This document shows, piece by piece, positions 1 to 64,000 of a stretch of DNA of 64,000 nucleotides (within the stretch, counting starts at the first letter, position 1; each line of letters opens with the position of its first letter). This stretch comes from Eubacteriales bacterium (lineage in GTDB: Bacteria > Bacillota > Clostridia > Oscillospirales > CAG-272). The stretch spans positions 1,542 through 65,541 of the forward strand of contig JAZNDN010000081.1 of NCBI GenBank assembly GCA_045588085.1. Reading direction: 5' to 3'. A program made the position numbers and the translations under genes. The notes beneath the pieces are model-generated. The model had not been told where the DNA came from. It saw only the letters and a list, made by a program, of their open reading frames with translations, and searched no databases.

Positions 1-1699
1 TTACCTCGCTTCGAAGGTCGGACGCATTGTTTACCACATCATCGCTTGACGTAAACGGCTGGTGACAGATAAGATACAGACCTTGTGAGTTGTTTACGAG
101 TGTATATCCCGCTATGCCCGTCTTTTCGTGGTACGCCTTGGACAACCCTCCATCTATGGTTATGTGTCTGTAATTTCCGCTTTCGGGGCTTTCCCCACTT
201 TTGACCTTGACAGGCATATGACCGTTGACTATGACGGAATTATCACTAGTCGCACCAAACTCCGCAAGCACCTTCAGACAAAATGCCTCTTGGTTTACGA
301 AATTATAATATTCGTCCTTGATTTCCTTTTCCACGTACTCTTCAAAATACTTGGTATACACGCACATTTTGTCACGCCCGTACAGCGGAGATTTTTTGCC
401 GCACCACAGATACCACATATAGTCAACGGAATATCCGTCTCCCTTGGCGGCCTCACGAACAAGCAGGTCAAGTCTGTCGTAAAGAGCTTTGCCTGAATAT
501 TTATCGGTTCCTATAATTATCTCTGAAAAGCTGCCGTCTGCCTCGGTAGGTACGCAACCGTGCATAATGAGATTATCATTAAATACCTTATACATACTGC
601 CGTGCTTAAGAAGCATTCGCATATGCTCGCCAAGTCGCTTGCTGTGCCTGAACTCGTCAGTCAAAACCTCGATAAGCTTTTCTTCCTTTTCGGTTAGCGT
701 GTGCGAAGGATACTGTATTCTGTCGTTCATGCAAAATTCGGGATGCTCGGATATAAGCTTGTTTTCCAGCTTTAGCTGTATTACAGTGATAGCTTTTGTC
801 ATACGAGCGAGCGTCTCATTCTTTTCAAAATCACTCTCACTGCCGTATATGTCGGAAATGAGAAACGCCTCGCATTTATCGTTAGCGTATTCCTCTGAAG
901 CAAAAGCAGCAAGAGGACGAAGGTTTATGCCGTAATTTTCTATTACCTGAAGATTTCTATAAACGCAATTTATCCTTATAACGTTGCACACACAAGTTGC
1001 GTTGCCAAAATATGCTCCCATCCAAAGAACGTCGTGGTTGCCCCACTGTATATCGAAGGAATGAAAGCGAGACAGCTCATCCATGATAATATCACAGCCA
1101 TTGCCTCGGTCGTATATATCTCCAACGATATGAAGATGGTCCACTGCAAGATGGTGTATGAGTCTGCACATCTCGATTATAAATCTGTCGGCATTGCCAA
1201 GCTCGATAATGCTTGACACGATCTCCGAATAATAATTTGACTTATCAATACTGTGCTCGGGCATATTTATAAGCTCATCCATTATATAGCGGTAATCCTC
1301 GGGCATTGCCTTTCTTACCTTTGAACGCGTGTATTTTGCCGATACGAGCTTTAACACTTCTATAAGATCATAGATGGTCTGTCTGTACCAAGCCGGAGTG
1401 CAAAGGTTTTTATAATTTTTCAAAACTCGCTCGGGGTAATATATAAGCGCAGCGAGCTTATTTTTGTCTGAATCGGACATTCTCTCATCAAATACAAGGT
1501 CAATTTTCGTTCTTATAACTCCTGAGGCATTGCGCAGAATATGAAGAAAGGTTTCGGACTCTCCGTGAATGTCGCTCAAAAAATGCTCCGTGCCTTTAGG
1601 CAGGTTTAGTATAGCCTTCAAATTTATCAGCTCACTGATTACTGACTGCGCTGTCGGAAATTGCTTTGCAATTATTCTGTTAGTTCCGTTATCGTTCAA
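1..1699 (-). CDS. fbp: Fructose-1,6-bisphosphatase class 3 (Firmicute type), C-terminus cut by the window edge
   Basis: Not in the supplied ORF track because it runs off the edge. My minus-strand translation starts at TTG 1699, with GGGAGAGG 5 nt upstream, and reads LNDNGTNRIIAKQFPTAQSVISELINLKAILNLPKGTEHFLSDIHGESETF. Further in frame it reads FDIQWGNHDVLWMGA and NGHMPVK, the metallophosphoesterase motifs typical of class 3 FBPase. The frame is still open at position 1. I did not translate the 1060..1500 stretch. Confidence 0.85.
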   Translation of the reverse strand, partial: MNDNGTNRIIAKQFPTAQSVISELINLKAILNLPKGTEHFLSDIHGESETFLHILRNASGVIRTKIDLVFDERMSDSDKNKLAALIYYPERVLKNYKNLCTPAWYRQTIYDLIEVLKLVSAKYTRSKVRKAMPEDYRYIMDELINMPEHSIDKSNYYSEIVSSIIELGNADRFIIEMCRLIHHLAVDHLHIVGDIYDRGNGCDIIMDELSRFHSFDIQWGNHDVLWMGAYFGNATCVCNVIRINCVYRNLQVIENYGINLRPLAAFASEEYANDKCEAFLISDIYGSESDFEKNETLARMTKAITVIQLKLENKLISEHPEFCMNDRIQYPSHTLTEKEEKLIEVLTDEFRHSKRLGEHMRMLLKHGSMYKVFNDNLIMHGCVPTEADGSFSEIIIGTDKYSGKALYDRLDLLVREAAKGDGYSVDYMWYLWCGKKSPLYGRDKMCVYTKYFEEYVEKEIKDEYYNFVNQEAFCLKVLAEFGATSDNSVIVNGHMPVKVKSGESPESGNYRHITIDGGLSKAYHEKTGIAGYTLVNNSQGLYLICHQPFTSSDDVVNNASDLRSEV

Positions 1700-1738
1700 A
1701 TTTGCCTCTCCCTCTCACCGTTTGGTTCTTTGTATCAA

Positions 1739-1767
1739 AGTATATCACAAAGCGGTAATCCTGTCAA
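1739..1767 (-). promoter_or_regulatory. Sigma-A type promoter for fbp
   Basis: Minus strand reads TTGACA (1767..1762), a 17-nt spacer ending TGTGA (-16 TRTG-like), then TATACT (1744..1739). It lies about 35 nt upstream of the TTG start. Confidence 0.6.
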
Positions 1768-2000
1768 TTGGTTTTGGTGTGCAATCGACGGTTATACTTC
1801 GCTTTTTAAAATAAACTATGAACACTCGTACCAAAAAGCCTTGCTCGACTTAGCGTTGGGTAAGGCCTTTTGCTTTTTATTATGCTTTTGCCGGGCTCGC
1901 GGTATACGTTCCGGGTTCTTATTCTTTATTTTTACAACAAAAAATCCGGCAGGGCGGTAAAGCATCGCCTTGTCGGATTTTCTGTTTATGTGTTTTTCAT

Positions 2001-3026
2001 TCAGTCGATTTCGACAATCCAGCCCTCAGGTGCCTCAATACGTCCCATCTGAATACCGGTAAGGGTTTCATAGAGCTTCTTGGTGGTGGGGCCCATCTCG
2101 GTCATACCTGCGGGGAAGCAGATTTCACGGCCGTGGTCAACTATCTTGCCGACGGGGGAAATAACTGCCGCGGTACCGCAAAGACCGCACTCGGTGAAGC
2201 TGTCAAGCTCGCTCTTGCTGATAACGCGCTCCTCCGCCTCAAGTCCGAGGTATTCACGCGCAACTACCATAAGAGAACGGCGAGTGATAGAAGGAAGAAT
2301 GCTCTCCGACTTGGGAGTGACTACGCCGCCGTCCTTAGTAACGAAGATTACGTTTGCTCCGCCGGTTTCTTCAATTGTCGTGTGAGTTGCAGCATCAAGA
2401 TATACGTTCTCGTCGTATCCCTGCTCGTGAGCGTCTACAATGTTGTAAAGGCTCATTGCATAGTTAAGACCTGCCTTGATATGACCGGTTCCGTGAGGAG
2501 CCGCACGGTCAAGGTCGGAAAGTCTGAGAGTCAGAGGTCTGACACCTCCCTTGAAGTAAGGGCCAACGGGAGTGACGAGAATGCGGAACTGATACTCGGT
2601 TGCAGGCTTAACGCCGATAACCGCATTGGTTCCCATCATGTAGGGTCTTATATAAAGGGTAGCACCGGAGCCGAACGGGGGAACGTATGCGGCGTTAGCC
2701 TTAACTACCTTTTTAACTGCCTCGATAAACTTTTCCTTGGGGTAAACAGGCATTTTGAGTCTTTTCGCGGAATCCTCAAGACGCTGCGCGTTGAGGTCGG
2801 GGCGGAAGGTAACTATTCTTCCGTCCTCGGTGGTGTACGCCTTAAGTCCCTCGAAACAGGTCTGCGCATACTGGAATACGCAAGCGCACTCGTTAAGGGT
2901 AATGGTGTGGTCCGCGGTAAGAGTACCTTCGTCCCACTTTCCATCCTTATAATTAGATACGAAGCTGTAATCGGTTTCCATATAGCCGAAGCCGAGAGAA
3001 GCCCAATCTATATTTTTCTTTTCCAT
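2001..3026 (-). CDS. ilvE: Branched-chain amino acid aminotransferase (class IV)
   Basis: 341 aa. The N-terminus reads LGFGY..TDY....Y.DGKW, followed by FEGLKAY and GTGHIKAGLNYA, which are characteristic of IlvE. It is the last gene of the T-box operon. Confidence 0.9.
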   Translation of the reverse strand: MEKKNIDWASLGFGYMETDYSFVSNYKDGKWDEGTLTADHTITLNECACVFQYAQTCFEGLKAYTTEDGRIVTFRPDLNAQRLEDSAKRLKMPVYPKEKFIEAVKKVVKANAAYVPPFGSGATLYIRPYMMGTNAVIGVKPATEYQFRILVTPVGPYFKGGVRPLTLRLSDLDRAAPHGTGHIKAGLNYAMSLYNIVDAHEQGYDENVYLDAATHTTIEETGGANVIFVTKDGGVVTPKSESILPSITRRSLMVVAREYLGLEAEERVISKSELDSFTECGLCGTAAVISPVGKIVDHGREICFPAGMTEMGPTTKKLYETLTGIQMGRIEAPEGWIVEID

Positions 3027-3036
3027 AACCGTCTCC

Positions 3037-3576
3037 TTAGTTTTTGTAATCTCTGCCCAATGACAAAGCCTTCATATTGAGCTCCTTGAGAGCTGCCTTC
3101 TTAGGCGGAACGAGCTTCTCAACTACCTCTTCAGCTCCGTCGAAGGAAAGCTCGGGGTGATTTTCAAGAAGATGACCGACTATAATCATGTTAGCAAGGC
3201 TGCTGATTCCCTCTTCCTTTGCCATCTGGGTTGCGGGAATATAGAACACGTCTACGTCATCTCTTTCTACCTTTGCATCGATAAGAGAGGAATCTACGTA
3301 TATCTGGCCGCCCTTGACTACCGTATCAGCGTATTTCTCAAGCGAGGGAAGGTTCATAACAACCAGCACGTCAGGCGCGGTTATGATAGGTGAGCCAACA
3401 GGAGTATCCGAAAGGATTACGTTACAGTTTGCGGTTCCTCCGCGCATTTCGGGGCCGTACGAGGGGAGCCAGGACACCTGAAGCTCCTCAACGAGTCCCT
3501 TGTAAGCCAAGAACTTTCCGGAGAAGAGTATACCCTGTCCACCAAAGCCTGCTATAAGTATCTCTGTGGTTTTCAT
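3037..3576 (-). CDS. 2-oxoacid:ferredoxin oxidoreductase, gamma subunit
   Basis: 179 aa. The N-terminal [13 protein letters not shown] motif is typical of OFOR gamma subunits. It overlaps the beta gene by 4 nt. Confidence 0.85.
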
Positions 3577-4331
3577 TTGCCCTCTGCCTCCTTTTCGGTT
3601 CTGTCTTTATATACACCCAAAGGATAATAAGGAAGCATATCGCTCTCTATCCATTCAAGCGCCTGCTTGGGAGTCATTCCCCAGTTGGTAGGACAAGCGG
3701 AAACTACCTCGACAAGCGAAAAGCCCTTGCCCTCAATCTGATTCTGGAACGCCTTTTTGATTGCCTTCTTGGCATTCTTTACGTTCTTTACGTTGTTTAC
3801 CGCAACGCGAGCTATATACTCAGGGCCCTCGAGAGTTGCAAGCATCTCACTAACCTTAATAGGCCAACCGCAATGCTTTACGTCACGTCCGTAAGGCGAG
3901 GTCTGGGTAACCTGACCGGGAAGGCTGGTAGGAGCCATCTGACCGCCTGTCATACCGTAAATTGCGTTATTTACGAAGATAACGGTTATATTCTCATTTC
4001 TTGCCGCGGAATGTACGGTTTCCGCCATACCGATAGATGCAAGGTCACCGTCGCCCTGATAGGTGAATACTACGTTTTCGGGGCGGCAACGCTTTATACC
4101 GGTTGCTACGGCAGGAGCTCTACCGTGCGCAGACTCTATCATATCACAGTTGAAATAATCGTATGCGAAAACGGCACAGCCTACGGGTGCAACACCGATA
4201 GCCTTACCCTCTATACCGAGCTCGTCAATAGCCTCTGCGACAAGACGGTGAATTATACCGTGAGGACAACCGGGGCAGTAGTGCAACGGCTTATCCGTCA
4301 AGGATTTCGGCTTTTCAAATACTATTGCCAT
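3573..4331 (-). CDS. 2-oxoacid:ferredoxin oxidoreductase, beta (TPP-binding) subunit
   Basis: 252 aa. It has a CPGCPHG cysteine motif and the TPP motif [11 protein letters not shown]...[11 protein letters not shown]. Confidence 0.9.
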
Positions 4332-4333
4332 AA

Positions 4334-5395
4334 TCAGAACTCTCCTTTCTCTGCCTTGAATATAGCAGAAAGCACCTCTTCGGGTGTAGGAATCATACCG
4401 CCTACGCGATTGCAGAGCGATATGGGCTTTTTACACTCGGTGGCAAGTCTTACGTCCTCTATCATCTGTCCCATGCTGAGCTCGACGGATATGAAGGATT
4501 TAACCTTATCTGCGGCTGCTCTGAGAGCTGCTGTGGGGAACGGCCAAAGGGTGATAGGACGGATAAGACCGACCTTTATACCCTGACGTCTTGCCTCTGC
4601 AACTGCATTTTTAGCTACTCTTGAAGCAATACCGAAGGCAACGACGCAAATCTCTGCATCCTCCATCATGTATTCCTCCCACATAGCCTCACTCTTCTCT
4701 ATTTCCTTATACTTTTCAAAGCGCTCAAAGTTCACCTTTTCGAGCTCATCGGCTTTCAGGTAAAGAGAGTTTACTATATTGTGCTTACGCTTGCACTCGG
4801 TGCCGGTAAGCGCCCAAGGCTTCTCGTAGGTTTCGGTTTCTGTGTCCTCAAAGGTTATAGGCTCCATCATCTGACCTATGGTTCCGTCAGCGAGAATCAT
4901 GGAAACCATGCGGTACTTATCTGCAAGCTCGAAGCCCTTGATTGTAAGGCTCGCCATCTCCTGAACCGAAGCGGGAGCAAGAACTATCATGCGATAGTCG
5001 CCGTGTCCGCCGCCCTTGGTTGCCTGGAAATAATCCGCCTGAGAGGGCTGAATACCGCCAAGACCGGGGCCTCCGCGCTGTACGTTAACTACGAGTGCGG
5101 GAACGTCTGAGCCTGCTATGTAGCTGAGTCCCTCTGCCTTAAGAGATATTCCGGGGCTTGACGAGGACGTCATAACGCGCATACCTGCCGCAGATGCTCC
5201 GTAAACCATGTTTATAGATGCAATTTCGCTCTCTGCCTGAAGGAACACTCCTCCGATTTTGGGCATTTTCTTTGCCATATAAGCGGCAATCTCGGTCTGA
5301 GGGGTGATGGGGTATCCGAAATAGTGACGGCAGCCTGCTCTGATAGCCGCCTCTGCAATAGCTTCGTTACCCTTCATTAAAATTCTTTCTGCCAT
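4334..5395 (-). CDS. 2-oxoacid:ferredoxin oxidoreductase, alpha subunit
   Basis: The ORF track starts at 5419 (a TTG). I prefer the ATG at 5395, which gives [22 protein letters not shown] and has AAGGAGG 8 nt upstream. The sequence is typical of OFOR alpha subunits. Confidence 0.85.
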
Positions 5396-5408
5396 AATAA
5401 TAGCCTCC

Positions 5409-5615
5409 TTACTTTTCAACCGTTATTATGCAATCGGGGCACATAGTAGCGCAGAAGGCACAGCCTATACACTTTTCCTGCTCCTTCATGTACGCCGGAG
5501 AATAACCCTTGGGATTGAGTTTATCCTCTGCGATTGCAAGACATTTCTTGGGGCAAGCGTCTACGCAAAGACCGCAGCCCTTACACATATCGGTGTTAAA
5601 AGTTACTTTAGTCAA
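5409..5615 (-). CDS. 2-oxoacid:ferredoxin oxidoreductase, delta subunit (2x[4Fe-4S] ferredoxin)
   Basis: 68 aa with a TTG start preceded by GGAGG. It has two CxxCxxCxxxCP motifs (CKGCGLCVDACP and CIGCAFCATMCP). Confidence 0.9.
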   Translation of the reverse strand: MTKVTFNTDMCKGCGLCVDACPKKCLAIAEDKLNPKGYSPAYMKEQEKCIGCAFCATMCPDCIITVEK

Positions 5616-5659
5616 TTTTTATTCCTCCTATTTATATCAGCCGCACACCCGACGCTACG

Positions 5660-6328
5660 TCAGAGTGGCAGGTCGAAATATTTCTTCTGAAGCGAAAGAG
5701 GCATCACGGGTATTCCCGAAAGCCCCTCGGCTACACTGCGCTCAGCGGTATGAAGCCAAATCGGAAGCCCGGTAGCCCTGCTTACGCTTTCTGCAAAGGC
5801 AACCGAATCCATAACCGTCTTTGGCGTAGTTTCTCTGCCAATATTAGAGTTGTTTACGATACAGTTGAAGCGTATCCCGCACGCCTCCTCTATTTCTCTC
5901 ATAATCTCCACGGCACCCTCTACGTCAGACGTCAGCGGTCTGTGGCAATTAAGAACGAACGCCATGCGGTAATCACCCTCTGCTTTTATCGCATCGGCAA
6001 ATCTTCCAAGCGCGTATGCGCCTCTGTCGTCACCGCCGATATCTACAACTCCGAAGCAGGATTTATCCTGAACGATGCGGTAGCTCGCCGCAGGAATTGC
6101 GGGAACGTCTACGTTCGTATTCGCATAATCAGAGCATATAAGCGTAATTCCGCGCTCTTTGAGCTCGCTCTCGCTATCCTTGGTTCTGAAATACGGATTC
6201 ACTATGTCCAAGTCAGCGATACATACCTTTTTGCCTTCATCTGCCAGAAGCATTGCATAGTTGACGGCAATATTGGTTTTGCCGCTGCCGTAATGCCCTG
6301 CAAAAAGGGTTAATCTTTTATGTTCCAT
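5660..6328 (-). CDS. P-loop NTPase of unknown role (MinD/ParA/GPN-loop-like)
   Basis: 222 aa. It has a Walker A motif GHYGSGKTN followed by ADLDIVNPYF and VVDIGGDD. I see no recognisable partner-specific motif. Confidence 0.6.
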   Translation of the reverse strand: MEHKRLTLFAGHYGSGKTNIAVNYAMLLADEGKKVCIADLDIVNPYFRTKDSESELKERGITLICSDYANTNVDVPAIPAASYRIVQDKSCFGVVDIGGDDRGAYALGRFADAIKAEGDYRMAFVLNCHRPLTSDVEGAVEIMREIEEACGIRFNCIVNNSNIGRETTPKTVMDSVAFAESVSRATGLPIWLHTAERSVAEGLSGIPVMPLSLQKKYFDLPL

Positions 6329-6367
6329 AATTCTTCTTTTCCACCGCGCAAGGCGGTGGACTTACAA

Positions 6368-8641
6368 TCAAAGTAATTTTCTTATTATCTTTCCGCTGGT
6401 AGTCTTGGGAAGACTCTCGTGGAATTCGACTATTCTCGGATACTTATAAGGCGCGGTACGGGACTTGACGTAATTCTGAATTTCGCGCTTAAGCTCGTCG
6501 GTTCCCTCGTGACCCTTTACAAGCACTATGCTTGCCTTTACGACCTGACCGCGAATTTCATCGGGAGCTGCCGAAACACCGCACTCAAGAACGTACGGAA
6601 GCTCCATGATAACGTTCTCTATCTCAAACGGACCTATGCGGTATCCCGACGACTTAATAACGTCATCGGCACGGCCGACGTACCAGAGGAATCCGTCCTC
6701 ATCGCGCCATGCAAGGTCTCCTGTATGATAGTATCCGTCACGCCAGGTTTCCGCAGTGATTTCGGGATTGCCTTCATAAGCATAAGCAAGTCCGCAAGGC
6801 AGACCGTTTGAAATATTTATGCATATCTCTCCGCTCTCACCGCTGGCAACCTCCTCGCCCTCGGAGCTAAGAAGATGCACGTCGTAAAGCGGTACAGGCT
6901 TACCCATAGAACCAATTTTATGGCTTCCGCCTGCAAGGTTACCGATAATAAGGGTGCTCTCGGACTGACCGAAGCCCTCCATAATCTTAAGACCCGTATG
7001 GTTCTCGAACTGGCGGAACACCTCGGGGTTAAGCGCCTCGCCTGCCGTCGATGCGTGCTCTATGCTTGAAAGGTCAAAGCGGGAAAGGTCCTGCTTGATA
7101 AGCATTCTGTACATCGTGGGCGGTGCGCAGAAGGTAGTGATGCTATACTTTTTGAACAGAGGAAGTATCTTCTCCGCATCGAAACGGTCAAAGTCGTATA
7201 CGAAGGTTGCCGCCTCGCAAAGCCACTGACCGTAAAGCTTGCCCCACATAGCCTTTGCCCAACCGGTATCGGATATGGTAAGGTGAAGTCCGTCGGGGTT
7301 GACCTGGTGCCAGTATTTTGCAGTAATGAAATGTCCAAGAGGATACTTATAATTATGCGCTGCAATTTTGGGATACCCCGACGTTCCCGAGGTGAAGAAC
7401 ATAAGCATAGGGTCTTCTCCGCAGGGAGCGTCCTCGGTGCGCAGGTAGTGGCTGCTGTATATTGTGTATTCGTCATCGAAGCTATGCCAGCCATCGCGGT
7501 TGCCTCCGACGAGTATTTTATGCTCAAGGCCGGGGCACTTTGCCGCCGCGGAATCTACCGAATCCGCGACCTCTCCGTCTGCTGTGCAGAGTATTGCCTT
7601 TACCTTACCGGCGTTGAATCTGTATTCAAAATCCTTCTCAAGAAGCTGATTCGGAGCGGGTATTGCAATCGCTCCGAGCTTATGTAAGCCGAGAATTGCG
7701 AACCAGAACTGATAATGACGCTTAAGAACGAGCATCACACGGTCACCGCGCTTTATGCCGAGAGATTTGAAATAGTTTGCAGCTCTCGCGGACTCTCTTT
7801 GCATATCCTTGAAGGTAAATCTGCGCTCGGTACCGTCACCGCTTATGTGAAGCATGGCAAGCTTATCGGGCTTGCGCGCACCGAGTGCATCAACGACGTC
7901 AAAGGCGAAATTGAAGCTGTTTTCGTTTTTGAAGGATATCTCGGTAAGAGCTCCGTCCTTTTCGACGGGAATAATAAAATCGTGATAAACTCTCTGCTGC
8001 TTGTCTTCATCGCGACGTTTGGTAGTTTCAGAGGCTGCTGCCTCCTGCTCTCCCTCTCGTGCCGCCTGATTGCGAAGCACGATAGCATAGAAGGAACAAT
8101 CCTCGCCGCCGACGGCTATCATTCCGTGAGGTGTGCCGGAATCGTAGTATATGCTGTCGCCCGGATTCAGAATTTCGGTATGGTCGCCTATCTGAATTTT
8201 CATCTGACCGGTTATGACGATATCGCATTCCTGACCCTCGTGAGTCACAAGCTCTATTTTCTCACCCTCAGCACCCTCATGGTAATTCATCTCCATGTAA
8301 AGAGGAAGTGCTATACGGTTACGGAAGCCTGATGCAAGGCTGTATCCAACCATGTGATGAGCCTCTTCTATTCGCTGACCGTCACCCTTTCTCGTCAGAG
8401 CGTAGGACCTGAGCTTAGGGCTTTTGCCCTCGATAATATCACCCATATCAACGCCGAAGCTGAGCGTGCAGTGGTAAAGGAATGCTATGCTGAGGTTTCT
8501 GTTACCTGCCTCACACTCCTCGTACTCGCTCTCGCTCATTCCGGTACGCTCTGCCATCTCGGCAACCGAAAGTCCGGTTATCTCACGCAGCTCGCGTATA
8601 CGGTCGGCAATCTGCTTTATCTTATGCTCCATTGTATCCAT
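6368..8641 (-). CDS. Fusion protein: XRE-type HTH + cupin domain (about aa 1-190) fused to an AMP-forming acyl-CoA synthetase (about aa 215-757)
   Basis: The HTH reads LSVAEMAERTGMSESEYEECEAG. The cupin reads GDSIYYDSGTPHGM. The adenylate-forming motifs are FFTSGTSGYPK, YHTGD and SGKIIRK. The RBS is AAGAGGTG upstream of ATG 8641. Confidence 0.85.
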   Translation of the reverse strand: MDTMEHKIKQIADRIRELREITGLSVAEMAERTGMSESEYEECEAGNRNLSIAFLYHCTLSFGVDMGDIIEGKSPKLRSYALTRKGDGQRIEEAHHMVGYSLASGFRNRIALPLYMEMNYHEGAEGEKIELVTHEGQECDIVITGQMKIQIGDHTEILNPGDSIYYDSGTPHGMIAVGGEDCSFYAIVLRNQAAREGEQEAAASETTKRRDEDKQQRVYHDFIIPVEKDGALTEISFKNENSFNFAFDVVDALGARKPDKLAMLHISGDGTERRFTFKDMQRESARAANYFKSLGIKRGDRVMLVLKRHYQFWFAILGLHKLGAIAIPAPNQLLEKDFEYRFNAGKVKAILCTADGEVADSVDSAAAKCPGLEHKILVGGNRDGWHSFDDEYTIYSSHYLRTEDAPCGEDPMLMFFTSGTSGYPKIAAHNYKYPLGHFITAKYWHQVNPDGLHLTISDTGWAKAMWGKLYGQWLCEAATFVYDFDRFDAEKILPLFKKYSITTFCAPPTMYRMLIKQDLSRFDLSSIEHASTAGEALNPEVFRQFENHTGLKIMEGFGQSESTLIIGNLAGGSHKIGSMGKPVPLYDVHLLSSEGEEVASGESGEICINISNGLPCGLAYAYEGNPEITAETWRDGYYHTGDLAWRDEDGFLWYVGRADDVIKSSGYRIGPFEIENVIMELPYVLECGVSAAPDEIRGQVVKASIVLVKGHEGTDELKREIQNYVKSRTAPYKYPRIVEFHESLPKTTSGKIIRKLL

Positions 8642-8815
8642 TTTCTACTTACACCTCTTTCATAAAAGTGTGGCGAAAGGCTGACCGCAACGTCCTGTGC
8701 GGAATATTTTCGCCTCAGCGATAACCAAAAGCTGCTGCGAGCGATACCCACGGCAGAATTGGGAAGATTTTTCGGAATTTTACTGTGCTCTGTCGTGCGG
8801 GAAATTGTCTTCGGG

Positions 8816-9060
8816 AATAAAAAAGCGTCTCAAGAAAGCATTCCTGAGACGAGTAGAATATACCCGCGGTACCACTCATTTTGCGGAAAAACCGCCACCT
8901 TTGACTCCTGCAAGCCATTGCCCTTAACGCGGGAAACGTAGAACCCTAACCGACGCTCAGGCTCTCAACTCGGAAGTGATGGGTACCATGGCTTTTTGCT
9001 ATCGGCTTGCACCGCCCGCCGACTCTCTGAAAGCTTATTTTGCCGTACCGTCTTCGTCAC
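8816..9060 (-). promoter_or_regulatory. T-box riboswitch leader, specifier AUC (Ile)
   Basis: The minus strand shows a Stem I base GTGACGAAG...CTTCCGAG, the AGAGAG element, the distal loop GGTGCAAG, and the specifier AUC (8980..8978) followed by A. The T-box sequence is AAAATGAGTGGTACCGCGGG (8882..8863). The terminator is CGTCTCA-12 nt-TGAGACG plus a U-tract (8851..8816). Confidence 0.8.
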
Positions 9061-9090
9061 AGTCTTTAAAAGTATTAAATTTACGAGAAT

Positions 9091-9119
9091 ATTATAGCAC
9101 CTCTTTTTCCAAATGTCAA
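9091..9119 (-). promoter_or_regulatory. Consensus sigma-A promoter driving the T-box leader
   Basis: The minus strand reads TTGACA (9119..9114), 17 nt, then TATAAT (9096..9091). It lies about 25 nt upstream of Stem I. Confidence 0.7.
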
Positions 9120-9224
9120 ATACTTTTTGTCAAAAAACCGCACAAAATTTCAAATAACACACATTTAAAGTTCGTGTATTCTATTAAATTACCGCCAAAA
9201 AACAAATATTTTTGACCTCTGCTA

Positions 9225-9253
9225 TTGACAAAATGCGGATTTAATGCTTAAAT
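9225..9253 (+). promoter_or_regulatory. Sigma-A type promoter for the LeuA-like operon
   Basis: TTGACA (9225..9230), 17 nt, then TTAAAT (9248..9253). The RBS AAAGGAG lies before ATG 9336. Confidence 0.5.
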
Positions 9254-9335
9254 ATATGTTATCTCTTGGAATTTGCACAAAAAGAATTCAGCAAACAGGT
9301 CCGAGCGATTTTTCTGAAAAGGAGACTCACAAGTT

Positions 9336-10739
9336 ATGAGACAAATTACAATCAGTGACGCAACAATGAAACAGTCCTCAGAGGAGCTTCGCCTTAGCTT
9401 TAAGGAGAAGATTGAGCTCTCTAAGCTCCTAGACAAGCTCGGAGTGGATATCATTGAGCTGGAGGGTATAAAAAATCCTCGCATTGATGCCTTGCAGATA
9501 AAGTCAATAGTCGCAGCAGTCAGCGACAGTCGCATAGCTGTTCCCGTCGAGCTGCTCAACAATGAAAATATCGAAAAAACCTGGGCTGCGCTGAAAAACG
9601 CAAAAAATCCAAGGCTTCAGGTTTGCGCGGCTACAAGCCCCGTGCAAATAGAATATCTCTTCCATAAAAAACCCGAGGCCATGCTTGAAGCTATAAGCAG
9701 CACCGTTGCAGCCTGCCGCGCGCTCTGCTCTGACGTAGAGTTCGTCGCGTACGATGCAACCCGCAGTGAATCCTCTTTCCTTGCCGATGCTATAAACGCG
9801 GCAATTTCAGCAGGTGCGGCAACGGTAACGCTTTGCGACACCGCAGGCACTATGCTTCCCTCCGAGTTCGCGGAATTTATCCGCGCTCAGTACGAGGCAG
9901 TTCCCAAGCTTCGCGACCTTACGCTCGGAGTTTGCTGCTCTGACACCATAGCTATGGCTGACGCTTGCGCAGTTATGGCAGCCGCAGAGGGAGCTGCACA
10001 TATACGTACGGCGGCATATTCACTCAGCGAAGCCTCACTTTCCAACGTAGTTCGTATTCTCTGTGCAAAGTCAGACTCGTTAAACGCTTCCGTCGGAGTA
10101 AGAGCGACTCAGCTCAGCCGTATAATTTCTCAGATAGAGCGTCTTTGCCAGACCGGCAAGAGCAAGAGCAATGCTTTGGAATCGGAGGATGACGGAACAT
10201 TCCTCACCGTTCACGATACGAAGGAAGCAGTTGCGGCAGCAACCGCCAAGCTCGGATACGACCTCTCGGACGAGGATGCCGAAAAGGTATACGCCTCATT
10301 CAAGCAGATTGCAGACAAAAAGGAAAAGGTATCCTTCAGAGAGCTTGATGCCATAGTCGCATCCTCTGCCATGCAGGTTCCCTCAACCTATAAGCTCGAT
10401 ACTTACGTCATCACCTCCGGAAACACAATTTCCGCAACCGCACATATAAAGCTTGAAAAGAACGGCCACCACGTTGAAGGCGTTTACATCGGCGACGGCT
10501 CAATAGACGCAGCGTTTCAGGCTATTGAAAAAATCACCGGCTGCCACTATGAGCTTGACGATTTCCAGCTCCAAGCAGTTACCGAAGGACGCGAGGCTAT
10601 GGGACAGACGATAGTTAAGCTTCGCTCGGGAGGAAAGGTTTATTCGGGAAGAGGCATCTCAACCGATATCGTTGGCGCGGGTATTCAGGCATACCTGTCC
10701 GCTCTTAACAAAATCATATACGAGGAGGAAGTAGAATGA
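9336..10739 (+). CDS. 2-isopropylmalate synthase-like protein (HMGL-like barrel + LeuA dimerisation/regulatory domain) with degenerate catalytic motifs
   Basis: 467 aa. The N-terminus ITISDATMKQSS..LSFKEKIELSKLLDKLGVDIIELEG parallels the LeuA region DTTLRDGEQ..LS.EEK. The C-terminus GDGSIDAAFQAIEKI...GRGISTDIVGAGIQAYLSALNKI matches the LeuA regulatory domain. The HxH metal motif is replaced by CCS. Confidence 0.75.
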   Translation: MRQITISDATMKQSSEELRLSFKEKIELSKLLDKLGVDIIELEGIKNPRIDALQIKSIVAAVSDSRIAVPVELLNNENIEKTWAALKNAKNPRLQVCAATSPVQIEYLFHKKPEAMLEAISSTVAACRALCSDVEFVAYDATRSESSFLADAINAAISAGAATVTLCDTAGTMLPSEFAEFIRAQYEAVPKLRDLTLGVCCSDTIAMADACAVMAAAEGAAHIRTAAYSLSEASLSNVVRILCAKSDSLNASVGVRATQLSRIISQIERLCQTGKSKSNALESEDDGTFLTVHDTKEAVAAATAKLGYDLSDEDAEKVYASFKQIADKKEKVSFRELDAIVASSAMQVPSTYKLDTYVITSGNTISATAHIKLEKNGHHVEGVYIGDGSIDAAFQAIEKITGCHYELDDFQLQAVTEGREAMGQTIVKLRSGGKVYSGRGISTDIVGAGIQAYLSALNKIIYEEEVE

Positions 10740-13246
10740 AGCTCTCCTTTTCAACAAGAGGCTGGCCCTCTCTTTCCTTTGACGAAATGCTCGACGTTGC
10801 CTCCGATATGGGCTTCTCCGGCGTTGAGGTTTACAATTTGACCAAATTCGATCCGTTAATGGAAAAGGGCGGACCCTTCCACAAATATAACATAGCCGCT
10901 ACCGTCCGCAAGCTGCGTGACAGGGCTATATCTATCCCTTGTTTTGACACGTCCATAGACCTTTCTTCCGACAAGAACGCTGTGGCATCTGTTATAAGCC
11001 TTATTGAAACAGCACACGGGGCAAGGGTTCCGTACGTTGCGGTTTGCGCTTTATCGGATGACGAGAAGACGGTGGGCGCGGCTCTGACAGAGCTTTTGCC
11101 GATTGCCACGGAGAAAAACGTCTGTATACTTATAAAAACCAGCGGCATTTATTCCAATACGGCAAGGCTGCGCGAAATGCTTGACAGATTTGCCAGCGAT
11201 AATCTTGCTGCTCTTTGGGACGTACACCATCCTTACAGAGATAACGCCGAGTCGGGTGACGACACTATAAAGAATTTGGGCTCGTATGTTTGTCACGTTC
11301 ACATGCGCGACTCCGACGACGAGGGTACCTATCAGCTTATCGGTGAGGGAACAATGCCGATAGACGACGTTATGCGCGCGCTTTCCTCGGTTAATTACGA
11401 TGCCTTCATCTCTCTTGAATGGAAGCCCGAATGGATGACCGACCTTCAAGACCCGGAGGTTATTTTCCCGTATTTTGTAAACTATATGTCACGTTTTCAC
11501 TCTACGAGAGATATGCAGAAGAGCCTTTACTTCAACCATGACGGCACCGGTCAGTACGTCTGGAAGAAGGATGAACTTATAGATTTGACCTTCTCGGAGG
11601 TTCTTGACAGAGTGGCTGACGAGTTCCCCGACCAGTATTGCTTCAAGTACACCACGCTGGACTACACGCGTACATATTCTCAGTTCCGTGAGGACGTAGA
11701 CCGTTTTGCCAGAGCCCTTGTTTCACTGGGCGTCAAGGCAGGCTCAAAGGTCGCAGTCTGGGCAACTAACCTACCCGCGTGGTATATAACGTTCTGGGCA
11801 ACGACCAAGCTTGGCGCGGTTCTCGTTACGGTAAATACCGCATACAAAATACACGAGGCAGAGTATCTGCTTCGCCAGTCGGACACTCACACACTCGTTA
11901 TGATTGAGAGCTGTCTTGACTCGAATTACAAGGAAATAATTAACACGCTCTGCCCCGAACTCAAGAAAACAGTACCCGGAGAGCCTCTGCACTCAAAGAG
12001 GCTTCCGTTCCTGCGTAACGTTATCACGGTTGGATTCAAGCAGGAGGGCTGCCTTACGTTCGACGAGGCAATGGCGCGTTACAGTCTTGTCAGCCGCGAG
12101 CAGATTGCCAGAATGGCGGCAGCGGTCAAGCCGAGCGACGTATGCAATATGCAGTACACCTCCGGCACGACGGGATTCCCCAAGGGTGTTATGCTCACCC
12201 ACTATAACGTAGTGAACAACGGAAAGTGTATCGGCGACCGCATGGGACTTTCCACCGCGGACAGAATGATGATACAGGTGCCTATGTTCCATTGCTTTGG
12301 AATGACGCTTTCCATGACGTCGTCAATGACGCACGGCGCCACAATGTGCCCGATGCCGTATTTCTCTGCGAAATCCTCGCTTGCTTGCATAAACCAAGAA
12401 AAAATCACCTGTTTTAACGGTGTTCCCACCATGTTTATTGCAATGTTCAACCACCCGAACTACCGCAGCACCGATTTTTCGCACATGAGAACCGGTATTA
12501 TGGCGGGTGCGGGTTGCCCCCCCGAGCTTATGAAGCGTGCCGCAGACCCCGCAGAGATGAATATGACGGGTATTGTAAGCGTTTACGGACAGACCGAGTG
12601 TGCCCCCGGTAACACCATGAGCTCCTGGACGGATTCTCTTGAGGTCCGCACCGAAACAGTGGGCTGCGCATTCCCTCACGTTATGTGTAAAATAGTAAAT
12701 CCCGAAACCGGTGAAGAGGTTGGCCCGGGTATCAACGGTGAATTTTGCGCCAAGGGCTACAACACCATGAAGGGCTACTACAAGATGCCCGATGCAACGA
12801 AGGGCACTATCGACGAGGAGGGCTGGCTTCATTCAGGAGACCTTGCCTGCCGTGACGAAAACGGAAACTACAAAATCACAGGACGTCTGAAGGATATGAT
12901 TATCCGCGGCGGTGAGAACATTTACCCCAAGGAAATTGAGGAATTTATATACACGCACCCGATGACCAAGGACGTGCAGGTCATAGGAGTACCCGACAAG
13001 AAGTACGGCGAAGAGATTATGGCGTGTATCATTCTCAAAGAGCCCGGAAGCATAACGGTGGAAGAAATGACGGCTTATATCAAAGCCAGCATGGCGCGCC
13101 ACAAGGTCCCCAAGTACATTGAGTTCGTCGACAGCTTCCCTATGAATGCAGCAGGAAAAGTTCTCAAATACAAAATGCGCCAGGATGCAGCGCAGCGTCT
13201 GGGACTCGTCGGCGATGGCTCAGATACGGCTTCTCCCGGAAAATAA
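10736..13246 (+). CDS. Fusion protein: xylose-isomerase-like TIM barrel (sugar phosphate isomerase/epimerase family, about aa 1-260) fused to an AMP-dependent acyl-CoA ligase (about aa 290-836)
   Basis: The TIM-barrel part reads GFSGVEVYN, HVHMRDSD and YDAFISLEWKPEW. The ligase motifs are YTSGTTGFPKGV, GWLHSGD and AGKVLKYKMR. The start overlaps the upstream stop (ATGA). Confidence 0.8.
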   Translation: MKLSFSTRGWPSLSFDEMLDVASDMGFSGVEVYNLTKFDPLMEKGGPFHKYNIAATVRKLRDRAISIPCFDTSIDLSSDKNAVASVISLIETAHGARVPYVAVCALSDDEKTVGAALTELLPIATEKNVCILIKTSGIYSNTARLREMLDRFASDNLAALWDVHHPYRDNAESGDDTIKNLGSYVCHVHMRDSDDEGTYQLIGEGTMPIDDVMRALSSVNYDAFISLEWKPEWMTDLQDPEVIFPYFVNYMSRFHSTRDMQKSLYFNHDGTGQYVWKKDELIDLTFSEVLDRVADEFPDQYCFKYTTLDYTRTYSQFREDVDRFARALVSLGVKAGSKVAVWATNLPAWYITFWATTKLGAVLVTVNTAYKIHEAEYLLRQSDTHTLVMIESCLDSNYKEIINTLCPELKKTVPGEPLHSKRLPFLRNVITVGFKQEGCLTFDEAMARYSLVSREQIARMAAAVKPSDVCNMQYTSGTTGFPKGVMLTHYNVVNNGKCIGDRMGLSTADRMMIQVPMFHCFGMTLSMTSSMTHGATMCPMPYFSAKSSLACINQEKITCFNGVPTMFIAMFNHPNYRSTDFSHMRTGIMAGAGCPPELMKRAADPAEMNMTGIVSVYGQTECAPGNTMSSWTDSLEVRTETVGCAFPHVMCKIVNPETGEEVGPGINGEFCAKGYNTMKGYYKMPDATKGTIDEEGWLHSGDLACRDENGNYKITGRLKDMIIRGGENIYPKEIEEFIYTHPMTKDVQVIGVPDKKYGEEIMACIILKEPGSITVEEMTAYIKASMARHKVPKYIEFVDSFPMNAAGKVLKYKMRQDAAQRLGLVGDGSDTASPGK

Positions 13247-13397
13247 ACAGCTCAGATGCGCAGTTTCTTTAAATGCCTTATACAAAGCCAAGGGACTGTC
13301 AGATTTAGGCATTACCGAATATTTTGTGCATGTTTTTATCATAATATGTAATATATGTAGATATTTGTTTACATTTCAATCAACTCTGCGATTTTTG

Positions 13398-13445
13398 ACA
13401 AAAAACATTCCCCGACCTTGTGCGTAGCGGCATGCAAGGTCGGGG
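13398..13445. terminator. Bidirectional intrinsic terminator
   Basis: The stem is CCCCGACCTTG / CAAGGTCGGGG (13410..13445). It is flanked by an A-run on one side and a T-rich run on the other. The U-tract is stronger on the minus strand, downstream of the DUF3021 gene. Confidence 0.65.
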
Positions 13446-13453
13446 TTCTTTGC

Positions 13454-13897
13454 TTAATATTGCATTTTCATATTCATTCGCCTGGTGGATATCTTTATAG
13501 CAAAATAAACGGAACACCATATTGCAAGATAAACACCAAGGAATACAAGTGTAAATATCAAAATTACCAAAGGTTCAAAGGGTATCCATGAATTTAACGT
13601 ATAACACAGCACGTACGCCACGTAAAGCGTTGAAAAATGGCACAGCAAGGATTTCGCTAACGGCCAATGCTCAATTTGGTTAAATATAGAAGCGCCTGCC
13701 TGAACAAAGGCAAGAAGATACGTTGACAAAATGGCAACGAAGACATCCGTGCCGCTAAATCTGACGCCGCCGTCGAGGACGTTATCCAAAATTATGAATA
13801 CAATTCCGCATATTATAGGACCGAATCCGGCAAAAATCGCACCTCTGTGCAAAAAGGTTTTTATATAATATTTTTTCGTATACTCTATATCATCCAT
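13454..13897 (-). CDS. Multi-pass membrane protein (DUF3021-like), partner of the LytTR regulator
   Basis: 147 aa with four hydrophobic segments and an FNQIEHWPL motif. It lies 17 nt downstream of the LytTR gene. Confidence 0.6.
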   Translation of the reverse strand: MDDIEYTKKYYIKTFLHRGAIFAGFGPIICGIVFIILDNVLDGGVRFSGTDVFVAILSTYLLAFVQAGASIFNQIEHWPLAKSLLCHFSTLYVAYVLCYTLNSWIPFEPLVILIFTLVFLGVYLAIWCSVYFAIKISTRRMNMKMQY

Positions 13898-13914
13898 TTA
13901 TATTCACCTCCGTA

Positions 13915-14361
13915 TCACAATCCGAGCGCCTTTTTAACCGTCTTAAGCTGACGGCGGGAAACGTAGTCAACGTACCCCGAAGCGAAGCTTATCGTCATTG
14001 CCGCTCCGAACGAAGCACCAAAACGCTTAATTTTCTTTATATTGGCAAGAGAAGACTGATTTATCTTGACAAATCCCGCAAGCTCCATTTGCTCTATCTC
14101 GTACAGGCGTTTTTTTATCCTATACTTTCCGCTGTCGCAGATGGCGAAAAGACGTCTGTTTTCAATTACGAAAACATTTATCTCGTTTATATCAAGACGT
14201 ATCGACTGCTCACCGTCATATCCGATGATTTCATCGTTTCCCGAATCCTCAGCAAGCTTTATTATTTCTCGTATTTTATCGGTTTGCTCTCTGGCGTAAA
14301 TCTTGATTTCTTCTTCTTTTACGTCATTGCTTATATACAAGCTGCATTTCATGCGCCTCAC
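13915..14361 (-). CDS. Stand-alone LytTR-domain DNA-binding regulator (no receiver domain)
   Basis: 148 aa. The C-terminal FVKINQSSLANIKKIKRF......ISFASGYVDYVSRRQLKTVKKALG is typical of LytTR domains. Confidence 0.75.
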   Translation of the reverse strand: MRRMKCSLYISNDVKEEEIKIYAREQTDKIREIIKLAEDSGNDEIIGYDGEQSIRLDINEINVFVIENRRLFAICDSGKYRIKKRLYEIEQMELAGFVKINQSSLANIKKIKRFGASFGAAMTISFASGYVDYVSRRQLKTVKKALGL

Positions 14362-14422
14362 CTCTTTGAGTATCTACGTACATTTTACCATATATATTAT
14401 ACTGTGTCATTATATATCTGTC

Positions 14423-14450
14423 ATTCGGCTGATTTTCCGTTCTATTCGGC
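14423..14450 (-). promoter_or_regulatory. Candidate LytTR operator: direct repeat with 21-bp phasing
   Basis: ATTCGGC occurs at 14423..14429 and 14444..14450. On the minus strand this reads GCCGAATAG-N12-GCCGAATGA. It lies just upstream of a TATAAT and 60-90 nt upstream of the LytTR start. Confidence 0.35.
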
Positions 14451-14543
14451 ATATAGACCGCACCGCAATTCAATTAGCTCACGCACTTTATTTTTATATA
14501 GATGAAAGCAGTCCCGCTTTTGATACCTGACACAGCCTGTATT

Positions 14544-14593
14544 AAATAAATGAACGAGGACACAGATTACAAGTTATCCTCGTTCATTTATTA
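14544..14593. terminator. Bidirectional stem-loop terminator between the lipoprotein operon and the LytTR operon
   Basis: A stem of about 16 bp, AAATAAATGAACGAGGA / TCCTCGTTCATTTATT, is followed by T-rich sequence on both strands. Confidence 0.6.
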
Positions 14594-14606
14594 TCTTATT
14601 TGAAAA

Positions 14607-15236
14607 TCAGTCAAACTCAAAGGTTGCCTTAACTGCACTTGCACCGGAGGTGTAATTAAGTTCCATGCTTTCAACAGTCTTGCTGTTTCTTACAACCTTG
14701 ATGCTAACTGCATATCCGAGATTTGCACCGAAGACATCCTTTGTACCGTCTGCCGCTACGGTAGCGGTAAGAGTATTGCCGTCCTTGCTTACGGTGTATC
14801 CCTTCGCAAGCTTTTCCAAATCTACCTTAAGAGCACCGAGAACAGCATCGTCATCGAACGACTCGTCACTGAAGTTTCCGTCCTCATCCATAGTAACGGT
14901 CTTGGTGTACTCGGTTTTTGCCTCATCGGGAATGCTGTCCAAGGACACCTCGTTCCACTCTTCGTAAGTATAGTTGATGATTGCGCTTCCGTCAGCCTTA
15001 TAGGTTATGGTGTAGGTGGCTTCAAGGGTTCCGAGGCCCTCTGTTGTAGTTTCGGTTTTTATTACAACCTTTGCAGGCTCGGTTGCAGCCAGCGATTCCT
15101 GAAATTCCTTTGCAGTAACGGCAGGAGTGGTATCATTACTACCGTCTCCCTGGCCATCGTCGGTATTGTTGTCATTACATGCAAACATCATGCAAAGGCA
15201 CGCCAGAATAAGAACGACAGAAAGTATTTTTTTCAT
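14607..15236 (-). CDS. Lipoprotein, unknown function (paralog 3 of 3)
   Basis: 209 aa. The signal peptide MKKILSVVLILACLCMMFAC precedes a D/N/G-rich linker. The RBS is GGAAGGA. Confidence 0.7.
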   Translation of the reverse strand: MKKILSVVLILACLCMMFACNDNNTDDGQGDGSNDTTPAVTAKEFQESLAATEPAKVVIKTETTTEGLGTLEATYTITYKADGSAIINYTYEEWNEVSLDSIPDEAKTEYTKTVTMDEDGNFSDESFDDDAVLGALKVDLEKLAKGYTVSKDGNTLTATVAADGTKDVFGANLGYAVSIKVVRNSKTVESMELNYTSGASAVKATFEFD

Positions 15237-15328
15237 AATTTATCCTTCCAATCCGACTCAGCCGCAAGCGATATAGCAACCGGCTGAATCCTAAGATATA
15301 TTCAATTTTTACCGGAACAACCCGGTGA

Positions 15329-16102
15329 TTATCCAAGATTGATTTTCTGATGGTTGTACTGATACTTAGCGTCAATAACAACCTTAGTCTCCTGCACCTC
15401 TATCTTAGCGTCGGAGTCATCAACGGAAATCTCATGCTTAGGAACAGTATACGCGAGCTTAATACCGGTAATACGTCCACCTGCGGTAACTACGGTTACC
15501 TCAATGTCCGAATCAATAGTCTGTCCTTCTTCAAGATATGCACCGATAACGCTGGTTGCATGCTCTTTCTTAATTTTGAGAAGAAGGCTTTCGTATACCT
15601 CATCGTATACAGCCTCATATACCATTTCCGCGGAAAGATTAAGTCTTATAAATCCTTCCTTGGGTGCAAAATCATCGGCTTCGGCATCCCAGGTTGCGCC
15701 CTTGTCATCGGTAACGCCCTTGCCCTCTACATACCACTTGGATTCGGTCTGAGGTGCTGTCATGTTAAGCGTGTTACCTACCTCACGAAGAGAGGAATAA
15801 GAGCCGTTGTATACAGAAACAGCCTTGCCTTCTATCGTTCCGGTAACAAGACTTGCCGTGCTCTCAAGAACAACGTTTCCACCTATGGTCTGTGTGGTGG
15901 TTGTATCGGATCTTGTGGGAATACTGTCATCGAACATTTCAAGAACAGCCTTCATCTGCTCACCTGCAGCACCATCGAGCACAGAATTGTCACCGCTGCC
16001 ATCACCGTTACCGCTTCCGTCGCCGTCAGTGTTGTTATCATTACAGGATACAACAGCAAACAAACAACACAGCGCAAGAAGCAATGCTATAATTTTTTTC
16101 AT
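15329..16102 (-). CDS. Lipoprotein, unknown function (paralog 2 of 3)
   Basis: 257 aa. The signal peptide and lipobox read MKKIIALLLALCCLFAVVSC, followed by an NDNNTDGDGSGNGDGSGD linker. Confidence 0.7.
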   Translation of the reverse strand: MKKIIALLLALCCLFAVVSCNDNNTDGDGSGNGDGSGDNSVLDGAAGEQMKAVLEMFDDSIPTRSDTTTTQTIGGNVVLESTASLVTGTIEGKAVSVYNGSYSSLREVGNTLNMTAPQTESKWYVEGKGVTDDKGATWDAEADDFAPKEGFIRLNLSAEMVYEAVYDEVYESLLLKIKKEHATSVIGAYLEEGQTIDSDIEVTVVTAGGRITGIKLAYTVPKHEISVDDSDAKIEVQETKVVIDAKYQYNHQKINLG

Positions 16103-16135
16103 ACGTATATTCCTTTCAAGCTTATATCACTGGGA

Positions 16136-16831
16136 TTATTCCTCACCGGGAACCTCAAGCTCCACGGAAGAATAGTCGTAGCTGGTATTGATAGTTACCA
16201 AGGCGCCGCTGCCGGCAGCCTTGTACGACACGTTGATGTAGTAAAGGTAACTGTAACCGTTGGTGATAATTTCAACGCTTATGTCACCGTCGGCATTAAT
16301 GGCAGTTCCCAGAACTCTTTCGGAATTTTCTGCTACTATGGTGCCTTCAAGCGTTTTGCCATCCTCACTAAGCTTGTAGGTCTTGAACTTATCTTCCTCA
16401 ATTCTTACGGTAAACGGGGAGGTAACGTATGTATCAACGTCAACCCACTCTTCTCCCTCGGTGGTATACACCTGTCCGTCTTTGTAATAAATCTTGCCTT
16501 CGACGGTCTTTATTCTTCCTTCGCTCATTTCCGGAACCGTAGCGAGACGCTGGTAATTATACTCTAAAACGGATATTGCACCGTCCGTCTTGGTTATGAA
16601 TTCACCCTCAAGCACGTCGTCACCGGTGTACGCGATATGAGTGGTAACGACAGTAGGATTCGACATAGCAATAATTTCAGGAATGGTTTTGGGTTCCTTA
16701 CCCGAGCCGCCGTCCTGAGAACCGCCCTGATCTCCCTGCTGATCACCGTTACCGTCGGTGTTTTCATCATCGCAGGAAACAACGGCAAACATGCATATTA
16801 ATGCAAGGAGCAAGCATATGATTTTTTTCAT
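16136..16831 (-). CDS. Lipoprotein, unknown function (paralog 1 of 3)
   Basis: 231 aa. The signal peptide and lipobox read MKKIICLLLALICMFAVVSC, followed by a DDENTDGNGDQQGDQGG linker. Confidence 0.7.
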   Translation of the reverse strand: MKKIICLLLALICMFAVVSCDDENTDGNGDQQGDQGGSQDGGSGKEPKTIPEIIAMSNPTVVTTHIAYTGDDVLEGEFITKTDGAISVLEYNYQRLATVPEMSEGRIKTVEGKIYYKDGQVYTTEGEEWVDVDTYVTSPFTVRIEEDKFKTYKLSEDGKTLEGTIVAENSERVLGTAINADGDISVEIITNGYSYLYYINVSYKAAGSGALVTINTSYDYSSVELEVPGEE

Positions 16832-16900
16832 AAAAATACCTAATTAACCTTTCGTTGCTTTTTACTCGCCAATGATAGCTATTTTTAGTTAACCATTATA

Positions 16901-16929
16901 ATTATACATTTTTATATTTGAAAAGTCAA
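16901..16929 (-). promoter_or_regulatory. Near-consensus sigma-A promoter for the lipoprotein operon
   Basis: The minus strand reads TTGACT (16929..16924), a 17-nt spacer ending in TG, then TATAAT (16906..16901). Confidence 0.6.
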
Positions 16930-17071
16930 TAGACGCTACGCTGTTTAATCGGTGCTCGGTTGACAAAATTATAGAGTTCTTTTTATTCAAAATAACCAAA
17001 AACTGCGTTTTGAAAGCAAATATTACAGCCCGAAGCCCCCTTTTTTTGACAGCGCTTGCTTGGCGAGCCGG

Positions 17072-17112
17072 CAAAAAAGCTTCGAAAACGCAAAAACGCC
17101 CCGAAGCTTTTT
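17072..17112 (-). terminator. Intrinsic terminator downstream of asd
   Basis: The stem is AGCTTCG / CGAAGCT (17078..17108), with A/T runs on both sides. Confidence 0.6.
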
Positions 17113-17140
17113 GTTAATATTCAACCGATAGCACCGTGTG

Positions 17141-18226
17141 TCAGATGAGCTTTTTGAGATATCCCTCTCTGTAAAGAAGCTCTGCGATAAGAACTGCACC
17201 GCCGGCAGCTCCGCGAAGAGTGTTATGCGAAAGGCCTACGAACTTGAAATCGTAAATTGCATCGGAGCGAAGTCTTCCTACCGAAACACCCATTCCACGA
17301 TACAAATCTCTGTCAAGCTTGGTCTGAGGTCTGTTGTCCTCTTCAAAATAGGTTATAAACTGCTCGGGAGCCGAAGGCAGACCGAGAGACTGAGGCTTTC
17401 CGTAAAACTCTGCCCAATCCTTAAGTATCTGTTCCTTAGTCGGAGTGTTTTCAAATTTTACGAATACCGCTGCCATGTGTCCGTCGGAAACGGGAACGCG
17501 AAGGCACTGAGTGGTTATGGTTACGTCGGACGCGGGAACGATTTCACCGTTTTCAACCTTACCCCAAACACGAAGAGGCTCCTTCTCGCTCTTCTCCTCC
17601 TCACCGCCAATGAATGGAATGAGGTTATCTATCATTTCAGGCCACTCGGCAAAGGTCTTGCCTGCGCCGCTTATAGCCTGGTACGTCGTTGCAACTACCT
17701 CCTTAATTCCGTACTTGCGGAGCGGGGTCAGCGCGCCTACGTACGACTGAATAGAGCAGTTGGGCTTAACTGCGATAAATCCGTGCTCGGTGCCAAGTCT
17801 CTTCTTCTGAGCGGCAATTACCTCAAGATGAGCGTCGTTAACCTCCGGAATTACCATAGGAACGTCGGGCGTCCATCTGTGAGCAGAGTTGTTTGAAACG
17901 ACGGGAACCTCCGCCTTTGCGTAAGCCTCCTCGAGAGCGCGAGTCTCATCCTTAGTCATGTTGACTGCGCAGAATACGAAATCGCAAAGCGACTTAACCT
18001 TTCCGATTTCATCGGAAGAAATAATAGTCATACCTTTAACCTTTTCGGGACAGGGAACGGTCATCTTCCATCTTCCCTCAACAGCATCGGCATAGCTCTT
18101 TCCTGCCGAGCGGGGACCTGCGATAACCGCGCTTATTTCAAAATAGGGATGCTCTGAGAGAAGAAGTATGAATCTCTGACCGACCATGCCGGTAGCACCT
18201 ATAATACCAACCTTTAACTTTTCCAT
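17141..18226 (-). CDS. asd: Aspartate-semialdehyde dehydrogenase
   Basis: I moved the start from the ORF-track 18274 to ATG 18226, which gives MEKLKVGIIGATGMVGQRF. AGGAGG lies 6 nt upstream, and the predicted promoter lies downstream of 18274. The active-site region reads KPNCSIQ. Confidence 0.9.
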   Translation of the reverse strand: MEKLKVGIIGATGMVGQRFILLLSEHPYFEISAVIAGPRSAGKSYADAVEGRWKMTVPCPEKVKGMTIISSDEIGKVKSLCDFVFCAVNMTKDETRALEEAYAKAEVPVVSNNSAHRWTPDVPMVIPEVNDAHLEVIAAQKKRLGTEHGFIAVKPNCSIQSYVGALTPLRKYGIKEVVATTYQAISGAGKTFAEWPEMIDNLIPFIGGEEEKSEKEPLRVWGKVENGEIVPASDVTITTQCLRVPVSDGHMAAVFVKFENTPTKEQILKDWAEFYGKPQSLGLPSAPEQFITYFEEDNRPQTKLDRDLYRGMGVSVGRLRSDAIYDFKFVGLSHNTLRGAAGGAVLIAELLYREGYLKKLI

Positions 18227-18277
18227 GTTGCCTCCTGATACACCGCGTCTTATGCGCGGAAAATAAATAACCATCTC

Positions 18278-18306
18278 ATTTTATCACACAGCGTTGCGCT
18301 TGTCAA
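18278..18306 (-). promoter_or_regulatory. Sigma-A promoter for asd
   Basis: The minus strand reads TTGACA (18306..18301), a 17-nt spacer ending TGTGA, then TAAAAT (18283..18278). Confidence 0.6.
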
Positions 18307-18376
18307 TAGTTAGCGCGCAAAATGAAGAATTTCACAGATTCCGACTGCAAATCCGAGGATTTGCATGCGCAAAACA

Positions 18377-18408
18377 AGGGTGAGGCACGAAATTGAATGT
18401 CTCACCCT
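18377..18408. terminator. Stem-loop terminator after spoIIIAH
   Basis: The stem is AGGGTGAG / CTCACCCT, with a T-run downstream on the plus strand and an A-run upstream. It can act bidirectionally. Confidence 0.55.
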
Positions 18409-18476
18409 GTTTTATTCGTTTTTTCAAAGACGAAGCAGCCTGCGCTAATAAAATTTTCGCGTCTTCGTGCCCGTTC

Positions 18477-19025
18477 TTACTTATTGATTATGCTCACCTT
18501 CTCGGGTGCAATACCGGTAGTTTCATAAACGATAGAGAAAATCTGAGCTGTATCCTTTGCCTGAAGGCTCTCAGCCTTAACGACAACGCTCACCGTGTCC
18601 TCTCCAATAACGGCAATGCACTCCTCGAAGCCCTTAGCCTTAACAAGACTCTCTATGTTAGCCTCGTTCTGAATATCAACGGCTATCTGCGAAATTTCAG
18701 CCTGTGCCTCGGCTCTTGCCTCTTCGCTGGCATCCGCATTCTCGGATATCAGCATAAGCACGTCGATTGCCTCATCTCTGGACTGCTGACGGGTAAGAAG
18801 CGTTGCAGCGAAGTAATCGTTCTTCTCCGCATCGGCATCGGTAGCTGCGCTGTCACCGCCGTTGTCACTCATATTGTTATCTCCGTATCCCAAATTATCC
18901 ACGGGGTCGTAGAACCAGCGGTAATTGAGATACACCGCAAGGCCGATGAGCAGAACCGCTACGACCACTACGATGCTTTTCGCCGCCTTGGACGAAAAGA
19001 ATTTTTTTGCTTTTTCGTTTTTCAT
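18477..19025 (-). CDS. spoIIIAH: Stage III sporulation protein AH
   Basis: 182 aa with an N-terminal TM anchor (SIVVVVAVLLIGLAVYL). It is the last gene of the eight-gene spoIIIA array. Confidence 0.8.
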   Translation of the reverse strand: MKNEKAKKFFSSKAAKSIVVVVAVLLIGLAVYLNYRWFYDPVDNLGYGDNNMSDNGGDSAATDADAEKNDYFAATLLTRQQSRDEAIDVLMLISENADASEEARAEAQAEISQIAVDIQNEANIESLVKAKGFEECIAVIGEDTVSVVVKAESLQAKDTAQIFSIVYETTGIAPEKVSIINK

Positions 19026-19095
19026 TGTATGACGCTCTCCTTTTTTGTGTTACTGATAAACCTTATGCACGCAAATCCCGCATTATTCCGCATTG

Positions 19096-19521
19096 CTAAG
19101 ATATTTTCAAAATGCAAATTCGATTTTTTCCGATACCGAAAAGCGCTGATACCATTTCGGTAAGCTCCGCCCTCACGGCGTCGCTTCCCGCGCCCTCGCA
19201 AAGAATACTCACTCCGAGCACTCTCGGAGGCACCGCAGAAATAAGCTCACCGCCCTTATACTCCAAGCGCTCGCCCTCAGAAAAGCTTATCATCACGCGG
19301 CATTTTCCAACGCCCTCGACGTTTTTGCACATCTCGCAAAGCTCTGCCTCCAACGACCGCTTGTACTCCGAAAGTCCTCCCCCGCCGCTCTCCGAAGCTT
19401 CTGCCGACGGAATAAAAAATGACACCGTAAGCAAAACCGCACCAAGCAAAAACAGTAACAGCAAAATTCTGCCGCGCTTCCCCGAAAAGCAGCCCTTGAC
19501 GCTCTTTATAAAATCATTCAC
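19096..19521 (-). CDS. spoIIIAG: Stage III sporulation protein AG
   Basis: 141 aa with an N-terminal TM segment. The call rests on its position in the spoIIIA array. Confidence 0.75.
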   Translation of the reverse strand: MNDFIKSVKGCFSGKRGRILLLLFLLGAVLLTVSFFIPSAEASESGGGGLSEYKRSLEAELCEMCKNVEGVGKCRVMISFSEGERLEYKGGELISAVPPRVLGVSILCEGAGSDAVRAELTEMVSALFGIGKNRICILKIS

Positions 19522-19958
19522 CTCAACTCAACCTCACATTTACCGAAATTATTTTCAACTACAAATTCCCTTATAGCACGGTAATCCGCAAGCTTCGCAC
19601 GCTCACTCAGCGTAACGGTCAGAACCTCCGCTGCCATTTTTTCGGTCTGAAATCCCTTGGCACGAACGCTGATATGCTCGGCATCAAGCGAAAATCTCTC
19701 TGCTATTGCAAGACGGACCCCGTCGCAGAACGCCTCCTCGGCAGTCTTTTCAAAAACGCTCTCCTCCTCAGCACCGGAGTATTCGGGAAGCTGTGCAAAT
19801 CCCTGCCCCAAAGAAATAAGAGGAGATAAAATAGCCGAGACCAGAATTATTCCAAGTGCGGCACGCGCCGCTCTCTCTGCCTTTCCCGACGATAAAACGA
19901 AGCCCGCAAACGCCACGGCGCAGGATGCACAAAAAATCGTAACAAGATGCGCGCTCAT
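19518..19958 (-). CDS. spoIIIAF: Stage III sporulation protein AF
   Basis: 146 aa with two N-terminal TM segments. It overlaps both neighbouring genes by 4 nt. Confidence 0.75.
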   Translation of the reverse strand: MSAHLVTIFCASCAVAFAGFVLSSGKAERAARAALGIILVSAILSPLISLGQGFAQLPEYSGAEEESVFEKTAEEAFCDGVRLAIAERFSLDAEHISVRAKGFQTEKMAAEVLTVTLSERAKLADYRAIREFVVENNFGKCEVELR

Positions 19959-21313
19959 ACCGCAGGAACTCCAAACTTTAAGAATATAATAACCTCTAAA
20001 ACATACACGAGTGATGAAAATGCGAAAACCGATATAAGCATATCAAAGGCATAAAGTGCCGATGACAGTATTCCCGCCCCCAGCTTTCCGCCGGTCATTT
20101 CCAAAAAGGAAATGCATATTCTGAATGCAATACGGTAAAGGAGCAGCTTTATAAGCGGCGCACCGAGAACGGTAAGCAATGCTGCAAGGGATACGGCACC
20201 AACGGTGCCCTTGGCAAGATTTACTCCGGAAGCGAGCGTTCCAAGGGCGGAGGAGACGCTTCCGCCGACTATCGGTATCATTCCGGAGATTGCATATTTC
20301 ATCCCTCTGAGCGTCATACTGTCCTGAGCTCCGGTTATCAACGTCTGCAAAGCAAGCGTTCCTGCCACTATGCTCGTCAAGCCTCCAAGCACAAGTGTGA
20401 AAAAGCTCTTAGCCCCTCTGATTACCGGTGCAACGCTGCCTCCAACGTCGAAGGAGGCTATGAGCCCGAGCGCCATCATGAGCATAACTATCGGAAGAAG
20501 CCCGTCCCTGACAAAAAACGACACGGCTGATAGGGTAAAGCTCATTCCCGCCGCCTCAGCAGCAGCCGTCGCAACCCCACCGCCTATTGCGCTTACCGAC
20601 GTAAAAACAGGTATCAGACCCGAAAAAAGCTCCGTTGCGGATTGCAAGCCGTCCCGAACCGAATATACAATTCCCGAAACAGAGGCAAAAATCGGAACCG
20701 AAAGAACCATAGCTACGCCGCCGGTCATGCCGGACGAAAGCTCTCCTGCATTGAAGGCGGTAAGCTCTGCGGCAAGCAAAAGAGCCGACACGCCAAACAG
20801 CATAATCAGAAATCCGCCAACCTCACCGTCTCCGCCAAGCAAATTCAAAACGGAGGAAACGACGTTATCCGGTGAAAATCCCGAGGCAAGCCCACTGAGG
20901 TCACCGTCATTGCCCACGTCGGCAAATTCACCGATATGTACGAAGAAACCGTCAAGTATTTCGGATAGCTCGTCTGAAAAATCCGCCCCCTCGGTGCCAA
21001 ACGGGTTGTCGGTGCCCTCAATTAAGCTGTATGAGCATGCGTGCGCATCAAGACGCTCGGTATATAAACCGTAGCACGCCCCCCGACCTGCACGCGCCAC
21101 AGAGAAAATCCCGGGAAGCAAAACCGCAACGCCTGCGGCAAAAAACAGCATCGCAAAAATCATGCGCCCTCTGCGCCCCTCGGGAAGCCTAGGGATTTTA
21201 TCCAATCCGCAGACCGAAGCATCGCGGCAGACGCGAGAGTGAAAAAGCGCGGAATTATTCTTTTCCAATCTTATCATTTCCTTTATGTCCTTTTTTTGCG
21301 GCAATTTTGACAT
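19955..21313 (-). CDS. spoIIIAE: Stage III sporulation protein AE (polytopic membrane protein)
   Basis: 452 aa with many Gly/Ala-rich TM segments. The first 50 aa, before MIFAMLFFAAGVAVLL, may not be translated, so the true start is uncertain. Confidence 0.8.
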   Translation of the reverse strand: MSKLPQKKDIKEMIRLEKNNSALFHSRVCRDASVCGLDKIPRLPEGRRGRMIFAMLFFAAGVAVLLPGIFSVARAGRGACYGLYTERLDAHACSYSLIEGTDNPFGTEGADFSDELSEILDGFFVHIGEFADVGNDGDLSGLASGFSPDNVVSSVLNLLGGDGEVGGFLIMLFGVSALLLAAELTAFNAGELSSGMTGGVAMVLSVPIFASVSGIVYSVRDGLQSATELFSGLIPVFTSVSAIGGGVATAAAEAAGMSFTLSAVSFFVRDGLLPIVMLMMALGLIASFDVGGSVAPVIRGAKSFFTLVLGGLTSIVAGTLALQTLITGAQDSMTLRGMKYAISGMIPIVGGSVSSALGTLASGVNLAKGTVGAVSLAALLTVLGAPLIKLLLYRIAFRICISFLEMTGGKLGAGILSSALYAFDMLISVFAFSSLVYVLEVIIFLKFGVPAV

Positions 21314-21712
21314 TTACGCGGAATACTCGAGAAAGCCGAGCCCCGTGTCAACAATTTTGCGAAAATACGGCAGACAAATACAGATTATTTCAAGGCGCGA
21401 TGCCAGAGTAACGCTCTTTGCAAGACCTCCCTCGCCCATTTCCGAGAAGGCGTCTGCAAGAACCCCGCACAGAAAGCCAACCGCAATAATTTTAACGGCA
21501 GCACGCGCGTATTCGTAAATCCCTCCGACAGCAGCCAGCTCCTGTATCTCGGAAAACACCCCCAAAAACGCCTCCGCATAAAGCGAAACTATTCCCAGTA
21601 TGCATAGCGAAACGAACACGGGTACGCCCTTCCACCCAAAAAGCTTTAATACCTGAGAGAGTATACCAACCAGAATGATAACTCCGAGAGTACGGGCAAA
21701 AAGCTCACTCAT
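21314..21712 (-). CDS. spoIIIAD: Stage III sporulation protein AD
   Basis: 132 aa, a four-TM small membrane protein. The call rests on its position in the array. Confidence 0.8.
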   Translation of the reverse strand: MSELFARTLGVIILVGILSQVLKLFGWKGVPVFVSLCILGIVSLYAEAFLGVFSEIQELAAVGGIYEYARAAVKIIAVGFLCGVLADAFSEMGEGGLAKSVTLASRLEIICICLPYFRKIVDTGLGFLEYSA

Positions 21713-21903
21713 ATATCAAATATTCCTCTTACAGTGTCTATCAGATTTCCAAGCTCCAGCATCAGCACCGTAAGAACCACCAGTATTCCGGCTATCGAAA
21801 CGTAAGTTGCATGCTCGTCTTTTCCCATTTTGGAAAGAATTTGGCAGGTTACCGTTGTCAGCACGCCTACTCCGGCGACCTTAAGTATAAGACTTATATC
21901 CAT
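21709..21903 (-). CDS. spoIIIAC: Stage III sporulation protein AC
   Basis: 64 aa. MDISLILKVAGVGVLTTVTCQILSKMGKDEHATYVSIAGILVVL matches the SpoIIIAC pattern (IAGIG...GK.E.A..V.LAG). Confidence 0.85.
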   Translation of the reverse strand: MDISLILKVAGVGVLTTVTCQILSKMGKDEHATYVSIAGILVVLTVLMLELGNLIDTVRGIFDI

Positions 21904-21954
21904 GATTTCAACCTCTTTTCTTTGTCGTGGTACAATTTGCCCATGCTCCGATTT

Positions 21955-22425
21955 TCAAATTATCAGTATGAACGTTCCCGCCAGAGCAGCGAATACGAGC
22001 AACGGATACACCTTTGCGTTTCTCTGCTGTTTTTCGGCAGCACGCCTTTGGGCGTCGGCAAAATACTGCATCGCACGTCTTGCGTTCTTAATCTCCGACT
22101 CGCGCCCGGAGCTACCGAAAGCGTTTAAAAACTCCGTAAGTGCCCTACCCTCTTCGTCGGAAAGCATACACGCCCCTACGGTATTGCAACCGAACCCCTC
22201 GTTTCCGAGCACCTCCTTAAGCCACTGAGGTGACTCTGATAAAGCGTCGGTAACTATTTTGTCAAACGTGAGCATTCCAACACTCACGCCTCGCTCCATG
22301 CGCTCAATAAAGCGCACAGTATCCGCCAATGCCGCAACCCTGCCCGAAGACAAGCGCCTTTCCTCAGCGAGAAAGGCAAAGCATAGCGGCACGAGCAATG
22401 AAAATCCAAGCAATCTTATAAGCAT
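21955..22425 (-). CDS. spoIIIAB: Stage III sporulation protein AB
   Basis: 156 aa with TM segments at the N- and C-termini. The call rests on its position in the array. Confidence 0.75.
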   Translation of the reverse strand: MLIRLLGFSLLVPLCFAFLAEERRLSSGRVAALADTVRFIERMERGVSVGMLTFDKIVTDALSESPQWLKEVLGNEGFGCNTVGACMLSDEEGRALTEFLNAFGSSGRESEIKNARRAMQYFADAQRRAAEKQQRNAKVYPLLVFAALAGTFILII

Positions 22426-23321
22426 ACCGCCTCCGCATCCTTCAAGCTGTAAAATTCAACAGAAAACTCAGTGCCGCTTCGCGATATTCCCGCCGCATTC
22501 TCTACAATTGAGGCATCGCAAAGCGCACGAACCCCGGCCTTACCAATAAGCTCGGAATAGGACGAGGCGTGTATCGAAGCTATGAGCCCGACCCCTCCCC
22601 TGCCTACCGAAAGCAAGGACTCGATATCGGAAGCGCTTATCTCGTCAATAATAAGTATTTGCGGCGACAGACACCGCAGGGCAAGCTCTATGCCCTCGTG
22701 CTTTTTATACCCCTTGAGTATGTCCACGCACGCGCCTTGATAGTCCTCCTCGCGAAACTCACACCTTTCGTCTACAATTACGACTCTTTGGTTTTGCTCC
22801 AAGGCAATATTTCGTGCAAGCGAACGTAAGGCGGCGGTCTTTCCTCCCGACGGACCGGCAAAAATCAACATTCCGCGCCGCTCACAGCGTACCGACCTCC
22901 AGCATTCAAATATCCTGCCGGCAACCTCCGACTCTGCCGTAGGCAATCTGAAAACAAATCCGTGAGGCTCGGATATTTCGGCGACACCCCCCTCATATCT
23001 GGCTCTGAAAATAACTCCAACCCTGATTCCGCCGTCAAGGGTTAGATATCCGTCGGTTAAGGTATGTATATGTGCATACAAGCTCTTGCCGAGAAGTTTG
23101 TCAAGTAAAAGCTTCGCCTCAGCTTCCGTAATACCTCGCCCGACAGTCACGTTCTCGCCCGACAAAACGGCAGAACAGACTCTACCCACTCTTATTCTTA
23201 TCTCCGACAGACCCCGTGGATAGTCCTTGCGGCTTTTAAATACGGCACGCAGCTTAATTCCTACCGAAAACGGAAGGAGAGCCAGTACGCGCTCGCAATA
23301 TTTTTCGGACTCTTCGCTCAT
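22416..23321 (-). CDS. spoIIIAA: Stage III sporulation protein AA (secretion-type ATPase)
   Basis: 301 aa. Walker A reads FAGPSGGKTAALRS and Walker B reads ILIIDEI. It is the first gene of the array. Confidence 0.85.
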   Translation of the reverse strand: MSEESEKYCERVLALLPFSVGIKLRAVFKSRKDYPRGLSEIRIRVGRVCSAVLSGENVTVGRGITEAEAKLLLDKLLGKSLYAHIHTLTDGYLTLDGGIRVGVIFRARYEGGVAEISEPHGFVFRLPTAESEVAGRIFECWRSVRCERRGMLIFAGPSGGKTAALRSLARNIALEQNQRVVIVDERCEFREEDYQGACVDILKGYKKHEGIELALRCLSPQILIIDEISASDIESLLSVGRGGVGLIASIHASSYSELIGKAGVRALCDASIVENAAGISRSGTEFSVEFYSLKDAEAVCL

Positions 23322-23423
23322 GCTTTTTCTCCCTGCTTCTTTCTATTTACTTGGAAGGTAAATTATTTCTGTGTATATTTCCTTAATTTGACAATTTTTT
23401 CTCCCATATTTTTACAATTTCTA

Positions 23424-23452
23424 TTGACAAACATACCGCCTTATGCTAGAAT
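23424..23452 (+). promoter_or_regulatory. Sigma-A promoter for the AbrB-family gene
   Basis: TTGACA (23424..23429), 17 nt, TGC, then TAGAAT (23447..23452). Confidence 0.6.
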
Positions 23453-23532
23453 AATATCAGAAATTTAATCCTACCGAAGCCGCTTGCATCAAACGGCGCG
23501 GAGGCAAAAAACAACGGCAAAGGAGATATAAA

Positions 23533-23772
23533 ATGAAGTCTACCGGCGTATCAAGAGGAATTGACGAGCTTGGCCGTATAGTCATTCCCAAGGAAATCAG
23601 AACCATGCTTGACCTCCCCGAAGGAACGAAAATGGAATTTTTCGTTGAGAGCACCTCAATAGTGCTTAAAAAGCACGTGTCAGGCTGCGCACTTTGCGGT
23701 GGCGAGGGTGTTCTGCTTATTAACGGCAAGATGCTGTGCCAGGCTTGTATTGATGAAATAAAGGCTAACTGA
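23533..23772 (+). CDS. AbrB/SpoVT-family transition-state regulator with a C-terminal 4-Cys tail
   Basis: 79 aa. It has the swapped-hairpin signature GIDELGRIVIPKEIR, followed by CALCGG...CQAC. The RBS is AAAGGAG. Confidence 0.8.
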   Translation: MKSTGVSRGIDELGRIVIPKEIRTMLDLPEGTKMEFFVESTSIVLKKHVSGCALCGGEGVLLINGKMLCQACIDEIKAN

Positions 23773-23879
23773 TGAATTTTCGGCATTTTTTGCCGAACAA
23801 GTGACGTATACTTAAATATATTCACACTGCGCGGATAAAATTAATAAAAAATAAATATATTTTCGGAAGGAAAAAAACA

Positions 23880-24905
23880 ATGAAGGTTATTACATTTGGT
23901 GAAATCATGCTCAGACTTGCTCCGGAGGGCTATCTTCGCTTTACTCAGGCTGAAAAATTCGGCGCTGTTTACGGCGGAGGAGAGGCTAACGTTTCGGTTT
24001 CTCTTGCCAATTACGGCATTGATACCGCCTTCGTAACCAAGCTCCCCAAGCACGATATAGGTCAGTGTGCAGTTAACGCGCTCCGTAAATTCGGAGTTGA
24101 TACCTCGCTTATAACCAGAGGCGGCGATAGAGTTGGTATATACTTTAACGAAAAGGGTGCTTCTCAGCGTCCCTCCAAGGTTATCTACGACAGAGCTTAT
24201 TCCGCAATCGCTATGGCAAGCCCCTCCGACTTTGATTGGAATAAGATTTTTGAAGGTGCCGACTGGTTCCACTTTACAGGAATCACTCCCGCTCTCAATC
24301 CCACCGTTGCCGGCATCTGCCTCGACGCTTGCCGTGCGGCTAAGGAAAAGGGCGTTAAGATTTCCTGCGACCTCAACTTCAGAAAGAAGCTCTGGAGCCG
24401 CGAGGAAGCAAATAAGACTATGAGCGAGCTTTGCAAGTATGTTGACGTATGTATCTCCAACGAGGAGGATGCTCACGACGTATTCGGAATTGACGCAGAG
24501 AACACCGACATTGCCGGCGGTAAGCTCAACCACGACGGCTACAAATCGGTTGCCCGCCAGCTTGCCGAGAAATTCGGATTTGAGAAGGTTGCTATAACCC
24601 TCCGTTCCTCTATAAGCGCAAACGATAACGACTGGGCTGCTCTTCTTTACAATGCAGAAAGCGGCGAATACTGCTTCTCCAAGTCCTATCACATGCATAT
24701 CGTTGACCGCGTTGGCGGCGGCGACAGCTTCGGCGGAGGACTTATATACGCTTGCCTCAACGGATACTCAACTCAGGACGCAGTTGAATTTGCTGTTGCA
24801 GCTTCCTGCCTCAAGCACTCCATCGAGGGCGATATGAATATGGTAACCGTTGACGAAGTTAAGGCTCTTGCCGGTGGAAACGGAACCGGAAGAATTCAGC
24901 GCTAA
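23880..24905 (+). CDS. kdgK: 2-dehydro-3-deoxygluconokinase (PfkB family)
   Basis: 341 aa. The N-terminus MKVITFGEIMLRLAPEGYLRF and the PfkB motif DRVGGGDSFGGGLIYA support the call. Confidence 0.8.
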   Translation: MKVITFGEIMLRLAPEGYLRFTQAEKFGAVYGGGEANVSVSLANYGIDTAFVTKLPKHDIGQCAVNALRKFGVDTSLITRGGDRVGIYFNEKGASQRPSKVIYDRAYSAIAMASPSDFDWNKIFEGADWFHFTGITPALNPTVAGICLDACRAAKEKGVKISCDLNFRKKLWSREEANKTMSELCKYVDVCISNEEDAHDVFGIDAENTDIAGGKLNHDGYKSVARQLAEKFGFEKVAITLRSSISANDNDWAALLYNAESGEYCFSKSYHMHIVDRVGGGDSFGGGLIYACLNGYSTQDAVEFAVAASCLKHSIEGDMNMVTVDEVKALAGGNGTGRIQR

Positions 24906-24938
24906 TCAGCAAATAAAAAACGAAGCCTCGTTTTGAAA

Positions 24939-24980
24939 GACACCCCCTAAAGCATTTGAGCTTCGGGGTGTCCTTTTTTT
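24939..24980 (+). terminator. Intrinsic terminator after kdgK
   Basis: The stem is GACACCCC / GGGGTGTC, followed by a run of seven T (CTTTTTTT). Confidence 0.75.
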
Positions 24981-25076
24981 ACGGCTTCGCCTCTTGCTTC
25001 CTTCTCGCTCCTGCGCGAACGTTTGGGATTTGTTCCGCAACAGTGCGTATCGATTTTATCTTAATATTTGGCTTAT

Positions 25077-25117
25077 AAAAACGGCAGGTCGGTGCGACCT
25101 GCCGTTTTGTTTTTTAT
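25077..25117. terminator. Bidirectional terminator after the 1437-aa gene
   Basis: The stem is ACGGCAGGTCG / CGACCTGCCGT (25081..25105), flanked by AAAA and TTTTGTTTTTT. Confidence 0.75.
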
Positions 25118-25121
25118 TGAA

Positions 25122-28100
25122 TTATTCCGCTGAGCTGCTCGTGGAGATATTTGCAACTCCCGAGAAGGATCTGGTCAACGAAATATCAAGATTAAGCTTT
25201 GCATTTACGTCTTCTCTGAATGCATTGTACTGCTTCATATATTCCTTGTAGTTAGCATACGCGGTCTGCATAGATGCAACACCCTGATATCTGTCGATAT
25301 TAAGAGAGTTAAATCCGTTGTTAACACGCGCCAGACACTTGAAGAAGTCCGTAGTTCTGGTGGTAAATGCATATTTCGTATCTATGTATCTCTTACAGTC
25401 GTTAGCATACTTGATAATATCCTTAGGTGTAAGAGTTTCGATAGTTTCCTGCGCACCACCGCCACCGGAGGAGCTACCACCGCCGATTCCTGCGTTCTTG
25501 CCGTCGTATTTCTCTTCGGGAACCCAGTCACGCATATCGATGTAATCATACTCAACAGGCACGTTGGTATCCTCTTCAAGTTCAAGAAGCTCAATTACAA
25601 CAGCTACGTTGAAGTTCATCGCGCCCTTGTTTCTGATTACAAGTCTTCTGAGCTTGTTACGCGAGTACTGCGGCTCGGCACCCATGCTCTCTGAATAACC
25701 CCAAGGATGAGTCTTTTCAAGAAGGAAGGTAGATACACCGGCATCAAGAAGCTCAAACTTAAGGTCGGTAGCGCGCTCCTCGACGATACTAACTCTTACG
25801 GTATGCACCATAGAATCAGCGGATATCTGCTTCTTAAGATATGCGGTTCTGCCGTCATCTGAAAGCGTTATGTCACTTATTTCCGTATGCGCAATCCAAG
25901 CCAAGTCAAGCGAGGACTTGAGACCTATCTGGTCCTGAATAACCACAGTCTGTCTGTCGTTAGTCAAAAGAAGTCCGCGATACATAGTGTTCGAATAGGG
26001 AGCGAAGAGCGATGTCGTATCAAGAACTGCCTTTATACCGTATTCGTTGGAAATATATTCGTCGTAGAGGAAGTCGGCTTTTCCGTTGTACAACTGACCG
26101 TAAGGAATCTGCTCGGGAAGGTTGGTAACAATCATTACGTTATGACCTTCTCCGATACATCTGTAGTAGTGCTGTCTTGTAGGTGCTGAGAAATAGTTGT
26201 AAAGGTCGTACTCGTCTGCACCGGGATCGCAGAACCAGATGGTATTGAGGTTGGAGTAAATCCAGTTTCCGCAGTCAATCTGTCCGTGCGCGGTACAGTT
26301 GTTTGCATCGCCGAGAATACCGGTGAACAGACACCCGTCATCCCATTCGGATCTCGCGAAGACACCGTTAAGGTTCTCAACTACGTAGTCGCGGTCAAGA
26401 ACGACATCGTCCATTGAAAGACTAAGATATTCCTTCTTATATCCGAGAATATCCTCTATAGTTACAGACTTTCCTGCTTTAATATGCTCAAGACGGATAG
26501 CCGCAAGCGCGGGGTCTCCGAGATACTGGGAAATGAAGAAGAACAGCTCGGTGGACTGCTGACCGAGAGAGGAGTCGTGGAAGTTCCAGTAGGAATACAT
26601 GCCCTTTTTGTTTTCATCAGAGGGGAACTCACTCTGTACTGCAAAGTACCAGGTGGTATCCATACCCGCATAGTCAAGAACTCCGCAATCGTCTCCGGTC
26701 GCCGTAACGAGACCCCAAAGCATTATCGTAAGGTTGTTAGTAGCGTATGCCCAATAACCGGGTGACTCTATGAACGAACCGTCCGGCGGATACTGGTTAA
26801 GACCGAGGCGGCACATTGTTTCAAAGTTGGACGCCATGGTGAAGTAGAGCAGGTTTTCCGTGTTGGTGGGAATATGCTCGCCTCCTCCGAGGTCTTCACG
26901 TCTTTTCGATCTGGTGAAGTCTACCTCGGTATAGGTCTTGCCCTTGTAATCCTTACCCTGCTTTCTGTCAACGCCGTTGGGATCCTGCTCACCGATAATT
27001 GCAAGCTCACAAAGAGTAAGACCACCGGTACAAACAACGTTCCAGTTGATAGTCATGTCGTTGTAAGGCGTGGTACCGGGCTGAATGGACTTATCCTCGA
27101 ACCAGTCGGTCGTGTGCTTATCCACGGTTACAACGTATCCGAACCATACTATTTTCTGATACATAGCCTGAGCCATCATGTTTGTATCATAGTTAAGCTC
27201 AGTCCAGATGTCATACATCCAGTCAAACGTTCTTCCAAGCGCCTGACCAACAGCCGCTACGGCAAGGAACTGGTGCTGACCCCAGTGACGGAACTCCATG
27301 AAGGAAAGCATGATTTCCCAAAGAAGCTGTGCATACTTTACGTCGCGCGTTATTACGTATGCAAACGCTATTGACTCAATTTCGCTAGCGATACTCTGAA
27401 TAGCGCCAACACGTCCGGTTTCAATTTCAGCACCGTCGTTATAGTGCTCACCGACATAGTCGGTAGGGATTTCATCCCATTTCATATTATACTTGTAGTG
27501 AGGATACTGACCGTAGTCGTACTTTGTTTCGTACCACTTACCGTCCTTAATACCGCACTCAAGGAAGTTTGTTACTTCGTAATAGAGGTACTGATACTTA
27601 GGGTTCTTTACGGAGAAGTCAAATTCTTTGGTTTTTGCAACGTGGTCACCGGTAGGCTTAGAGGTATATTTAACGTAAAGGTTATCACCCGCCGCTACTC
27701 TCGCATCAAGCCAGGATTTGTAGGTCTCATCCTTGTATTCGTCTTCCTCATAAAGCCAAACGTTATGGATGAAGTCGAACTGCTCCTGGGTTGCGCTTAT
27801 GTAAGGATGGTCAAAGTTGTTTGTATTCTCCTTGACCTTATAGTAGAATTCCTCACCGGTGTAGTAATCGAATACGAAGTTCTTCATAATCGTGAGCATT
27901 GCGGAAAGGTCTGAATATCTGTCAAAGACACCCCCTGCCGTGCATATTGCGATAAGTCCCATCGTATCGTAGGTTACGTACCATCCGGGGAAGATCGTCT
28001 CAACGTCCTCAAGCGCTATTGCGCGGTAAGTGTTGTCACTCTTTTCCGCCTTCAGATATATGGGTGCTGCGGTAAGATTGACTCTTTCACCGTTAACTAT

Positions 28101-29435
28101 GGCAACGCTCCGTCCCATAGTCAGCACCGCCGAGCCGTGCTCTGTGGAAATATCGCAGGATATTCCGTCAGCACGCCACTGTTTAGGATAGCCCGTCAGC
28201 TCAAATATAGGATCAAGCGGAACGTAAACCTGGCCGTCGACCTTCATGGGTGCACCGCCAACGTCCATTCCCTCAATAACGTCACCGTTATCGTCCTTGA
28301 GCGGAACTGCCATATGGACTCTCTCGCCTTTCTTCAGAGCATATCTGGAGTTGGTTTTGAGAACCAGTCCTGCATTAATAATATCATTGCTTGAAGCACC
28401 GCCGCCGACGACGTCAATGGTAGTCGACTTGTTTTCGTTAACCAGCGTACCGTATTCATCGTCCTCAAACTCAACGAAATCCATCCACTCGCCCTCGGGA
28501 GTGTTGGGGTCGGAATAAAGAGTAATGTTATCGAACATTATCTTCTGGCCGGTACAACCCTTATTCCAACCAAGACCGGGACCTAAACGGAAGAAGTCAA
28601 CGCTTGCTTCGTTCCATTTTCTGGTATCGTTTTCGCTACCTACCTTCATAACGTAATCGAAATAGTAGGTATTCTTAAGGTCCTCAGAGGTAAGCTGACC
28701 GCTAAGACCTGCCGCGTTCTTTGCTTTATCGGGATTGAAGTTTTCGGAAAGAGAGAAATAACATCTGAACTTAACTCTGTGGAAGAGCAGAGCGTTTCCG
28801 CAGGAAGAACAGTCGTGACCGTCGGTAGGAGTTACGGCAAAGGCCTCGTCAAAGCGCTCAAGCGCTCCGCATTGATTGCAAACGTACTCGGTCTGGTCAA
28901 AATTCATAACGTATGCAACGTGCATCCAGCCCTGGTTCATAAGACCTACGTCAAAGTTGAATATTCTGAGTCTGTTCTCAAAAACTCCGAGAGGGCTCCC
29001 AAGAGTACCTCCGGCAGATGCACCGGGAGTTCTCAAGTACATTACATTACCGAAATTACAGTAATCTTTAATATTAACGTCCATCTCGAGAATCGAGCCT
29101 CCGCTGACGGGTTTTGTGTCATATGTAAGCTGCATATAACAGCTACCCTCTTTGGTAGTCTCTATCTGCGCGTAGTGGTTATAGGAGAAATCCGCAAGCT
29201 CCTCGCGCTCTACCGACATAATCGGGTTATTCTCGCTACTGGGTGAAAGTCCGTTATTAATATCCCATCCTTCGTCAAAGGTTCTGCGAAGATGGAGGAT
29301 GGTGCTTTCGGTTTTGCCTCCGGTAAGCTCCGTAGACTCTTCCTCTTCCGCTGCAAATGAGAATACAGCGAAGCAGGAAATCAAGCATGCAAGAACAAGG
29401 AGAGAAGAAATCAGTTTAACCAATTTATTTTTCAT
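25122..29435 (-). CDS. Large secreted protein: N-terminal LamG/jelly-roll-like region, a copper-amine-oxidase-N-like stalk, and a heparinase II/III-like polysaccharide lyase core
   Basis: 1437 aa. The signal peptide is MKNKLVKLISSLLVLACLISCFAVFSFA. The lyase-like motifs are INWNVVCTGG, PPDGSFIESPGYWAYAT and HGQIDCGNWIY....DPGADEY......GEGHNVMIV. I see no LPXTG, SLH or dockerin motif. Confidence 0.6.
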   Translation of the reverse strand: MKNKLVKLISSLLVLACLISCFAVFSFAAEEEESTELTGGKTESTILHLRRTFDEGWDINNGLSPSSENNPIMSVEREELADFSYNHYAQIETTKEGSCYMQLTYDTKPVSGGSILEMDVNIKDYCNFGNVMYLRTPGASAGGTLGSPLGVFENRLRIFNFDVGLMNQGWMHVAYVMNFDQTEYVCNQCGALERFDEAFAVTPTDGHDCSSCGNALLFHRVKFRCYFSLSENFNPDKAKNAAGLSGQLTSEDLKNTYYFDYVMKVGSENDTRKWNEASVDFFRLGPGLGWNKGCTGQKIMFDNITLYSDPNTPEGEWMDFVEFEDDEYGTLVNENKSTTIDVVGGGASSNDIINAGLVLKTNSRYALKKGERVHMAVPLKDDNGDVIEGMDVGGAPMKVDGQVYVPLDPIFELTGYPKQWRADGISCDISTEHGSAVLTMGRSVAIVNGERVNLTAAPIYLKAEKSDNTYRAIALEDVETIFPGWYVTYDTMGLIAICTAGGVFDRYSDLSAMLTIMKNFVFDYYTGEEFYYKVKENTNNFDHPYISATQEQFDFIHNVWLYEEDEYKDETYKSWLDARVAAGDNLYVKYTSKPTGDHVAKTKEFDFSVKNPKYQYLYYEVTNFLECGIKDGKWYETKYDYGQYPHYKYNMKWDEIPTDYVGEHYNDGAEIETGRVGAIQSIASEIESIAFAYVITRDVKYAQLLWEIMLSFMEFRHWGQHQFLAVAAVGQALGRTFDWMYDIWTELNYDTNMMAQAMYQKIVWFGYVVTVDKHTTDWFEDKSIQPGTTPYNDMTINWNVVCTGGLTLCELAIIGEQDPNGVDRKQGKDYKGKTYTEVDFTRSKRREDLGGGEHIPTNTENLLYFTMASNFETMCRLGLNQYPPDGSFIESPGYWAYATNNLTIMLWGLVTATGDDCGVLDYAGMDTTWYFAVQSEFPSDENKKGMYSYWNFHDSSLGQQSTELFFFISQYLGDPALAAIRLEHIKAGKSVTIEDILGYKKEYLSLSMDDVVLDRDYVVENLNGVFARSEWDDGCLFTGILGDANNCTAHGQIDCGNWIYSNLNTIWFCDPGADEYDLYNYFSAPTRQHYYRCIGEGHNVMIVTNLPEQIPYGQLYNGKADFLYDEYISNEYGIKAVLDTTSLFAPYSNTMYRGLLLTNDRQTVVIQDQIGLKSSLDLAWIAHTEISDITLSDDGRTAYLKKQISADSMVHTVRVSIVEERATDLKFELLDAGVSTFLLEKTHPWGYSESMGAEPQYSRNKLRRLVIRNKGAMNFNVAVVIELLELEEDTNVPVEYDYIDMRDWVPEEKYDGKNAGIGGGSSSGGGGAQETIETLTPKDIIKYANDCKRYIDTKYAFTTRTTDFFKCLARVNNGFNSLNIDRYQGVASMQTAYANYKEYMKQYNAFREDVNAKLNLDISLTRSFSGVANISTSSSAE

Positions 29436-29453
29436 TTTTCTTTAACTCCTTTC

Positions 29454-32015
29454 TTAGTTAAATACACTGTCTGCAAAAGCTACGAGGCTTTCGATTCCGC
29501 AATACGCTCTTACCGAGCTTACGATATCGGTAGCCGAGAATACGTGACCGTTAACAGCGTTAACCCCGTTCATATATTCAACGTATGCTTTGTTGTAGAT
29601 TTCTTTAGCGTCGTCGACGCCTTCAATGGTGGAATCAAGACTTTCTATGCAAATGAAGCCACGAGCGAGAAGCGCATAAAGCTCGTCGTCATTCTCGGCA
29701 TCTTCGATAGCATCCGCAACCTCAATGAAGATCCGGCAATCCGCAGCTATTGCATCAAGCCTTACGCAAAGTTCCTCGTAGTAAACTACGTCGTCCATCG
29801 TATCATCCGAAATGTTCATCGAATAATAGCAGTCGGTTGCTTCTTCCATGTACTGCATTATACCTGCGTAGGTATCCTGCTGCTTTATCATGGCAATAAT
29901 GTTTACAAAGCGCTTCTCGTTCTCATTGAGCTCCTTCATAAAGTCTGCCGAGTAGTAACCTAGGTTTGCTTTATATGCAGCCGCCGTTGCCTGCAATTCT
30001 CTTATAGTGGGATTGGTAAAGTCTATAGTGGCACTATTCATAACCATATAGTTTTCAACGTACTGAATGATAGCGTTTCTGGCTATGTACGTAACACCCT
30101 CGACGTCAAATCCGGCAAGCTTTGCGGATATCGCATCGATATGCATCTGCTGGATACGTCCCCAGAAGAAATCGTTGATGCCACCATTGGTGTAGAACTC
30201 GTAATATGCATCTCCGAAGCCGGAAACGTTCGAATCGTAGTTGCCTCCTTCTATCAGCGTTTTGGCGCTCTTCCATATACGCTCGCAGGTACCGTCGTCA
30301 ACACCCCAAGCGGCACGGCGCTCAAGAAGTATCTTTACCATGCTGACAAAGCGGACGGAGGTCTGAGATTTCTCGGATTCTTCAAGAAGATCAGATGCCG
30401 ACTCATAGCTTTCAAGCGCAGCAGCGAATCGCTTGTAAACGCTGTCTTCCTTCGCGGGATCATCATCCTCGTAATCAGAAAGGCTGGCATTTGCCGCATT
30501 TTTGCATTCGGTAGCAGTCTGGTAATGAGCTCTCATTGAGTCCACGAATCCAAGCTGCTCGCATGCTATGAATCTCTCCATTTCGACTATGAAGGTGTTT
30601 ACGTTCGTATCCTTGGTGAGCCATTCCTTCATTTTGAGGAGATTATCACGCGCCCTTACATACTCAGCGTTCTCCGTGTTTATCATACCATCGAGCGAAA
30701 TGTAATAAGCATCGATTCTGTCAATTTTTGATTCGCGGGTATCGATATTCGAAAGAGTTCTTGGCAGTTCTGCCACAGCAGCTACCATTTTGACGTACTC
30801 CATAGCGTTATATTCCCTGGCACCCGCGATAAGTTGCTCCATGGCTGCCTCGTCGTTTACTATACTCTCGTATATATCAACAGCGTAATTCACAAGCGGG
30901 TCAGTGCCGAACTTTATCGATTCATTGTTCTCATAAAGCACGCGTGCACATTCGGAGGCTATGTATCTGGAAGAAGCCGAGAGCGAGGTATCCGCAGCAC
31001 ACTCTGCAAGATAGATAAATCTCTGCTCAACGGGCATATCGGCAAGGTATTTCGGATTGTGAACCTTGGTACCGGTGTAGGTAAGTATGTTGTCAAAGGA
31101 TACCTGACCGAACGCGCATTGACCGCCTATACGGAAGTTACAGGGGTAAAGCTCTTCGACAAGCTTCTGAACTCCGACGAACTCTCTTCCTGTCTTGTCG
31201 TTACCGAGATACATGGTAAAGGTGAGAGCGTCGGGGTCGAAGACCCATGTGATGTGAACCCACTCGTCAGCCTGTACGTTGCGGCTGCGTCCGCCACCGA
31301 TGGTGAAATAGTACTCCTCTTCTTCCGACTCATAGTCGCGCTTCATCGTAAGGAAATGAGTATAAAGCTGCTGGCCTTTGCCGTTGAGCTGTGTTGCACT
31401 GCTGCCGGTGAGGAACTCCATTTTCATGGAACCGTCACTCTCGTTGCCCTTAGCGTCAATCCAAGAGGGGAACTCCCAGCGTCTTTCGTCGTCACTGGTG
31501 TCGTTAGGCGTTCCCATATCATCTATGTAGCTGAGAACCGCCATATCGAACTCTATAACGTAACCGTTCGTCGGGTTTCTGTCGGCATCCGACATAGAGC
31601 CAAGACTGACCGTCTTATAAATTCTATCGGGCGCCTTTGAGGTAGAAATGGCATCCTTTTTAGCACCGTAATTGAACGTAATGAATCCGGTTTTCGGAAG
31701 CGTGGGATTGTAAATATTCTCTGCGCCGACTCTCACGGTTTCATCGGGAGCAGCCTTTTCTGCCTTTACGTGAGTGTCGCTCTCACCGGATCCGAAATAG
31801 TTTGGAACCTGAGCCAAATCCTCCATAGTATTGTCACGGTAGACCGTACTGGTCTTGTAATCGGAAATGCGTATTTCATCACCGACGTAATTTTTACCGT
31901 AATCAGCAAATATAGGCATTGACTGATCGGCTGCCGATGCGATGACTGATACAGCGCAGGTTACGAGCATAACGAACGCCAAAAGCAGCATCACAATTCT
32001 CATCTTATTTTTCAT
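29454..32015 (-). CDS. Secreted protein of unknown function: N-terminal LamG-like domain and C-terminal all-helical repeat region
   Basis: 853 aa. The signal peptide is MKNKMRIVMLLLAFVMLVTCAVSVIASA. The first domain ends in VSFDNILTYTG, compared with FDNITLYSD in the 1437-aa neighbour. The RBS is AAGGAGG. It lies 18 nt upstream of the lyase-like gene. Confidence 0.6.
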   Translation of the reverse strand: MKNKMRIVMLLLAFVMLVTCAVSVIASAADQSMPIFADYGKNYVGDEIRISDYKTSTVYRDNTMEDLAQVPNYFGSGESDTHVKAEKAAPDETVRVGAENIYNPTLPKTGFITFNYGAKKDAISTSKAPDRIYKTVSLGSMSDADRNPTNGYVIEFDMAVLSYIDDMGTPNDTSDDERRWEFPSWIDAKGNESDGSMKMEFLTGSSATQLNGKGQQLYTHFLTMKRDYESEEEEYYFTIGGGRSRNVQADEWVHITWVFDPDALTFTMYLGNDKTGREFVGVQKLVEELYPCNFRIGGQCAFGQVSFDNILTYTGTKVHNPKYLADMPVEQRFIYLAECAADTSLSASSRYIASECARVLYENNESIKFGTDPLVNYAVDIYESIVNDEAAMEQLIAGAREYNAMEYVKMVAAVAELPRTLSNIDTRESKIDRIDAYYISLDGMINTENAEYVRARDNLLKMKEWLTKDTNVNTFIVEMERFIACEQLGFVDSMRAHYQTATECKNAANASLSDYEDDDPAKEDSVYKRFAAALESYESASDLLEESEKSQTSVRFVSMVKILLERRAAWGVDDGTCERIWKSAKTLIEGGNYDSNVSGFGDAYYEFYTNGGINDFFWGRIQQMHIDAISAKLAGFDVEGVTYIARNAIIQYVENYMVMNSATIDFTNPTIRELQATAAAYKANLGYYSADFMKELNENEKRFVNIIAMIKQQDTYAGIMQYMEEATDCYYSMNISDDTMDDVVYYEELCVRLDAIAADCRIFIEVADAIEDAENDDELYALLARGFICIESLDSTIEGVDDAKEIYNKAYVEYMNGVNAVNGHVFSATDIVSSVRAYCGIESLVAFADSVFN

Positions 32016-32057
32016 ATTTCCTCCTTAAAAATACGGAAATTTATTTAGACCGTTCCC

Positions 32058-32087
32058 ATTATACCATTTTTATTATATAAAATGCAA
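32058..32087 (-). promoter_or_regulatory. Promoter for the two-gene secreted-protein operon
   Basis: The minus strand reads TTGCAT (32087..32082), 18 nt, then TGgTATAAT (an extended -10, 32066..32058). Confidence 0.5.
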
Positions 32088-32350
32088 TCATTTTTGTTAT
32101 TTTTGACTTTTTCACCAATAAATTTCTACCTTTTGCACAAAAGAAAAAAATAAAAATGGCGAACCCAACAAATTTGCAAGCTCGCCATAGTGTAATATAC
32201 CCAAATTGTAAATTTTTTGTTTCGTCAGTCAGACGCCTTCGGAATGCTTTTTTCGGAGGTTTACACCAACAGACTCAAAGCGCATAGCGCGGCACGGAGC
32301 CTCTTTGCCGAGAGCAAGGCGGCTCGGATGCGGAGCGCGCGGGAATTTCG

Positions 32351-33895
32351 TCACTTTTTCCAGTATTTTCTGTCCAACGAGCGATACATTATCGCTTCGC
32401 CTATATGCTCCGCAGTTATCGTTTCCTCACCGTCAAGGTCGGCAATGGTGCGTGCCACGCGAAGTATACGGTCATGACCTCTGGCAGAGAGCTCCAGCAC
32501 CTCGTACGCTTTTTTCATTACCGCCTCTCCCTCGGCATCGGGCGTGCAGTGTCTGCGAAACATTTCGCCACCGAGCTCCGAGTTCGTAAGGTCTGTTCTA
32601 TCACCTGCTTTTTCGAATCTTCGACGGGCAAACTCCCTCGCTTTATTGACACGCTCCCGTATCTTTTCCGAGGATTCGCCCTTTTCGCTCTTGCCTGCGA
32701 TATCCTCATAAGGTACCGAAGGAAGCTCTATTTCAATGTCTATTCTGTCGAGCAAAGGCCCACTGATTTTGTCGAGATACTGACGCCTTGCTTTTGCCGT
32801 GCAGGTGCACTGTCTGGTTTCGTCACCGAAATAGCCGCACTTGCAGGGGTTCATAGCGCAGACGAGCATAAATTTGGAGGGGTAAGTGGTTTTTGAGGCA
32901 ACTCTGGTAACGGTTACCTTTCCGTCTTCAAGAGGCTGCCGCATAGCCTCGGTTACGCTTTTTGAAAATTCGGGAAGCTCGTCCAAAAACAGCACACCGT
33001 TATGGGCTATGGATATTTCTCCCGGTCTTGGATTCGCTCCGCCACCGACAAATCCTGCCGGAGTTACGGTATGGTGCGGGGACCTGAACGGACGCTCCAC
33101 AACGAGATTTCCTTTAAGCAAACCCGACACGGAGTGTACCTTTGTGACCTCTATTGCCTCATCAAGAGTCATATCGGGCAGTATTCCGGGAAGCCTTTTT
33201 GCCAGCATTGATTTACCGGTACCGGGAGGTCCTATCATCAGAACGTTATGTCCTCCCGCTGCGGCAATTTCCATTGCGCGCTTTGCAACGAGCTGACCTC
33301 TTACGTCAGCAAAATCGTCACAATCGGCATGCGCCGAAAGATTATAGGTCTCGGGATTGCGCTCCACGGGCGTCATAAGCTCGCTTCCCTTGAAATGAGC
33401 GATAAGCTGATTCAGAGATTCTACGGCATAGACCGCTATACCGTCGACGACTGCCGCCTCTCCGGCGTTAGCCTTGGGAACGAATATCGCTCTTCTGCCT
33501 GCTGCCTTTGCCGCAACCGTCATAGAGAGTACTCCGTGCACCTCTCTGACCTCACCGAAAAGCGAAAGCTCACCGACTATACATTTATCGCTGAAATCGT
33601 ATCCTACCGGTATTATTCCGTCACTCTGCAAAATCGCGCAGATTATAGCAAGATCAAGAGCTGTCCCCTCTTTCTTCGTATCCGCAGGTGCCAGATTTAT
33701 CATAATGTCAAGCGCAGGGAATTTTATTCCGCTGTTCTCGCAGGCACTCTGTACGCGATTCTTCGCTTCCTTTACCGCCGTATCGGGAAGACCTGTAAGG
33801 TCAAAGCGCGGAATTCTGTTCCACGAGCTGCATTCAACGACGATTTCGTAACCGTCAATTCCCAAAACGCCTGAGGAATATACTCTTGAAAGCAT
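32351..33895 (-). CDS. comM: YifB/ComM-family Mg-chelatase-like AAA+ ATPase
   Basis: 514 aa. It has an N-terminal Lon-protease-like region (GIDGYEIVVE), Walker A MIGPPGTGKSMLA, Walker B LFLDELPEF, and an internal 4-Cys stretch. Confidence 0.85.
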   Translation of the reverse strand: MLSRVYSSGVLGIDGYEIVVECSSWNRIPRFDLTGLPDTAVKEAKNRVQSACENSGIKFPALDIMINLAPADTKKEGTALDLAIICAILQSDGIIPVGYDFSDKCIVGELSLFGEVREVHGVLSMTVAAKAAGRRAIFVPKANAGEAAVVDGIAVYAVESLNQLIAHFKGSELMTPVERNPETYNLSAHADCDDFADVRGQLVAKRAMEIAAAGGHNVLMIGPPGTGKSMLAKRLPGILPDMTLDEAIEVTKVHSVSGLLKGNLVVERPFRSPHHTVTPAGFVGGGANPRPGEISIAHNGVLFLDELPEFSKSVTEAMRQPLEDGKVTVTRVASKTTYPSKFMLVCAMNPCKCGYFGDETRQCTCTAKARRQYLDKISGPLLDRIDIEIELPSVPYEDIAGKSEKGESSEKIRERVNKAREFARRRFEKAGDRTDLTNSELGGEMFRRHCTPDAEGEAVMKKAYEVLELSARGHDRILRVARTIADLDGEETITAEHIGEAIMYRSLDRKYWKK

Positions 33896-34007
33896 AAACT
33901 TATCCTCTTTTCAGATTATTGCCGCACATATCGGTGCTTTAGCCGGAATTCGTGCAGCGGTGTATTAATTTTAGCACAACGCACACCGAAAATCAAGTAT
34001 TACTTTA

Positions 34008-34063
34008 TTGACATACCTCGTCCGGTGTGGTAAAATTATTCAAAATGGTAAACTGTGCACAGT
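34008..34063 (+). promoter_or_regulatory. nagA promoter plus a 12-bp perfect palindrome (candidate operator)
   Basis: TTGACA (34008..34013), a 17-nt spacer ending GTGTGG, then TAAAAT (34031..34036). The palindrome ACTGTGCACAGT lies at 34052..34063, just downstream of the predicted TSS. Confidence 0.45.
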
Positions 34064-34104
34064 ATTTTACTTGCAGCGGTTTCCGAGCACGTAGGAGTGA
34101 GCAA

Positions 34105-35184
34105 ATGAGCGAAGAAAAGAAGAGAGCTATTCTCAAAAACGTAAAAATCAAAGGTGAGCTTACCGACCTCATAATAGAGGACGGAAAAATCGCACACGTT
34201 GGAAGAACTAAAGAGCCGGGTATAGATTTCTGCGGTCTTAAGCTTTATCCGGGGCTTATAGATATTCACGGCCACGGCTGTCTTGGACACGACGTTTCCG
34301 ACGGAGATGACAGTCTCGGCATTATGGCGGACTATTATCTCGAAAACGGCACTACCACGTGGTTTCCAACAACGGGAACGTTATCCAAAGAGGCGGCCTA
34401 TCGCGCAGTAAGACGCGACCTCAATATAGGTCACGGTGCGAACATGCCGGGATATCACCTTGAAGGACCGTTCCTCAATCCTTTGAAGAAGGGAGCGCAC
34501 GACGAGAATCTTATAACCGCACCTAAGCTTGATTGGATAAAGGAGTGCCCTCTTATAAAGAGAGTCACAATAGCACCTGAGCTTCCCGGATCCAAAAAGT
34601 TCATTGAAGAGTGCGGTATTCAGGTAACAATAGGTCACACCGATGCCGACTACCAGACCGCAATGGGTGCTATGCGCGCCGGCGCGACCTCGCTGACGCA
34701 CACCTTCAACGCTATGAACGGAATACATCACAGAGCACCGGGACCCATCGGGGCGTGTATGGATTCCGAGGGAGTATACGCAGAGCTCATCTGCGACGGA
34801 TACCACGTTCATCCCTCCGTAGTCAGAATGCTCGTAAAAATTATGGGATACGACAGAGTTATACTCGTCAGTGACACGATAGTCAGCACCGGATTACCCG
34901 ACGGAGTTTACGACTCTATAGGGCTGACGGTTTACGTCAGGGACGGAAAGACGTCTCTTGCTGACGGAACGATTGCAGGCTCCACCACAATGCTCTTCGG
35001 CTGTGTTAAGCGTGCGATAGAATTCGGTATACCGGAGGAGGCAGCTGTGAAAATGGCAACCGAGAACCCTGCTCGCCTTATGGGGCTTAACAAGGGTAAA
35101 ATTGAAGTAGGCTACGACGCCGATTTCATACTGGTAGACGATGATTTCAATCTCAAAAAGGTTATAGTCAGAGGAAAGGTTTAA
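34105..35184 (+). CDS. nagA: N-acetylglucosamine-6-phosphate deacetylase
   Basis: I moved the start to ATG 34105 (MSEEKKRAIL, with AGGAG upstream), because the ORF-track start at 34027 lies inside the promoter. The motifs DIHGHGCLGHD, GHTDA and HTFNAM support the call. Confidence 0.85.
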   Translation: MSEEKKRAILKNVKIKGELTDLIIEDGKIAHVGRTKEPGIDFCGLKLYPGLIDIHGHGCLGHDVSDGDDSLGIMADYYLENGTTTWFPTTGTLSKEAAYRAVRRDLNIGHGANMPGYHLEGPFLNPLKKGAHDENLITAPKLDWIKECPLIKRVTIAPELPGSKKFIEECGIQVTIGHTDADYQTAMGAMRAGATSLTHTFNAMNGIHHRAPGPIGACMDSEGVYAELICDGYHVHPSVVRMLVKIMGYDRVILVSDTIVSTGLPDGVYDSIGLTVYVRDGKTSLADGTIAGSTTMLFGCVKRAIEFGIPEEAAVKMATENPARLMGLNKGKIEVGYDADFILVDDDFNLKKVIVRGKV

Positions 35185-35200
35185 CCCGCTTCATCTGACA

Positions 35201-35253
35201 CGGCTAGCCGTAAGAGAGTCGAACCCGCTAGGATTGCTCCCTCTTCCCTAGCC
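35201..35253. repeat. Copy A of a 50-nt intergenic repeat
   Basis: CGGCTAGCCGTAAGAGAGTCGAACCCGCTaGGATTgCTCCCTCTTcCCTA matches 42171..42220 at 47 of 50 positions. It begins 17 nt after the nagA stop. Confidence 0.8.
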
Positions 35254-35297
35254 TAAAAGCAATGCAAAGGAGAGGGCGAGGTGCCCCATGATGCCAT

Positions 35298-36014
35298 ATG
35301 GAAGAAAGATTTACAAGGACCGTGTCGATAATCGGTGAGAATGCGCAGAAAAAGCTTTTCGGGGCACGTGTGATAATATTCGGTGTCGGCGGAGTTGGCG
35401 GATTTGCAGCAGAGGCACTTGCCAGAGCAGGTGTCGGTTCTCTGACGCTTGTAGATAGCGACGTTGTTTCGGAGTCGAATATAAACAGACAGATAATAGC
35501 ACTTCACAGCACCGTTGGCATGAATAAGGTTGACGTTCTTGCTGCGAGAATAAAAGACATTAACCCCGACGCCCGTGTTGAACCAATCAAGGATTTCTTT
35601 CTGCCGGAAAAGGTCGCAAACTACGATTTTTCAAGCTACGACTATATAATAGATGCGATTGATACCGTCAGCGCGAAGCTCGCACTTGCAGAGATTGCGC
35701 AAAACCGCGCAGTACCGATAATCTCCGCCATGGGCGCCGGCAATAAGCTCAATCCATTGGCGTTTGAGGTAACGGATATATACAAAACCTCGGTATGCCC
35801 TCTTGCACGTGCTATGCGTTGCGAGCTAAAAAAGCGCGGAGTTAAATCTCTTAAGGTAGTGTATTCCAAGGAAGAACCGCATCCGAGGCATCCTTCCGCC
35901 GAGAAATATTTTACGGAGGGCGGCAAGGCGCCGGGCAGTATTTCCTTCGTGCCCTCGGCAATGGGACTTATCATAGCAGGCGAGGTTATCAAGGACATTG
36001 TCGGTACGGACTGA
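35298..36014 (+). CDS. tcdA: tRNA threonylcarbamoyladenosine dehydratase (ThiF/MoeB family)
   Basis: 238 aa. The sequence reads RVIIFGVGGVGGFAAEALARAGVGSLTLVDSDVVSESNINRQ. Confidence 0.8.
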   Translation: MEERFTRTVSIIGENAQKKLFGARVIIFGVGGVGGFAAEALARAGVGSLTLVDSDVVSESNINRQIIALHSTVGMNKVDVLAARIKDINPDARVEPIKDFFLPEKVANYDFSSYDYIIDAIDTVSAKLALAEIAQNRAVPIISAMGAGNKLNPLAFEVTDIYKTSVCPLARAMRCELKKRGVKSLKVVYSKEEPHPRHPSAEKYFTEGGKAPGSISFVPSAMGLIIAGEVIKDIVGTD

Positions 36015-36057
36015 TTATTTCCTCTTGCCTATGTTCTTGTCTGTCGATTATAGCAAA

Positions 36058-36096
36058 AGAGTGCAGTTGCGCTTTGGCGTCTGCACTCTTTTTATT
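36058..36096. terminator. Terminator shared by tcdA (+) and the MBL gene (-)
   Basis: The stem is AGAGTGCAG / CTGCACTCT, followed by TTTTTATTT, with AAAA upstream. Confidence 0.65.
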
Positions 36097-36123
36097 TCGG
36101 TGTTTTTGAACCGTTCAGCTACG

Positions 36124-36813
36124 TCAAAGCTTTCTTCTGACAAACGGCTCGAGAATAAGCTTATTTTCAAAATCAAAATTCTTGGGATTTATCTCATCGA
36201 ATAGCCCATAATGAATTGGTACCGCGCATTTTGCGCCTATTTCCTCGGCAAAGTCCGAGGCGTCGGTTGCATTCATGTTATTACCTACTCCGTTTATGGG
36301 CAGGAAGGCATAATCCACTCCGTCCTCACAAAGATCAAGCACGTCGTCTATGACATCGTAATTGTAGAGGGTATCTCCGCTGACGTAGTATGTTCTCTTT
36401 CCGTCGTCTATGATGTATCCTGCAGCGCATCTATCGCTATGCTCGGCACTTACCGCATAGAACGTAACGCCCTTCTCGCTCCACACCGAATGTGGTGCCA
36501 AAAGCACGTAATTATGAGGACCTCCAAGCTCAAGAAGCTTGGTGTATGCATTGTAAGAAGCCAACACGGTTATGGGCTTCTCCGCATTTGAGAGAAATTT
36601 CGAGAGAGTTTCGGGGTCAAGGTGGTCAAGGTGCTCGTGGGTTATGATTATTACGTCGGGATTTATATCAAACACCTCGGATTTGACCGGTATCCTGCGG
36701 TTTTTGGCGGGATTTTTCTCTCCAAGCGAATTTGAAAGATACGGGTCTATCATAACCGTAATTCTGTCGTTTTCAAAAACCAATCCGGCTTGCGTTATCC
36801 AGGTTACGTACAT
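36124..36813 (-). CDS. MBL-fold metallo-hydrolase
   Basis: I moved the start to ATG 36813 (MYVTWITQAG, with AAGGAGG upstream). The metal motif reads ITHEHLDHLD. Confidence 0.75.
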   Translation of the reverse strand: MYVTWITQAGLVFENDRITVMIDPYLSNSLGEKNPAKNRRIPVKSEVFDINPDVIIITHEHLDHLDPETLSKFLSNAEKPITVLASYNAYTKLLELGGPHNYVLLAPHSVWSEKGVTFYAVSAEHSDRCAAGYIIDDGKRTYYVSGDTLYNYDVIDDVLDLCEDGVDYAFLPINGVGNNMNATDASDFAEEIGAKCAVPIHYGLFDEINPKNFDFENKLILEPFVRRKL

Positions 36814-36843
36814 AGGAAATCCTCCTTGATATAATGTCACATA

Positions 36844-37494
36844 TTATCCGATAATAGCACCCGATATCAGCATTCCCAGAACGCCGGTAACGATACCTAT
36901 TGCCGCGCCTGCCACGGTATCTCTGATAAAATGCATGCCGAGTAAAATTCTGCACACGGCGAGTATGCCGCCCAAAAGAGCAAGACCTATGCCCAATACG
37001 AGATTATCAAAAGCTAGCGTTGCAGCTATTACGAATATTGAGAATACGTGGCGGCTCGGGAAACCCTCGCCTCTTTTGCTTTTTGGCGGTTTTTTATAAA
37101 ACGGATACGTTTCATAAGGCCGCGGAGCGTCAAAGAGCTTGCGCATGATGCTCACGAGTATAAAGGGAACCGCGCAAACGGCAACGTATCTGACGGCAGT
37201 CAGCGGCGACGACGGTATTTGTACTACGATATTGTAGCCATAAGCATACACCGTCAATGCAACAGAGACGTAGGACAAAATCTGCAGTATTTTCGACACG
37301 GTTTCGTCCTTATAGACCTTATAAAGTGTGGCATCGTAGCGTCCCTGCGGCTCATACACCTCCTCCGGAGGCTCTGCGAAATCCAAATCCTCGGGCTCGG
37401 GAATATCGCGCTCCTCTGCGTCAAAAAACTCATTTTCCGGAATCTCGGCACCCTCGTCCGTCTCGCATAAATCGGGGTTGTTTTTTTTAGTCAT
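36844..37494 (-). CDS. PAP2-family (type 2 phosphatidic acid phosphatase-like) membrane phosphatase with an acidic N-terminal extension
   Basis: 216 aa. The motifs KLFDAPRP and GFPSRHVFS match the PAP2 signature. The first 60 aa or so are rich in D, E and P. Confidence 0.7.
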   Translation of the reverse strand: MTKKNNPDLCETDEGAEIPENEFFDAEERDIPEPEDLDFAEPPEEVYEPQGRYDATLYKVYKDETVSKILQILSYVSVALTVYAYGYNIVVQIPSSPLTAVRYVAVCAVPFILVSIMRKLFDAPRPYETYPFYKKPPKSKRGEGFPSRHVFSIFVIAATLAFDNLVLGIGLALLGGILAVCRILLGMHFIRDTVAGAAIGIVTGVLGMLISGAIIG

Positions 37495-37524
37495 ATCTTA
37501 AATCCTTATTACAAAGCGCTTTTA

Positions 37525-38457
37525 TCAGTGCAAAACACCGACTCCCAAGACTCCCGCCTGCTTAGATGCGGCGTTTGCTGCACGTACTGCAGCGTTATAA
37601 TTAGCAACGCGCTGCGTCAGCGCAGATTTTGCGGACTGCACTTCGTTTGCAGTGGAATCAACGCCCTGCATTTCGGAATATGCCTCGCAAAGCGCGGAAT
37701 AAATGCTCTGAGCCTGACTTATTGACTGAACAGCCTCTATAAAGCTTGCCGCCTCGGTGTCCTTGGCGCTGATAAAAGCCCCTGCTAACAGCAGGTTTGC
37801 ATTTGCCTCATCGAATCCCTCGTGACCTTCAAAGAAATCCTCGGAATTCTCGCCTTTCAGCAATACGTCTTTGTATTTTACCGCCATGTCATATTCGGAT
37901 TTCACCTTCGAATAGCTCTGCGACTGAGCAGCGGCAGCAGCGCTTTGAACGAATTTGTCCATCGTATCCATAAGTTCCAGATATCTTCTTTCAAATTCTT
38001 TGAATTTTGATATCGCACTCTGGACGTAGCCTTTGAACTTACCGTTCTGCGAGTAAGTGTCAAGAATAAGCCTTCCGACGTCCATATATTCGCAAAGCTG
38101 CGAAAAGCTTTCGCACAAAGAATAATTATCCTCAAGCTCGTTATAATACTCGTTTATAAATTCCAAAGCACTGTCAAACATTGCTTTTTCGGAAATATAG
38201 TATTCATACGCTTCAAAAAGTTCTGAGGAAACCGCCCCCTCCTCGATTTCTCCGAGAGGCACGAGCTTAAGAGCCGCATCCTCGATAGCCGTATCCCAGT
38301 TATAAGAATCCGATTCCCTAAGAGCCTCAACGCTATCTATAAACGCCTGCTCTTGCGAGGTGGCATAGCAAGGTAAAAGCATCGCAAAAATAAGAATCGA
38401 TACCGCCAGAGCCGCGCTGACGAAGCGGGTTAATATACGTGAGGTGGCTTTTTTCAT
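37525..38457 (-). CDS. Secreted all-helical protein, unknown function
   Basis: I moved the start to ATG 38457 (MKKATSRILTRFVSAALAVSILIFAMLLPCYA, with AAGGAG upstream). It shares the degenerate F[IV]xx[VA]xx[IL] helical motif with the 853-aa protein. Confidence 0.55.
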   Translation of the reverse strand: MKKATSRILTRFVSAALAVSILIFAMLLPCYATSQEQAFIDSVEALRESDSYNWDTAIEDAALKLVPLGEIEEGAVSSELFEAYEYYISEKAMFDSALEFINEYYNELEDNYSLCESFSQLCEYMDVGRLILDTYSQNGKFKGYVQSAISKFKEFERRYLELMDTMDKFVQSAAAAAQSQSYSKVKSEYDMAVKYKDVLLKGENSEDFFEGHEGFDEANANLLLAGAFISAKDTEAASFIEAVQSISQAQSIYSALCEAYSEMQGVDSTANEVQSAKSALTQRVANYNAAVRAANAASKQAGVLGVGVLH

Positions 38458-38559
38458 TTCGTTCTCCTTCGCCGTAAGAGTCATTTGTATACTATCTCAT
38501 TTTAATTATATATTTTTGAGTAAAAATTTTCAATAGACATTTACGACAAATTTAGAAAG

Positions 38560-39969
38560 TCATTTTTGTATAAAATCGTCTTTCTTAACTCTGAAGAAAA
38601 GGCGTTTGAGTGCACTGAAATTAAAGGGAACGAGAGGATAAAGATAGCTGCGCTTCCCTGTTACCGTTACGTTTGTCGAGACGAAAACAGCAAAAAGAAC
38701 GACCCCTACGATGAATCCCGGCAAGCCGAGAAAATAGACTAACCCCAGAATCATCATTCGCATAAATTTGAACGCGTAGCCAAGCTCGTGATTCTGCTGA
38801 GCGAAATTCGCTATTGAAACACACGCCATATAGAATATGACGTCCTGACAAAACCAACCGACGCCCACGCCGAAATCTCCCAGTATAAGAGCACCTACGA
38901 CGGATAGCGAATTTGAGAGCATGCTTGGGGTATTCATCGAAGCAAGCTTCAATCCGTCTATTGCCAGCTCAGCAATAAATAGCTGGAGTATAATAGGCAG
39001 AGCACCCGGATTTTCCGGAATCAAAAATCGCAGAGCGACAGGAGCCGTGTCGCCGTTTTCAAGCAGAAGGTACCAAAGCGGCGTTGCGACGACGGACAGA
39101 AGAAGAATGGCTATTCTTATAAATCTGAGATACGTTCCGGTAAGCGGAGGAAAGGCGTAATCGTCTGCCTCCTCGGTAAAATCAAAGATTGAGGTGGGCA
39201 GTATCATAACCTCCGGTGAGGTGTCGCAAAAGACCAGCACGCTTCCCTCCAGCACCTGCGCTGAGGCAGTATCCGGACGCTCTGTGGTTCTTATCTTAGG
39301 GAATGGGTTGTACCACCGTCTTCGAATAAGGCTTTCGGCAAGGCTTTGCGTTCCGAGAGTGAGCGTTCTCGGAGTGCAATTTTTTATTTTTTCGCACACG
39401 GCATCCACGTAATCGGCTTTTGCAACCCCCTCCATATAGCATACGACGACGTCGGTGTGTGATGAGCCGCCCATGTCGAAATGGCGCATTGTTAGTCTGG
39501 GGTCGCGCACTCGCCTACGCAAAAGTGCCGTATTCATTACCAAGGTTTCCACAAATCCGTCGCGCGCGCCCTGCATAACTCTGTCGCTTTCCGGCTCAGA
39601 GGTCTGTCTTGCCGGGTAAGTTCTCAAATCAAGGAGTATAGCCTCGGCGCCGAAGCTTTGTGCAAAAAACACGGTCTGACCGGACAAAACTGCGGTAATA
39701 ATTTTACACGCATCGCCGCATCTCTCCACCTCGACGTACGGAATTATACGTTCAACCTCTTCCGCCGAGCCGAGCTTTGTGCGTCCGAGAAGATACTGCA
39801 TAACTCTTTGCAGCTCACCGTCCTTAACGAATCCGTCTATATAGAAAAAGCTTGCTCCGGTATCACCCAGCCGCATCTTCTTATGAATGATATCAAAGCT
39901 TGCTTCGGCTCTGAGCTCGGTTCTCATCATATTTATATTTTCAAAGTAATCTTCGACCAGAAATGGCAT
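38560..39969 (-). CDS. GerA-family spore germination protein (A-subunit type, SpoVAF-like), orphan
   Basis: 469 aa. The motifs RTYPARQTSEPESDRVMQGARDGFVETL, TERPD and DDYAFPP, plus the C-terminal TM segments, fit the GerA family. I see no adjacent GerB- or GerC-type genes. Confidence 0.8.
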   Translation of the reverse strand: MPFLVEDYFENINMMRTELRAEASFDIIHKKMRLGDTGASFFYIDGFVKDGELQRVMQYLLGRTKLGSAEEVERIIPYVEVERCGDACKIITAVLSGQTVFFAQSFGAEAILLDLRTYPARQTSEPESDRVMQGARDGFVETLVMNTALLRRRVRDPRLTMRHFDMGGSSHTDVVVCYMEGVAKADYVDAVCEKIKNCTPRTLTLGTQSLAESLIRRRWYNPFPKIRTTERPDTASAQVLEGSVLVFCDTSPEVMILPTSIFDFTEEADDYAFPPLTGTYLRFIRIAILLLSVVATPLWYLLLENGDTAPVALRFLIPENPGALPIILQLFIAELAIDGLKLASMNTPSMLSNSLSVVGALILGDFGVGVGWFCQDVIFYMACVSIANFAQQNHELGYAFKFMRMMILGLVYFLGLPGFIVGVVLFAVFVSTNVTVTGKRSYLYPLVPFNFSALKRLFFRVKKDDFIQK

Positions 39970-40051
39970 AGCATCTCCCCTCTTACGCCTGCAATGTTTT
40001 CCTTTTAAGTTTTATTCTTGAAACGCTTTTTTATACACGTGTAAGCAGCAG

Positions 40052-40080
40052 TTGACAAAATACCATCAAAATGTTACAAT
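40052..40080 (+). promoter_or_regulatory. Sigma-A promoter for birA
   Basis: TTGACA (40052..40057), 17 nt, then TACAAT (40075..40080). Confidence 0.6.
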
Positions 40081-40119
40081 GATTACACGCGCAGACAGCG
40101 TAGCAGTAAGGAGACCTTT

Positions 40120-40932
40120 ATGATAGAAAAAACGCAAGTGGCTACCGATTCCAAAAGGCTTTTGCAAACAGCAATTAACGGATATCTTTCCGATGGGACA
40201 GCACCTGAATTTATACTTTTTGAATCAATAGGCTCTACAAATACCTTTGCAAAGGAATTCGCAAGAGCAAATCCTATATCGGAGAATGGGATTATAATAG
40301 CCGCAGACGGTCAAACGGCAGGCAGAGGAAGGCTCGGCAGAAGCTTTTTATCCGACACGGGTCGCGGTTTATACCTTACTTACCTTTTTAAGCCCACTCT
40401 GTCTGCAAATAAAATCATTCATCTTACAACCTGTGCCGCAGTCGCGGTTTGCTCGGTGCTCGATGAACTCACGGGCGCGAAAACCGAGATAAAATGGGTA
40501 AACGACGTATATCTGGGTGGCAAAAAACTTGCCGGAATTCTTACCGAAGGCGAGTTCGACCAAGCAAAAGGCGCTTTCAGCTTTGCGGCAGTTGGCATAG
40601 GCATAAATCTTTACGACGTTCCCTTTCCAAAAGATTTAGACAGCATCGCCACGAACCTTCAACACGAGTGCGGAATTGCCGTTGACAAAAATCTTCTTTT
40701 GGCAAAGCTTGCAAAGAGGCTTATGCAAATGCTCAAATCCGCAGAGAATTACATAGACGAATACCGTAGCAGATGCTTTGTTATCGGTGAGCGCGTGCGC
40801 GTTTTAGCTTCAGGTGGGCAGTATGAAGCCGTCGCAGAGGCAGTGAGCGACGACGGCGAGCTTGTTGTAAAACTCGACACGGGTGAGCGCAAATCTCTTT
40901 TCAGTGGCGAGATAAGTATAAGAAAAGCATAA
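40120..40932 (+). CDS. birA: Biotin--[acetyl-CoA-carboxylase] ligase (group I, no N-terminal HTH)
   Basis: 270 aa. It has the GRGRLGRSF motif and KWVNDVYLGGKKLAGIL. Confidence 0.85.
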   Translation: MIEKTQVATDSKRLLQTAINGYLSDGTAPEFILFESIGSTNTFAKEFARANPISENGIIIAADGQTAGRGRLGRSFLSDTGRGLYLTYLFKPTLSANKIIHLTTCAAVAVCSVLDELTGAKTEIKWVNDVYLGGKKLAGILTEGEFDQAKGAFSFAAVGIGINLYDVPFPKDLDSIATNLQHECGIAVDKNLLLAKLAKRLMQMLKSAENYIDEYRSRCFVIGERVRVLASGGQYEAVAEAVSDDGELVVKLDTGERKSLFSGEISIRKA

Positions 40933-41055
40933 ATTGTTATGAATTTTTTGGAATATTAGTGTTGAACAATTTTAAGTATTATGATAAAATATTATTGATA
41001 CATTTCACATCGAAAGCGTCACGCTAATTTCAAACGGATAAGGAGCGTCACAGCC

Positions 41056-42033
41056 TTGATAACACTATCCAAGCTTGCAAAAATGGCAAACGTATCTATC
41101 TCCACCGCTTCAAAGGCATTTTCCATGAGCCCTGAGGTGAACGAGCAGACGAGGAAAATGATTTTCAATATTGCCAAAAAGCACGGTGTATTCAAAAAAT
41201 TTTACAATGCCAAATACCCGCGTCTTGTAATCGGCGTTATATGCCCCGAATTTGAAGGCCAGTGCTATGCAAACGCTATTTCAACGCTTCAGAAGGAGCT
41301 TAGTGCCCGTGAATGCGAGATTTCCGTGGCATCGAGCAATTTCTCTGCGGATAGCAGCAATAAGCTTTTTGAATACTACTGTAATTACACTAACGTTGAC
41401 GGTATAATAATCATGGATGCCCGTTCTGACCAATACAGCAACGAAATTCCGTGCGTGTATATGTCGGAGAACATTCCTGACGCGGCAAAAAACGAGCCAA
41501 ATGCAACGTTCGCTCATATAAGCTGCAACTCATCGGATGCCATACTTGAGGGAATCAAGACCTTTGTCGATGCCGGAATCTACGATATAGGGTATATAGG
41601 CGAGCCGCACAGCATACGCAGATTTAATTTTTTCAAAAACGCGATGCATAGCCTCGGTATACCGTTCAAAAACGAGTACGTAGTAAACGATTCTGCACGT
41701 TTTGAAGAGGGCGGATATCAGGGTATGATGCGTCTATTTGAAAGAAACACCGTACCCCGTGCCATATTTTGCTGTTACGACCATATAGCAATAGGAGCCA
41801 TGCGGGCAATTCGCGAGCGCGGCTTATCTGTACCGGATGACATAAAGCTTTTCGCTTTTGACGATATTTCGGAGGCTAAATATCTGACCCCCTCGCTTTC
41901 TTCCGTCAATACGAAAATGCGGGAACGCTGTGCTCTGGCGGCATCCACGGTAGTGAATATGATAACCGGAGAGCCGTACGAGAGCGAAATACGCTTGAGG
42001 TCGGAATTTATTGCAAGAGAATCCACTATGTAA
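41056..42033 (+). CDS. LacI-family transcriptional regulator
   Basis: 325 aa with a TTG start and AAGGAG 10 nt upstream. The HTH reads LSKLAKMANVSISTASKAFS. The C-terminal part is a periplasmic-binding-protein-like sugar-binding fold. Confidence 0.8.
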   Translation: MITLSKLAKMANVSISTASKAFSMSPEVNEQTRKMIFNIAKKHGVFKKFYNAKYPRLVIGVICPEFEGQCYANAISTLQKELSARECEISVASSNFSADSSNKLFEYYCNYTNVDGIIIMDARSDQYSNEIPCVYMSENIPDAAKNEPNATFAHISCNSSDAILEGIKTFVDAGIYDIGYIGEPHSIRRFNFFKNAMHSLGIPFKNEYVVNDSARFEEGGYQGMMRLFERNTVPRAIFCCYDHIAIGAMRAIRERGLSVPDDIKLFAFDDISEAKYLTPSLSSVNTKMRERCALAASTVVNMITGEPYESEIRLRSEFIARESTM

Positions 42034-42170
42034 GCGGTGCAAATATGCACTCCTTGCGAGTTCCGCCTTGAAACCGCTCCGTTGCGAGATGTATGAAGAA
42101 CCGAAAAAAGCAAAACCCCCGTTCGACCGTGGAAATTTCTCCGGGTCAGACGGGGATTTACATTTTAGTT

Positions 42171-42223
42171 CGGCTAGCCGTAAGAGAGTCGAACCCGCTC
42201 GGATTACTCCCTCTTGCCTAAGC
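42171..42223. repeat. Copy B of the 50-nt intergenic repeat
   Basis: CGGCTAGCCGTAAGAGAGTCGAACCCGCTcGGATTaCTCCCTCTTgCCTA. It lies directly after the pfkA stop on the opposite strand, next to a long hairpin (42116..42156) with U-tracts. Confidence 0.8.
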
Positions 42224-42227
42224 GTGA

Positions 42228-43292
42228 TTAAAGGCTTATACGGTACTCAATATCATAAAGCTGACTGATGCGCTCGCGTCTTCTTGCACACTCTAATTTC
42301 ATTTTGGCAAGAGTTGCCTCATTAATGCCGGCAAGCTCCTCTTCGGTTATATTGCCCTTGTAAAGTTTGTCAAGAAGAAGTGCATACGAGATATCGTGTG
42401 CAACTATTTTGCCCTCGCGCTCGCAAATTACGATGTTGGATTCGCCCGAAAGAAGCTTATCTACCGCATAGGTTCCCATTTTGGTGGCAAGAATTCTATC
42501 GCGCAAGGTAGGCGTACCGCCTCTTACGATATGAGCAAATCTTGCAAACTTTGTTTCAACACCGGTTTCCTTCTCTATCTTTTTCGCCAGAGCGGGAGCG
42601 TACTCAGTGCCGAGTCCCTCGGATACGATAACTATAAAATTACGCTTGCCAAGCTTCTTGGAGCTTTTTATCTTTTTAATGACAGCCTTCTCGTCAAAAT
42701 CGAATTCGGGAACTGCAACGGCTGTCGCGCCGGCTGCAAGAGCGGTTACAAGAGCAATATCACCTGCTCCGCGTCCCATGACCTCGATTACGTTACAGCG
42801 AGCGTGTGATTCGCAGGTATCTCTGAGCTTATCTACAAGGTCAAGTGCCGTATTCGATGCGGTATCAAAGCCGATAGTACTGTCGGTTGAGCTTATATCG
42901 TTATCAATAGTTCCGGGAATTCCTATGCATGGAACGCCGTGCTCAGTCAGCGCGGTTGCGCCTCTGAAGGTTCCGTCACCGCCTATTGTAACTATTCCAT
43001 CAATCTCGAATTTTCTGCAGGTTTCAACCGCTTTTGCCATTCCCTCGGGTGTTTTAAGCTCAGGGCAACGGTCGGAATAAAGGACCGTACCGCCCTTGTT
43101 AATCGTATTGGATACGTCTCTGACGCCAAGCTTGCGTATATCTCCGTCTATAAGACCCGAATAGCCGCGGTATATTCCGACAACCTCTACGCCGTTAGAA
43201 AGTGCAGCACGGACGACCGCTCTGACAGCAGCATTCATTCCGGGGGCATCTCCTCCCGAGGTAAGCACTCCGATTCGTTTAAATTCCTTCAT
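42228..43292 (-). CDS. pfkA: ATP-dependent 6-phosphofructokinase
   Basis: 354 aa. It has GVLTSGGDAPGMNAA and the TIDND motif. It carries about 35 extra C-terminal residues relative to the usual length of about 320 aa. Confidence 0.9.
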   Translation of the reverse strand: MKEFKRIGVLTSGGDAPGMNAAVRAVVRAALSNGVEVVGIYRGYSGLIDGDIRKLGVRDVSNTINKGGTVLYSDRCPELKTPEGMAKAVETCRKFEIDGIVTIGGDGTFRGATALTEHGVPCIGIPGTIDNDISSTDSTIGFDTASNTALDLVDKLRDTCESHARCNVIEVMGRGAGDIALVTALAAGATAVAVPEFDFDEKAVIKKIKSSKKLGKRNFIVIVSEGLGTEYAPALAKKIEKETGVETKFARFAHIVRGGTPTLRDRILATKMGTYAVDKLLSGESNIVICEREGKIVAHDISYALLLDKLYKGNITEEELAGINEATLAKMKLECARRRERISQLYDIEYRISL

Positions 43293-43480
43293 TTTTTACC
43301 TTCTTTTGCTATATATAGTGTTCGTAAGCCGCATAAAATCCGTGGCTCACCCTTTGTTTTCCCAGCATATTATACTACATAATTTTTCCTTTTGCAATCC
43401 TTTTTAATAAAAACCTCTCATTTTTTATGGACATTTTGCTAAAAATTTTATATATTTACTCTAATTTTTGGCGGTGGCAA

Positions 43481-43509
43481 TTGACAAACCTTCGAAATTG
43501 TGATACAAT
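43481..43509 (+). promoter_or_regulatory. Sigma-A promoter for the MGS-like gene
   Basis: TTGACA (43481..43486), a 17-nt spacer ending TGTGA, then TACAAT (43504..43509). Confidence 0.6.
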
Positions 43510-43593
43510 CAAAGGAAAATCAGCACCCAAACGCTTTTCACATTAACCAATTTATTCAATGAATACCGTTTCAAATAAGGAGGCATCGGTTTT

Positions 43594-44028
43594 ATGGAAA
43601 TTGCCATCATCGCAGATGACAACAAGAAAGAACTTATGGCACAATTCTGTATTGCGTTTTGCGGAATATTAAGCCGTCACCACCTATGCGCAACGCATAC
43701 CACCGGCAAATTCATCTCTGATGCTACCGGACTTGAGATAGAAACTTACCTAATAGGAAATTCCGGCGGAATGGAGCAGATAGCTTCAAGAATATCCTTC
43801 AACGAAATCGACGCGGTATTTTATTTCAGAAGCACCGATCCGTCCAAGGAAATTCACGACTACGAGAATACGCTTCTTCGCCTTTGCGACGTTTACAACA
43901 TTCCTTTGGCTACAAATATCGCTTCTGCCGAGGTTCTCGTTAACGCAATCGAGAACGGAAGCCTTAACTGGCGTGAATTCATAAACCCCAGAAGCAAATA
44001 CAACGTTCAGAAGAGAATGAAGAATTGA
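43594..44028 (+). CDS. Methylglyoxal synthase-like domain protein (catalytic motifs degenerate)
   Basis: 144 aa. The alignment with MgsA runs IAIIADDNKK...CATHTTG...GGMEQ...IHDYEN...NIPLATN against MgsA AHDHCK...ATGTTG...GGDQQ...PHDPDV...NIPVATN. Confidence 0.65.
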   Translation: MEIAIIADDNKKELMAQFCIAFCGILSRHHLCATHTTGKFISDATGLEIETYLIGNSGGMEQIASRISFNEIDAVFYFRSTDPSKEIHDYENTLLRLCDVYNIPLATNIASAEVLVNAIENGSLNWREFINPRSKYNVQKRMKN

Positions 44029-44063
44029 CAAGCTTCGCCACGTGCGAGGAGTATAATACAAGG

Positions 44064-44107
44064 GGCTGTCTTTTATCTTTTACAGGACAGCCTGTTGTTT
44101 TGTTTTT
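44064..44107 (+). terminator. Intrinsic terminator after the MGS-like gene
   Basis: The stem is GGCTGTC / GACAGCC, followed by TGTTGTTTTGTTTTT. Confidence 0.6.
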
Positions 44108-44121
44108 GAAAGAGGTGTCGT

Positions 44122-44559
44122 ATGGCGGATTTTTGCAAGGTCAGACTTAATATTTCTTCGTCGCTGTGCGACCTTGACGCAGCGGGTGTTCCCGACGGTG
44201 AGGGAGAAAGTACGTCCACCAATGCCGACGGTAGCATGTCTAAGCAAAAAGACGGCTCACTCACAGTTTCATACGAGGAAGAGAGCGAGAGCGGAAAAAT
44301 CCTTTCCGATATAAAAATTACCGACAGTAAAATTACCGTCCGCAGAAGAGGTGCCATTGAATCTACCATGGTCTTTGAGGAGGGTGTAATCCATAGATCC
44401 CTGTATACTCTGCCCCCATATTCCATGGATATGCAGATATACACGAAGCGGATACGGCGCAACATGCGCTTTGGCGGCGGGGAGCTTACCTTGATTTACG
44501 AAATGAAAATCGGTGGGACTACGCGTTCGTGCACTATGAAAATCACAGCAGGACAATAA
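44122..44559 (+). CDS. DUF1934 (YwiB-like) beta-barrel protein
   Basis: 145 aa. The pattern ITDSKITVRRRG...MVFEEG......Y.....M.MQIYT.......GGELTLIYEM is typical of DUF1934. Confidence 0.6.
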   Translation: MADFCKVRLNISSSLCDLDAAGVPDGEGESTSTNADGSMSKQKDGSLTVSYEEESESGKILSDIKITDSKITVRRRGAIESTMVFEEGVIHRSLYTLPPYSMDMQIYTKRIRRNMRFGGGELTLIYEMKIGGTTRSCTMKITAGQ

Positions 44560-44620
44560 GAAATTTCTCCTGCACCAATCGCATTTTTGATTTTTTCGCA
44601 GTAAGAGGGAGGAAGCTGAT

Positions 44621-45649
44621 TTGACAGTCGCGGAACTGAAAAACAAAATAAAGTCGGACTCCGTCGGCGGAGCCTATATCTTCTGCGGCGAAGAGGATTA
44701 CCTTAAAAAATATTACCTTGAACAAATCTCGGGTGTTGCCTGCCCCGACGAAAGCTTTGCTATTTTCAACCGCATAAGCTTTGACGGAGAGGAAATTGAT
44801 TTTGCCGCCGTTGAAGAGGCAATAAAGTCACCGCCCATGTTTTCTGATTACAAGCTCATCGAATGGAAATACGCGGACCTTGAGCACCTTTCCGAGCGTG
44901 AACGTGAAAAGCTGTTGAGCATTGCCGAGCTCACCTCGGACTATCCTTACGCTACCGTCGTCTTCCTGACGTCGCAGAGCGGATTCAATCCCGGAACGGT
45001 GAAGCGCCCATCGAAGCTTGCCGCAAAGCTTTCATCGAAATTCAATCTTGTAAACTTTGAAAAATGCACAGACAGTCAGCTTGTAGGTTGGCTCGGAAGG
45101 CATTTTGCCTCGCATGGAATCACAGCCGATAATAATACCCTTTCTGCTCTGGTTTTCAGGTCGGGTCACTCAATGCAAACCCTCTCCGGTGAGGTTGAGA
45201 AGCTTTGCGCCTACGCCAAAGCTAACGGCATGAGCGCCGTCACGGCAAGCGAGGTTCATCAGATTGCCTCGGCAACCCTCGAATGCGATGCCTTTGCGCT
45301 TTCGGGTGCAATAACCGACAAAAACCGCGCCTCAGCATTCCTTGCATTGCAGGACCTCAAGGGTCGCAGAATAGACGCGAATGCAATTTTAGCGATGCTT
45401 GGCAGAGCGTTTGGCGAGCTTGTTACGGTTTCTATGCTTCTTGACGACGGTCTTGGACTTTCGGATATTGAGTCGGTGCTTAAATGGAATCCTTATAAAA
45501 TAAAAATATGCATTGCCTCGGCTAAGCGCTGGGGAACCGAGAAGCTCTCGCGTGCAACCGCGCGCCTGCGCGAGCTGGACTCCGCTTCTAAATCCGGCGG
45601 AATCAGCGGTCTTTCGCCAATCGAAATATTCGTTGCCGAATATCTTTAA
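44621..45649 (+). CDS. holA: DNA polymerase III delta subunit
   Basis: 342 aa with a TTG start and GAGGGAGG upstream. The N-terminus reads YIFCGEEDYLKKYY, and the overall pattern fits HolA. Confidence 0.8.
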   Translation: MTVAELKNKIKSDSVGGAYIFCGEEDYLKKYYLEQISGVACPDESFAIFNRISFDGEEIDFAAVEEAIKSPPMFSDYKLIEWKYADLEHLSEREREKLLSIAELTSDYPYATVVFLTSQSGFNPGTVKRPSKLAAKLSSKFNLVNFEKCTDSQLVGWLGRHFASHGITADNNTLSALVFRSGHSMQTLSGEVEKLCAYAKANGMSAVTASEVHQIASATLECDAFALSGAITDKNRASAFLALQDLKGRRIDANAILAMLGRAFGELVTVSMLLDDGLGLSDIESVLKWNPYKIKICIASAKRWGTEKLSRATARLRELDSASKSGGISGLSPIEIFVAEYL

Positions 45650-45683
45650 AGGAAAGGTCCCGATGAGTCGGGAGGTATATACA

Positions 45684-46337
45684 ATGAAAAAAGTCGTATC
45701 CATGATTTTAGCAATAGCGCTTCTTGCGATTTGCGCGTTTTCACTTACGTCATGCTCCGGAGGTTCCTGCGAATATTTCGGCACAAGAGATACCGAGGGC
45801 AGAAAACTCCGCTATGCAAAAATAACCTTTGAAGATTACGGTGAGGTTTATCTGCTCTTAGACGAAACGACGGCACCGATTACGGTCCATAATTTTCTCC
45901 GTCTTGCAAATGATGATTTTTACGACGGGCTTACAATGCACAGAATAATTTCGGATTTCATGATTCAGGGCGGCGACCCTAATGGCGATGGAACAGGCGG
46001 CTCGGGAATTGAAATTATTGGAGAATTCTCGGAAAACCATTATGAAAAAAATGACCTTAAGCACCTGCGCGGCGTAATTTCGATGGCAAGAGGCGAGGGT
46101 AAAAACTCCGCATCATCGCAGTTCTTTATCTGCACGGCAGATCGCCCCGACCTTGACGGTGAATACGCGGCATTTGGATACGTTATTGCGGGAATGAACG
46201 TCGTTGATAAGATTTCCGACACGACGGTGGTATATGCCGTCGGCAATAACGGAGCAATCCCGGACGCATCGAAAAGAGCAGTTATTGCTTCGGTAGACGA
46301 AATCACCGAGGAAGAGGCTCTCAGAGCGGCACGTTAA
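45684..46337 (+). CDS. Cyclophilin-type peptidyl-prolyl cis-trans isomerase, lipoprotein
   Basis: I moved the start to ATG 45684 (MKKVVSMILAIALLAICAFSLTSC, with GGGAGG upstream). The ORF-track extension overlaps holA. The cyclophilin signature reads HRIISDFMIQGGDP. Confidence 0.85.
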   Translation: MKKVVSMILAIALLAICAFSLTSCSGGSCEYFGTRDTEGRKLRYAKITFEDYGEVYLLLDETTAPITVHNFLRLANDDFYDGLTMHRIISDFMIQGGDPNGDGTGGSGIEIIGEFSENHYEKNDLKHLRGVISMARGEGKNSASSQFFICTADRPDLDGEYAAFGYVIAGMNVVDKISDTTVVYAVGNNGAIPDASKRAVIASVDEITEEEALRAAR

Positions 46338-46418
46338 CCACAAAGTAAAGGCAACATTAGTTTACATTTTCTGTGCATTATACGAAAATTCAAATCAAGT
46401 TATTGGAGATTTATAGAA

Positions 46419-47426
46419 ATGAACAAGCTTACAGTTCCCAAGGGTTATGCACCGAGGCTTGACGTTTACAGAACGCAGAAGGCAATAGCATTTATCAAAA
46501 GAACATTCCAGGACAGACTCGCGGAAGCACTTAATTTGAAGCGCGTTTCGGCACCTCTTTTCGTTGCGGAGGACTCGGGGCTCAACGATAACCTCAACGG
46601 CTTTGAGCGTCCTGTCAGCTTCGATATCCCCGCGGTTTCAAAATGCGCACAGGTGGTTCACTCTCTTGCGAAATGGAAGAGGCTTGCGCTTAAGGAATAT
46701 CATTTCTTCGTAGGCAACGGCTTATATACCGACATGAACGCTATAAGACGTGACGAGGAGCTTGACAATATCCACTCAATATACGTAGACCAGTGGGACT
46801 GGGAAAAGGTTATAACCCGTGAGAATCGCACGCTGGAATATCTTTGCGACACAGTCAGAAAGATAGTTTCGGTAATATGCGACACCAACGACCTTTTGCA
46901 TATAGATTTTCCCGAGCTTTGCGGAGAGCTTTGCCGCGAGGTAAAGTTTATCACCTCGGAGGAGCTTCTCAGGCTTTACCCGGACCTTAGCGCAAAGGAG
47001 CGCGAATACAAGATAGTCAAGGAATACAAAACCGTATTTATAATAGGAATAGGCGGCAAGCTGTCAAACGGTGAGCGGCACGACGGAAGAGCTCCCGACT
47101 ACGATGATTGGCAGCTAAACGGTGATATATTGCTTTACAATGAAACTCTGGACTGCGCCTTCGAAATTTCGTCTATGGGAATAAGAGTTGACGAAGAAAG
47201 CCTTGCCCGTCAGCTTAAGATTTCGGGTTGCGAGGACCGTGCCTCCCTGCCATTCCACAAAATGCTTCTGGCAGGAGAGCTTCCGCTTACAATAGGCGGA
47301 GGAATCGGTCAGTCAAGGCTTTGCATGCTGATGATGGGCTGCGCACACATAGGAGAGGTTCAGTCTTCCATATGGGACAGCGAAACTGTCGAAAAATGCA
47401 AGGCGGCGGGTATTCGTCTGCTTTAA
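46419..47426 (+). CDS. asnA: Aspartate--ammonia ligase (asparagine synthetase A)
   Basis: 335 aa. [32 protein letters not shown] and the class II aaRS-like core ([11 protein letters not shown]) support the call. Confidence 0.85.
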
Positions 47427-47427
47427 C

Positions 47428-47466
47428 AAAAAAGCCTCGGTTTTCATTTAAACCGAGGCTTTTTAT
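47428..47466. terminator. Bidirectional terminator between asnA (+) and the GT2 gene (-)
   Basis: The stem is AAAGCCTCGGTT / AACCGAGGCTTT, flanked by A and T runs. Confidence 0.75.
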
Positions 47467-47537
47467 TCTCAATTTACCGATATTATTTCGGAAAATTCAA
47501 TTCTCCTAATTATACCGACAGTCTTTTCTTTGAAAAT

Positions 47538-48842
47538 TCAGTTTTCGTTTCCCGTCGCATCGGCTTTGCCGTCGGCAGATGCTGTTCCCGTTTGCTGAAG
47601 AATCTCTGCCTCCACACCGCTTACGGCGGTGTGCGCGATAGGCTTCCATTCAACCTTTTTGAATATAGCTACAAAGCATAACGGAATAAAGGACATTACA
47701 AATATGGGGAAGGTAAACATTGAAAGTATCCGCTTTGCCGGGTGGGCATGTATATATTTCCACTCAGTTATAACGGTTACTATACTTTGAAGAAGCAATA
47801 CAGAATAAGCTGCCAGAAGCATCTTCGCAATTCCCCAAATCACCGCACCCACGTGATAACCTACGGCTATCTGCCATATCGCACCCACGGTATTTACCAC
47901 AACAGCGAACATTGAAATAACGTACGCCGGTGCAAAGCTCATAAACATATCGTAGGAAGCTACGAAATTCTTTGAGAAAATCCCTTTTATAAGCTGCTTC
48001 CAATACAGCAAGAAGCCCTGAAGACCGCCCTTGGTCCAGCGCAGTCGCTGACGCCATGACTGACGGAATCCGGGAACCTGCTCGTCATAGAAATGAGCGG
48101 TTTCGCAATGACCGAATTTAATTCCCTTTGCAACACTATGACAAGTAAACTCGTAATCCTCCGTCAACGTGTGGAACGGCCACCCGCCATTTTCCTTTTT
48201 GATTTTGTTTGAAAAGAGGAATCCCGTTCCGGATACCTGAGGGCAGGCGCCTATACGCATTCTGGAACCGTTGAGGTACTTTGCCTCGCGCAAATACCAT
48301 ACAGCACAGCTTCCTGCAATCCAGCTTTCTCCAAAATTCTTGGTGTTACGATAAGAGGTAACAACCTCGTATCCGTCGGAGAAGGTTTTATTTATTTCAG
48401 TAAGATAATTTTTAGTCAAAATATTGTCGGCATCGAATACCACGAATGCATCGAATGCATCCTCGCCGTAATCGACTGCAAGCTTTTTAAGCACGTAATC
48501 AAGCGCATAGCCCTTGCCTATATTCTCCATGTCGTGTCTTTCGTAAACCACGGCACCGTGCTCGGCACCTACCCGTGCGGTATCATCCGTGCAATTATCG
48601 GCAACCAGCACCACGGTAACAAGCTCAGATGGGTAATCCTGCGCCTTTATGCTGTCAATTAGCGTACCTATAACGTTTTCTTCATTTCTGGCGGATATAA
48701 GAACCGCATATTTGTGAAGCTTCGTTTCCTTATGAGGAGGAAGTTTTTTTACAAACGGTATAAGAAGGTATGCAAACTGGAAAGCATAACACATAAGAAA
48801 CAAAATGCAAATGACAAAATTTATAATATCAAGCGCGTTCAT
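47538..48842 (-). CDS. Membrane-embedded family 2 glycosyltransferase (processive synthase type)
   Basis: 434 aa. YAVLISARNEE, VFDADN and the QRLRWTKG (QxxRW) motif support the call. TM segments flank the catalytic domain. Confidence 0.75.
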   Translation of the reverse strand: MNALDIINFVICILFLMCYAFQFAYLLIPFVKKLPPHKETKLHKYAVLISARNEENVIGTLIDSIKAQDYPSELVTVVLVADNCTDDTARVGAEHGAVVYERHDMENIGKGYALDYVLKKLAVDYGEDAFDAFVVFDADNILTKNYLTEINKTFSDGYEVVTSYRNTKNFGESWIAGSCAVWYLREAKYLNGSRMRIGACPQVSGTGFLFSNKIKKENGGWPFHTLTEDYEFTCHSVAKGIKFGHCETAHFYDEQVPGFRQSWRQRLRWTKGGLQGFLLYWKQLIKGIFSKNFVASYDMFMSFAPAYVISMFAVVVNTVGAIWQIAVGYHVGAVIWGIAKMLLAAYSVLLLQSIVTVITEWKYIHAHPAKRILSMFTFPIFVMSFIPLCFVAIFKKVEWKPIAHTAVSGVEAEILQQTGTASADGKADATGNEN

Positions 48843-49005
48843 CCGTTTACTCCTTTCCGAGCATCTCTAAAGTAAAGCATATCTACATTTTACAATATAT
48901 TTACTCTTTTTTAAAGTACTTTTCGAAAAATTAATAATTTTTAATAAGAAGAATCGTGACGCAGATGTTTTTTTGACGCATACCCCAGTTTTTTCAAATA
49001 AGCAC

Positions 49006-49034
49006 TTGAAAATAAAATAAAAATAATGTATAAT
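49006..49034 (+). promoter_or_regulatory. Promoter for the 139-aa gene
   Basis: TTGAAA (49006..49011), 17 nt, then TATAAT (49029..49034). Confidence 0.5.
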
Positions 49035-49097
49035 AGTTGAAAGTGAAATCAAGCGTAATACAACGGCAATCACATACGAAAGGCAGGTGCCGAATAA

Positions 49098-49517
49098 ATG
49101 AGCAAGAAAATAAACGAGACCTTTCTCAAGCTTTATCTTGAGCTTGACAAGGCGTGCTGCGATAAGTTCGGTATATCAACCGGCGGAGTAACCGAGTACA
49201 TTAACCGTCTGTCAACCACTCGCTTCGCTCCGAACAGAGATGAGGTTCTCCCCCACCTTGTAAAATACAGAAATACGAGAAATATATTCACTCACGAGGC
49301 AAGCGCAATAAGAAAAAGCAATGAGCTTACCGGAGTTGATATAAAATGGATAAAGCGGTTCAGCCGCGATTTGAGCAGAAAGAAGGACCCCCTGTCAGCA
49401 TACCTCAAGAAAGCACGCAGATACGCGCGAAATAAGCGAATCAAGCGTTATCTTATCGGCGGTGCGGTTGTGGTTGCAATCATAATTGGAATTATAATAT
49501 ATTTTCAAATGAAATAG
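49098..49517 (+). CDS. Small C-terminally membrane-anchored protein with an RNxxxH (HEPN-like) motif
   Basis: 139 aa. A helical soluble part carries KYRNTRNIFTHE. A basic stretch follows, then the TM helix LIGGAVVVAIIIGIIIYF. The gene has its own promoter and terminator. Confidence 0.5.
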   Translation: MSKKINETFLKLYLELDKACCDKFGISTGGVTEYINRLSTTRFAPNRDEVLPHLVKYRNTRNIFTHEASAIRKSNELTGVDIKWIKRFSRDLSRKKDPLSAYLKKARRYARNKRIKRYLIGGAVVVAIIIGIIIYFQMK

Positions 49518-49996
49518 CATAAAGGGGCTGCGGCATTTAGGCGCAACCAAAAACAAAATGAGTGTGCCGTACTTCTTATCTCATTCTTTTCTTTATTCAA
49601 CGATTATTCCTCCTTGTATCTTCGTAATGCGTTCGCCAAACCATTACTATTATACTTGGAGGTTTAATTGTTTTCAATTGACTCGCATAAAGCTCGCTGT
49701 TTTTTTATTACTAAAGTCGTTTATCTGCCCCCAGTAAAACTGGGGGTTGTTTTGTTTGACACAAAACAAAATGAGTGAGGCGGATTTTCTTGCCTCACTC
49801 TTGCTTTTGTATAAGTATTGTTTAAAACATAAGGTTGAAAATCCGATTTTGTGCGGATTTTCTTCATTCTTTCGGAATTTTATTTTTATCCAATACTTAA
49901 TGACACAGAACTTTTTTGATTTTTTGGCATCAGCCGCAGCCTGCATAACTAAAGCCTTATAATTCATACACGCCCATGCTTGTCCATATCTGACGG

Positions 49997-52354
49997 TTAC
50001 GCCTCGGCAGATGCACCGGAAGCTGCACGCTTTGCCATAATCGTATCAAAAACGCTCTTACCTATATGAAGAAGAACCGCGCAAACAACACCGATTCCCA
50101 CGACCGTAAAGGCTACTGCCGGATTCTGAGCAAGGGGGATAATATGAAGCATATCTCCTAGGAGGAATGTAGCTATCGGTGCTGCCGCAACGATACATAC
50201 AACGACGATTCCAACAACCACCGCGCGCCATTTAGTGTAAGGACGGCACAGGAACAGAAGATTTATAAATCCTATAAGCGTCACAGCAACGGTTGCAACG
50301 GCACTGCCCACTCCTGCCATCTCAATAATGCGCATCTTGCTGAGAACAAGAACCGTTACCACAGGAATAAGCATTGCTACGGCATTAGGCAGACTTCGCA
50401 TAAGAACCGTTTTTATGAACGAGCCTTCAATACGCTTATTATTCGGCTCTATCGAAAGAGCAAGAGATGCAAGACCTATTACGAACAACTCAAGGAACAT
50501 AAGCTGTGAGGGCTCAAACGGATAACCTACGCTGAGGATTACCGCAAGAAGCGAAAGCGCTATTGTAAATATAGTTTTCATAAGGAACAAAGTCGCCGAA
50601 ACGCGAACGTTGTTTATGCAGCGTCTTCCCTCTCGGACAACGTCCGGCAGAGTTCCGAAATCAGACTTCATAAGTACGATTTTCGCTACACGCCTTGCCA
50701 CTTCGCTTCCGTCTGCCATTGCTATCGAGCAATCGCTTTCCTTAAGAGCAAGAGTGTCGTTAACACCGTCACCCGTCATGGCAACGGTATGTCCCGCAGC
50801 CTTAAAGGTTTTAACGAGAAGAACCTTTTGCTCGGGTGTTACCCTGCCGAATACGGTATACTCGTTAGCAACTCTTTCAAGCTCCTCGTCGCTGAGCTTA
50901 TCGCAGGAGAGGAATTTCTCGGCACCGATTATTCCAACACGCCTTGCAATAGTCGAAACCGTTTGCGCATGGTCACCGGATATAACCTTTACCGCAACAC
51001 CGGCTTCCTGGAACTTAGCTATGGTTTCCTTTGCGTTAGGTCTTATCCTATCCGAAAGGGCAATCATTGCAACGGCTTCGCCCTCGTCCTCAAATGATTT
51101 CTGTCTGACAAGAAGAAGCACTCTTTCACCGTTTTCTGCGCGTTGGGTTATCTTTTCCTCAAGCGCCTCGCTGACAGGACAGCTAACGAAATGAGGCGCA
51201 CCTATCTGGAAGCAACCGAGCCCCTCAATATTTACTGCAGAGTATTTTCTCTCGGAGGAGAAAGGAATCTTATCAATTATATTCGCCTCGGTATTTACAC
51301 CGAATTTCTCAATAAGTGCACGCGAGGTATTGTTAATGCTCTTCTCGGAACCCTCAATAATTGCCATAACCGAGCATATTCCGTCCTCAGACAAATCCGA
51401 AAGAGGCTCAACACAGGTTATCTGCATCGTTCCGTCGGTTATCGTTCCTGTCTTGTCAAGGCACACCACGTCCGCAGATGCGAGCATTTCGATGCTATAC
51501 ATATCCTGAACGAGAGTATCCTTTTTACCAAGAGTGATAACGCTCAGTGTCAGGGTAAGGGTGACAAGCAGATACATACCTGCAGGAATCATACCGATTA
51601 TAGAACCGCTGGTTTTCTCAACGGCACCGGTTATATCGTACCATACGCGGTTGTTAAAGAAAAGTATCACCGCCATGGGAACCATGAATATTCCTATGTA
51701 TTTTATAAGTTTATTCAAATCGCGGAACAGATTGGAATGAGGCGCCTTGAAGCTCTTTGCCGCATTCTCGATTTTATGCACGTAGTTATCCTTACCTACC
51801 GAGGTGACCCTTACGTATATACCGCCGCTGACAAGATAGCTTCCGGCAAGAACGCTGTCGCCCTCCTGCTTTTTTATAGCGTTGGATTCTCCGGTGAGCA
51901 TACTCTCGTTTGCCTCCGCAATGCCGGAAACAACGACACCGTCCGAAAGTATCTGCCTCCCCATCTCGACGTACATAACGTCACCGAGAACGATATCGGA
52001 GGCATCTATCTCCAGACGCGCACCGTCCCTTATAACAGTAGCCTTGGGGTCGGTAGTAACCGAAAGCTTCTCAACCGTGCGCTTCGCTCTTATCTGCTGA
52101 ACGACGGCAATGAGTATATTCGGTATAACGACAGCCAGGAAAGTAAGATTTGATATACTGTTAAACCATATTAGAACTACGGTTATTATGAGGTATACCA
52201 TATTGAAGAAGGTCAAGAGATTGTCCGCTACTATTCTGAAATATCCCTTTCCGCTCTTTTCTGAGGAACGGTTGACCTTTCCCTCAGCGGCAAGCGCTGC
52301 AGCCTCCTCGGAGCTGAGTCCAACGGGAATATCCGTATCTATGAGCTTTTCCAA
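49997..52354 (-). CDS. Cation-translocating P-type ATPase (E1-E2, HAD-IC)
   Basis: 785 aa. The motifs are TGES, the DKTGTIT phosphorylation site, and MTGDGVNDTLALKESD. Confidence 0.85.
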   Translation of the reverse strand: MEKLIDTDIPVGLSSEEAAALAAEGKVNRSSEKSGKGYFRIVADNLLTFFNMVYLIITVVLIWFNSISNLTFLAVVIPNILIAVVQQIRAKRTVEKLSVTTDPKATVIRDGARLEIDASDIVLGDVMYVEMGRQILSDGVVVSGIAEANESMLTGESNAIKKQEGDSVLAGSYLVSGGIYVRVTSVGKDNYVHKIENAAKSFKAPHSNLFRDLNKLIKYIGIFMVPMAVILFFNNRVWYDITGAVEKTSGSIIGMIPAGMYLLVTLTLTLSVITLGKKDTLVQDMYSIEMLASADVVCLDKTGTITDGTMQITCVEPLSDLSEDGICSVMAIIEGSEKSINNTSRALIEKFGVNTEANIIDKIPFSSERKYSAVNIEGLGCFQIGAPHFVSCPVSEALEEKITQRAENGERVLLLVRQKSFEDEGEAVAMIALSDRIRPNAKETIAKFQEAGVAVKVISGDHAQTVSTIARRVGIIGAEKFLSCDKLSDEELERVANEYTVFGRVTPEQKVLLVKTFKAAGHTVAMTGDGVNDTLALKESDCSIAMADGSEVARRVAKIVLMKSDFGTLPDVVREGRRCINNVRVSATLFLMKTIFTIALSLLAVILSVGYPFEPSQLMFLELFVIGLASLALSIEPNNKRIEGSFIKTVLMRSLPNAVAMLIPVVTVLVLSKMRIIEMAGVGSAVATVAVTLIGFINLLFLCRPYTKWRAVVVGIVVVCIVAAAPIATFLLGDMLHIIPLAQNPAVAFTVVGIGVVCAVLLHIGKSVFDTIMAKRAASGASAEA

Positions 52355-52438
52355 AACTATTCACCGCCTAAAATTAATTATTGTTATAATGATAGCACAG
52401 CTATAAGTAATAAGTCAACTCTTTTTTGACAAAAGGGG

Positions 52439-52467
52439 TTGACAATATTTTTTTATTTGTTTATAAT
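52439..52467 (+). promoter_or_regulatory. Consensus sigma-A promoter for the ileS leader
   Basis: TTGACA (52439..52444), 17 nt, then TATAAT (52462..52467). Confidence 0.7.
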
Positions 52468-52535
52468 AAATGTGCTGATTTGCGGGGAACCCCGCTGTGT
52501 CGGTTTTCAATCAAATATCTTCATCATTAAAAGCT

Positions 52536-52807
52536 GTGACAAAGAGAGTAGGTATTCAGGAAAGGTCAAAGCGAGCGTGGGGACGGTGTAAGCCCGCGCA
52601 CCGAGTAGGTATACCGAAAATCACTTTCGAGCTGTCCGTTCGAAATCCCAAAGCGAAAGTTGCCGACGGGTAGTAGGGCGAGAACGTGTGCTTCGCGTGA
52701 AGGGGCGCATATTGTTGGATATGTAATAGTGGTGATATAGTGGCACACGCCCGAGCCTCGTAGGCTATATCCTATTTCTTTCCGTAAGAATAGGATTTTT
52801 TATTTTG
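52536..52807 (+). promoter_or_regulatory. T-box riboswitch leader of ileS, specifier AUC (Ile)
   Basis: Stem I reads GTGACAAAGAGAGTAGG...GGTGTAAG...GAAAATCACTTTCGAG, with AUC at 52620..52622 followed by A. The T-box-like sequence is ATAGTGGCACACGCC. The antiterminator arms are GATATAG / CTATATC. The terminator is ATCCTATT / AATAGGAT plus a T-run (52769..52807). Confidence 0.8.
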
Positions 52808-52913
52808 ATTAACAAAACGCCAACCGCAACGCCCGAAAAACAAAAACGCCAAGCGCCGCCGATAAGCCGTTAGCTCCGCACGGTGCCGTTCTTGGCTACG
52901 AAAGGAACATAAA

Positions 52914-55900
52914 ATGAAAGAAATTTACGAAAAGGTCTCAACCGGGTTGAATTTCGTTGACAGAGAAAAGCAAACCCGCGCCTTCTGGGAGAAGAGCAAA
53001 ATCTTCGAAAAAAGCGTTGAAATGCGCGAGGGCAAGCCGGATTTCACCTTCTACGAGGGACCCCCGACTGCAAACGGAAAGCCTCACATAGGCCACGTTC
53101 TTACCAGAGTTATAAAGGACGCTATCCCCAGATACCGCACCATGAAGGGCGTTCGCGTTCTTCGTAAGGCAGGCTGGGATACTCACGGTCTTCCCGTTGA
53201 GCTTGAGGTTGAAAAGAAGCTCGGAATCGACGGTAAGGACCAGATAGAAAGCTACGGTCTTGAGCCGTTTATATCCCACTGCAAAGAATCCGTGTGGAAT
53301 TATAAGAAAATGTGGGAGGATTTCTCGGGCACTGTCGGCTACTGGGTTGACAACGAGGACCCCTACGTTACCTACACCAACGATTTCATAGAATCTGAAT
53401 GGTGGGCTCTTAAAAAAATTTTTGACAAGGGTCTTCTCTATAAGGGCTTCAAAATAGTTCCTTACTGTCCCCGCTGCGGCACTCCCCTCTCATCTCACGA
53501 GGTTGCGCAGGGTTATAAAACCGTCAAGGAGCGCTCAGCCGTTGCAAGATTCAAATGCCGCGATGAAGACGCTTATTTCCTCGCCTGGACAACGACTCCC
53601 TGGACGCTGCCCTCAAACGTTGCCCTCTGCGTAAACCCCGATGACACCTACTGCAAGGTAAAGGCTGCCGACGGATATACCTACTACATGGCAAAAGCTC
53701 TTCTTGAAAACGTGCTTTCTCCTCTTGCAAAGGAAGGCGAGGCAGCATACGAGATACTTGAGGAAATGAAGGGCTCGGCGCTTGAAAGAAGAGAATATGA
53801 GCCTCTGTTCGAGTGCACCGGAGAATACGTAAAGAAAACCGGCAAAGCCGCTCATTATATCACCTGCGACGGATACGTTACCATGTCCGACGGTACCGGT
53901 ATCGTTCATATTGCACCCGCATTCGGTGAGGACGACAGCAAGGTGGGCAAAAAATACGACCTTCCCTTCGTTCAGTTCGTTGACGGAAAGGGTGAGATGA
54001 CAGCAGAGACGCCCTATGCAAAAATGTTCGTCAAGGATGCTGACAAATTCGTTCTTGAAGACCTTGACAAAGCAGGGAAACTCTTCTCCGCGCCCAAATT
54101 CGAGCACGACTATCCTCATTGCTGGAGATGTAACACCCCTCTCATTTACTACGCTCGTGACACCTGGTTCATTCAGATGACCGCTGTGCGCGAAAATCTT
54201 ATTCGCAACAACAATACTGTAAACTGGATGCCGGAAAGCATCGGTAAGGGCCGCTTCGGCGACTGGCTTGAGAACATTCAGGACTGGGGTCTTTCCAGAA
54301 ACAGATACTGGGGCACACCTCTTAATATTTGGGAATGCTCCTGCGGAAAGCGTCATGCAATAGGCTCGATAGAAGAGCTTAAGAGCATGTCTGCCAACTG
54401 CCCCGAGGATATAGAGCTTCACAGACCCTTCATTGACGCCGTAACCCTCGTCTGCCCCGAATGTAAGGGAGAGATGAAGCGCGTCAGCGAGGTTATCGAC
54501 TGCTGGTTTGACTCAGGCTCAATGCCTTTCGCGCAGTGGCACTACCCATTTGAAAATCGCGAAATGTTTGAGAAGCAGTTCCCTGCCGACTTCATTTCCG
54601 AGGGTGTTGACCAGACTCGCGGCTGGTTCTACTCGCTCATGGCAATATCCACTCTTATTTTCGACAAGGCTCCATACAAAAACGTACTCGTTCTCGGTCA
54701 CGTTCTTGATAAGGACGGACAGAAAATGTCCAAATCCAAGGGAAATGCCGTTGACCCATTCGATGCTCTTGAAGCATACGGAGCCGACGCTATCCGTTGG
54801 TATTTCTACTCCAACTCGGCACCCTGGCTTCCCAACCGCTTCTCAGGTGATGCGGTGGTAGAGGGACAGAGAAAGTTCATGGGTACGCTTTGGAATACCT
54901 ATGCGTTCTACGTTCTTTACGCAAATATAGACGGCTTCAATCCCAACGAGCATTCGCTTGATATGTCTTCTGCTTCGCTTATGGATAAGTGGATACTTTC
55001 CAAGCTGAATACGGTGATTGCCGCAACCGACAAATACCTCGGAGAATACAAGCTCACAGAAACAACAAGAGTTCTTGAGAGCTTCATTGACGAGCTTTCC
55101 AACTGGTATGTTCGCCGTTGCCGCGAAAGATTCTGGGTAAAGGATATGCCAACCGACAAGGTGAACGCTTATATGACTCTTTACACCTGTCTTGTCAATA
55201 TAGCGAAAATATCCGCGCCGCTCGTTCCCTTCATGACCGAGGATATATACAGAAATCTCGTTTGCTCAGTTGATAAGAGCGCGCCCGAGTCGGTTCATCT
55301 TTGCGATTTCCCCAAAGCAGACGAGGCTATGATAGACAAGAACCTTGAGGAAGCTATGGAGGAGGTCGTTGACATCGTCGTTCTCGGAAGAGCCTGCAGA
55401 AATGCTGCGGCTATAAAGAACAGACAGCCTGTTGCAAAAATGTACGTCAAGGCGGACAAAAAGATATCCGACGGCTTCATTTCCATAATTGCCGAGGAGC
55501 TTAACCTTAAGTCCGTTGAATTTACCGACGACGTTAAGGCGTTCACTACCTACACCTTCAAGCCTCAGCTCAGAACCGTAGGTCCTAAGTACGGAAAATA
55601 CCTCGGCGGTATCCGCACTGCCCTCACCGAACTCGACGGCAACGCTGCAATGGATGAGCTTGAAGCAAACGGAATGCTTAAGCTTTCAGTCGGTGATGCC
55701 GTATGCGAGCTTACCAAGGAAGACCTCCTTATTGAGATGACCAAAAAGGAAGGCTTTGAGTCGCTTTCCGACCGTGGTATTACCGTGGTTATCGACAAGA
55801 ACCTGACTCCCGAGCTCATCGAGGAGGGTAACGTTAGAGAGATAATCTCCAAGGTTCAGACGATGCGCAAGGATTCAGGATTTGAGGTTATGGACAATAT

Positions 55901-56072
55901 CCGCCTTGCATTCTCCGGCAATGCTTCCGTTGCCGCTATCGCAAACCGCAACGCTGATGAAATCAAGGAAGATACCCTTGCGGTTGAAATTCTCACAGAT
56001 TCCGTTCTCTCAAACTCTAAGGAATGGAATATCAACGGAGAAAACGTAACTATCTCGGTTGAGAAAATATAG
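52914..56072 (+). CDS. ileS: Isoleucine--tRNA ligase (long, type 2 form)
   Basis: 1052 aa. The HIGH motif reads PHIGHV and the KMSKS motif reads KMSKSKGN. Confidence 0.95.
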   Translation: MKEIYEKVSTGLNFVDREKQTRAFWEKSKIFEKSVEMREGKPDFTFYEGPPTANGKPHIGHVLTRVIKDAIPRYRTMKGVRVLRKAGWDTHGLPVELEVEKKLGIDGKDQIESYGLEPFISHCKESVWNYKKMWEDFSGTVGYWVDNEDPYVTYTNDFIESEWWALKKIFDKGLLYKGFKIVPYCPRCGTPLSSHEVAQGYKTVKERSAVARFKCRDEDAYFLAWTTTPWTLPSNVALCVNPDDTYCKVKAADGYTYYMAKALLENVLSPLAKEGEAAYEILEEMKGSALERREYEPLFECTGEYVKKTGKAAHYITCDGYVTMSDGTGIVHIAPAFGEDDSKVGKKYDLPFVQFVDGKGEMTAETPYAKMFVKDADKFVLEDLDKAGKLFSAPKFEHDYPHCWRCNTPLIYYARDTWFIQMTAVRENLIRNNNTVNWMPESIGKGRFGDWLENIQDWGLSRNRYWGTPLNIWECSCGKRHAIGSIEELKSMSANCPEDIELHRPFIDAVTLVCPECKGEMKRVSEVIDCWFDSGSMPFAQWHYPFENREMFEKQFPADFISEGVDQTRGWFYSLMAISTLIFDKAPYKNVLVLGHVLDKDGQKMSKSKGNAVDPFDALEAYGADAIRWYFYSNSAPWLPNRFSGDAVVEGQRKFMGTLWNTYAFYVLYANIDGFNPNEHSLDMSSASLMDKWILSKLNTVIAATDKYLGEYKLTETTRVLESFIDELSNWYVRRCRERFWVKDMPTDKVNAYMTLYTCLVNIAKISAPLVPFMTEDIYRNLVCSVDKSAPESVHLCDFPKADEAMIDKNLEEAMEEVVDIVVLGRACRNAAAIKNRQPVAKMYVKADKKISDGFISIIAEELNLKSVEFTDDVKAFTTYTFKPQLRTVGPKYGKYLGGIRTALTELDGNAAMDELEANGMLKLSVGDAVCELTKEDLLIEMTKKEGFESLSDRGITVVIDKNLTPELIEEGNVREIISKVQTMRKDSGFEVMDNIRLAFSGNASVAAIANRNADEIKEDTLAVEILTDSVLSNSKEWNINGENVTISVEKI

Positions 56073-56118
56073 GCAAGAGAATAGAACCGATAATCTTCGC
56101 GACGATAAAGCATAGCAA

Positions 56119-56155
56119 AAGGTGCTGCCGAAATTCAGGCAGCACCTTGTTTTAT
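56119..56155. terminator. Bidirectional terminator between ileS (+) and the 753-aa gene (-)
   Basis: The stem is AAGGTGCTGCC / GGCAGCACCTT, followed by GTTTTATT. Confidence 0.75.
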
Positions 56156-56172
56156 TGTAAAACCGTCGGACG

Positions 56173-58434
56173 TTAGTCCTCGGTGGGCGTATACGCCTTG
56201 ACTACCGCATACGCATAAGCGTAGAATGATTTTTTCAAATCATCAGCGTACGACTTCGGTGCTTCCCACAGGACGCCCTCGGGAACTCCGTTCGTAAGAG
56301 CTTCTTCATACGCTTCGGTATTCTGCGTCAAGGAGTCGAGGTCTATTCTGTCATTGAGCGCCAGATAAAATCCGTCGTTCCAGCTATCGTCTTCAACGTT
56401 GAGCTCGTAATACCTCTTAACATAGTTAAGCATATCGTTTATCATAGTGCGCTCAGCATCCGAGCAAGACGACTCGTCGGCAAGAAGCTTATCGCAATAC
56501 GTAAGCATATCAATAGACCATTTTCCGTCGCCTTCAATACGCGCGCCATCGCCGGCATCCCACCAGAACGACAGGGGGAACTGCGCCTCTATGGGCTCGG
56601 AAAGCTCATCGGCACTGATTCCGGTTTTTGTGAATTTATAGTATTTCACGCTTTGACCGTCTATTTCCAGTTCAACCTCAACACCTGCACCGGATGGGAG
56701 TACTTCTCCTCCCAGATAGCAGTTTATCGGGTCTACGTAGGTATCAAATATACGCTTCTCTACGTATACGTTAAGAGCAAAATCGTGATACAAATCATAG
56801 CTTACAAGAATTTTGAAATCGGCTATGGGCTTCATTTCCACTCTGTAACTTCCGTCATTCTGAAGGATATATTTCCACTCGTATCTGAATACACCGTCGA
56901 TGTCCTTTTCGCTGAGCGTAACACTTGAGGGAGGCACAATCTTCTCTCCCTTTTTCCAATCATAAGAGAAAGCAGTTCCCGAGTCGGTTACGAACTTATA
57001 GTTGACAATCTGGTCAGCATCTACGAATGCATATCCCTCGAACAATGGGTTGGGTGTTGCGAGTATTGGCTCGGTTTTATGCTCCGCAACGGATGCATAG
57101 CCGTATTCACCGTCGGAATAACCGGGGGTATAGTAAATCGGGTTACCTTCGACCTCGTATCCGCGTGCGACTCTTGCAAGACGCTTTCCCTCCTCATAGA
57201 ATCCGCTGTATACGGTCTTGGGCTCTCCGCCGGAATAATGATTATATCCTTCCTTATATGCATTGTAGGAATTCTGGAATTCCTCGGTCAGAGCATCCTG
57301 GCGGAACACGTTTTCGCCCTCAAAGCTAAGTGTACCTATTTCTCCTGCCTCGTAATTGTCGGGATAGCGTGAAACGACAGGGATGTTATACACAGAAACG
57401 CAATCCCTCATTATGATGTTTCCTGTATAACGGTAATATTCCTTACCGTTTACACCGCCGCCGTCATTATGTACCATATCGTATTTATGTGCAGACGTGT
57501 AATTGAGGTCGTAAAGCAGGCAGTTCTCAAAAATCGTCGTTGATTCAACGCCTCTTATCATCATAGCGCTGCTTCTGGAATTACATACTACGTTTGCGTT
57601 CTTCATATGAAGAGTGGCTTTCGAGCCTTCTCTGTGAGCAATAATACCGACCTGGCTTCCCGTGCTGTAACGGTAGTAGGTTCCTCCGTCAACCGTTACG
57701 CGTGCGTTGCTTTGTGCGTTAAAGTTTATAAATCCTGCGGCAGACGTTGAGAAATTAGAGCCTTCGGCAACAGTTCCGTCCGGCTTTTCATACCTTCCGA
57801 TATTTACAACCGCGTTTCCGCCGGCCGAGAACGCAAATCCAGCAGTGTAGTAACTGCCGGCGCTATTCTTCTCGGTCGAGCTTGCGAATATATATCCGCG
57901 AGGCTTCGAGGAATAGAAATTCACTACCGAATTTTTTCCGATGACTATAACGGTATTGTTAAGTCTTTCGGAGGCGGACGTATAGTTATCGTCGTAGAGT
58001 ATAATGCCGTGACCGTTAAAGTCGAAATTCAGAGTTTTCTCCTCATCTGCATATATTTCGAGCACTGCCCATCTGTAAGGCTCGTCATCGGGACGAACGG
58101 TGGTATCCTCTACTATGTTTCCTTCCTTGTCTCTGCCGAGTATGTATACGTCGTCGAGAAGGATTATAGTGTCCCCATCGTAGTAATTCTCAGCCGCCTC
58201 TTCAAGCCCAAGCTCGTCTGTGCCTGAGGACCTGCGCTTTCCGTTTGCTGCGATGACCTCATAGACAGCGCCATCAACGAGCTCTGCATCCTCTTCGGGA
58301 AGGTCGTCTCTCACTTCTTCCTCGGGCACGTTTCCTGCAAAGACAAAGAGCGCAAGGCAAGCTGAAATCACGGCTATCGCCAGTATTGCAAACAATATCT
58401 TGGTAATTTTCTTCACGGTCTTTTCGCCTTTCAT
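56173..58434 (-). CDS. Secreted or N-terminally anchored large protein, unknown function (possible parallel beta-helix core)
   Basis: 753 aa. The signal/anchor is KKITKILFAILAIAVISACLALFVFA. The central region has short repeating strands (VVNFYSS, AVVNIGR, ARVTVDGG, MKNANVVCNS, IFENCLLYD, IIMRDCVSVYN). Confidence 0.5.
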   Translation of the reverse strand: MKGEKTVKKITKILFAILAIAVISACLALFVFAGNVPEEEVRDDLPEEDAELVDGAVYEVIAANGKRRSSGTDELGLEEAAENYYDGDTIILLDDVYILGRDKEGNIVEDTTVRPDDEPYRWAVLEIYADEEKTLNFDFNGHGIILYDDNYTSASERLNNTVIVIGKNSVVNFYSSKPRGYIFASSTEKNSAGSYYTAGFAFSAGGNAVVNIGRYEKPDGTVAEGSNFSTSAAGFINFNAQSNARVTVDGGTYYRYSTGSQVGIIAHREGSKATLHMKNANVVCNSRSSAMMIRGVESTTIFENCLLYDLNYTSAHKYDMVHNDGGGVNGKEYYRYTGNIIMRDCVSVYNIPVVSRYPDNYEAGEIGTLSFEGENVFRQDALTEEFQNSYNAYKEGYNHYSGGEPKTVYSGFYEEGKRLARVARGYEVEGNPIYYTPGYSDGEYGYASVAEHKTEPILATPNPLFEGYAFVDADQIVNYKFVTDSGTAFSYDWKKGEKIVPPSSVTLSEKDIDGVFRYEWKYILQNDGSYRVEMKPIADFKILVSYDLYHDFALNVYVEKRIFDTYVDPINCYLGGEVLPSGAGVEVELEIDGQSVKYYKFTKTGISADELSEPIEAQFPLSFWWDAGDGARIEGDGKWSIDMLTYCDKLLADESSCSDAERTMINDMLNYVKRYYELNVEDDSWNDGFYLALNDRIDLDSLTQNTEAYEEALTNGVPEGVLWEAPKSYADDLKKSFYAYAYAVVKAYTPTED

Positions 58435-58703
58435 ACAAACTCTGTGCGCCGTCGACGCACAGAATATAAAATATTACAGTTTAGTGTAACCTAAATCTAT
58501 ACTGTTTGTCAACAAAAACGGTTCACGTAAAGACAAAAACAGCAAATAATACGAAATCAAGCTCCGTGCTATGTGCACTTTCAACAAATATTTCAGACTG
58601 TGCTTTTTTCTTCACAACGCGAAAATTCTCACTCAAAAAAAGAACGCAGACACCGACAACGCGGCACGTCTACGCTCTTTTTGTATTTTTATCCTGTACG
58701 GGC

Positions 58704-59264
58704 TCAGACAAACAAGGGTCTTATCTGAACGCCTCGGCACATTGCCTCGTAAGCAGGTATAAGCCCGTCAAAATCCGCCACCAGAGAATGAGGCTTTTTC
58801 GAAGGGTCATCCTGCCTCATGGGCACAAAATAAACAGATTTTCTCGAAAGAAGAGCACCTATGTTCCCCAAATTCTGAGACATAGCATCATTTGATGCCA
58901 GAGCTATCAGAAGGGGTCTGTCGCATCTCAGATGTGCCTTCATTGCCATGGTCACAGCGCTGTCGGTAATTCCGCCGGCAAGCTTAGCCAGGCTGTTTCC
59001 TGTGCACGGTGCTACAATCAGCGAGCTTAAAACCAGCTTCGGCCCTAGTGGCTCTGCCGCTTCCACGGTGTGTATTATATCCCTGCCGCAAAGCGTTCTT
59101 ATGCGGCGTCTGAGATTTTCCGCAGAGAAAAATCTGGTATCGGTTTCATAAACGCGCTCGCTCATAATCGGAACTATCTCATGCCCCGAATTAACCATTT
59201 TCTCCATCACGCCAAGTGATGCTTCAATAGTGCAGAACGAGCCGCAAAGCGCATATCCTATCAT
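58704..59264 (-). CDS. dpaB: Dipicolinate synthase subunit B (flavoprotein family)
   Basis: I prefer the start at ATG 59264 (MIGYALCGSFCT, with AAAGGA upstream). The ORF track starts at 59282. The flavoprotein-type pattern reads PIMS...DTRF. Confidence 0.8.
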   Translation of the reverse strand: MIGYALCGSFCTIEASLGVMEKMVNSGHEIVPIMSERVYETDTRFFSAENLRRRIRTLCGRDIIHTVEAAEPLGPKLVLSSLIVAPCTGNSLAKLAGGITDSAVTMAMKAHLRCDRPLLIALASNDAMSQNLGNIGALLSRKSVYFVPMRQDDPSKKPHSLVADFDGLIPAYEAMCRGVQIRPLFV

Positions 59265-59373
59265 TTCGTCATCCTTTCTCATACTGTCATGCGCGCAGGT
59301 CGAAGTCAGCCCGACCCGGTTTGGTTCAAATAGTATGCTGAAAAATCCTGTTTTTCGACAACTAATGTTTACT

Positions 59374-60168
59374 TTACAAGGCTTTTTCTTTGATTTTTCT
59401 TACCGCGAACTCTCCGTACGCTATTCCCGCACTCCTTGGAAAAAGCTCAGCGGGAACCGAAGCATACCGCACGTAAGGAATTCCGTCGGGGATATTCCCC
59501 CCTGATGCCAGCTCAATAACGCTGACTCGGGAAAGCGCCTCGGCATCAGATGAATTGAGCTTTGCCGCAGGAGCGGTATTCACAAGTATATCAAGGCTTT
59601 CAAAGGGATTTGGTATCAGCCCCTGCCTTGCCAGCGAAAGCTCCGCGTCGGTTACTGCGCGAATGCCGAGCCTGCCCAGCTCAATCCGCAACCGAGCCCG
59701 AGAGGTAAAAACGGTTACCTCTGAGCCTAAGAACGTGAAAATTTCAGCAAGCCGCTTTCCTATTCTGCCGAAACCGATGATTCCTATTCTGATATCCTCG
59801 GGAGCGATTCCCGTGCAGCATAAAATTTTCGCCATAGCACCTGTCGCCGTTTGCAAAGCACCCTGCATGAGATATTCCTCATCTTCTGCCGCATCAATAC
59901 ATACAGCACCGCGCTCAAGGACAGCATCGGCAAAGAATTTCGGAAGACCGTATCCTATAATCAAATCGCCCTGCGAAGCATCCGATGCAAGCTCGCACAG
60001 CTTTTTTTGTGTACCGGTCAGGTGTTCTCCGTCACGCGTCGAGGGAATCGGTAAGATGAAGACGTTGTTTAAGCCCTCTGCCAAATGCTTTTCGAGGTAC
60101 TCGCGGCAGACATTGACACGCGCATCGTTGCCGTAAGTATATATATTCGTATTCATTATCTGCTCCAA
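59374..60168 (-). CDS. dpaA: Dipicolinate synthase subunit A
   Basis: 264 aa. The NAD-binding motif reads IGIIGFGRIGKRLAEIF. The ORF begins at a TTG, and the ATG at 60156, preceded by GGAG, is an alternative start. Confidence 0.8.
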   Translation of the reverse strand: MEQIMNTNIYTYGNDARVNVCREYLEKHLAEGLNNVFILPIPSTRDGEHLTGTQKKLCELASDASQGDLIIGYGLPKFFADAVLERGAVCIDAAEDEEYLMQGALQTATGAMAKILCCTGIAPEDIRIGIIGFGRIGKRLAEIFTFLGSEVTVFTSRARLRIELGRLGIRAVTDAELSLARQGLIPNPFESLDILVNTAPAAKLNSSDAEALSRVSVIELASGGNIPDGIPYVRYASVPAELFPRSAGIAYGEFAVRKIKEKAL

Positions 60169-60408
60169 TCGGCAGACGCGAAATCTGCCGAGAGAGGCTG
60201 CGCGTTTTATTTTATCACCTTTTCGGATTTCGCACGAAAAAAGCTCCGGGTAGCAAAGAGCCTCACGCTCTCCGTTTTTTATAAATCAGCGGAAGCAGCC
60301 ACTCTGCCCCGATATGCAATAACCCTCATTTGACGCGCGCATTTCCTCTCATAGTCAATATATGCACATACGGACACTTGCGCCCCCGAAACAGAAAATA
60401 AAGTTGCA

Positions 60409-60705
60409 TTAATCGACCGATTCCGACTCTGCCTCGCCGTCGCTATAAGAGCATTCGTATTCCACGGGGTCGCATTTTGATTTTCTTTTACCGATTTTTT
60501 TAAAGCAATTCATCATAGCTCCCATTTTACAGCAGCAGGCATCCTTCACCCCTGCGACCATTTTGTATGCTCCGTAAACTGCAAGCATACCGATAGCAAC
60601 GGCAAAACCTCTGTGCTTCTTTTTCTTATCACTGCGCATAAACATAATTTCATATTTTCCTTTTGTTTTATCATTCTTGAGGCCGGAGCCGAGCATCTTA
60701 TTCAT
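60409..60705 (-). CDS. Small basic single-TM protein with a Cys cluster, unknown function
   Basis: 98 aa or shorter, since internal Met codons are possible starts. It has the TM segment GFAVAIGMLAVYGAYKMVAG, then DACCCKMGAMMNCF and an acidic tail. Confidence 0.4.
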   Translation of the reverse strand: MNKMLGSGLKNDKTKGKYEIMFMRSDKKKKHRGFAVAIGMLAVYGAYKMVAGVKDACCCKMGAMMNCFKKIGKRKSKCDPVEYECSYSDGEAESESVD

Positions 60706-60859
60706 GCGGTACTTATACTATGAAATACCCGGGAGTTTCTGCCTGCGTGCCGCGTAAATTTCATAAGATAGCTTGATTTAACTTTGCCTCTGCATTAGCA
60801 TTGCCCCAAAACGCTTTTTTCTATTAAAAATCTCCGTTTAAAATAGCGAATGATGATAT

Positions 60860-60876
60860 TTGTACCATAGGTACAA
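60860..60876. promoter_or_regulatory. Perfect 7-3-7 inverted repeat (candidate operator)
   Basis: TTGTACC-ATA-GGTACAA lies 31 nt upstream of the -35 box of the lipid-kinase promoter. Confidence 0.3.
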
Positions 60877-60906
60877 CGTCAGATTGCGTGCAAAATTTGC
60901 AGAGGG

Positions 60907-60935
60907 TTGACATTTCGATACTTTTGGTGTAGAAT
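60907..60935 (+). promoter_or_regulatory. Sigma-A promoter for the lipid kinase gene
   Basis: TTGACA (60907..60912), 17 nt, then TAGAAT (60930..60935). Confidence 0.55.
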
Positions 60936-61030
60936 AATGTAAGTTCGTTTGGATTGGCAAAATACGATTCGCGGGCTTAATCAGAATAAGGCAGAAGCAT
61001 TTGCTCTGTGTAATTTCGGAGGATATCATT

Positions 61031-61906
61031 TTGAAGTACTACGTTCTTTACAACCCACTTGCAGCAAACGGCCAGTGCGAGGAAAAGCTTGCACCGCTCA
61101 AAGAGCTTTTCAGCAAGGATGACGCCGTTTATTGCAATATGACCGAAATATCCGACCTTAAGGAATTTCTCGCGTCGCTTACCGAAGATGACACGCTGGT
61201 TATATGCGGAGGTGACGGAACCCTCAATGCATTCATAAATAAGGCTGACGAAAGCTTTGTCAAGGGAGATATTCTCTACTTTGCCTCGGGAAGCGGAAAC
61301 GACTTCTTCCACGACATTAAGGAAGCCGAACCCGGAAAGCCGTTACAGATAAGAAAATATCTCAAGGACCTCCCTTACGTTACCGTTAACGGAAAAACCT
61401 ACCGCTTCATAAACGGCGTAGGCTACGGAATTGACGGATACTGCTGCGAGGTGGGCGACAAGCTGCGCGAGCAGAATCCGGGCAAGAAGATAAATTATGC
61501 CGGCATTGCCATAAAGGGACTTCTTTTCCACTATCACAGAACCAACGCTACCGTTATCGTTGACGGAAAAGAGTACAATTACAAAAAGGTATGGCTTGCT
61601 CCTACTATGAACGGAAGATACTACGGTGGAGGCATGAATATGGCTCCTAACCAGGACAGACTCAACGAAGAAAGAAAGCTCTCGATTGTCGTTCTTCACG
61701 ATTCCGGCAAGCTCGGTACTCTTATGGTGTTCCCCAAAATCTTCGAGGGCGCTCATACCGACCGCAAGAAAATAGTATCAATTCACGAGGGTCACGATAT
61801 CACCGTTAAATTTGACAAGCCCACGGCACTCCAGATAGACGGAGAAACGTTACTCGGTGTTACCGAATACAGAGCTTATTCCGCATCGCTCGGCAAGGCT
61901 GAATGA
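61031..61906 (+). CDS. Diacylglycerol kinase-family lipid kinase (YegS/DagK-like)
   Basis: I prefer the TTG start at 61031 (MKYYVLYNPLAANG), which has GGAGG 8 nt upstream. The catalytic motif reads VICGGDGTLNAF. Confidence 0.75.
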   Translation: MKYYVLYNPLAANGQCEEKLAPLKELFSKDDAVYCNMTEISDLKEFLASLTEDDTLVICGGDGTLNAFINKADESFVKGDILYFASGSGNDFFHDIKEAEPGKPLQIRKYLKDLPYVTVNGKTYRFINGVGYGIDGYCCEVGDKLREQNPGKKINYAGIAIKGLLFHYHRTNATVIVDGKEYNYKKVWLAPTMNGRYYGGGMNMAPNQDRLNEERKLSIVVLHDSGKLGTLMVFPKIFEGAHTDRKKIVSIHEGHDITVKFDKPTALQIDGETLLGVTEYRAYSASLGKAE

Positions 61907-61941
61907 TATTTGGTGGGCGTGCGCAATACCTTCTTACACAC

Positions 61942-61982
61942 AAAAAGCAGAGGCATCGGAAAACGGTGCTTCTGCTTTTTTG
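61942..61982 (+). terminator. Intrinsic terminator after the lipid kinase gene
   Basis: The stem is GCAGAGGCA / TGCTTCTGC (with one G-U pair), followed by TTTTTTT. Confidence 0.65.
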
Positions 61983-62071
61983 GCTTCACCGCTCGGTAAC
62001 CTATTTTTATCTGCCGAATAAAATGTTAGAGCCGAACACAAGTAAAATCAGTAAACGATAAGGAGCGAATT

Positions 62072-62680
62072 ATGAAGCTTAAGAATTTTTTATTCGGTAA
62101 CGGACGCTACCGCGAAGCTCAGCCTACGATGAACCCCGGAAGCCGTGGCAATACCCAAGGCGGTACCTGTAACATGCCTCCGCGTAACGAACCGGGCTCG
62201 AGAGCCCCGCAAGACACCCCGATGCAGCAAAGAGAACAAATTTGCAATCCGTACGGAAGGCTTTTGCCCGATGCGGAAAAATACTCAAAAAAAATATACG
62301 ACAGGGGTAACGACCCATACGTATTCAGTATACCCGAAGCAGTCCGCTCGACAGACGATTACCGAAGGGCGCTGTGGTCGGGAGAGCATTTACAGATGCT
62401 TTCAATGGTTATACCTCAGGGAGAGGAAATCGGCATAGAAGCTCACGAGGGCGCAGACCAGCTCACAATTGTATGGGAGGGCTTCGGAGATGCCGTCATA
62501 GGCACCTCACCCAACAGAATGAGCCATACCGAAAGACTCCGTGCCGGCTCGGCGGTTATTATCCCCGCAGGTTACTATCATAACATACGAAACACCTCAA
62601 AATCACCGATGAGGCTAATCACTGTTTACGCGCCAATGCAGGAGCCGTACGGCACCGTGCAAAAAAACAAGCCGGATTAA
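62072..62680 (+). CDS. Cupin-domain protein with a disordered P/G/Q/N-rich N-terminus
   Basis: 202 aa. The cupin strands read GIEAHEGADQLTIVWEG and AGSAVIIPAGYYHNIRN. Confidence 0.6.
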   Translation: MKLKNFLFGNGRYREAQPTMNPGSRGNTQGGTCNMPPRNEPGSRAPQDTPMQQREQICNPYGRLLPDAEKYSKKIYDRGNDPYVFSIPEAVRSTDDYRRALWSGEHLQMLSMVIPQGEEIGIEAHEGADQLTIVWEGFGDAVIGTSPNRMSHTERLRAGSAVIIPAGYYHNIRNTSKSPMRLITVYAPMQEPYGTVQKNKPD

Positions 62681-62706
62681 AAATCGGCAGCGACCGGTAG
62701 TGGCAA

Positions 62707-62745
62707 GAAAAAAGGTAGGAGCATTGACAGCACTCCTACCTTTTC
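62707..62745. terminator. Bidirectional terminator between the cupin gene (+) and the HD gene (-)
   Basis: The stem is GGTAGGAG / CTCCTACC, flanked by AAAAAAA and TTTT. Confidence 0.65.
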
Positions 62746-62781
62746 CGTATATAAACGAGCTTGAGAAATTATATGCTTTTC

Positions 62782-63441
62782 TCACATAAGCTCCTGTCCG
62801 TTTATCACCAAAACAAACTTTGAGCCAAGTCTTTCGGCTGAACGACGGCAGAGCTTCATTCTGCCTATAAAGATTTCAAAATAATCCATGATTGAGCCGA
62901 TTTTGGTATCAATAGTCAGCACGAGGCGCATTTCCTTCGCCTCGGGAATAATTACAAGATTTGACGAGGTTACAGAGTAGTTAACGCGGTCGTGAATATC
63001 AAAGCTCTGCATATCCGAATTTCTGACACGGGTACGGCGAACGTCGGTCTTGTCGGCTAAAATCAGAGCAGCGGATATGTCACTTACCGGAACACCGTTA
63101 CCCTCATCGTGATTTCCTATTGCCGTCATTATCTTAGCTATTTCCGCAGGCGGCATTCCCAGCTTATCAAGTATTCTGAACGCCATAACAGCACCCGACT
63201 GCGAATGCTCCTCTCGGTTAACTATATTTCCGATATCGTGCATATAGCCGGCTATTTTGGCAAGCTCGGCCTCCCTCTCGCTATGACCGAGAAGCTCAAG
63301 AATCTTACCCGCCTGCTCGGCAACGCGGCAAACGTGCGCATAGCTGTGCTCGGTATATCCGAGCTCTCGAAGGCTGGCGTCTGCCTGCTCAATATATGTC
63401 TTTATGTCCTTATTTTCTTTTATAATGTCGTAGGTTATCAT
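62782..63441 (-). CDS. HD-domain phosphohydrolase
   Basis: I prefer the start at ATG 63441 (MITYDIIK, with GAGGTG upstream). The HD motifs are HSYAHV, GYMHDIGN and GNHDE. Confidence 0.7.
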   Translation of the reverse strand: MITYDIIKENKDIKTYIEQADASLRELGYTEHSYAHVCRVAEQAGKILELLGHSEREAELAKIAGYMHDIGNIVNREEHSQSGAVMAFRILDKLGMPPAEIAKIMTAIGNHDEGNGVPVSDISAALILADKTDVRRTRVRNSDMQSFDIHDRVNYSVTSSNLVIIPEAKEMRLVLTIDTKIGSIMDYFEIFIGRMKLCRRSAERLGSKFVLVINGQELM

Positions 63442-63650
63442 AAGCACCTCATGGAATTTGGTTTATCCTTACGTACATTTTACAATATACTGCGCAATTT
63501 TGCAATAGCATGGCATCAAGTTATTATAGAAGCTTTCCTTATTTGTGCCGAAATTACTTATTACGGCGCAATAGCTTCGCAGTCCGACGTAAATATTTCT
63601 TGACTGTCGGCAATTATTTCTTGCGGTTATAATATTTTTATCAATAGATA

Positions 63651-63679
63651 TTGACTTTCCGCGAACAAAGTGATACAAT
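63651..63679 (+). promoter_or_regulatory. Sigma-A promoter upstream of the MgtC-family gene
   Basis: TTGACT (63651..63656), a 17-nt spacer ending AGTGA, then TACAAT (63674..63679). It is followed by an AT-rich leader of about 200 nt. Confidence 0.5.
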
Positions 63680-63883
63680 ACTTAGCATAACTTTGAAAAT
63701 CATGGATTTTATACAATTTTTTGCATACAATCCGAGAGTGTTACATACATTTCAATAAATATCTTGTAAAAAACTCATTTTTTTCGAGGTTAAATATAAA
63801 CTTTACAAAAAATACGCAGGCTTGCCCACAAGTCTTCGGCTTTTTGTTTTTTAGGCGGTTTTTCCGCCGACAGAGGTAGTGTT

Positions 63884-64000
63884 ATGGAAGCTGTTTTAAA
63901 CTTTCTCCGAGAATTCAATTTAATTACGATTTCGTTAAGACTGGTGCTGGCGGCTGTGTTCGGTGGAGTTATCGGTCTTGAGCGAGGCAGGCAACGCCGT
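63884..64000 (+). CDS. MgtC/SapB-family membrane protein, N-terminal fragment (runs off the window)
   Basis: Not in the ORF track. My translation from ATG 63884 reads MEAVLNFLREFNLITISLRLVLAAVFGGVIGLERGRQRR, which matches the MgtC N-terminal pattern (R...A...GG.IG.ER). Confidence 0.7.
   Translation, partial: MEAVLNFLREFNLITISLRLVLAAVFGGVIGLERGRQRR

Follow-up and report, generated by a model that had tools for sequence, protein, structure and literature searches.

Organization of the locus

The window (the whole 64,000-nt stretch of DNA analysed, from a Eubacteriales bacterium) carries on its minus strand a promoter and a T-box leader followed by seven same-strand open reading frames. In order of transcription these encode an HTH-cupin::acyl-CoA ligase fusion, a P-loop NTPase, the delta, alpha, beta and gamma subunits of a 2-oxoacid:ferredoxin oxidoreductase (OFOR), and the aminotransferase IlvE (Table 1). 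The intergenic gaps are, in the same order, 39, 44, -11 (+13 if the next ATG is taken as the start), 2, -4 and 10 nt. This gene set, its order and its tight spacing had been proposed in a first-pass annotation and are borne out, the domains by Pfam and NCBIfam and the spacing by gaps that range from -11 to +44 nt. The same annotation had seen no terminator before the end of ilvE, which also holds: no convincing minus-strand terminator was found within the operon, where the sole site is a 5-bp stem at 2181..2168, and the operon closes with a strong terminator, a long hairpin followed by six uridines. Those related loci that extend far enough repeat the order ligase-NTPase-vorDABG, ilvE standing either ahead of these genes or behind them, as compared among metagenome-assembled genomes of Oscillospiraceae, Acutalibacteraceae, Faecousia and Christensenellaceae.

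Table 1. Features of the T-box operon and its flank, by position in the window.
Feature	Position	Strand	Basis
Operon-end intrinsic terminator, bidirectional hairpin	1940..1981	-	18-pair hairpin 3' of ilvE stop; minus-strand reading ends UUUUUU
IlvE, branched-chain amino acid aminotransferase, type II	2001..3026	-	NF009897 456.7 bits (cutoff 307); TIGR01123 381.5 bits (cutoff 250)
OFOR gamma	3037..3576	-	Pfam POR; NF006323 114.9 bits, below cutoff
OFOR beta, TPP-binding	3573..4331	-	Pfam TPP_enzyme_C; best NCBIfam matches 2-oxoacid:ferredoxin oxidoreductase beta models, all below cutoff
OFOR alpha, VorB family	4334..5419	-	NF005507 VorB 553.5 bits (cutoff 399); Pfam POR_N, PFOR_II
OFOR delta, 2x[4Fe-4S] ferredoxin-like, 68 aa	5409..5615	-	Pfam Fer4 families; PorD_KorD and OGOR_delta below cutoff
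SIMIBI-class P-loop NTPase, 222 aa, always adjoining VOR genes	5660..6328	-	Weak Pfam CbiA/ParA matches
HTH(XRE)-cupin::AMP-forming short/medium-chain acyl-CoA ligase, 757 aa, clade A	6368..8641	-	Pfam HTH_31/HTH_19, Cupin_2, AMP-binding, AMP-binding_C
Spacer of 175 nt, terminator to ligase start codon	8642..8815	-	blastn against L002: place of deleted clade B ligase gene
Intrinsic terminator: 11-bp stem (8851..8826), 4-nt loop, then CUUUUUUAUU to 8816	8816..8851	-
Antiterminator 3' strand CUCGUCUCA	8853..8845	-	Model alignment
T-box sequence AAAAUGAGUGGUACCGCGGG	8882..8863	-	RF00230 model alignment positions 185-216, including antiterminator
Specifier AUC (Ile), then A at 8977	8978..8980	-	Rfam model alignment
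T-box leader: Stem I, Stem II/IIA-B region, Stem III, antiterminator	8842..9069	-	Rfam RF00230
Sigma-70-type promoter, TTGACA-17-TATAAT with TG in spacer	9091..9119	-	12/12 consensus match, best in 10 kb
Divergent pair: LeuA-like synthase (9336..10739) and TIM-barrel (AP_endonuc_2)::AMP-ligase fusion (10736..13246)	9336..13246	+	Pfam, NCBIfam

The T-box leader

Promoters equivalent to the one in the window lie 5' of every related T-box. The leader matches RF00230 over model positions 1-219 of 219 with 96.6 bits (gathering score 93; E 5.8e-20). Within Stem I, the motifs UGUGA, CAGAGAG, GGCGGUGCAA and CCCAUCA-CUUC align to the model as the GA/K-turn, the AGAGA bulge, the distal GGUG loop and the specifier-loop codon, the last placed one base before the closing helix. 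Across 41 related T-boxes the Stem I helices flanking the specifier show covariation, 10 of 13 pairs having compensatory changes, so that structure anchors the alignment. In related leaders the specifier columns read GUC/GUA or CUC/CUG/CUU, and in leaders of the GUA class a frame shifted by +1 would read UAG, a stop codon. Further downstream in the leader, UGGU at 8874..8871, in the conserved core AGUGGUACCGCGGG (8876..8863), is complementary to the tRNA 3' NCCA. The terminator folds alone with -22.9 kcal/mol (z = -4.7), and because its 5' arm (8851..8841) and the antiterminator 3' strand have 8851..8845 in common, the two structures are mutually exclusive. The T-box is genuine and of the transcriptional type, and its specifier is that of isoleucine (AUC); promoter, leader, terminator and AUC followed by A are all found where the first-pass annotation had placed them. 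A second T-box with an AUC specifier precedes ileS in the same window, which shows the usage of that specifier by this genome. No tRNA gene was found in the 64,000 nt.

The spacer between terminator and ligase start codon, absent from the first-pass annotation, carries a ribosome-binding site (GAGGTG) near 8660. Except at that site it matched none of the related loci, and it had no Rfam match.

The ligase fusion

In Pfam, the enzyme portion of the first gene product scores 193 bits for AMP-binding and 70 bits for AMP-binding_C. Among NCBIfam models MbcS ranks first, but its 418 bits fall well short of the equivalog cutoff of 850, and the protein is not assigned to MbcS. The best PDB match of the ligase domain is MacsMa of Methanosarcina acetivorans (3ETC; 614 bits, 52% identity over 514 residues), which is AMP-forming and has the alternative acyl pocket Trp (KYW), as does the window ligase, and for which 2-methylbutyrate is the preferred substrate (PMC10455477). 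Among related loci the fusion falls into two paralogue clades, A and B, equally close to MacsMa (50-52% identity each). The window ligase differs from MacsMa in an added N-terminal HTH-cupin module of about 230 residues and at position 462, next after the conserved Trp of DTGW, where it has Ala, the clade A residue, whereas clade B and MacsMa have Gly. It is the sister of three genes, in the related loci L002, L003 and L008, each of which has a separate Ile-type ligase upstream.

Its first 190 residues match a stand-alone HTH-cupin regulator over the whole length, though weakly (24 bits, E 2.5e-4), and the module resembles HTH_3/XRE-cupin regulators, of which PDB 1Y9Q and the PuuR type are examples. 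No operator for it was identified in the sequences examined.

The NTPase, the oxidoreductase and the aminotransferase

The NTPase belongs to a family of 385 cluster representatives at E<=1e-30, in which the Walker A residues G11, G14, G16 and K17 and a DxGG motif are invariant and no Cys is. Pfam CbiA is narrowly passed (26.0 against 25.4), ParA, Mrp, ApbC and ArsA fall below their curated cutoffs, and no PDB relative was found by sequence. The nearest folds to its AF2 model (pLDDT 91.6) are SRP/FtsY and ATPase-type HypB, at a TM of only 0.5-0.6. Motifs and predicted fold place the protein in the SIMIBI class (the MinD/Mrp/HypB/SRP group), apparently in no named subfamily. In related loci that reach that far, vorD is the next gene.

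The four-subunit architecture of the oxidoreductase is complete, with Pfam matches for delta, alpha (POR_N plus PFOR_II), beta and gamma. Alpha, whose nearest solved relative is 1YD7, passes NF005507 VorB, which is a subfamily model only, so that a VOR-type 2-oxoacid specificity is putative. Beta, gamma and delta are below all curated cutoffs, and their best matches are generic or 2-oxoglutarate models. On contig L084 an ELFV-family amino-acid dehydrogenase stands in the place of IlvE, a non-orthologous replacement of the step from 2-oxoacid to amino acid.

Related loci and the origin of the window arrangement

Among 83 related Oscillospirales loci, the amino acid named by the specifier follows the ligase paralogue. 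Clade A ligases are preceded by a Val specifier (GUC/GUA) in 36 of the 37 cases with a T-box, the single Ile case being the window, and six have no T-box of their own; all 46 T-boxes of clade B specify Ile (AUC) and none Val, with three ligases lacking their own. Fifteen specifiers were verified on Rfam model alignments. The LeuA-like gene has a Leu specifier before it in 26 cases, and probably in four more. The association of clade and specifier stems from essentially one duplication, and reflects long maintenance rather than repeated independent events.

Relatives have Ile and Val T-boxes in tandem within one gene array, with a Leu T-box alongside, and the VOR and IlvE genes are common to the Val and Ile branches. 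In such tandem loci the transcript from the Ile T-box runs into the terminator of the Val T-box, which makes a rise of VOR on Ile starvation alone hard to account for there. No T-box was found in three clusters (L045, L048, L071), and no T-box motif in three similarly ordered ones (L051, L069, L079); because some clusters lack a T-box, the gene set is independent of T-box regulation.

The LeuA-like gene and its fusion-ligase neighbour are linked to the cluster in 42 loci, mostly with a CUC/CUG T-box. At the window's pair Rfam gave no match to a T-box. The Leu T-box segment is absent there, in that L002 4656..4951 corresponds by blastn to window 9329..9257, and synteny with L002 shows that the window is without both the clade B ligase and the Leu T-box, both deleted. 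A layout with one ligase and an AUC T-box is also seen on L084, an independent contig. Direct control of the window ligase by Ile is a derived state, reached through loss of the upstream Ile-type ligase. The first-pass observation of an Ile T-box directly before the ligase therefore stands as layout, but not as an original pairing of that ligase with Ile.

Proposed function and alternatives

It is probable that a tRNA-Ile transcription-attenuation T-box gates the seven-gene operon, and that the operon serves to build branched-chain amino acids, starting from branched short-chain fatty acids of exogenous origin. RNA polymerase would start about 7 nt past the -10 box at 9091, and Stem I would offer AUC to the tRNA-Ile anticodon. 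The free 3' NCCA of an uncharged tRNA would pair with UGGU, so that the antiterminator is held and the terminator passed; with charged tRNA the terminator would form. The RNA elements themselves are seen in the sequence, and the tRNA dependence of the switch is expected by analogy with other members of the family. Of the products, the AMP-forming ligase domain would spend ATP to turn a branched C4-C5 acid into the CoA thioester, the VOR-type oxidoreductase would draw on reduced ferredoxin and CO2 for carboxylation of this acyl-CoA to the 2-oxoacid, and IlvE would transaminate the 2-oxoacid to the amino acid. The classes of these enzymes are seen directly; their substrates and direction we infer. 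The NTPase may be a dedicated accessory or maturation factor of the oxidoreductase, and the HTH-cupin module may bring in a further level of regulation that responds to a ligand.

The ancestral design would have had three switches: a Leu T-box before the LeuA-like gene and the fusion ligase, an Ile T-box before the clade B ligase, and a Val T-box before the clade A ligase, NTPase, VOR and IlvE. With the clade B ligase and the Leu T-box deleted in the window, the Val-type ligase and the shared core would answer to tRNA-Ile alone. Given a Val-clade ligase and a derived layout, the operon is more aptly viewed as a common core for the formation of branched-chain 2-oxoacids that has been wired to tRNA-Ile. 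The first-pass annotation had proposed activation, reductive carboxylation and transamination of branched acids, with a ligase that would activate 2-methylbutyrate for isoleucine. The general idea gains from the Val and Leu T-boxes, from MacsMa and from the L084 dehydrogenase, and salvage of branched acids controlled by tRNA-Ile is supported; specificity of the ligase for 2-methylbutyrate is not, because the window enzyme, with Ala462, lies in the Val-associated clade, and Ile-controlled synthesis of Ile from 2-methylbutyrate would need a promiscuous ligase. By our estimate it may take isobutyrate as well as 2-methylbutyrate, and may somewhat favour isobutyrate.

A pathway dedicated to 2-methylbutyrate and Ile is accordingly unlikely, although the AUC specifier, the preference of the closest characterised homologue, MacsMa, and the rank of MbcS as best NCBIfam model all speak for it. 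Against these stand the Val T-boxes of the ligase's own clade, its sister genes 3' of a separate Ile-type ligase, the Ala462 that clade B and MacsMa lack, the equal similarity of MacsMa to both clades, and the sharing of VOR and IlvE by the Val and Ile branches of relatives. The T-box might also govern the ligase fusion alone, with the NTPase, VOR and IlvE genes on their own promoter and the link to tRNA-Ile incidental. Weak 9/12 promoter-like sites do occur inside the operon, one of them (6411..6384) just 5' of the NTPase gene, and clusters without a T-box exist; such sites are, however, about as frequent as chance predicts (16, where 11.4 +/- 3.2 would be expected), no terminator follows the ligase gene, and the 39-nt gap and gene order are conserved across the family, which makes this arrangement quite improbable.

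Two further readings would run the enzymes in the oxidative direction. OFORs and IlvE are reversible enzymes, and a T-box induces when its amino acid is scarce. A catabolic operon, with IlvE and VOR turning branched-chain amino acids oxidatively into acyl-CoAs to gain energy or balance redox in a Stickland-like manner, would fit the reversibility, and VOR/PorA-type enzymes are reported to run oxidatively in proteolytic clostridia (bioRxiv 10.1101/401489). Induction on starvation fits synthesis and not degradation, for which it would be the wrong signal; moreover, the CoA enzyme is AMP-forming and ATP-consuming, not an ADP-forming synthetase, a phosphotransacylase/kinase pair is absent from the operon, and the Val, Ile and Leu specifiers follow separate ligases and a biosynthetic LeuA-like gene. 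We regard catabolism as extremely improbable. Very little probability likewise goes to a supply of primers for branched-chain membrane lipids, in which the ligase would scavenge acids in the manner of MbcS while VOR and IlvE make the same acyl-CoAs from amino acids. MbcS, the top NCBIfam model, does serve branched-chain fatty acid synthesis from carboxylic acid precursors as an acyl-CoA synthetase of S. aureus (PMC11167679), but the score of the window ligase is far under the MbcS cutoff, oxidative IlvE and VOR co-induced at Ile starvation would use up the scarce amino acid, and no fab genes are linked. The exchange of a dehydrogenase for IlvE and the LeuA-like linkage point instead to amino-acid synthesis.

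A wider and more tentative possibility is a three-tRNA (Leu, Ile, Val) regulon for branched-acid salvage in gut and rumen Oscillospirales. Its paralogous ligases would be matched in substrate to the specifiers, with Gly or Ala at 462 as determinant, its HTH-cupin sensors would have co-diverged with the specifiers, and the SIMIBI NTPase would be obligatory for the carboxylating direction. If so, expression would need both amino-acid demand, read by the RNA switch, and a small-molecule signal, read by the protein switch.

Relation to known systems

The tyrS and ileS leaders of B. subtilis are transcriptional T-boxes, and in the ilv-leu operon a Leu T-box acts on branched-chain amino-acid biosynthesis genes. 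The window leader has the RNA architecture and terminator/antiterminator logic of known transcriptional T-boxes (RF00230), in which specifier and served amino acid agree. Biosynthesis in the case of ilv-leu is by the acetolactate-synthase route, whereas the genes targeted here code for an acyl-CoA ligase, an NTPase and a 2-oxoacid oxidoreductase that depends on ferredoxin. Branched-acid reductive carboxylation has been demonstrated by labelling in rumen bacteria and methanogens, and the locus would supply candidates for the genes, and a regulator, of a pathway that so far has been known mainly from labelling work of the 1960s. The dependence of Ile synthesis on 2-methylbutyrate in Methanobrevibacter ruminantium has been explained by the same reaction (PMC2812497; PMC10658910). 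Surveys give aminoacyl-tRNA synthetase, biosynthesis and transport genes as the usual T-box targets and leave oxidoreductase, ferredoxin and acyl-CoA targets unmentioned (PMC2494555; PMC3766115), and the regulon was found undescribed in the literature open to search.

Known VOR shares with the window enzyme the delta/alpha/beta/gamma type, and the latter differs in its setting, beside an aminotransferase, a dedicated NTPase and the ligase that would activate its substrate, with tRNA sensing as the predicted control. MbcS activates branched short carboxylic acids, as proposed for the window ligase, but feeds lipid synthesis, and we know of no T-box control or regulator fusion for it. BirA is an enzyme-regulator fusion in which an adenylate-forming enzyme is joined to a DNA-binding domain, as in the window protein, a likeness to be taken as a lead only.

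The T-box leader and its operon

The leader of the operon aligns to the Rfam T-box model (RF00230) with the usual landmarks of the family, namely a UGUGA K-turn motif, an AGAGA bulge and a distal GGUG loop. The terminator hairpin begins within the antiterminator 3' strand, CUCGUCUCA, and as this strand is common to both folds the antiterminator and the terminator are mutually exclusive. Minimum-free-energy folding of the whole leader did not reproduce the T-box fold (z -1.4), which is usual for switches with alternative folds, and for this reason the leader was assessed by covariance model. It is virtually certain that the T-box is genuine; taken by itself, it is unremarkable for its family. 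The first-pass annotation had described the promoter, T-box, terminator and gene order; all of these elements were found, the T-box as a full-length match to the model, and the description proved accurate, except that it had passed over the 175 nt that separate the terminator from the start codon of the first gene.

Behind the leader stand seven ORFs on the same strand, with gaps of 39, 44, -11, 2, -4 and 10 nt and a single weak terminator-like site within the array; very likely the seven genes share one transcript. The first encodes a 757-aa fusion protein, with an XRE-type HTH and a cupin domain ahead of an AMP-forming acyl-CoA synthetase. Among curated models it scores best against MbcS, an acyl-CoA synthetase of S. 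aureus (418 bits, below the cutoff of 850), and its best solved relative is the acyl-CoA synthetase of Methanosarcina acetivorans, MacsMa (PDB 3ETC; 614 bits, 52% identity over 514 residues), of which 2-methylbutyrate is the preferred substrate (PMC10455477). Genes 3 to 6 code for a four-subunit 2-oxoacid:ferredoxin oxidoreductase, putatively of the VOR type (vorDABG), in the order delta, alpha, beta, gamma; the alpha subunit scores above the VorB model cutoff (553.5 vs 399), and the delta, beta and gamma subunits fall below curated cutoffs. Gene 7 exceeds the cutoff of two IlvE equivalog models. Gene 2 encodes a P-loop NTPase of 222 aa with an invariant Walker A motif, which is of the SIMIBI class, within no named subfamily. 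Its predicted structure (pLDDT 91.6) bears a loose likeness to SRP GTPases and to ATPase-type HypB (TM 0.5-0.6), and its family comprises 385 cluster representatives at E<=1e-30. A role as an Fe-S carrier of the NifH/Mrp type was dropped as unsupported because no cysteine is invariant in the family alignment. The roles of the NTPase and of the HTH-cupin module are conjectural, as is DNA binding by the HTH domain; searches for direct and inverted repeats round the promoter and a reading of 115 aligned promoter regions revealed no conserved palindrome as an operator for it.

Features of the window and their coordinates
Feature	Position	Strand	Details
Sigma-70-type promoter	9119..9091	minus	TTGACA / 17 nt with TG / TATAAT, perfect
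T-box	9069..8842	minus	Rfam T-box model, whole length, 96.6 bits vs gathering score 93, E 5.8e-20
Specifier AUC	8980..8978	minus	Rfam model alignment; loop CCC-AUC-A ahead of closing helix CUUC
T-box sequence AAAAUGAGUGGUACCGCGGG	8882..8863	minus	Model alignment
Antiterminator 3' strand CUCGUCUCA	8853..8845	minus	
Terminator hairpin	8851..8826	minus	11 bp, then CUUUUUUAUU
175-nt spacer	8815..8642	minus	Terminator to first start codon
Operon-end hairpin	1981..1940	minus	Long, with U6 run, behind last stop codon
LeuA-like synthase	9336..10739	plus	Short, 467 aa; below all LeuA cutoffs
Xylose-isomerase-like TIM barrel + AMP-forming ligase fusion	10736..13246	plus	836 aa; 4-nt overlap with LeuA-like gene
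Second T-box	52527..52762	plus	AUC specifier; 65.2 bits, below Rfam gathering score; E 6.8e-12
Terminator of second T-box	near 52770..52806	plus	
Class I aminoacyl-tRNA synthetase	52914..56072	plus	1052 aa, DUF5915 tail; downstream of second T-box
Synteny block, LeuA-like pair	13246..9329		Related locus L002 736..4656, blastn
Synteny block, Ile leader	9257..8816		L002 4951..5374, blastn
Synteny block, clade A ligase to ilvE	8641..2017		L002 7704..14349, blastn

Related loci

The cluster is widespread, with more than 600 genomic matches in the collection and thousands of metagenomic homologues. Alignment of NTPase homologues gave 80 related loci, which come from Oscillospiraceae, Acutalibacteraceae, Faecousia, Christensenellaceae and unclassified Clostridia MAGs, and from the guts of humans, ruminants, horses and birds. 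The vorDABG genes follow the NTPase gene in every locus reaching that far, and an IlvE gene lies directly before or after this core in most loci of sufficient reach. In most loci the ligase fusion lies upstream of the core; a few have it downstream and two lack it, and about half of the loci carry a tandem pair of ligase fusions. In L004, one of the tandem loci, every T-box comes with a near-consensus promoter and a terminator of its own, and inspection showed the same for the other loci.

T-box control is not universal to the cluster. Rfam searches in permissive mode found no T-box in three loci (L045, L048 and L071), so a subgroup ordered ilvE-NTPase-VOR-ligase lacks such control; in three others of similar order (L051, L069 and L079) a motif scan, the only search applied there, found no T-box motif. 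A variant order, with a LeuA-like gene, fusion ligase, ilvE, NTPase, vorDABG and a third HTH-cupin ligase, is seen in all of these except L045, and this third ligase is more distant (about 51% identity in the enzyme domain).

Specifiers and ligase paralogues

Motif scanning and alignment yielded 118 T-box cores in the related loci, whose specifier columns, occupied by AUC in the window, hold AUC, GUC/GUA or CUC/CUG/CUU. Fifteen of the assignments were verified on Rfam model alignments (65 to 116 bits, E 6e-12 to 1e-24), and the helices bracketing the specifier covary: among 41 leaders, 10 of 13 pairs show compensatory changes. Both shifted frames were rejected: +1 would give UAG in the GUA class, and -1 would give His, Cys or Ser, at odds with ilvE, the LeuA-like gene and the ileS control. 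The latter is an internal control for the AUC assignment, formed by the second T-box of the window, whose core (UAGUGGUGAU...) deviates from the consensus; the class I synthetase downstream carries a DUF5915 tail, a domain layout which we take to fit a type 2 IleRS.

A tree of 92 full-length ligase fusions contains two deep clades, A and B. Clade A ligases have a Val T-box in 36 cases, an Ile T-box in one and no T-box of their own in six; the corresponding counts for clade B are 0, 46 and three. The Ile and Val specifiers track the ligase clades, a covariation for which the first-pass annotation had proposed a search in homologous operons. This association reflects one ancient duplication, since maintained, and not many independent events. 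A Leu-specifier T-box stands ahead of the LeuA-like gene and the TIM-barrel::AMP-ligase fusion in 26 cases, with four further likely ones, and this gene pair is linked to the cluster in 42 loci. Since specifiers track both the ligase paralogues and the LeuA-like gene across loci, the ancestral design had three switches: a Leu T-box for the LeuA-like gene and its fusion ligase, an Ile T-box for the clade B ligase, and a Val T-box for the clade A ligase, NTPase, VOR and IlvE. The idiosyncrasies AGUGGUACCGCGGG...CUCGUCUCA are common to Ile and Val leaders and absent from Leu leaders, which suggests that the T-box was duplicated along with the ligase gene and its specifier altered by one base (AUC to GUC).

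In tandem loci, e.g. L004 (4794..7684), no terminator lies between the clade B ligase and the following unit with its promoter and Val T-box, so that transcripts from the Ile promoter reach the Val T-box terminator. Expression of VOR from the Ile promoter could depend on both tRNAs in these loci.

Only two of the 15 positions that cleanly split the clades lie in the ligase domain, the others being in the HTH-cupin module (12) and the linker (one), and the two clades share 40% identity across the HTH and 48% across the cupin, against 70% across the ligase domain. Such divergence, much greater in the module than in the enzyme domain, suggests that the HTH-cupin part may have a clade-specific ligand or operator. 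In the window, the HTH-cupin and linker (residues 1-230, 8641..7950) carry 13 of the 15 clade-splitting residues. Residue 462, right behind the conserved Trp of DTGW, is Ala in 42 of 43 clade A and Gly in 49 of 49 clade B proteins; it is Gly in MacsMa and Ala in the window protein. It is presumably the counterpart of a residue that lines the acyl pocket of acetyl-CoA synthetase. Ala462 in clade A, as against Gly462 in clade B and MacsMa, would fit a pocket that is smaller in the Val-linked clade, to take a C4 acid, and larger in the Ile-linked clade, to take a C5 acid.

A derived arrangement

The sole clade A ligase with an Ile T-box is that of the window. Its sister in the tree is the second ligase of L002, L003 and L008, three related loci in which that ligase lacks a T-box of its own and lies behind a clade B ligase under an Ile T-box. 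Comparison with L002 by blastn gives three blocks of synteny. The window lacks the clade B ligase gene (L002 5374..7704) and has the 175-nt spacer in its place, and the Leu T-box segment (L002 4656..4951) is down to 72 nt; a Leu T-box before the LeuA-like gene of the window is absent by Rfam, and the synteny indicates its deletion. The single-ligase layout behind an AUC T-box recurs in L084, a metagenomic contig independent of the window, and a similarly close relative has kept both ligases (contig L082). Together with the L002 synteny, these two contigs show that the arrangement in the window is real and derived.

The possibility that the spacer is what remains of the lost ligase gene, or of a Val T-box, was also considered and rejected, as its RBS alone resembles the related loci and there is no Rfam match. 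It contains a short direct repeat, AGCGATA[A/C]CCA, at 8717 and 8740 and a 10-bp inverted repeat at 8669..8717. No clade B ligase was found within the 64-kb window. With a Val-type ligase under tRNA-Ile, either the enzyme is promiscuous, or mainly valine is made, or a clade B ligase is present elsewhere in the genome.

Mechanism and direction of the pathway

In the proposed mechanism, which is the standard one for T-boxes, uncharged tRNA-Ile would stabilise the antiterminator by UGGU:ACCA pairing, and charged tRNA-Ile would permit termination. The A73 discriminator of tRNA-Ile, Val and Leu fits the U of UGGU. We consider it probable that the operon serves an anabolic salvage of branched acids. 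The synthetic direction is favoured because induction by amino-acid starvation is sensible only for synthesis and because the CoA enzyme is of the ATP-consuming, AMP-forming type. The need of rumen methanogens for branched acids is generally explained by reductive carboxylation through VOR-type enzymes (PMC2812497, PMC10658910). At the operon end of L084 (11613..12644), an ELFV-family amino-acid dehydrogenase, whose best model, the Trp dehydrogenase ScyB, is below cutoff, takes the place of IlvE, and this replacement points to selection for the step from 2-oxoacid to amino acid. The first-pass annotation had proposed a candidate pathway from a branched acid to isoleucine. In its strict form, 2-methylbutyrate to isoleucine, this reading appears unlikely given that the window ligase belongs to the Val-associated clade A and carries Ala462; the part of that interpretation which gains support is branched-acid salvage under an Ile T-box.

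Novelty and significance

Branched-chain volatile fatty acids have long been known as growth factors of rumen and gut anaerobes, and their carboxylation to Val, Ile and Leu was shown decades ago by labelling. To our knowledge, the Firmicutes genes, activating enzymes and regulation for this carboxylation have so far been largely assumed, and the locus presents a complete candidate gene set. A literature search on T-box, oxidoreductase, acyl-CoA and branched acids found the regulon undescribed, a brief earlier mention being possible, and surveys of T-box regulons (PMC2494555, PMC3766115) leave oxidoreductase, ferredoxin and acyl-CoA targets unmentioned. As far as could be seen, the regulon content is new, i.e. 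a ligase, ferredoxin oxidoreductase, NTPase and aminotransferase for branched-acid salvage, and so are the tandem Ile and Val switches with an adjacent Leu switch and the regulator-enzyme fusion.

The T-box regulon is extended to ferredoxin-dependent CO2-fixing chemistry, and duplication of a T-box with a one-base change of specifier appears to accompany gene duplication. Specifier codons serve as built-in functional labels of which ligase serves which amino acid, and they make ligase substrate specificity, including the Gly/Ala462 prediction, directly testable. Two uncharacterised parts are highlighted, the VOR-linked NTPase and the HTH-cupin::ligase fusion. An old biochemical observation is turned into testable gene-level predictions in widespread gut bacteria and, the cluster being so widespread, these bear on amino-acid cross-feeding in the gut and on branched-acid supplementation in ruminant nutrition.

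Neighbouring genes

One possibility for the TIM-barrel::ligase fusion beside the LeuA-like gene is that it activates isovalerate. The flanks hold an aspartate-semialdehyde-dehydrogenase-like gene, spoIIIAA, spoIIIAE and a GerA germination receptor (17141..18274, 19955..23321, 38560..39969). A spore-forming member of the Clostridia is the probable source. Large ORFs of 753, 1437 and 853 aa, at 56173..58434 (minus) and 25122..32015 (minus), are devoid, or nearly so, of Pfam matches; the sole hit is a copper-amine-oxidase N-terminal-like repeat in the 1437-aa protein.

Follow-up and report, generated by a model that had tools for sequence, protein, structure and literature searches.

We identified a LeuA-like protein, encoded at 9336..10739 on the forward strand of the window (the whole stretch of 64,000 nucleotides that was analyzed), which is most likely a catalytically inactive paralogue of 2-isopropylmalate synthase (IPMS), a pseudoenzyme, as judged from its sequence and that of its relatives. 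Because the catalytic residues are lost, the regulatory domain is kept and the gene invariably accompanies that of an acyl-CoA ligase, within a cluster that appears to produce branched-chain amino acids from acids of gut fermentation, the protein is most likely a leucine sensor and not an enzyme. In the reading that we favor, with a probability of roughly 0.45, it gives leucine feedback to the paired ligase, which would be leucine-specific and would probably activate isovalerate; leucine binding, complex formation, the substrate of the ligase and the direction of the regulation are what we infer.

Catalytic residues and motifs of the LeuA-like protein

The open reading frame starts with ATG and encodes 467 amino acids. 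As originally predicted, the product combines an HMGL-like barrel (residues 17-226; Pfam PF00682, E 7e-30) with a preserved LeuA C-terminal domain (LeuA_dimer, residues 334-460; Pfam PF08502, E 2e-31). The domain order is a degenerate HMGL-like barrel, accessory subdomain II and the LeuA regulatory domain. The last of these, the allosteric/dimerization domain (residues 346-467; 10371..10736, forward strand), was delimited by the LeuA_dimer match and the modeled secondary structure, and consists of two beta-beta-beta-alpha units in the model. The AlphaFold2 model has a mean pLDDT of 93.5, and superposition of its barrel on the catalytic domains of IPMS structures (3ewb, 3eeg, 3rmj_B) gives 1.5-1.9 A. 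The top fold match of the model is BjuMAM1.1 (6e1j), and aldolase-dehydrogenase structures are also found among the matches. In NCBIfam the protein scores under the cutoff of all 19 models listed, which include the LeuA, CimA and NifV equivalogs; the top match, to the LeuA equivalog, reaches 299 bits where 532 are required. The literature was searched for reports on this family or on any LeuA pseudoenzyme, and nothing relevant was found. A 'leuA-like' gene of S. aureus (PMC10019231) was considered as a related system and rejected, as it belongs to an unrelated operon.

To map residues, the protein was aligned to LeuA of N. meningitidis (3rmj), LeuA of E. coli and canonical representatives, and residues per column were counted over 105 cluster representatives of the family. 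The E. coli motif F-D9-T-T-L-R13-D14-G-E16-Q17 aligns with S-D8-A-T-M-K12-Q13-S-S in the window. The remnant of DTTLRDGEQ is therefore DATMKQSS (residues D8-S15; 9357..9380, forward strand), in which the first Asp is retained, Arg has become Lys, the metal-ligand Asp has become Gln, and the Glu and Gln are gone. The original prediction had SDATMKQSS in place of this motif; the loss that it described is borne out, but its register was off by one and overlooked that the first Asp (D8) is kept and that Lys stands for Arg. In the family, the D8 column is Asp in 102 of the 105 representatives, the Arg column is divided over Arg (33), Lys (27) and Cys (17), with Arg or Lys in 57%, and the column of the metal-ligand Asp has no majority residue (top residue in at most 17 of 105). 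The predicted replacement of the second metal-ligand motif, H-x-H-[DN]-D, by CCSDT (C200-T204; 9933..9947, forward strand) was found in the alignments to both N. meningitidis and E. coli LeuA, the E. coli residues H202-T-H204-D-D corresponding to C200-C-S202-D-T. The two His columns are occupied mainly by Glu (23), Gln (14) and Cys (11) and by Ser (59), Ala (8) and Asn (8), respectively, with His outside the top three at both. C200 and C201 were considered as replacement metal ligands and rejected, both columns being unconserved.

Further parts of the active site are altered as well. E. coli E141 corresponds to Y139 in the window, and the equivalents of E141 and T171 are variable across the family. 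The NGIGERAGN (NGxGERAGN) loop is replaced in the window by a loop that is four residues shorter. About 37 residues that contain the subdomain I motif HSSGIHxDG...PE.IG (HSSGIHQDG in E. coli) are absent, and an alignment run without a length constraint shows this gap in all family members examined. At the deletion site the model has its sole segment with pLDDT below 50, a loop of residues 279-283 (10170..10184, forward strand). A stretch PVSxVQMEYxxHKKP was considered as a family-specific feature and rejected, since LeuA of N. meningitidis and Listeria have ATSxxHMEYKLKM at that position.

In IPMS of M. tuberculosis, Arg80 and Asp81 bind the 2-oxoacid and the metal, and Asp81, His285 and His287 are the metal ligands (PMC5498780). 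The equivalents of these three ligands are Gln, Cys and Ser in the window, and across the 105 representatives the three positions vary, with His or Asp practically never present. The deleted segment is the one that holds Ser376-His379 (H-x-S-G-x-H) of the M. tuberculosis enzyme, which completes the active site of the partner subunit, and the accessory domain is important (PMC9860122). As about 105 diverged cluster representatives show the same pattern of motif loss, chance is excluded as its cause. The alignments to characterized LeuA thus confirm the catalytic substitutions, and they favor, for the family as a whole, the original view that the protein probably does not catalyze a Claisen condensation: none of the three metal ligands is left, the position of the substrate Arg is only partly kept and the subdomain I motif is deleted.

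That the protein would still act as an isopropylmalate, citramalate or related 2-oxoacid synthase by means of alternative residues is very improbable. The LeuA-family fold and the overall homology, an N-terminal motif that still has its first Asp along with a basic residue, and a leucine T-box in relatives, as is found before genuine leuA genes, would fit such an activity. Against it, the metal ligands are lost without a conserved substitute, the subdomain I motif is deleted, the scores are far below the curated LeuA, CimA and NifV cutoffs, and neither leuB, leuC nor leuD adjoins the LeuA-like gene in any of 88 loci, the window included. A canonical LeuA is absent from every locus fetched.

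Selection and conservation in the LeuA-like family

The family consists of about 105 clusters at 50% identity, which are 31-57% identical and all have the same catalytic losses. An intact open reading frame of conserved length was found in 359 stretches confirmed by tblastn in a collection with one genome per species, and full-length frames are kept down to 31% identity. The gene is under purifying selection (dN/dS 0.06-0.19, and 0.16 overall), which is strongest on the regulatory domain (0.06, compared to 0.16 for the barrel). The lost catalytic motifs, and the name 'hypothetical protein' that PGAP gives to close homologues, could point to a pseudogene in decay or to an artefact of annotation. 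The number of diverged clusters, the low dN/dS and the confident structure model show that this is not a decaying gene, and the probability of this explanation, which the conservation refutes, is next to nil.

The pattern of conservation is inverted compared to real LeuA. Mean pairwise identity in the family is 57% for the regulatory domain and 32% for the barrel, whereas the same comparison among four canonical LeuAs gives 37.5% and 43%, respectively. The regulatory domains of the family and of canonical LeuA are 36.6% identical, about as much as the canonical ones are among themselves. About 36 of the 122 columns of this domain are at least 90% conserved, which makes it the best conserved region of the protein, and the conserved positions include, beyond the mere surface, Gly-rich loops and G423. 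The latter aligns with G462 of E. coli LeuA and is Gly in 104 of the 105 family members; G462D is the E. coli LeuA allele used to abolish feedback inhibition (PMC6345581). The family profile matches the isoleucine-bound regulatory domain of CimA (3f6g, E 8.5e-5), a domain that single-sequence and profile searches reach only weakly and partially.

The barrel is also under constraint. Its old active-site face keeps D8, T10, S101, D140, R143 and D168. Together with the dN/dS of the barrel this counts against the sensor reading, as it is not obvious that a pure sensor would need these residues.

The paired ligase, its gene cluster and its leaders

Directly 3' of the LeuA-like gene lies the TIM-barrel::acyl-CoA ligase fusion (10736..13246, forward strand; open reading frame list and Pfam), as had been anticipated. 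It consists of an N-terminal xylose isomerase-like TIM barrel (10736..11545, forward strand; Pfam AP_endonuc_2 and alignment to MJ1311, 3wqo) and an acyl-CoA (ANL) ligase domain (11546..13246, forward strand; Pfam AMP-binding and AMP-binding_C). The two genes share a 4-nt ATGA stop/start overlap at 10736..10739 (forward strand), a feature seen in 77 of the 87 scored loci, the window included. A survey of co-occurrence showed that the degenerate LeuA-like gene is directly followed by the fusion gene in all 87 related loci that extend past it (80/80 close and 7/7 distant). This arrangement suggests that the two proteins are translationally coupled and made in a fixed ratio.

The ligase domain is 85-96% identical among relatives whose LeuA-like proteins are 65-83% identical (synteny table). 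It scores below every NCBIfam equivalog cutoff (PRK12583, 652 bits against 832), and a search for a close characterized structure of this domain found none. The substrate of the ligase is for these reasons putative, which weighs against the sensor reading. In the TIM barrel, a conserved Lys (K134) stands where canonical members have their first metal-binding Glu, and D162, H165, H187, H189, D192 and E228 are nearly invariant (columns over 167 sequences). The feedback model assigns no role to the domain that carries this nearly invariant polar constellation (K134...E228), which counts against that model. The best PDB match of the domain is the uncharacterized MJ1311. A sequence search for standalone characterized relatives of the TIM domain yielded nothing but fragments of this fusion family itself. 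P0387 was considered as a standalone TIM protein and rejected, as it is the fusion split by a probable frameshift.

Fiber-degrading Clostridia of gut and rumen need branched-chain volatile fatty acids ('isoacids'), which they carboxylate to valine, isoleucine and leucine. To our knowledge, it is poorly defined which genes serve the leucine branch of this process and by what logic they are controlled. Next to the LeuA-like gene, an operon in the opposite direction (2001..8641, reverse strand; Pfam and NCBIfam) encodes, in order of transcription and all on the reverse strand, an MbcS-like HTH-cupin-acyl-CoA synthetase (6368-8641), a P-loop protein (5660-6328), a ferredoxin (5409-5615), the alpha (VorB), beta and gamma subunits of a 2-oxoacid:ferredoxin oxidoreductase (VOR; 3037-5419, VorB 553 bits against a cutoff of 399) and the branched-chain aminotransferase IlvE (2001-3026, 457 bits against a cutoff of 307). 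Relatives carry these genes beside their LeuA-like gene as well. Together, ligase, VOR and IlvE appear to cover every step from a branched-chain acid to its amino acid. The match of the operon's own ligase to the MbcS model (418 bits, below the cutoff of 850) supports a cluster devoted to the activation of short branched-chain acids. Isovalerate is a poor substrate of MbcS-type ligases (PMC10026030), and a separate leucine-specific ligase makes sense for that reason.

The constraint on both barrels could also mean that the degenerate LeuA-like barrel, alone or with the TIM domain, runs or assists a new metal-independent reaction on an intermediate of the leucine pathway, with the ligase supplying or consuming the product; leucine control may persist in such an enzyme subunit. 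Purifying selection on the LeuA-like barrel and the polar residues kept at its C-terminal face (E106, Y107 and K112 in addition to those of the old active-site face) agree with this, the conserved Lys for Glu in the altered TIM constellation suggests chemistry beyond acid activation, and other HMGL-like barrels act in two-enzyme complexes, as the aldolase-dehydrogenase fold matches exemplify. The conserved barrel residues are, however, a subset of the canonical LeuA set and form no new constellation, the positions that contact substrate and metal in LeuA (the Arg column and the equivalents of E141 and T171) are the variable ones, and the nearby route from acid to amino acid is complete without an extra reaction. 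We consider such a neofunctionalized subunit unlikely, though a serious alternative to a leucine-sensing pseudoenzyme.

The leaders connect the gene pair to leucine. A T-box precedes the LeuA-like/ligase pair in 72 of the 86 leaders examined, and in 70 of the 86 the specifier is one of three synonymous leucine codons (CUC in 37, CUG in 19 and CUU in 14). On the forward strand of the window no T-box was found before the LeuA-like gene; from this comparison of leaders, the window has lost the leucine T-box found in most relatives. Its absence from the window itself is a point against the sensor reading. A candidate promoter of the LeuA-like operon, TTGACA-N17-TTAAAT at 9225..9253 (forward strand), is conserved in the 10 closely related loci that also have no T-box; the sigma-70 scan passed it over because the second hexamer fails its criteria. 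The divergent operon was described in the original prediction as an isoleucine T-box operon separated from the LeuA-like gene by 0.7 kb, which agrees with an intergenic region of 694 nt and a T-box leader with isoleucine specifier AUC at 8842..9069 on the reverse strand (Rfam RF00230, 96.6 bits against a gathering threshold of 93). Its promoter is a perfect TTGACA-17-TATAAT (9119..9091, reverse strand; promoter scan), and the terminator of the leader lies at 8851..8826 on the same strand. A candidate CodY box (ATTTTTCTGAAAAGG, 28 nt 5' of the start, three mismatches to the consensus) was dismissed as chance, since just one leader out of 87 has it.

The LeuA-like protein could also be a non-catalytic scaffold or stabilizer of the fusion protein, sensing nothing or sensing another ligand such as isoleucine, valine or a 2-oxo acid, which would agree with the strict pairing of the genes and their translational coupling. 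LeuA_dimer is, according to its Pfam description, also a dimerization module, so that its conservation could reflect oligomerization, and CimA binds isoleucine through the same domain (PMC9860122), so that the fold does not reveal the identity of the ligand. The leucine-specifier T-boxes in 70 loci tie the pair to leucine specifically, and the conservation of Gly-rich loops and of the feedback-linked G462 equivalent is not that of a surface alone. A scaffold of this kind is on balance rather improbable.

A candidate leucine-sensing pseudoenzyme

The idea that the LeuA-like protein may be an amino acid-sensing partner of the ligase fusion is thus favored, on the strength of the 87/87 pairing, the regulatory domain as the most constrained part and the leucine T-box in most relatives. 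The fusion would be the leucine-specific entry enzyme of a salvage route, most likely converting isovalerate to isovaleryl-CoA. The neighboring VOR would reductively carboxylate isovaleryl-CoA to 2-oxoisocaproate, which IlvE would transaminate to leucine. The regulatory domain of the LeuA-like protein would bind this leucine and relay end-product inhibition in trans to the ligase, a task that the same domain of true LeuA performs in cis. As a more specific version, we tentatively propose that the allosteric module of LeuA has been re-attached to leucine salvage by reductive carboxylation in Oscillospiraceae of ruminant and other guts, with feedback in trans to an isovalerate-activating ligase and the TIM barrel as docking or transducing element; this is possible, though the odds are against its holding in full.

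The LeuA-like protein shares its fold and domain order with the short bacterial form of LeuA (E. coli, N. meningitidis; DRE-TIM metallolyase superfamily), and the leucine T-box upstream in most relatives resembles that of many Firmicute leu operons. In contrast to LeuA, it has no Arg-Asp pair, HxH His pair, GERAGN loop or HSSGIHxDG segment, and its gene has no leuBCD neighbors and always lies beside the TIM::acyl-CoA ligase gene. Conceptually, the closest precedent is HisZ, an inactive paralogue of histidyl-tRNA synthetase which is the histidine-responsive regulatory subunit of the short-form ATP phosphoribosyltransferase: in both cases the paralogue of an enzyme that recognizes the amino acid of the pathway would have lost catalysis and been kept as allosteric subunit of the entry enzyme. 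Fold and pathway of HisZ are unrelated, and its complex and regulation are experimentally established, whereas for the LeuA-like protein we infer both. CimA (3f6g, 3f6h) has a homologous, isoleucine-binding regulatory domain, so this domain can be tuned to another branched-chain amino acid, but unlike the LeuA-like protein CimA retains its metal ligands and is active as a synthase. The methylbutyryl-CoA synthetase MbcS of S. aureus (PMC10026030) is like the ligase of the divergent operon, but it feeds fatty acid synthesis and lacks any HTH-cupin, TIM or LeuA-like partner. Among LeuA descendants, methylthioalkylmalate synthase (MAM) and plant citramalate synthase were remodeled by losing one module, and represent the opposite loss: they kept catalysis and dropped regulation, whereas the LeuA-like family dropped catalysis and keeps regulation.

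The LeuA-like/TIM::ligase locus is a concrete and widespread two-gene candidate module, under leucine T-box control, for the leucine branch of isoacid use. If the LeuA-like protein is a sensor, it would clearly exemplify, in bacteria, how a biosynthetic enzyme becomes a pseudoenzyme and takes its allosteric site to a different pathway; this would inform the evolution of feedback circuits and offer a ready-made leucine-binding module. If it is an enzyme subunit instead, unknown chemistry would be hidden in two altered TIM barrels. Under either model the function of the pair is hidden by its current annotation, which reads 'hypothetical protein' and 'AMP-binding protein'.

The LeuA-like protein and its catalytic residues

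The LeuA-like ORF (9336-10739, + strand) starts with ATG and encodes 467 amino acids. As originally predicted, the product combines an HMGL-like barrel (residues 17-226) with a preserved LeuA allosteric/dimerisation domain (residues 334-460), both recognised by Pfam at E ~1e-30. The curated NCBIfam models for LeuA, CimA and NifV all match the protein, each far below cutoff (top score 299 bits; cutoff 532). AlphaFold2 models the protein with confidence (mean pLDDT 93.5); the sole disordered stretch, residues 279-283, coincides with a deletion scar, and the modelled barrel superposes on solved 2-isopropylmalate synthase (IPMS, LeuA) barrels at 1.5-1.9 Å. What has been lost is the chemistry, not the scaffold.

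The protein was aligned with N. meningitidis LeuA and with E. coli LeuA plus canonical representatives. The E. coli motif F-D9-T-T-L-R13-D14-G-E16-Q17 corresponds to S-D8-A-T-M-K12-Q13-S-S, H202-T-H204 to C200-C-S202 and E141 to Y139. The NGIGERAGN loop is unconserved and four residues shorter, and about 37 residues containing HSSGIHQDG...PE.IG are deleted. In M. tuberculosis IPMS the metal ligands are Asp81, His285 and His287, Arg80 touches ligands, and the active site is lined by Ser376-His379 from the other chain (PMC5498780); IPMS catalysis requires the accessory domain (PMC9860122). Given these ligands and the aligned substitutions, all three protein metal ligands are missing from the window protein, and the segment equivalent to Ser376-His379 is deleted. 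The original prediction was right that H-x-H-N-D is replaced and that DTTLRDGEQ is degenerate, but it paired the latter one position out of register: the first Asp is kept, Arg is replaced by Lys, and the decisive N-terminal loss is the Asp following the Arg. Claisen condensation, already considered improbable there, is almost certainly beyond the protein's capacity with the metal ligands and the Ser376-His379 equivalent gone, and a cryptic synthase that still performs it is nearly excluded.

By descent the protein is a member of the LeuA family, but it lacks four of the family's defining catalytic features, and the annotation '2-isopropylmalate synthase' is not warranted; close homologues carry the PGAP name 'hypothetical protein'. 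A literature search found no paper on this family. MAM and plant citramalate synthase are LeuA descendants that kept catalysis and lost the regulatory domain, whereas the LeuA-like family shows the opposite loss. Three long-form LeuA homologues of ~500-516 amino acids (P0254, at 6001-7536 of locus L090, P0259 and P0250) have motifs that are degenerate in other ways. P0254 reads DTTLCDGEQ, RAYND for HxHND and FVANTGYHPYE for HSSGIHQDG; its gene immediately precedes one of the aconitase family (LeuC-like) and has a T-box core ~90 nt upstream. Such proteins may be an independent second type of altered LeuA.

Family and selection

A full scan with HMMER across 1.84 billion cluster representatives identified ~105 full-length proteins (453-497 amino acids) that are 31-57% identical to the window protein; canonical LeuAs with DTTLRDGEQ and HxH first emerge at ~225 bits. 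Throughout the family His is absent from the HxH positions and the subdomain deletion is shared, no residue holds a majority in the metal-Asp column, and the Arg column holds R or K in just 57%. The gene was confirmed in 359 stretches of a one-genome-per-species collection. The 80 loci retrieved all come from Oscillospiraceae, Acutalibacteraceae, Faecousia or unclassified Clostridia/Eubacteriales MAGs, and the animal host is a ruminant wherever titles give one (~1/3 of titles).

Selection on the gene is purifying and uneven. Based on 344 pairs, with dS near 1.3 making the values approximate, dN/dS is 0.16 for the barrel, 0.19 for the linker and 0.06 for the regulatory domain; a pseudogene, free of such constraint, is the least probable of all readings and nearly excluded. 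Mean pairwise identity in the deep family and among four canonical LeuAs, respectively, is 32% and 43% for the barrel, 34.5% and 36.8% for the linker, and 57% and 37.5% for the regulatory domain. Between family and canonical LeuAs the regulatory domain is 36.6% identical, the level found among canonical LeuAs themselves. Conservation reaches 90% or more in about 36 of the domain's 122 columns, among them the loops GDGPIDA and G-x-G-x-STDI, and 104 of 105 members have Gly at the position equivalent to E. coli G462, where G462D is the allele employed to eliminate leucine feedback (PMC6345581). The conserved barrel residues (D8, T10, S101, E106, Y107, K112, D140, R143 and D168) are a subset of LeuA's conserved set and form no new constellation.

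The paired TIM::ligase gene and leader regulation

The next gene downstream, TIM::ligase (10736-13246, +; 836 amino acids), starts in overlap with the LeuA-like stop codon and encodes an AP_endonuc_2 xylose-isomerase-like TIM barrel (residues 19-232) followed by a complete acyl-CoA/ANL ligase (Pfam). In the originally proposed survey of co-occurrence, TIM::ligase lies directly 3' in 80 of 80 close loci and in seven distant loci found via representatives 32-56% identical. A 4-nt stop/start overlap occurs in 77 of 87 scored loci, with the window counted. Across relatives the ligase domain (85-96% identity) evolves far more slowly than the LeuA-like protein (65-83%) or the TIM domain (63-83%); the 90% cluster of the ligase numbers 260 members, and that of the LeuA-like protein contains no other. 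In the TIM domain (10736-11545, +) the canonical first metal-binding Glu is Lys (K134) in 163 of 167 sequences, while D162, H165, H187, H189, D192 and E228 are essentially invariant in the alignment columns, an alteration different in kind from the degeneration of the LeuA-like barrel. Its closest structure is the uncharacterised MJ1311. In L087 (7001-9521), a nanopore-hybrid contig, TIM::ligase is broken into two overlapping ORFs of 398 and 452 amino acids, probably by a frameshift or assembly error and not as a natural split. In the distant relative L081 the 3' end of TIM::ligase is overlapped by the gene of an Amidohydro_2 protein (9905-10711), whose family includes reversible decarboxylases; this gene is absent from the window.

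Rfam places a + strand T-box directly 5' of the LeuA-like gene in L002 (CUC), L044 (CUC) and L068 (CUG). A motif scan anchored on the specifier register of these alignments recovered the core of a T-box from 72 of the 86 leaders, the specifier reading CUC in 37, CUG in 19 and CUU in 14. Such use of three synonymous Leu codons at the same site is covariation evidence for leucine specificity. By Rfam and motif scan the Leu T-box is missing before the LeuA-like gene in the window and 13 other loci, and, compared with those of L001-L089, the window leader (9070-9335, +) has lost the element. In its place the window has TTGACA-N17-TTAAAT (9225-9253), common to 10 closely related T-box-less loci, L023, L024, L031 and L033 included; a stricter promoter scan did not list it. 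Since most leaders carry the Leu T-box and that of the window does not, the pair is a leucine-starvation module in most carriers, with the T-box transcriptional layer missing from the window genome.

MbcS, the methylbutyryl-CoA synthetase of S. aureus, accepts 2-methylbutyrate and isobutyrate for activation but is poor with isovalerate (PMC10026030), which makes a dedicated Leu-branch ligase plausible; TIM::ligase, under Leu control, is the obvious candidate. The favoured role for the LeuA-like protein is that of a leucine-sensing partner of the ligase, to which we give a probability of about 0.45. The regulatory domain, which delivers feedback in cis in LeuA, would act in trans on the ligase, the first committed step of the leucine branch. 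HisZ, acting on HisG in trans, is a precedent for a separate regulatory subunit and would be alike in this respect. Two features weaken the sensor model: the dead barrel is still under constraint, and the TIM domain, for which the model has no role, has an altered yet well-conserved active site. These two observations keep two other readings as candidates, a neofunctionalised two-barrel enzyme and a scaffold without sensing role, which we consider rather unlikely and about equally probable.

The divergent operon and neighbouring genes

Across 694 nt from the LeuA-like gene lies a divergent operon on the - strand. Its promoter (9119..9091) is a perfect TTGACA-17-TATAAT, and it has a T-box leader at 8842..9069 (96.6 bits), whose terminator is at 8851..8826. 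The specifier is AUC in the covariance-model alignment, in agreement with the predicted Ile T-box. The operon encodes, in this order, an MbcS-related HTH-cupin-acyl-CoA synthetase (6368-8641), a 222-amino-acid P-loop protein (5660-6328) with weak CbiA/ParA/ApbC-like matches, a ferredoxin, 2-oxoacid:ferredoxin oxidoreductase (VOR) alpha, beta and gamma (alpha above the VorB cutoff) and a branched-chain aminotransferase (above the IlvE cutoff). In some lineages the same genes run co-directionally with the LeuA-like pair. The cluster would provide a complete route from branched-chain acid via acyl-CoA and 2-oxo acid to amino acid; we infer the in vivo direction of VOR from classical rumen physiology.

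The first gene after the Ile T-box encodes a 757-amino-acid protein in which an XRE-type HTH and a cupin are joined to a complete MbcS-like synthetase. It is unusual for a short-chain acid ligase to carry a DNA-binding or sensor module, and these accessory domains parallel those on TIM::ligase at the same locus. The gene is kept in nearly all related loci, and many relatives have tandem paralogue pairs (e.g., L002, 2611-4884 and 4969-7260; L082). The P-loop protein, whose position between the ligase and ferredoxin/VOR genes is conserved across relatives, might serve the oxidoreductase as an Fe-S cluster carrier.

On the - strand, a LytTR DNA-binding protein and DUF3021 membrane protein pair (13454-14361) is convergent with the TIM::ligase end. 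Three tandem paralogous ORFs (14607-16831; 209, 257 and 231 amino acids) have lipoprotein-like N-termini (MKKI...LLAL.C.FAVVSC[ND]D.NTD); the one searched against Pfam (14607-15236) had no match. A gene of the aspartate-semialdehyde dehydrogenase type and homologues of spoIIIAA and spoIIIAE (17141-18274 and 19955-23321, -) indicate a spore-forming Firmicute.

Follow-up and report, generated by a model that had tools for sequence, protein, structure and literature searches.

In the 64,000-nucleotide stretch of DNA analysed here (the window), a single 836-aa ORF joins an N-terminal xylose-isomerase-like TIM barrel through a linker to a complete adenylating acyl-CoA synthetase (ACS). Its ATG (10736-10738) overlaps the TGA stop (10737-10739) of an upstream 467-aa LeuA-like ORF. 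An earlier interpretation based on the DNA letters (the sequence-only reading) had proposed a single ORF of this length starting inside the upstream stop, and the ORF, its ATG and the ATGA overlap are all present.

9336..10739, plus strand: putative LeuA-derived pseudoenzyme, 467 aa, translationally coupled; HMGL-like and LeuA_dimer domains (Pfam)
10722..10739, plus strand: GAGGAGG Shine-Dalgarno sequence (10722-10728) and ATGA stop/start overlap, read from the sequence
10736..13246, plus strand: TIM-barrel/acyl-CoA synthetase fusion ORF, 836 aa, ATG start; from the ORF list and translation, with three Pfam domains
10736..11500, plus strand: xylose-isomerase-like TIM barrel, aa 1-255; PF01261, E 3e-19
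11126..11146, plus strand: ILIKTSG motif with Lys134, replacing the family-wide Glu of 'ETNG' (first canonical metal ligand)
11213..11434, plus strand: conserved TIM pocket motifs LWDVHHPYR, HVHMRDS and SLEWKPEW
11573..13204, plus strand: acyl-CoA synthetase module, PRK12583/FadD-like, aa 280-823; PF00501, PF13193

A conserved fusion with a complete synthetase module

Pfam placed AP_endonuc_2 (PF01261) at aa 19-232 (E 3e-19, 70 bits against a cutoff of 31), AMP-binding (PF00501) at aa 291-682 (E 7e-89) and AMP-binding_C (PF13193) at aa 733-808 (E 2e-15), in agreement with the earlier call of an AP-endonuclease-2-like barrel joined to a FadD-like adenylating module. Every motif listed for that call was located, both in the barrel (GFSGVEVYN, aa 26-34; HVHMRDSD, 187-194; ISLEWKPEW, 225-233) and in the ACS part (YTSGTTGFPKGV, 474-485; GWLHSGD, 696-702; AGKVLKYKMR, 806-815). 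The combination of AP_endonuc_2 and AMP-binding, for which the sequence-only reading had suggested an architecture search, recurs widely: the best 120 database matches show 84–90% identity, lengths of 827–840 aa and all three domains, the domain junction is spanned in all of the best 80 of 593 matching species genomes, and the same architecture occurs in 80 metagenome loci, with nearly all of the loci compared being metagenome-assembled. Hosts among the best 80 species-genome loci include Oscillospiraceae, Lachnospiraceae, Eggerthellaceae, Tissierellia and others. Close homologues are named only 'AMP-binding protein' or 'fatty-acyl-CoA synthase', and our literature search found no paper on a TIM-barrel/ACS architecture, which fits the earlier remark that the combination was not recognised from any characterised pathway.

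Judged by its motifs, the C-terminal 540 aa of the fusion is a predicted catalytically complete AMP-forming acyl-CoA synthetase. Core motifs A3, A5, A7, A8 and A10 are present, the module is the most conserved part of the fusion (column conservation 0.8–0.98), and aa 280-823 align to positions 14-555 of the 558 in NCBIfam PRK12583. In matching the full model length and carrying all of the ANL core motifs, the module resembles the PRK12583/ACSF2-like group of FadD-like ANL enzymes, but the fusion scores below the cutoff of that model (652 bits against 832), adds a 255-aa N-terminal TIM barrel and has orthologues under leucine T-box control. The fusion protein scores under every curated NCBIfam cutoff, and the closest PDB match to the ACS (E 1e-75) falls in two separate stretches, with no close characterised relative.

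The LeuA-like partner and the TIM barrel

The fusions fall into a LeuA-linked clade, to which the window's copy belongs, and a LeuA-less clade. Coupling of the fusion to a LeuA-like gene, which had been read from this one locus, held up in the comparison: in the LeuA-linked clade, every locus whose sequence extends far enough upstream has the LeuA-like gene directly before the fusion, and 48 of 62 loci retain the 4-nt ATGA overlap, with a 1-nt overlap in 6 more. The partner, which NCBI names 'hypothetical protein', is by its domain content clearly LeuA-derived, sharing the DRE-TIM HMGL-like barrel and LeuA_dimer regulatory domain of LeuA (2-isopropylmalate synthase) and CimA (citramalate synthase), and it reaches 299 bits against the best LeuA model (cutoff 532). 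Compared with 3rmj, RD has become KQ, HCH has become CCS and the catalytic E has become Y. None of the 68 orthologues keeps the Asp/His/His metal ligands or the catalytic Glu of LeuA and CimA, and the best-conserved region in them is the C-terminal regulatory domain. Because these metal and catalytic ligands are lost, we read the protein as a putative catalytically dead LeuA paralogue (a pseudoenzyme) and not a synthase; unlike LeuA, it has the TIM-ACS gene and not leuBCD as its constant partner.

An AlphaFold2 model of the TIM barrel, built from a 76-sequence alignment, had a pLDDT of 91.6, and Foldseek matched it to UlaE, AsbF and IolI with TM-scores of 0.76–0.79 at 13–17% identity. The barrel shares the fold of this ketose 3-epimerase group and has D162, H189 and E228 at three of the four canonical ligand positions, but the Glu of the first ligand position is replaced by Lys134; 3wqo has the Glu of LEN there, and conservation of Glu at this site in the wider TIM family is at least 90% (alignment A3). 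Of the 66 full-length, uninterrupted LeuA-linked fusion ORFs in our alignment, 53 have K at residue 134, 9 have E, 3 have R and 1 has Y, whereas all 62 of 62 LeuA-less sequences have E there, and that clade keeps all four canonical ligands. The label of sugar phosphate isomerase or epimerase that had been given to this part of the protein is therefore unsafe. Further differences from the ketose 3-epimerase group are an unusually basic pocket (HHPYR, HxRDS, EWKPEW), fusion to or encoding beside adenylating enzymes, and the absence of sugar-metabolism genes nearby.

The pocket itself is well kept: D162, H164, H165, R168, H187, H189, D192, E228 and W229 are nearly invariant in the 66 orthologues and also across the standalone TIM family. 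When ACS divergence is the same, the TIM part has changed more quickly in the LeuA-linked than in the LeuA-less clade (e.g. 56% vs 68% identity), which suggests relaxed or changed constraint in the former. Standalone TIM genes adjoin adenylating enzymes of two different subfamilies, and together with the intact LeuA-less TIM these suggest a catalytic TIM function outside our main model.

Leucine T-boxes and branched-chain neighbours

In 9 tested loci Rfam placed a T-box leader directly before the LeuA-like gene, and at most loci specifiers were called with a heuristic motif-plus-stem parser built for this analysis. The parser found 49 T-box leaders before the LeuA-like gene, 45 of which had a Leu codon (CUG 33, CUC 10, CUA 1, UUA 1), such that the wobble base of the specifier varies and the amino acid is constant; in 24 of 73 LeuA-linked loci no leader was detected. 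In the LeuA-less clade, which has no conserved neighbours, a T-box directly precedes the fusion gene in 20 of 66 loci, where the parser read CUC as the specifier in 17 and visual inspection added another 2; six of these T-boxes were confirmed with Rfam, and their printed alignments show CUC. In the comparison set, the T-boxes before the two HTH-cupin-ACS paralogues specify Ile (34) or Val (9). On these comparative data, the fusion belongs to the leucine T-box regulon in two clades, and each of the three synthetases has its own cognate tRNA switch while a single oxidoreductase/IlvE set is shared.

The window's own fusion operon has no Leu T-box, and Rfam reported no plus-strand RNA family there even at E<=1. 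Segment 9198-9259 aligns to the promoter region of a related locus (L012), and the roughly 300-nt Leu T-box that follows in that locus is missing here; the window's own copy has lost its Leu T-box, and the regulatory argument therefore rests on orthologues. The promoter-like site in this segment was not listed by a consensus promoter scan. Upstream, on the opposite strand, lies a second operon with its own T-box.

9225..9253, plus strand: promoter-like TTGACA-N17-TTAAAT with upstream TG, recognised by eye; no T-box after it
8842..9069, minus strand: T-box leader with AUC (Ile) specifier; Rfam RF00230, 96.6 bits; controls the divergent HTH-cupin-ACS/VOR/IlvE operon
6368..8641, minus strand: HTH-cupin-ACS fusion (MbcS-like); Pfam HTH_31, Cupin_2, AMP-binding, AMP-binding_C
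5660..6328, minus strand: P-loop CbiA/ParA-like protein (Pfam and NCBIfam)
5409..5615, minus strand: ferredoxin VorD, a small ORF
4334..5419, minus strand: VorB (Pfam and NCBIfam)
3573..4331, minus strand: TPP beta subunit (Pfam and NCBIfam)
3037..3576, minus strand: gamma subunit (Pfam and NCBIfam)
2001..3026, minus strand: IlvE (Pfam and NCBIfam), in a block with the Vor genes (2001..6328)

The AUC specifier was taken from the alignment and stem I, and the leader has, on the minus strand, a perfect sigma-70 promoter (9119..9091) and a terminator hairpin (8851..8826). The HTH-cupin-ACS protein scores 418 bits against NCBIfam MbcS (cutoff 850), and its orthologues follow Val or Ile T-boxes. 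A second domain-fused ligase thus does stand next door, as the sequence-only reading had said in describing two such enzymes back to back, but the two genes are divergent and do not form one operon.

VorDBAC, IlvE and the P-loop gene adjoin the LeuA-like/fusion pair in three different gene orders across genomes. Elsewhere a PFOR-type oxidoreductase lies 2–89 nt downstream of the fusion (five loci), IlvE lies directly downstream (L086 and L087) or a genuine leuA follows after 40 nt (L156). In L168-170 the ACS (an orthologue, 53% identical) and the TIM barrel (34% identical) are encoded by separate genes, the TIM gene coming second, and this split pair adjoins a split HTH-cupin gene and an MbcS-like ACS, the split version of the HTH-cupin-ACS fusion being seen in L168. 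Amidohydro_2 genes recur beside the fusion in five independent contexts. The earlier suggestion had been an undescribed carboxylate route; these comparisons point instead to a leucine T-box regulon with VOR/PFOR-type oxidoreductases and IlvE adjoining.

A candidate leucine arm of branched-chain acid salvage

T-boxes turn genes on when the cognate tRNA is uncharged and for that reason typically control supply genes. Given the leucine-sensing T-box in related genomes, the fusion probably activates isovalerate for leucine synthesis. We propose, with a probability of about 0.6, that the fusion and the dead LeuA form the leucine arm of a salvage pathway from branched short-chain fatty acids to amino acids, the fusion most likely being an isovalerate-CoA ligase. 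The fusion enzyme would convert the acid, most likely isovalerate, to its CoA thioester; a 2-oxoacid:ferredoxin oxidoreductase (VorDBAC here, PFOR-type in other genomes) would reductively carboxylate the thioester to 2-oxoisocaproate; and IlvE would transaminate 2-oxoisocaproate to leucine, with the Ile and Val arms served by the neighbouring MbcS-like HTH-cupin-ACS enzymes. We infer isovalerate as the probable substrate purely from regulation and neighbouring genes, and the direction of the pathway is likewise inferred to be biosynthetic. More speculatively, the LeuA regulatory domain might sense leucine and, with the TIM barrel, regulate or scaffold the synthetase without performing catalysis.

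Staphylococcus aureus MbcS offers a functional parallel, being an AMP-forming enzyme that activates exogenous branched short-chain acids to acyl-CoA, as proposed for the fusion. Its relative at the locus is nevertheless the neighbouring HTH-cupin-ACS: the fusion ACS is of another subfamily (PRK12583/FadD-like), about 25% identical to that MbcS-like neighbour, MbcS has neither a TIM domain nor a LeuA-like partner, and its product enters fatty-acid synthesis rather than amino-acid synthesis. The preferred substrates of MbcS are isobutyric and 2-methylbutyric acid, and isovaleric acid is a poor one (PMC13041820), which fits the need for a different enzyme in the Leu arm.

The TIM barrel, and possibly the LeuA-like protein, might instead be catalytic, with the TIM step preceding or following CoA activation, so that the pair converts another leucine precursor in two or more steps and isovalerate is not the physiological substrate. 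The nearly invariant pocket (D162, H164/165, R168, H187/189, D192, E228, W229), the intact ligands of the LeuA-less clade, the nine LeuA-linked members that retain Glu134, the standalone TIM genes beside two subfamilies of adenylating enzymes and the recurring Amidohydro_2 genes all speak for this reading, which we nevertheless consider unlikely: the first canonical Glu is Lys in most LeuA-linked sequences, the TIM part evolves faster in that clade, every catalytic ligand of the LeuA-like protein is missing, and the nearest structures are sugar epimerases and dehydratases of low identity. Nor do we know of a reaction that would connect an enzyme of the xylose-isomerase fold with a leucine precursor.

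A generic role for the fusion as a CoA ligase of medium- or long-chain fatty acids, with a meaningless N-terminal domain and a coincidental branched-chain neighbourhood, would accord with the fusion's best family models (FadD-like and PRK12583 'fatty acid CoA ligase family'), with the source annotations and with the missing conserved neighbours in the LeuA-less clade. It is quite improbable in the face of Leu T-boxes in two independent clades, a LeuA-like partner that is invariant in the window's clade, oxidoreductase and IlvE genes that recur in several rearranged orders, and scores below every curated cutoff. The same oxidoreductase and aminotransferase genes could work oxidatively, branched short-chain fatty acids are among the products that gut Clostridia excrete, and Syntrophus reportedly runs an AMP-forming synthetase in reverse, so the flow could be catabolic, from leucine to isovaleryl-CoA, with the AMP-forming enzyme reversed using PPi, isovalerate released and ATP conserved. 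T-box induction under leucine starvation is, however, the opposite of what a catabolic operon needs, and the same argument holds for the Ile and Val T-boxes of the sister synthetases, which makes this direction highly improbable. As for an assembly or sequencing artefact joining two genes, one related contig (L007) does split the gene into 404-aa and 425-aa ORFs, and unfused TIM and ACS pairs exist in other lineages, but the idea is effectively refuted by the recurrence of the junction across the species genomes (best 80 of 593), the 80 metagenome loci and 120 database clusters from independent studies, and by the 66 uninterrupted ORFs.

The proposed leucine arm has a physiological precedent. 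Rumen bacteria are known to make Leu, Ile and Val by reductive carboxylation, as Allison and co-workers reportedly found in the 1960s, and the precursors are isovalerate, 2-methylbutyrate and isobutyrate. To our knowledge, this physiology was described without assigned activation genes, and our literature search found no paper linking TIM-ACS or HTH-cupin-ACS fusions to VOR reductive carboxylation. The locus differs from the textbook VOR scheme of rumen and other anaerobes in its extra TIM, pseudo-LeuA, HTH-cupin and P-loop components. The salvage pathway as proposed requires neither the TIM barrel nor the LeuA-like protein, both of which are conserved. With VorDBAC, IlvE, three acid-activating enzymes and Leu, Ile and Val T-boxes, the gene set is what reductive-carboxylation physiology requires. 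The fusion is a widely conserved but uncharacterised enzyme of gut and rumen bacteria, and its locus matches the reductive-carboxylation route, long known from physiology, by which branched short-chain fatty acids become Leu, Ile and Val.

The TIM-ACS fusion and its two modules

The sequence-only reading described a single 836-aa ORF that starts inside the stop codon of the gene before it, and this was borne out by both the ORF list and the sequence itself: the start ATG lies within the ATGA that closes the 467-aa ORF at 9336..10739 (+), with a ribosome-binding site (GAGGAGG) 7 nt 5′ of it.

10736..13246, + strand: TIM-ACS fusion ORF, 836 aa, xylose-isomerase-like TIM barrel plus acyl-CoA synthetase (ACS); ORF list and translation

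All of the motifs quoted in that reading were found in the translated fusion, and the domain architecture recurred in the databases, where the 120 best matches share the same three domains (84–90% identity, 827–840 aa) under no other names than 'AMP-binding protein' or 'fatty-acyl-CoA synthase' and derive from Clostridia and Oscillospiraceae MAGs. A scan of one genome per species, which used as its query an alignment across the domain junction, returned at least 593 matching stretches; the junction was covered in all of the best 80 of these, with 65–94% identity, in hosts comprising gut/rumen Oscillospiraceae, Faecousia, Acutalibacteraceae, Lachnospiraceae, Eggerthellaceae, Tissierellia, Christensenellaceae and Solobacterium. 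An assembly artefact as the origin of the fusion is ruled out by these 120 matches, the best 80 species-genome loci and the metagenome loci described below. The fusion is real. Nearly all of the evidence that follows is comparative, and the loci (given L numbers where they must be told apart) come mostly from MAGs. A literature search on the TIM-ACS architecture, the combination of T-box, VOR and ACS, BCVFA genes and yngI gave nothing relevant. TIM-ACS is an abundant protein architecture that has so far gone unstudied.

The C-terminal module matched PF00501 (AMP-binding) over aa 291–682 (298.7 bits against a cutoff of 29.9, E 7e-89) and PF13193 (AMP-binding_C) over aa 733–808 (58.1 bits against 24.5). 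It carries the A3 P-loop (YTSGTTGFPKGV, aa 474–485), A5 (YGxTE; here VYGQTE, aa 616–621), A7 ((S/T)GD; here GWLHSGD, aa 696–702), the A8 hinge (GRxKD; here GRLKDMIIRGGENIYP, aa 716–731) and the A10 catalytic-lysine motif (AGKVLKYKMR, aa 806–815), and this full set of core motifs identifies it as a predicted acyl-CoA synthetase of the ANL superfamily. NCBIfam PRK12583 aligned along its whole length with 651.9 bits, short of its curated cutoff of 832, and the closest solved structures were distant (E 1e-75). The module is a new lineage near PRK12583, related yet distinct.

The N-terminal module matched PF01261 (AP_endonuc_2) over aa 19–232 (70.1 bits against a cutoff of 31.1, E 3e-19). Single-sequence AlphaFold2 prediction of the full 836-aa protein was unusable (pLDDT 35) and was replaced by a model of the TIM domain built on an alignment of 76 diverse relatives, which reached a pLDDT of 91.6. 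This model has the same fold as UlaE, AsbF, IolI and the ketose 3-epimerases (TM-score 0.76–0.79), with identity of only 13–17%, and shows the module to be a genuine barrel. Its relatives form a large uncharacterised family of ~265–270 aa, labelled 'sugar phosphate isomerase/epimerase', whose standalone members have in common the motifs LLIETNG, LWDxHHPYR, HxHxKDS and SLEWVKRW. The Glu of ETNG, which comes first among the four canonical ligands (Glu-Asp-His-Glu) of the xylose-isomerase-like fold, is replaced in the window by Lys134, so that unlike the ketose 3-epimerases, which have all four, the window's TIM keeps only D162, H189 and E228. Across 66 fusions from the clade with the LeuA-like gene upstream (hereafter LeuA-linked), position 134 was Lys in 53, Glu in 9, Arg in 3 and Tyr in 1, while D162, H164/165, R168, H187/189, D192, E228 and W229 were almost invariant. 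This makes the pocket conserved and strongly basic but non-canonical; the window's TIM is no canonical epimerase. The idea that the domain is merely decaying was rejected on the ground that its pocket motifs are almost invariant in orthologues.

Neither an ACS nor a T-box was found near the standalone TIM genes of Caldicoprobacter, Caldicellulosiruptor and two other contigs, so the standalone family is not always partnered by a ligase. Directly upstream of the standalone TIM genes of Caldicellulosiruptor and Caldicoprobacter lie small divergent ORFs without Pfam match (L004 7457..7855 (-) and L003 7431..7874 (-); 132 and 147 aa).

Leucine T-boxes and the surrounding genes

Rfam found one T-box in the window, and it precedes the divergent gene for HTH-cupin-ACS, an MbcS-like synthetase fusion.

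8842..9069, - strand: T-box leader with AUC (Ile) specifier, preceding the HTH-cupin-ACS gene (Rfam)
9119..9091, - strand: its sigma-70 promoter, a perfect TTGACA-17-TATAAT
8851..8826, - strand: its intrinsic terminator hairpin

The operon under its control encodes HTH-cupin-ACS, a CbiA/ParA-like P-loop protein, VorDBAC (the ferredoxin VorD, VorB, and the TPP and gamma subunits) and IlvE. The HTH-cupin-ACS protein (6368..8641 (-)) scored 418 bits against the MbcS equivalog, whose cutoff is 850, and differs from MbcS by an additional HTH-cupin N-terminus; it is MbcS-like but not MbcS. HTH(XRE)-cupin-ACS is an uncharacterised architecture in its own right, with two paralogues under Ile and Val T-boxes, and in L168, from a Ruminiclostridium-like lineage, it is split into one gene for HTH-cupin (198 aa) and another for the ACS (551 aa) (6869..9138). 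The P-loop protein (5660..6328 (-), 222 aa) has weak CbiA/ParA/Mrp similarity and always lies between HTH-cupin-ACS and VorD (28 loci). A possible role is in maturing or assembling the Fe-S clusters of the oxidoreductase.

On the + strand of the window, Rfam detected no T-box within 8600–9450, even at E<=1; it placed one directly before the LeuA-like gene in nine related loci (L012, L014, L021, L030, L034, L056, L063, L068 and L084). Specifiers were called mostly by a motif-plus-stem parser of our own, run over the best 80 loci: 45 of the 49 leaders before the LeuA-like gene had a Leu specifier (CUG 33, CUC 10, CUA 1, UUA 1), such that the wobble base differs while the encoded amino acid stays the same. 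The same parser called Ile (AUC) T-boxes before HTH-cupin-ACS paralogue B in 34 instances and Val (GUC/GUA) T-boxes before paralogue A in 9. The window is atypical: a comparison of window 8642..9335 with L012 5048..8132 and with L010 showed that it has lost both paralogue B and a Leu leader of ~300 nt, and its Ile T-box now precedes an A-type (Val-type) synthetase. The Leu leader is likewise absent from L001 and L002, which are 85% relatives. The window's LeuA-like operon begins ~80 nt past a promoter-like site (+), to which we give little weight, as it was read by eye and not listed by a consensus scan. In L061, a Senegalimassilia MAG, the region 5′ of the LeuA-like gene holds a c-di-GMP-I riboswitch on the other strand (7612..7685 (-)).

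Across genomes, the block from HTH-cupin-ACS to IlvE takes three arrangements relative to the LeuA-like/TIM-ACS pair: divergent, co-directional upstream, and downstream. Five loci have a PFOR-type single-chain 2-oxoacid:ferredoxin oxidoreductase 2–89 nt 3′ of the fusion, and L086 and L087 have IlvE 3′ of it. A split version occurs in L168–170, where the TIM (34% identical) has a gene of its own behind that of an orthologous ACS (53% identical), and the pair adjoins an HTH-cupin gene, likewise separate, and an MbcS-like ACS. Three genes adjoin one another in L172 and L173, for a class-IV aminotransferase, a TIM protein and a different ACS. Genes for Amidohydro_2 (PF04909) adjoin the fusion or the split pair in five independent contexts, so that its product is a candidate for an additional member of the system.

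L068 12053..12844: Amidohydro_2 gene
L086 5163..5960: Amidohydro_2 gene
L087 13241..14026: Amidohydro_2 gene
L138 2618..3406: Amidohydro_2 gene
L168 3380..4240: Amidohydro_2 gene

Two contexts have a gene for a SIR2-family deacetylase close to the ACS-TIM genes (L168 2480..3259; L131 15417..16184), which recalls the control of acyl-CoA synthetases by acetylation. Just 3′ of the window's fusion, on the opposite strand, are genes for a DUF3021 membrane protein and a LytTR DNA-binding protein (13454..14361 (-)), a pair that was not conserved beside the fusion in other loci. Farther along, 25122..32015 (-) holds two very large ORFs almost without family match (1437 aa with just a Cu_amine_oxidN1 repeat, and 853 aa without Pfam match). 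The window also encodes a class-I tRNA synthetase with DUF5915 (52914..56072 (+)) and homologues of SpoIIIAE (19955..21313 (-)) and GerA (38560..39969 (-)), which mark the source as a spore-forming member of the Clostridia.

The LeuA-like partner and the LeuA-less clade

Conservation of the LeuA-like neighbour was checked by tblastn of the window's neighbours against the best 80 loci, and the gene was found directly 5′ of the fusion in all loci with sufficient upstream DNA, overlapping it by 4 nt in 48 of 62 loci and by 1 nt in 6 more. The earlier description of this gene as LeuA-like stands in part. Its product, labelled 'hypothetical protein' by NCBI, has HMGL-like and LeuA_dimer domains (the latter PF08502, aa 334–460, E 1.7e-31) and is thus LeuA-derived, but it falls far short of all LeuA models, the best of which (NF002086) gave 299 bits against an equivalog cutoff of 532. 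Alignment with N. meningitidis LeuA (3rmj) shows KQ in place of the RD of RDGEQ, CCS in place of the HCH metal motif and Tyr in place of the catalytic Glu; the Asp/His/His ligands were found in 0 of 68 orthologues. Because these ligands are lost in 68/68 and the C-terminal regulatory domain is the best-conserved region of the protein (conservation ~0.85 across the 68 orthologues), we treat the partner as a putative pseudoenzyme that retains an allosteric domain, rather than as a LeuA. A PDB sequence search with the C terminus gave a single marginal match, to the CimA regulatory domain (E ~1), onto which leucine-site residues were not mappable. In L156 (3261..7361), a high-GC metagenome contig, a Glu-type TIM-ACS is followed 40 nt on by a genuine leuA, whose RDGEQ and HCHND motifs are intact, an arrangement that may hint at the origin of the dead partner.

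A scan of metagenomes (bioreactor, fermentation and gut samples) added another 80 fusions, a second clade that shares 32–42% identity with the window in the TIM part and 61–69% in the ACS part. Neither a LeuA-like gene nor a conserved neighbour that would point to the TIM reaction was found for the second-clade fusions. A T-box lies directly upstream of the fusion in 20 of 66 second-clade loci, and 19 of these 20 leaders have a CUC (Leu) specifier (17 by parser and 2 by eye); Rfam confirmed six of them, with CUC visible in the alignments. Leu T-boxes are found in both clades, and thus TIM-ACS, with or without the dead LeuA, belongs to the leucine T-box regulon. At equal ACS divergence, TIM conservation in the LeuA-linked clade falls ~10 points below that in the second clade (e.g., 56% versus 68% identity), which fits a TIM function that changed or relaxed after the LeuA-like partner arrived.

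A proposed leucine arm of branched-chain acid salvage

That anaerobes of the rumen and gut require or exploit isovalerate, 2-methylbutyrate and isobutyrate as sources of Leu, Ile and Val has been established since the 1960s, and ruminants are fed branched-chain volatile fatty acids for this reason. The classical rumen route from these acids to the amino acids was reportedly described by Allison and co-workers; to our knowledge, the genes of its acid-activation steps have yet to be pinned down. An uncharged cognate tRNA causes a T-box to switch its genes on, and the three synthetases would therefore be supply genes for Leu, Ile and Val, sharing one oxidoreductase able to carboxylate acyl-CoA reductively and one aminotransferase. 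Together they are the enzymes that the classical rumen route would call for. MbcS favours the two alpha-branched acids and is poor with isovaleric acid (PMC13041820), so that a dedicated enzyme for the Leu arm is plausible. We therefore regard the fusion as the system's probable isovalerate-CoA ligase, a substrate deduced from regulation and neighbours only. Its membership in the leucine T-box regulon and its pathway context are well supported by the comparative evidence. TIM-ACS would then be an acyl-CoA synthetase that serves a route already known from physiology and comes with two conserved but unexplained extras, the TIM and the dead LeuA.

For the dead LeuA, our preferred guess is a leucine-sensing or scaffolding function. 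A more specific and tentative reading, to which we give a probability of about 0.3, joins the two add-ons: the dead LeuA would be an exapted allosteric sensor that shed catalysis, kept its putative leucine-binding regulatory domain and docks on TIM-ACS, and the TIM would have been converted from a Glu134 enzyme to a Lys134 ligand-binding or docking module. When leucine is plentiful, docking of the dead LeuA would shut down isovalerate activation. The main rival is that the TIM module performs a genuine catalytic step, as argued by the recurrence of TIM-ligase adjacency and by the canonical ligands remaining intact in the second clade, where the canonical Glu is kept in 62/62 sequences.

If the sensor reading is true, the feedback domain of a biosynthetic enzyme has found a new use as a detachable regulator, acting on a salvage enzyme atop T-box RNA control, and the Ile and Val synthetases with their HTH-cupin modules would be a parallel arrangement. 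The locus and its relatives offer a concrete gene set, with three acid-activating enzymes behind cognate T-boxes, a shared ferredoxin oxidoreductase and one aminotransferase, and in hundreds of gut genomes they would correct annotations in the style of 'fatty-acyl-CoA synthase' and '2-isopropylmalate synthase'. The TIM-ACS architecture and its conserved LeuA pseudoenzyme may reveal a new mode of acyl-CoA synthetase regulation.
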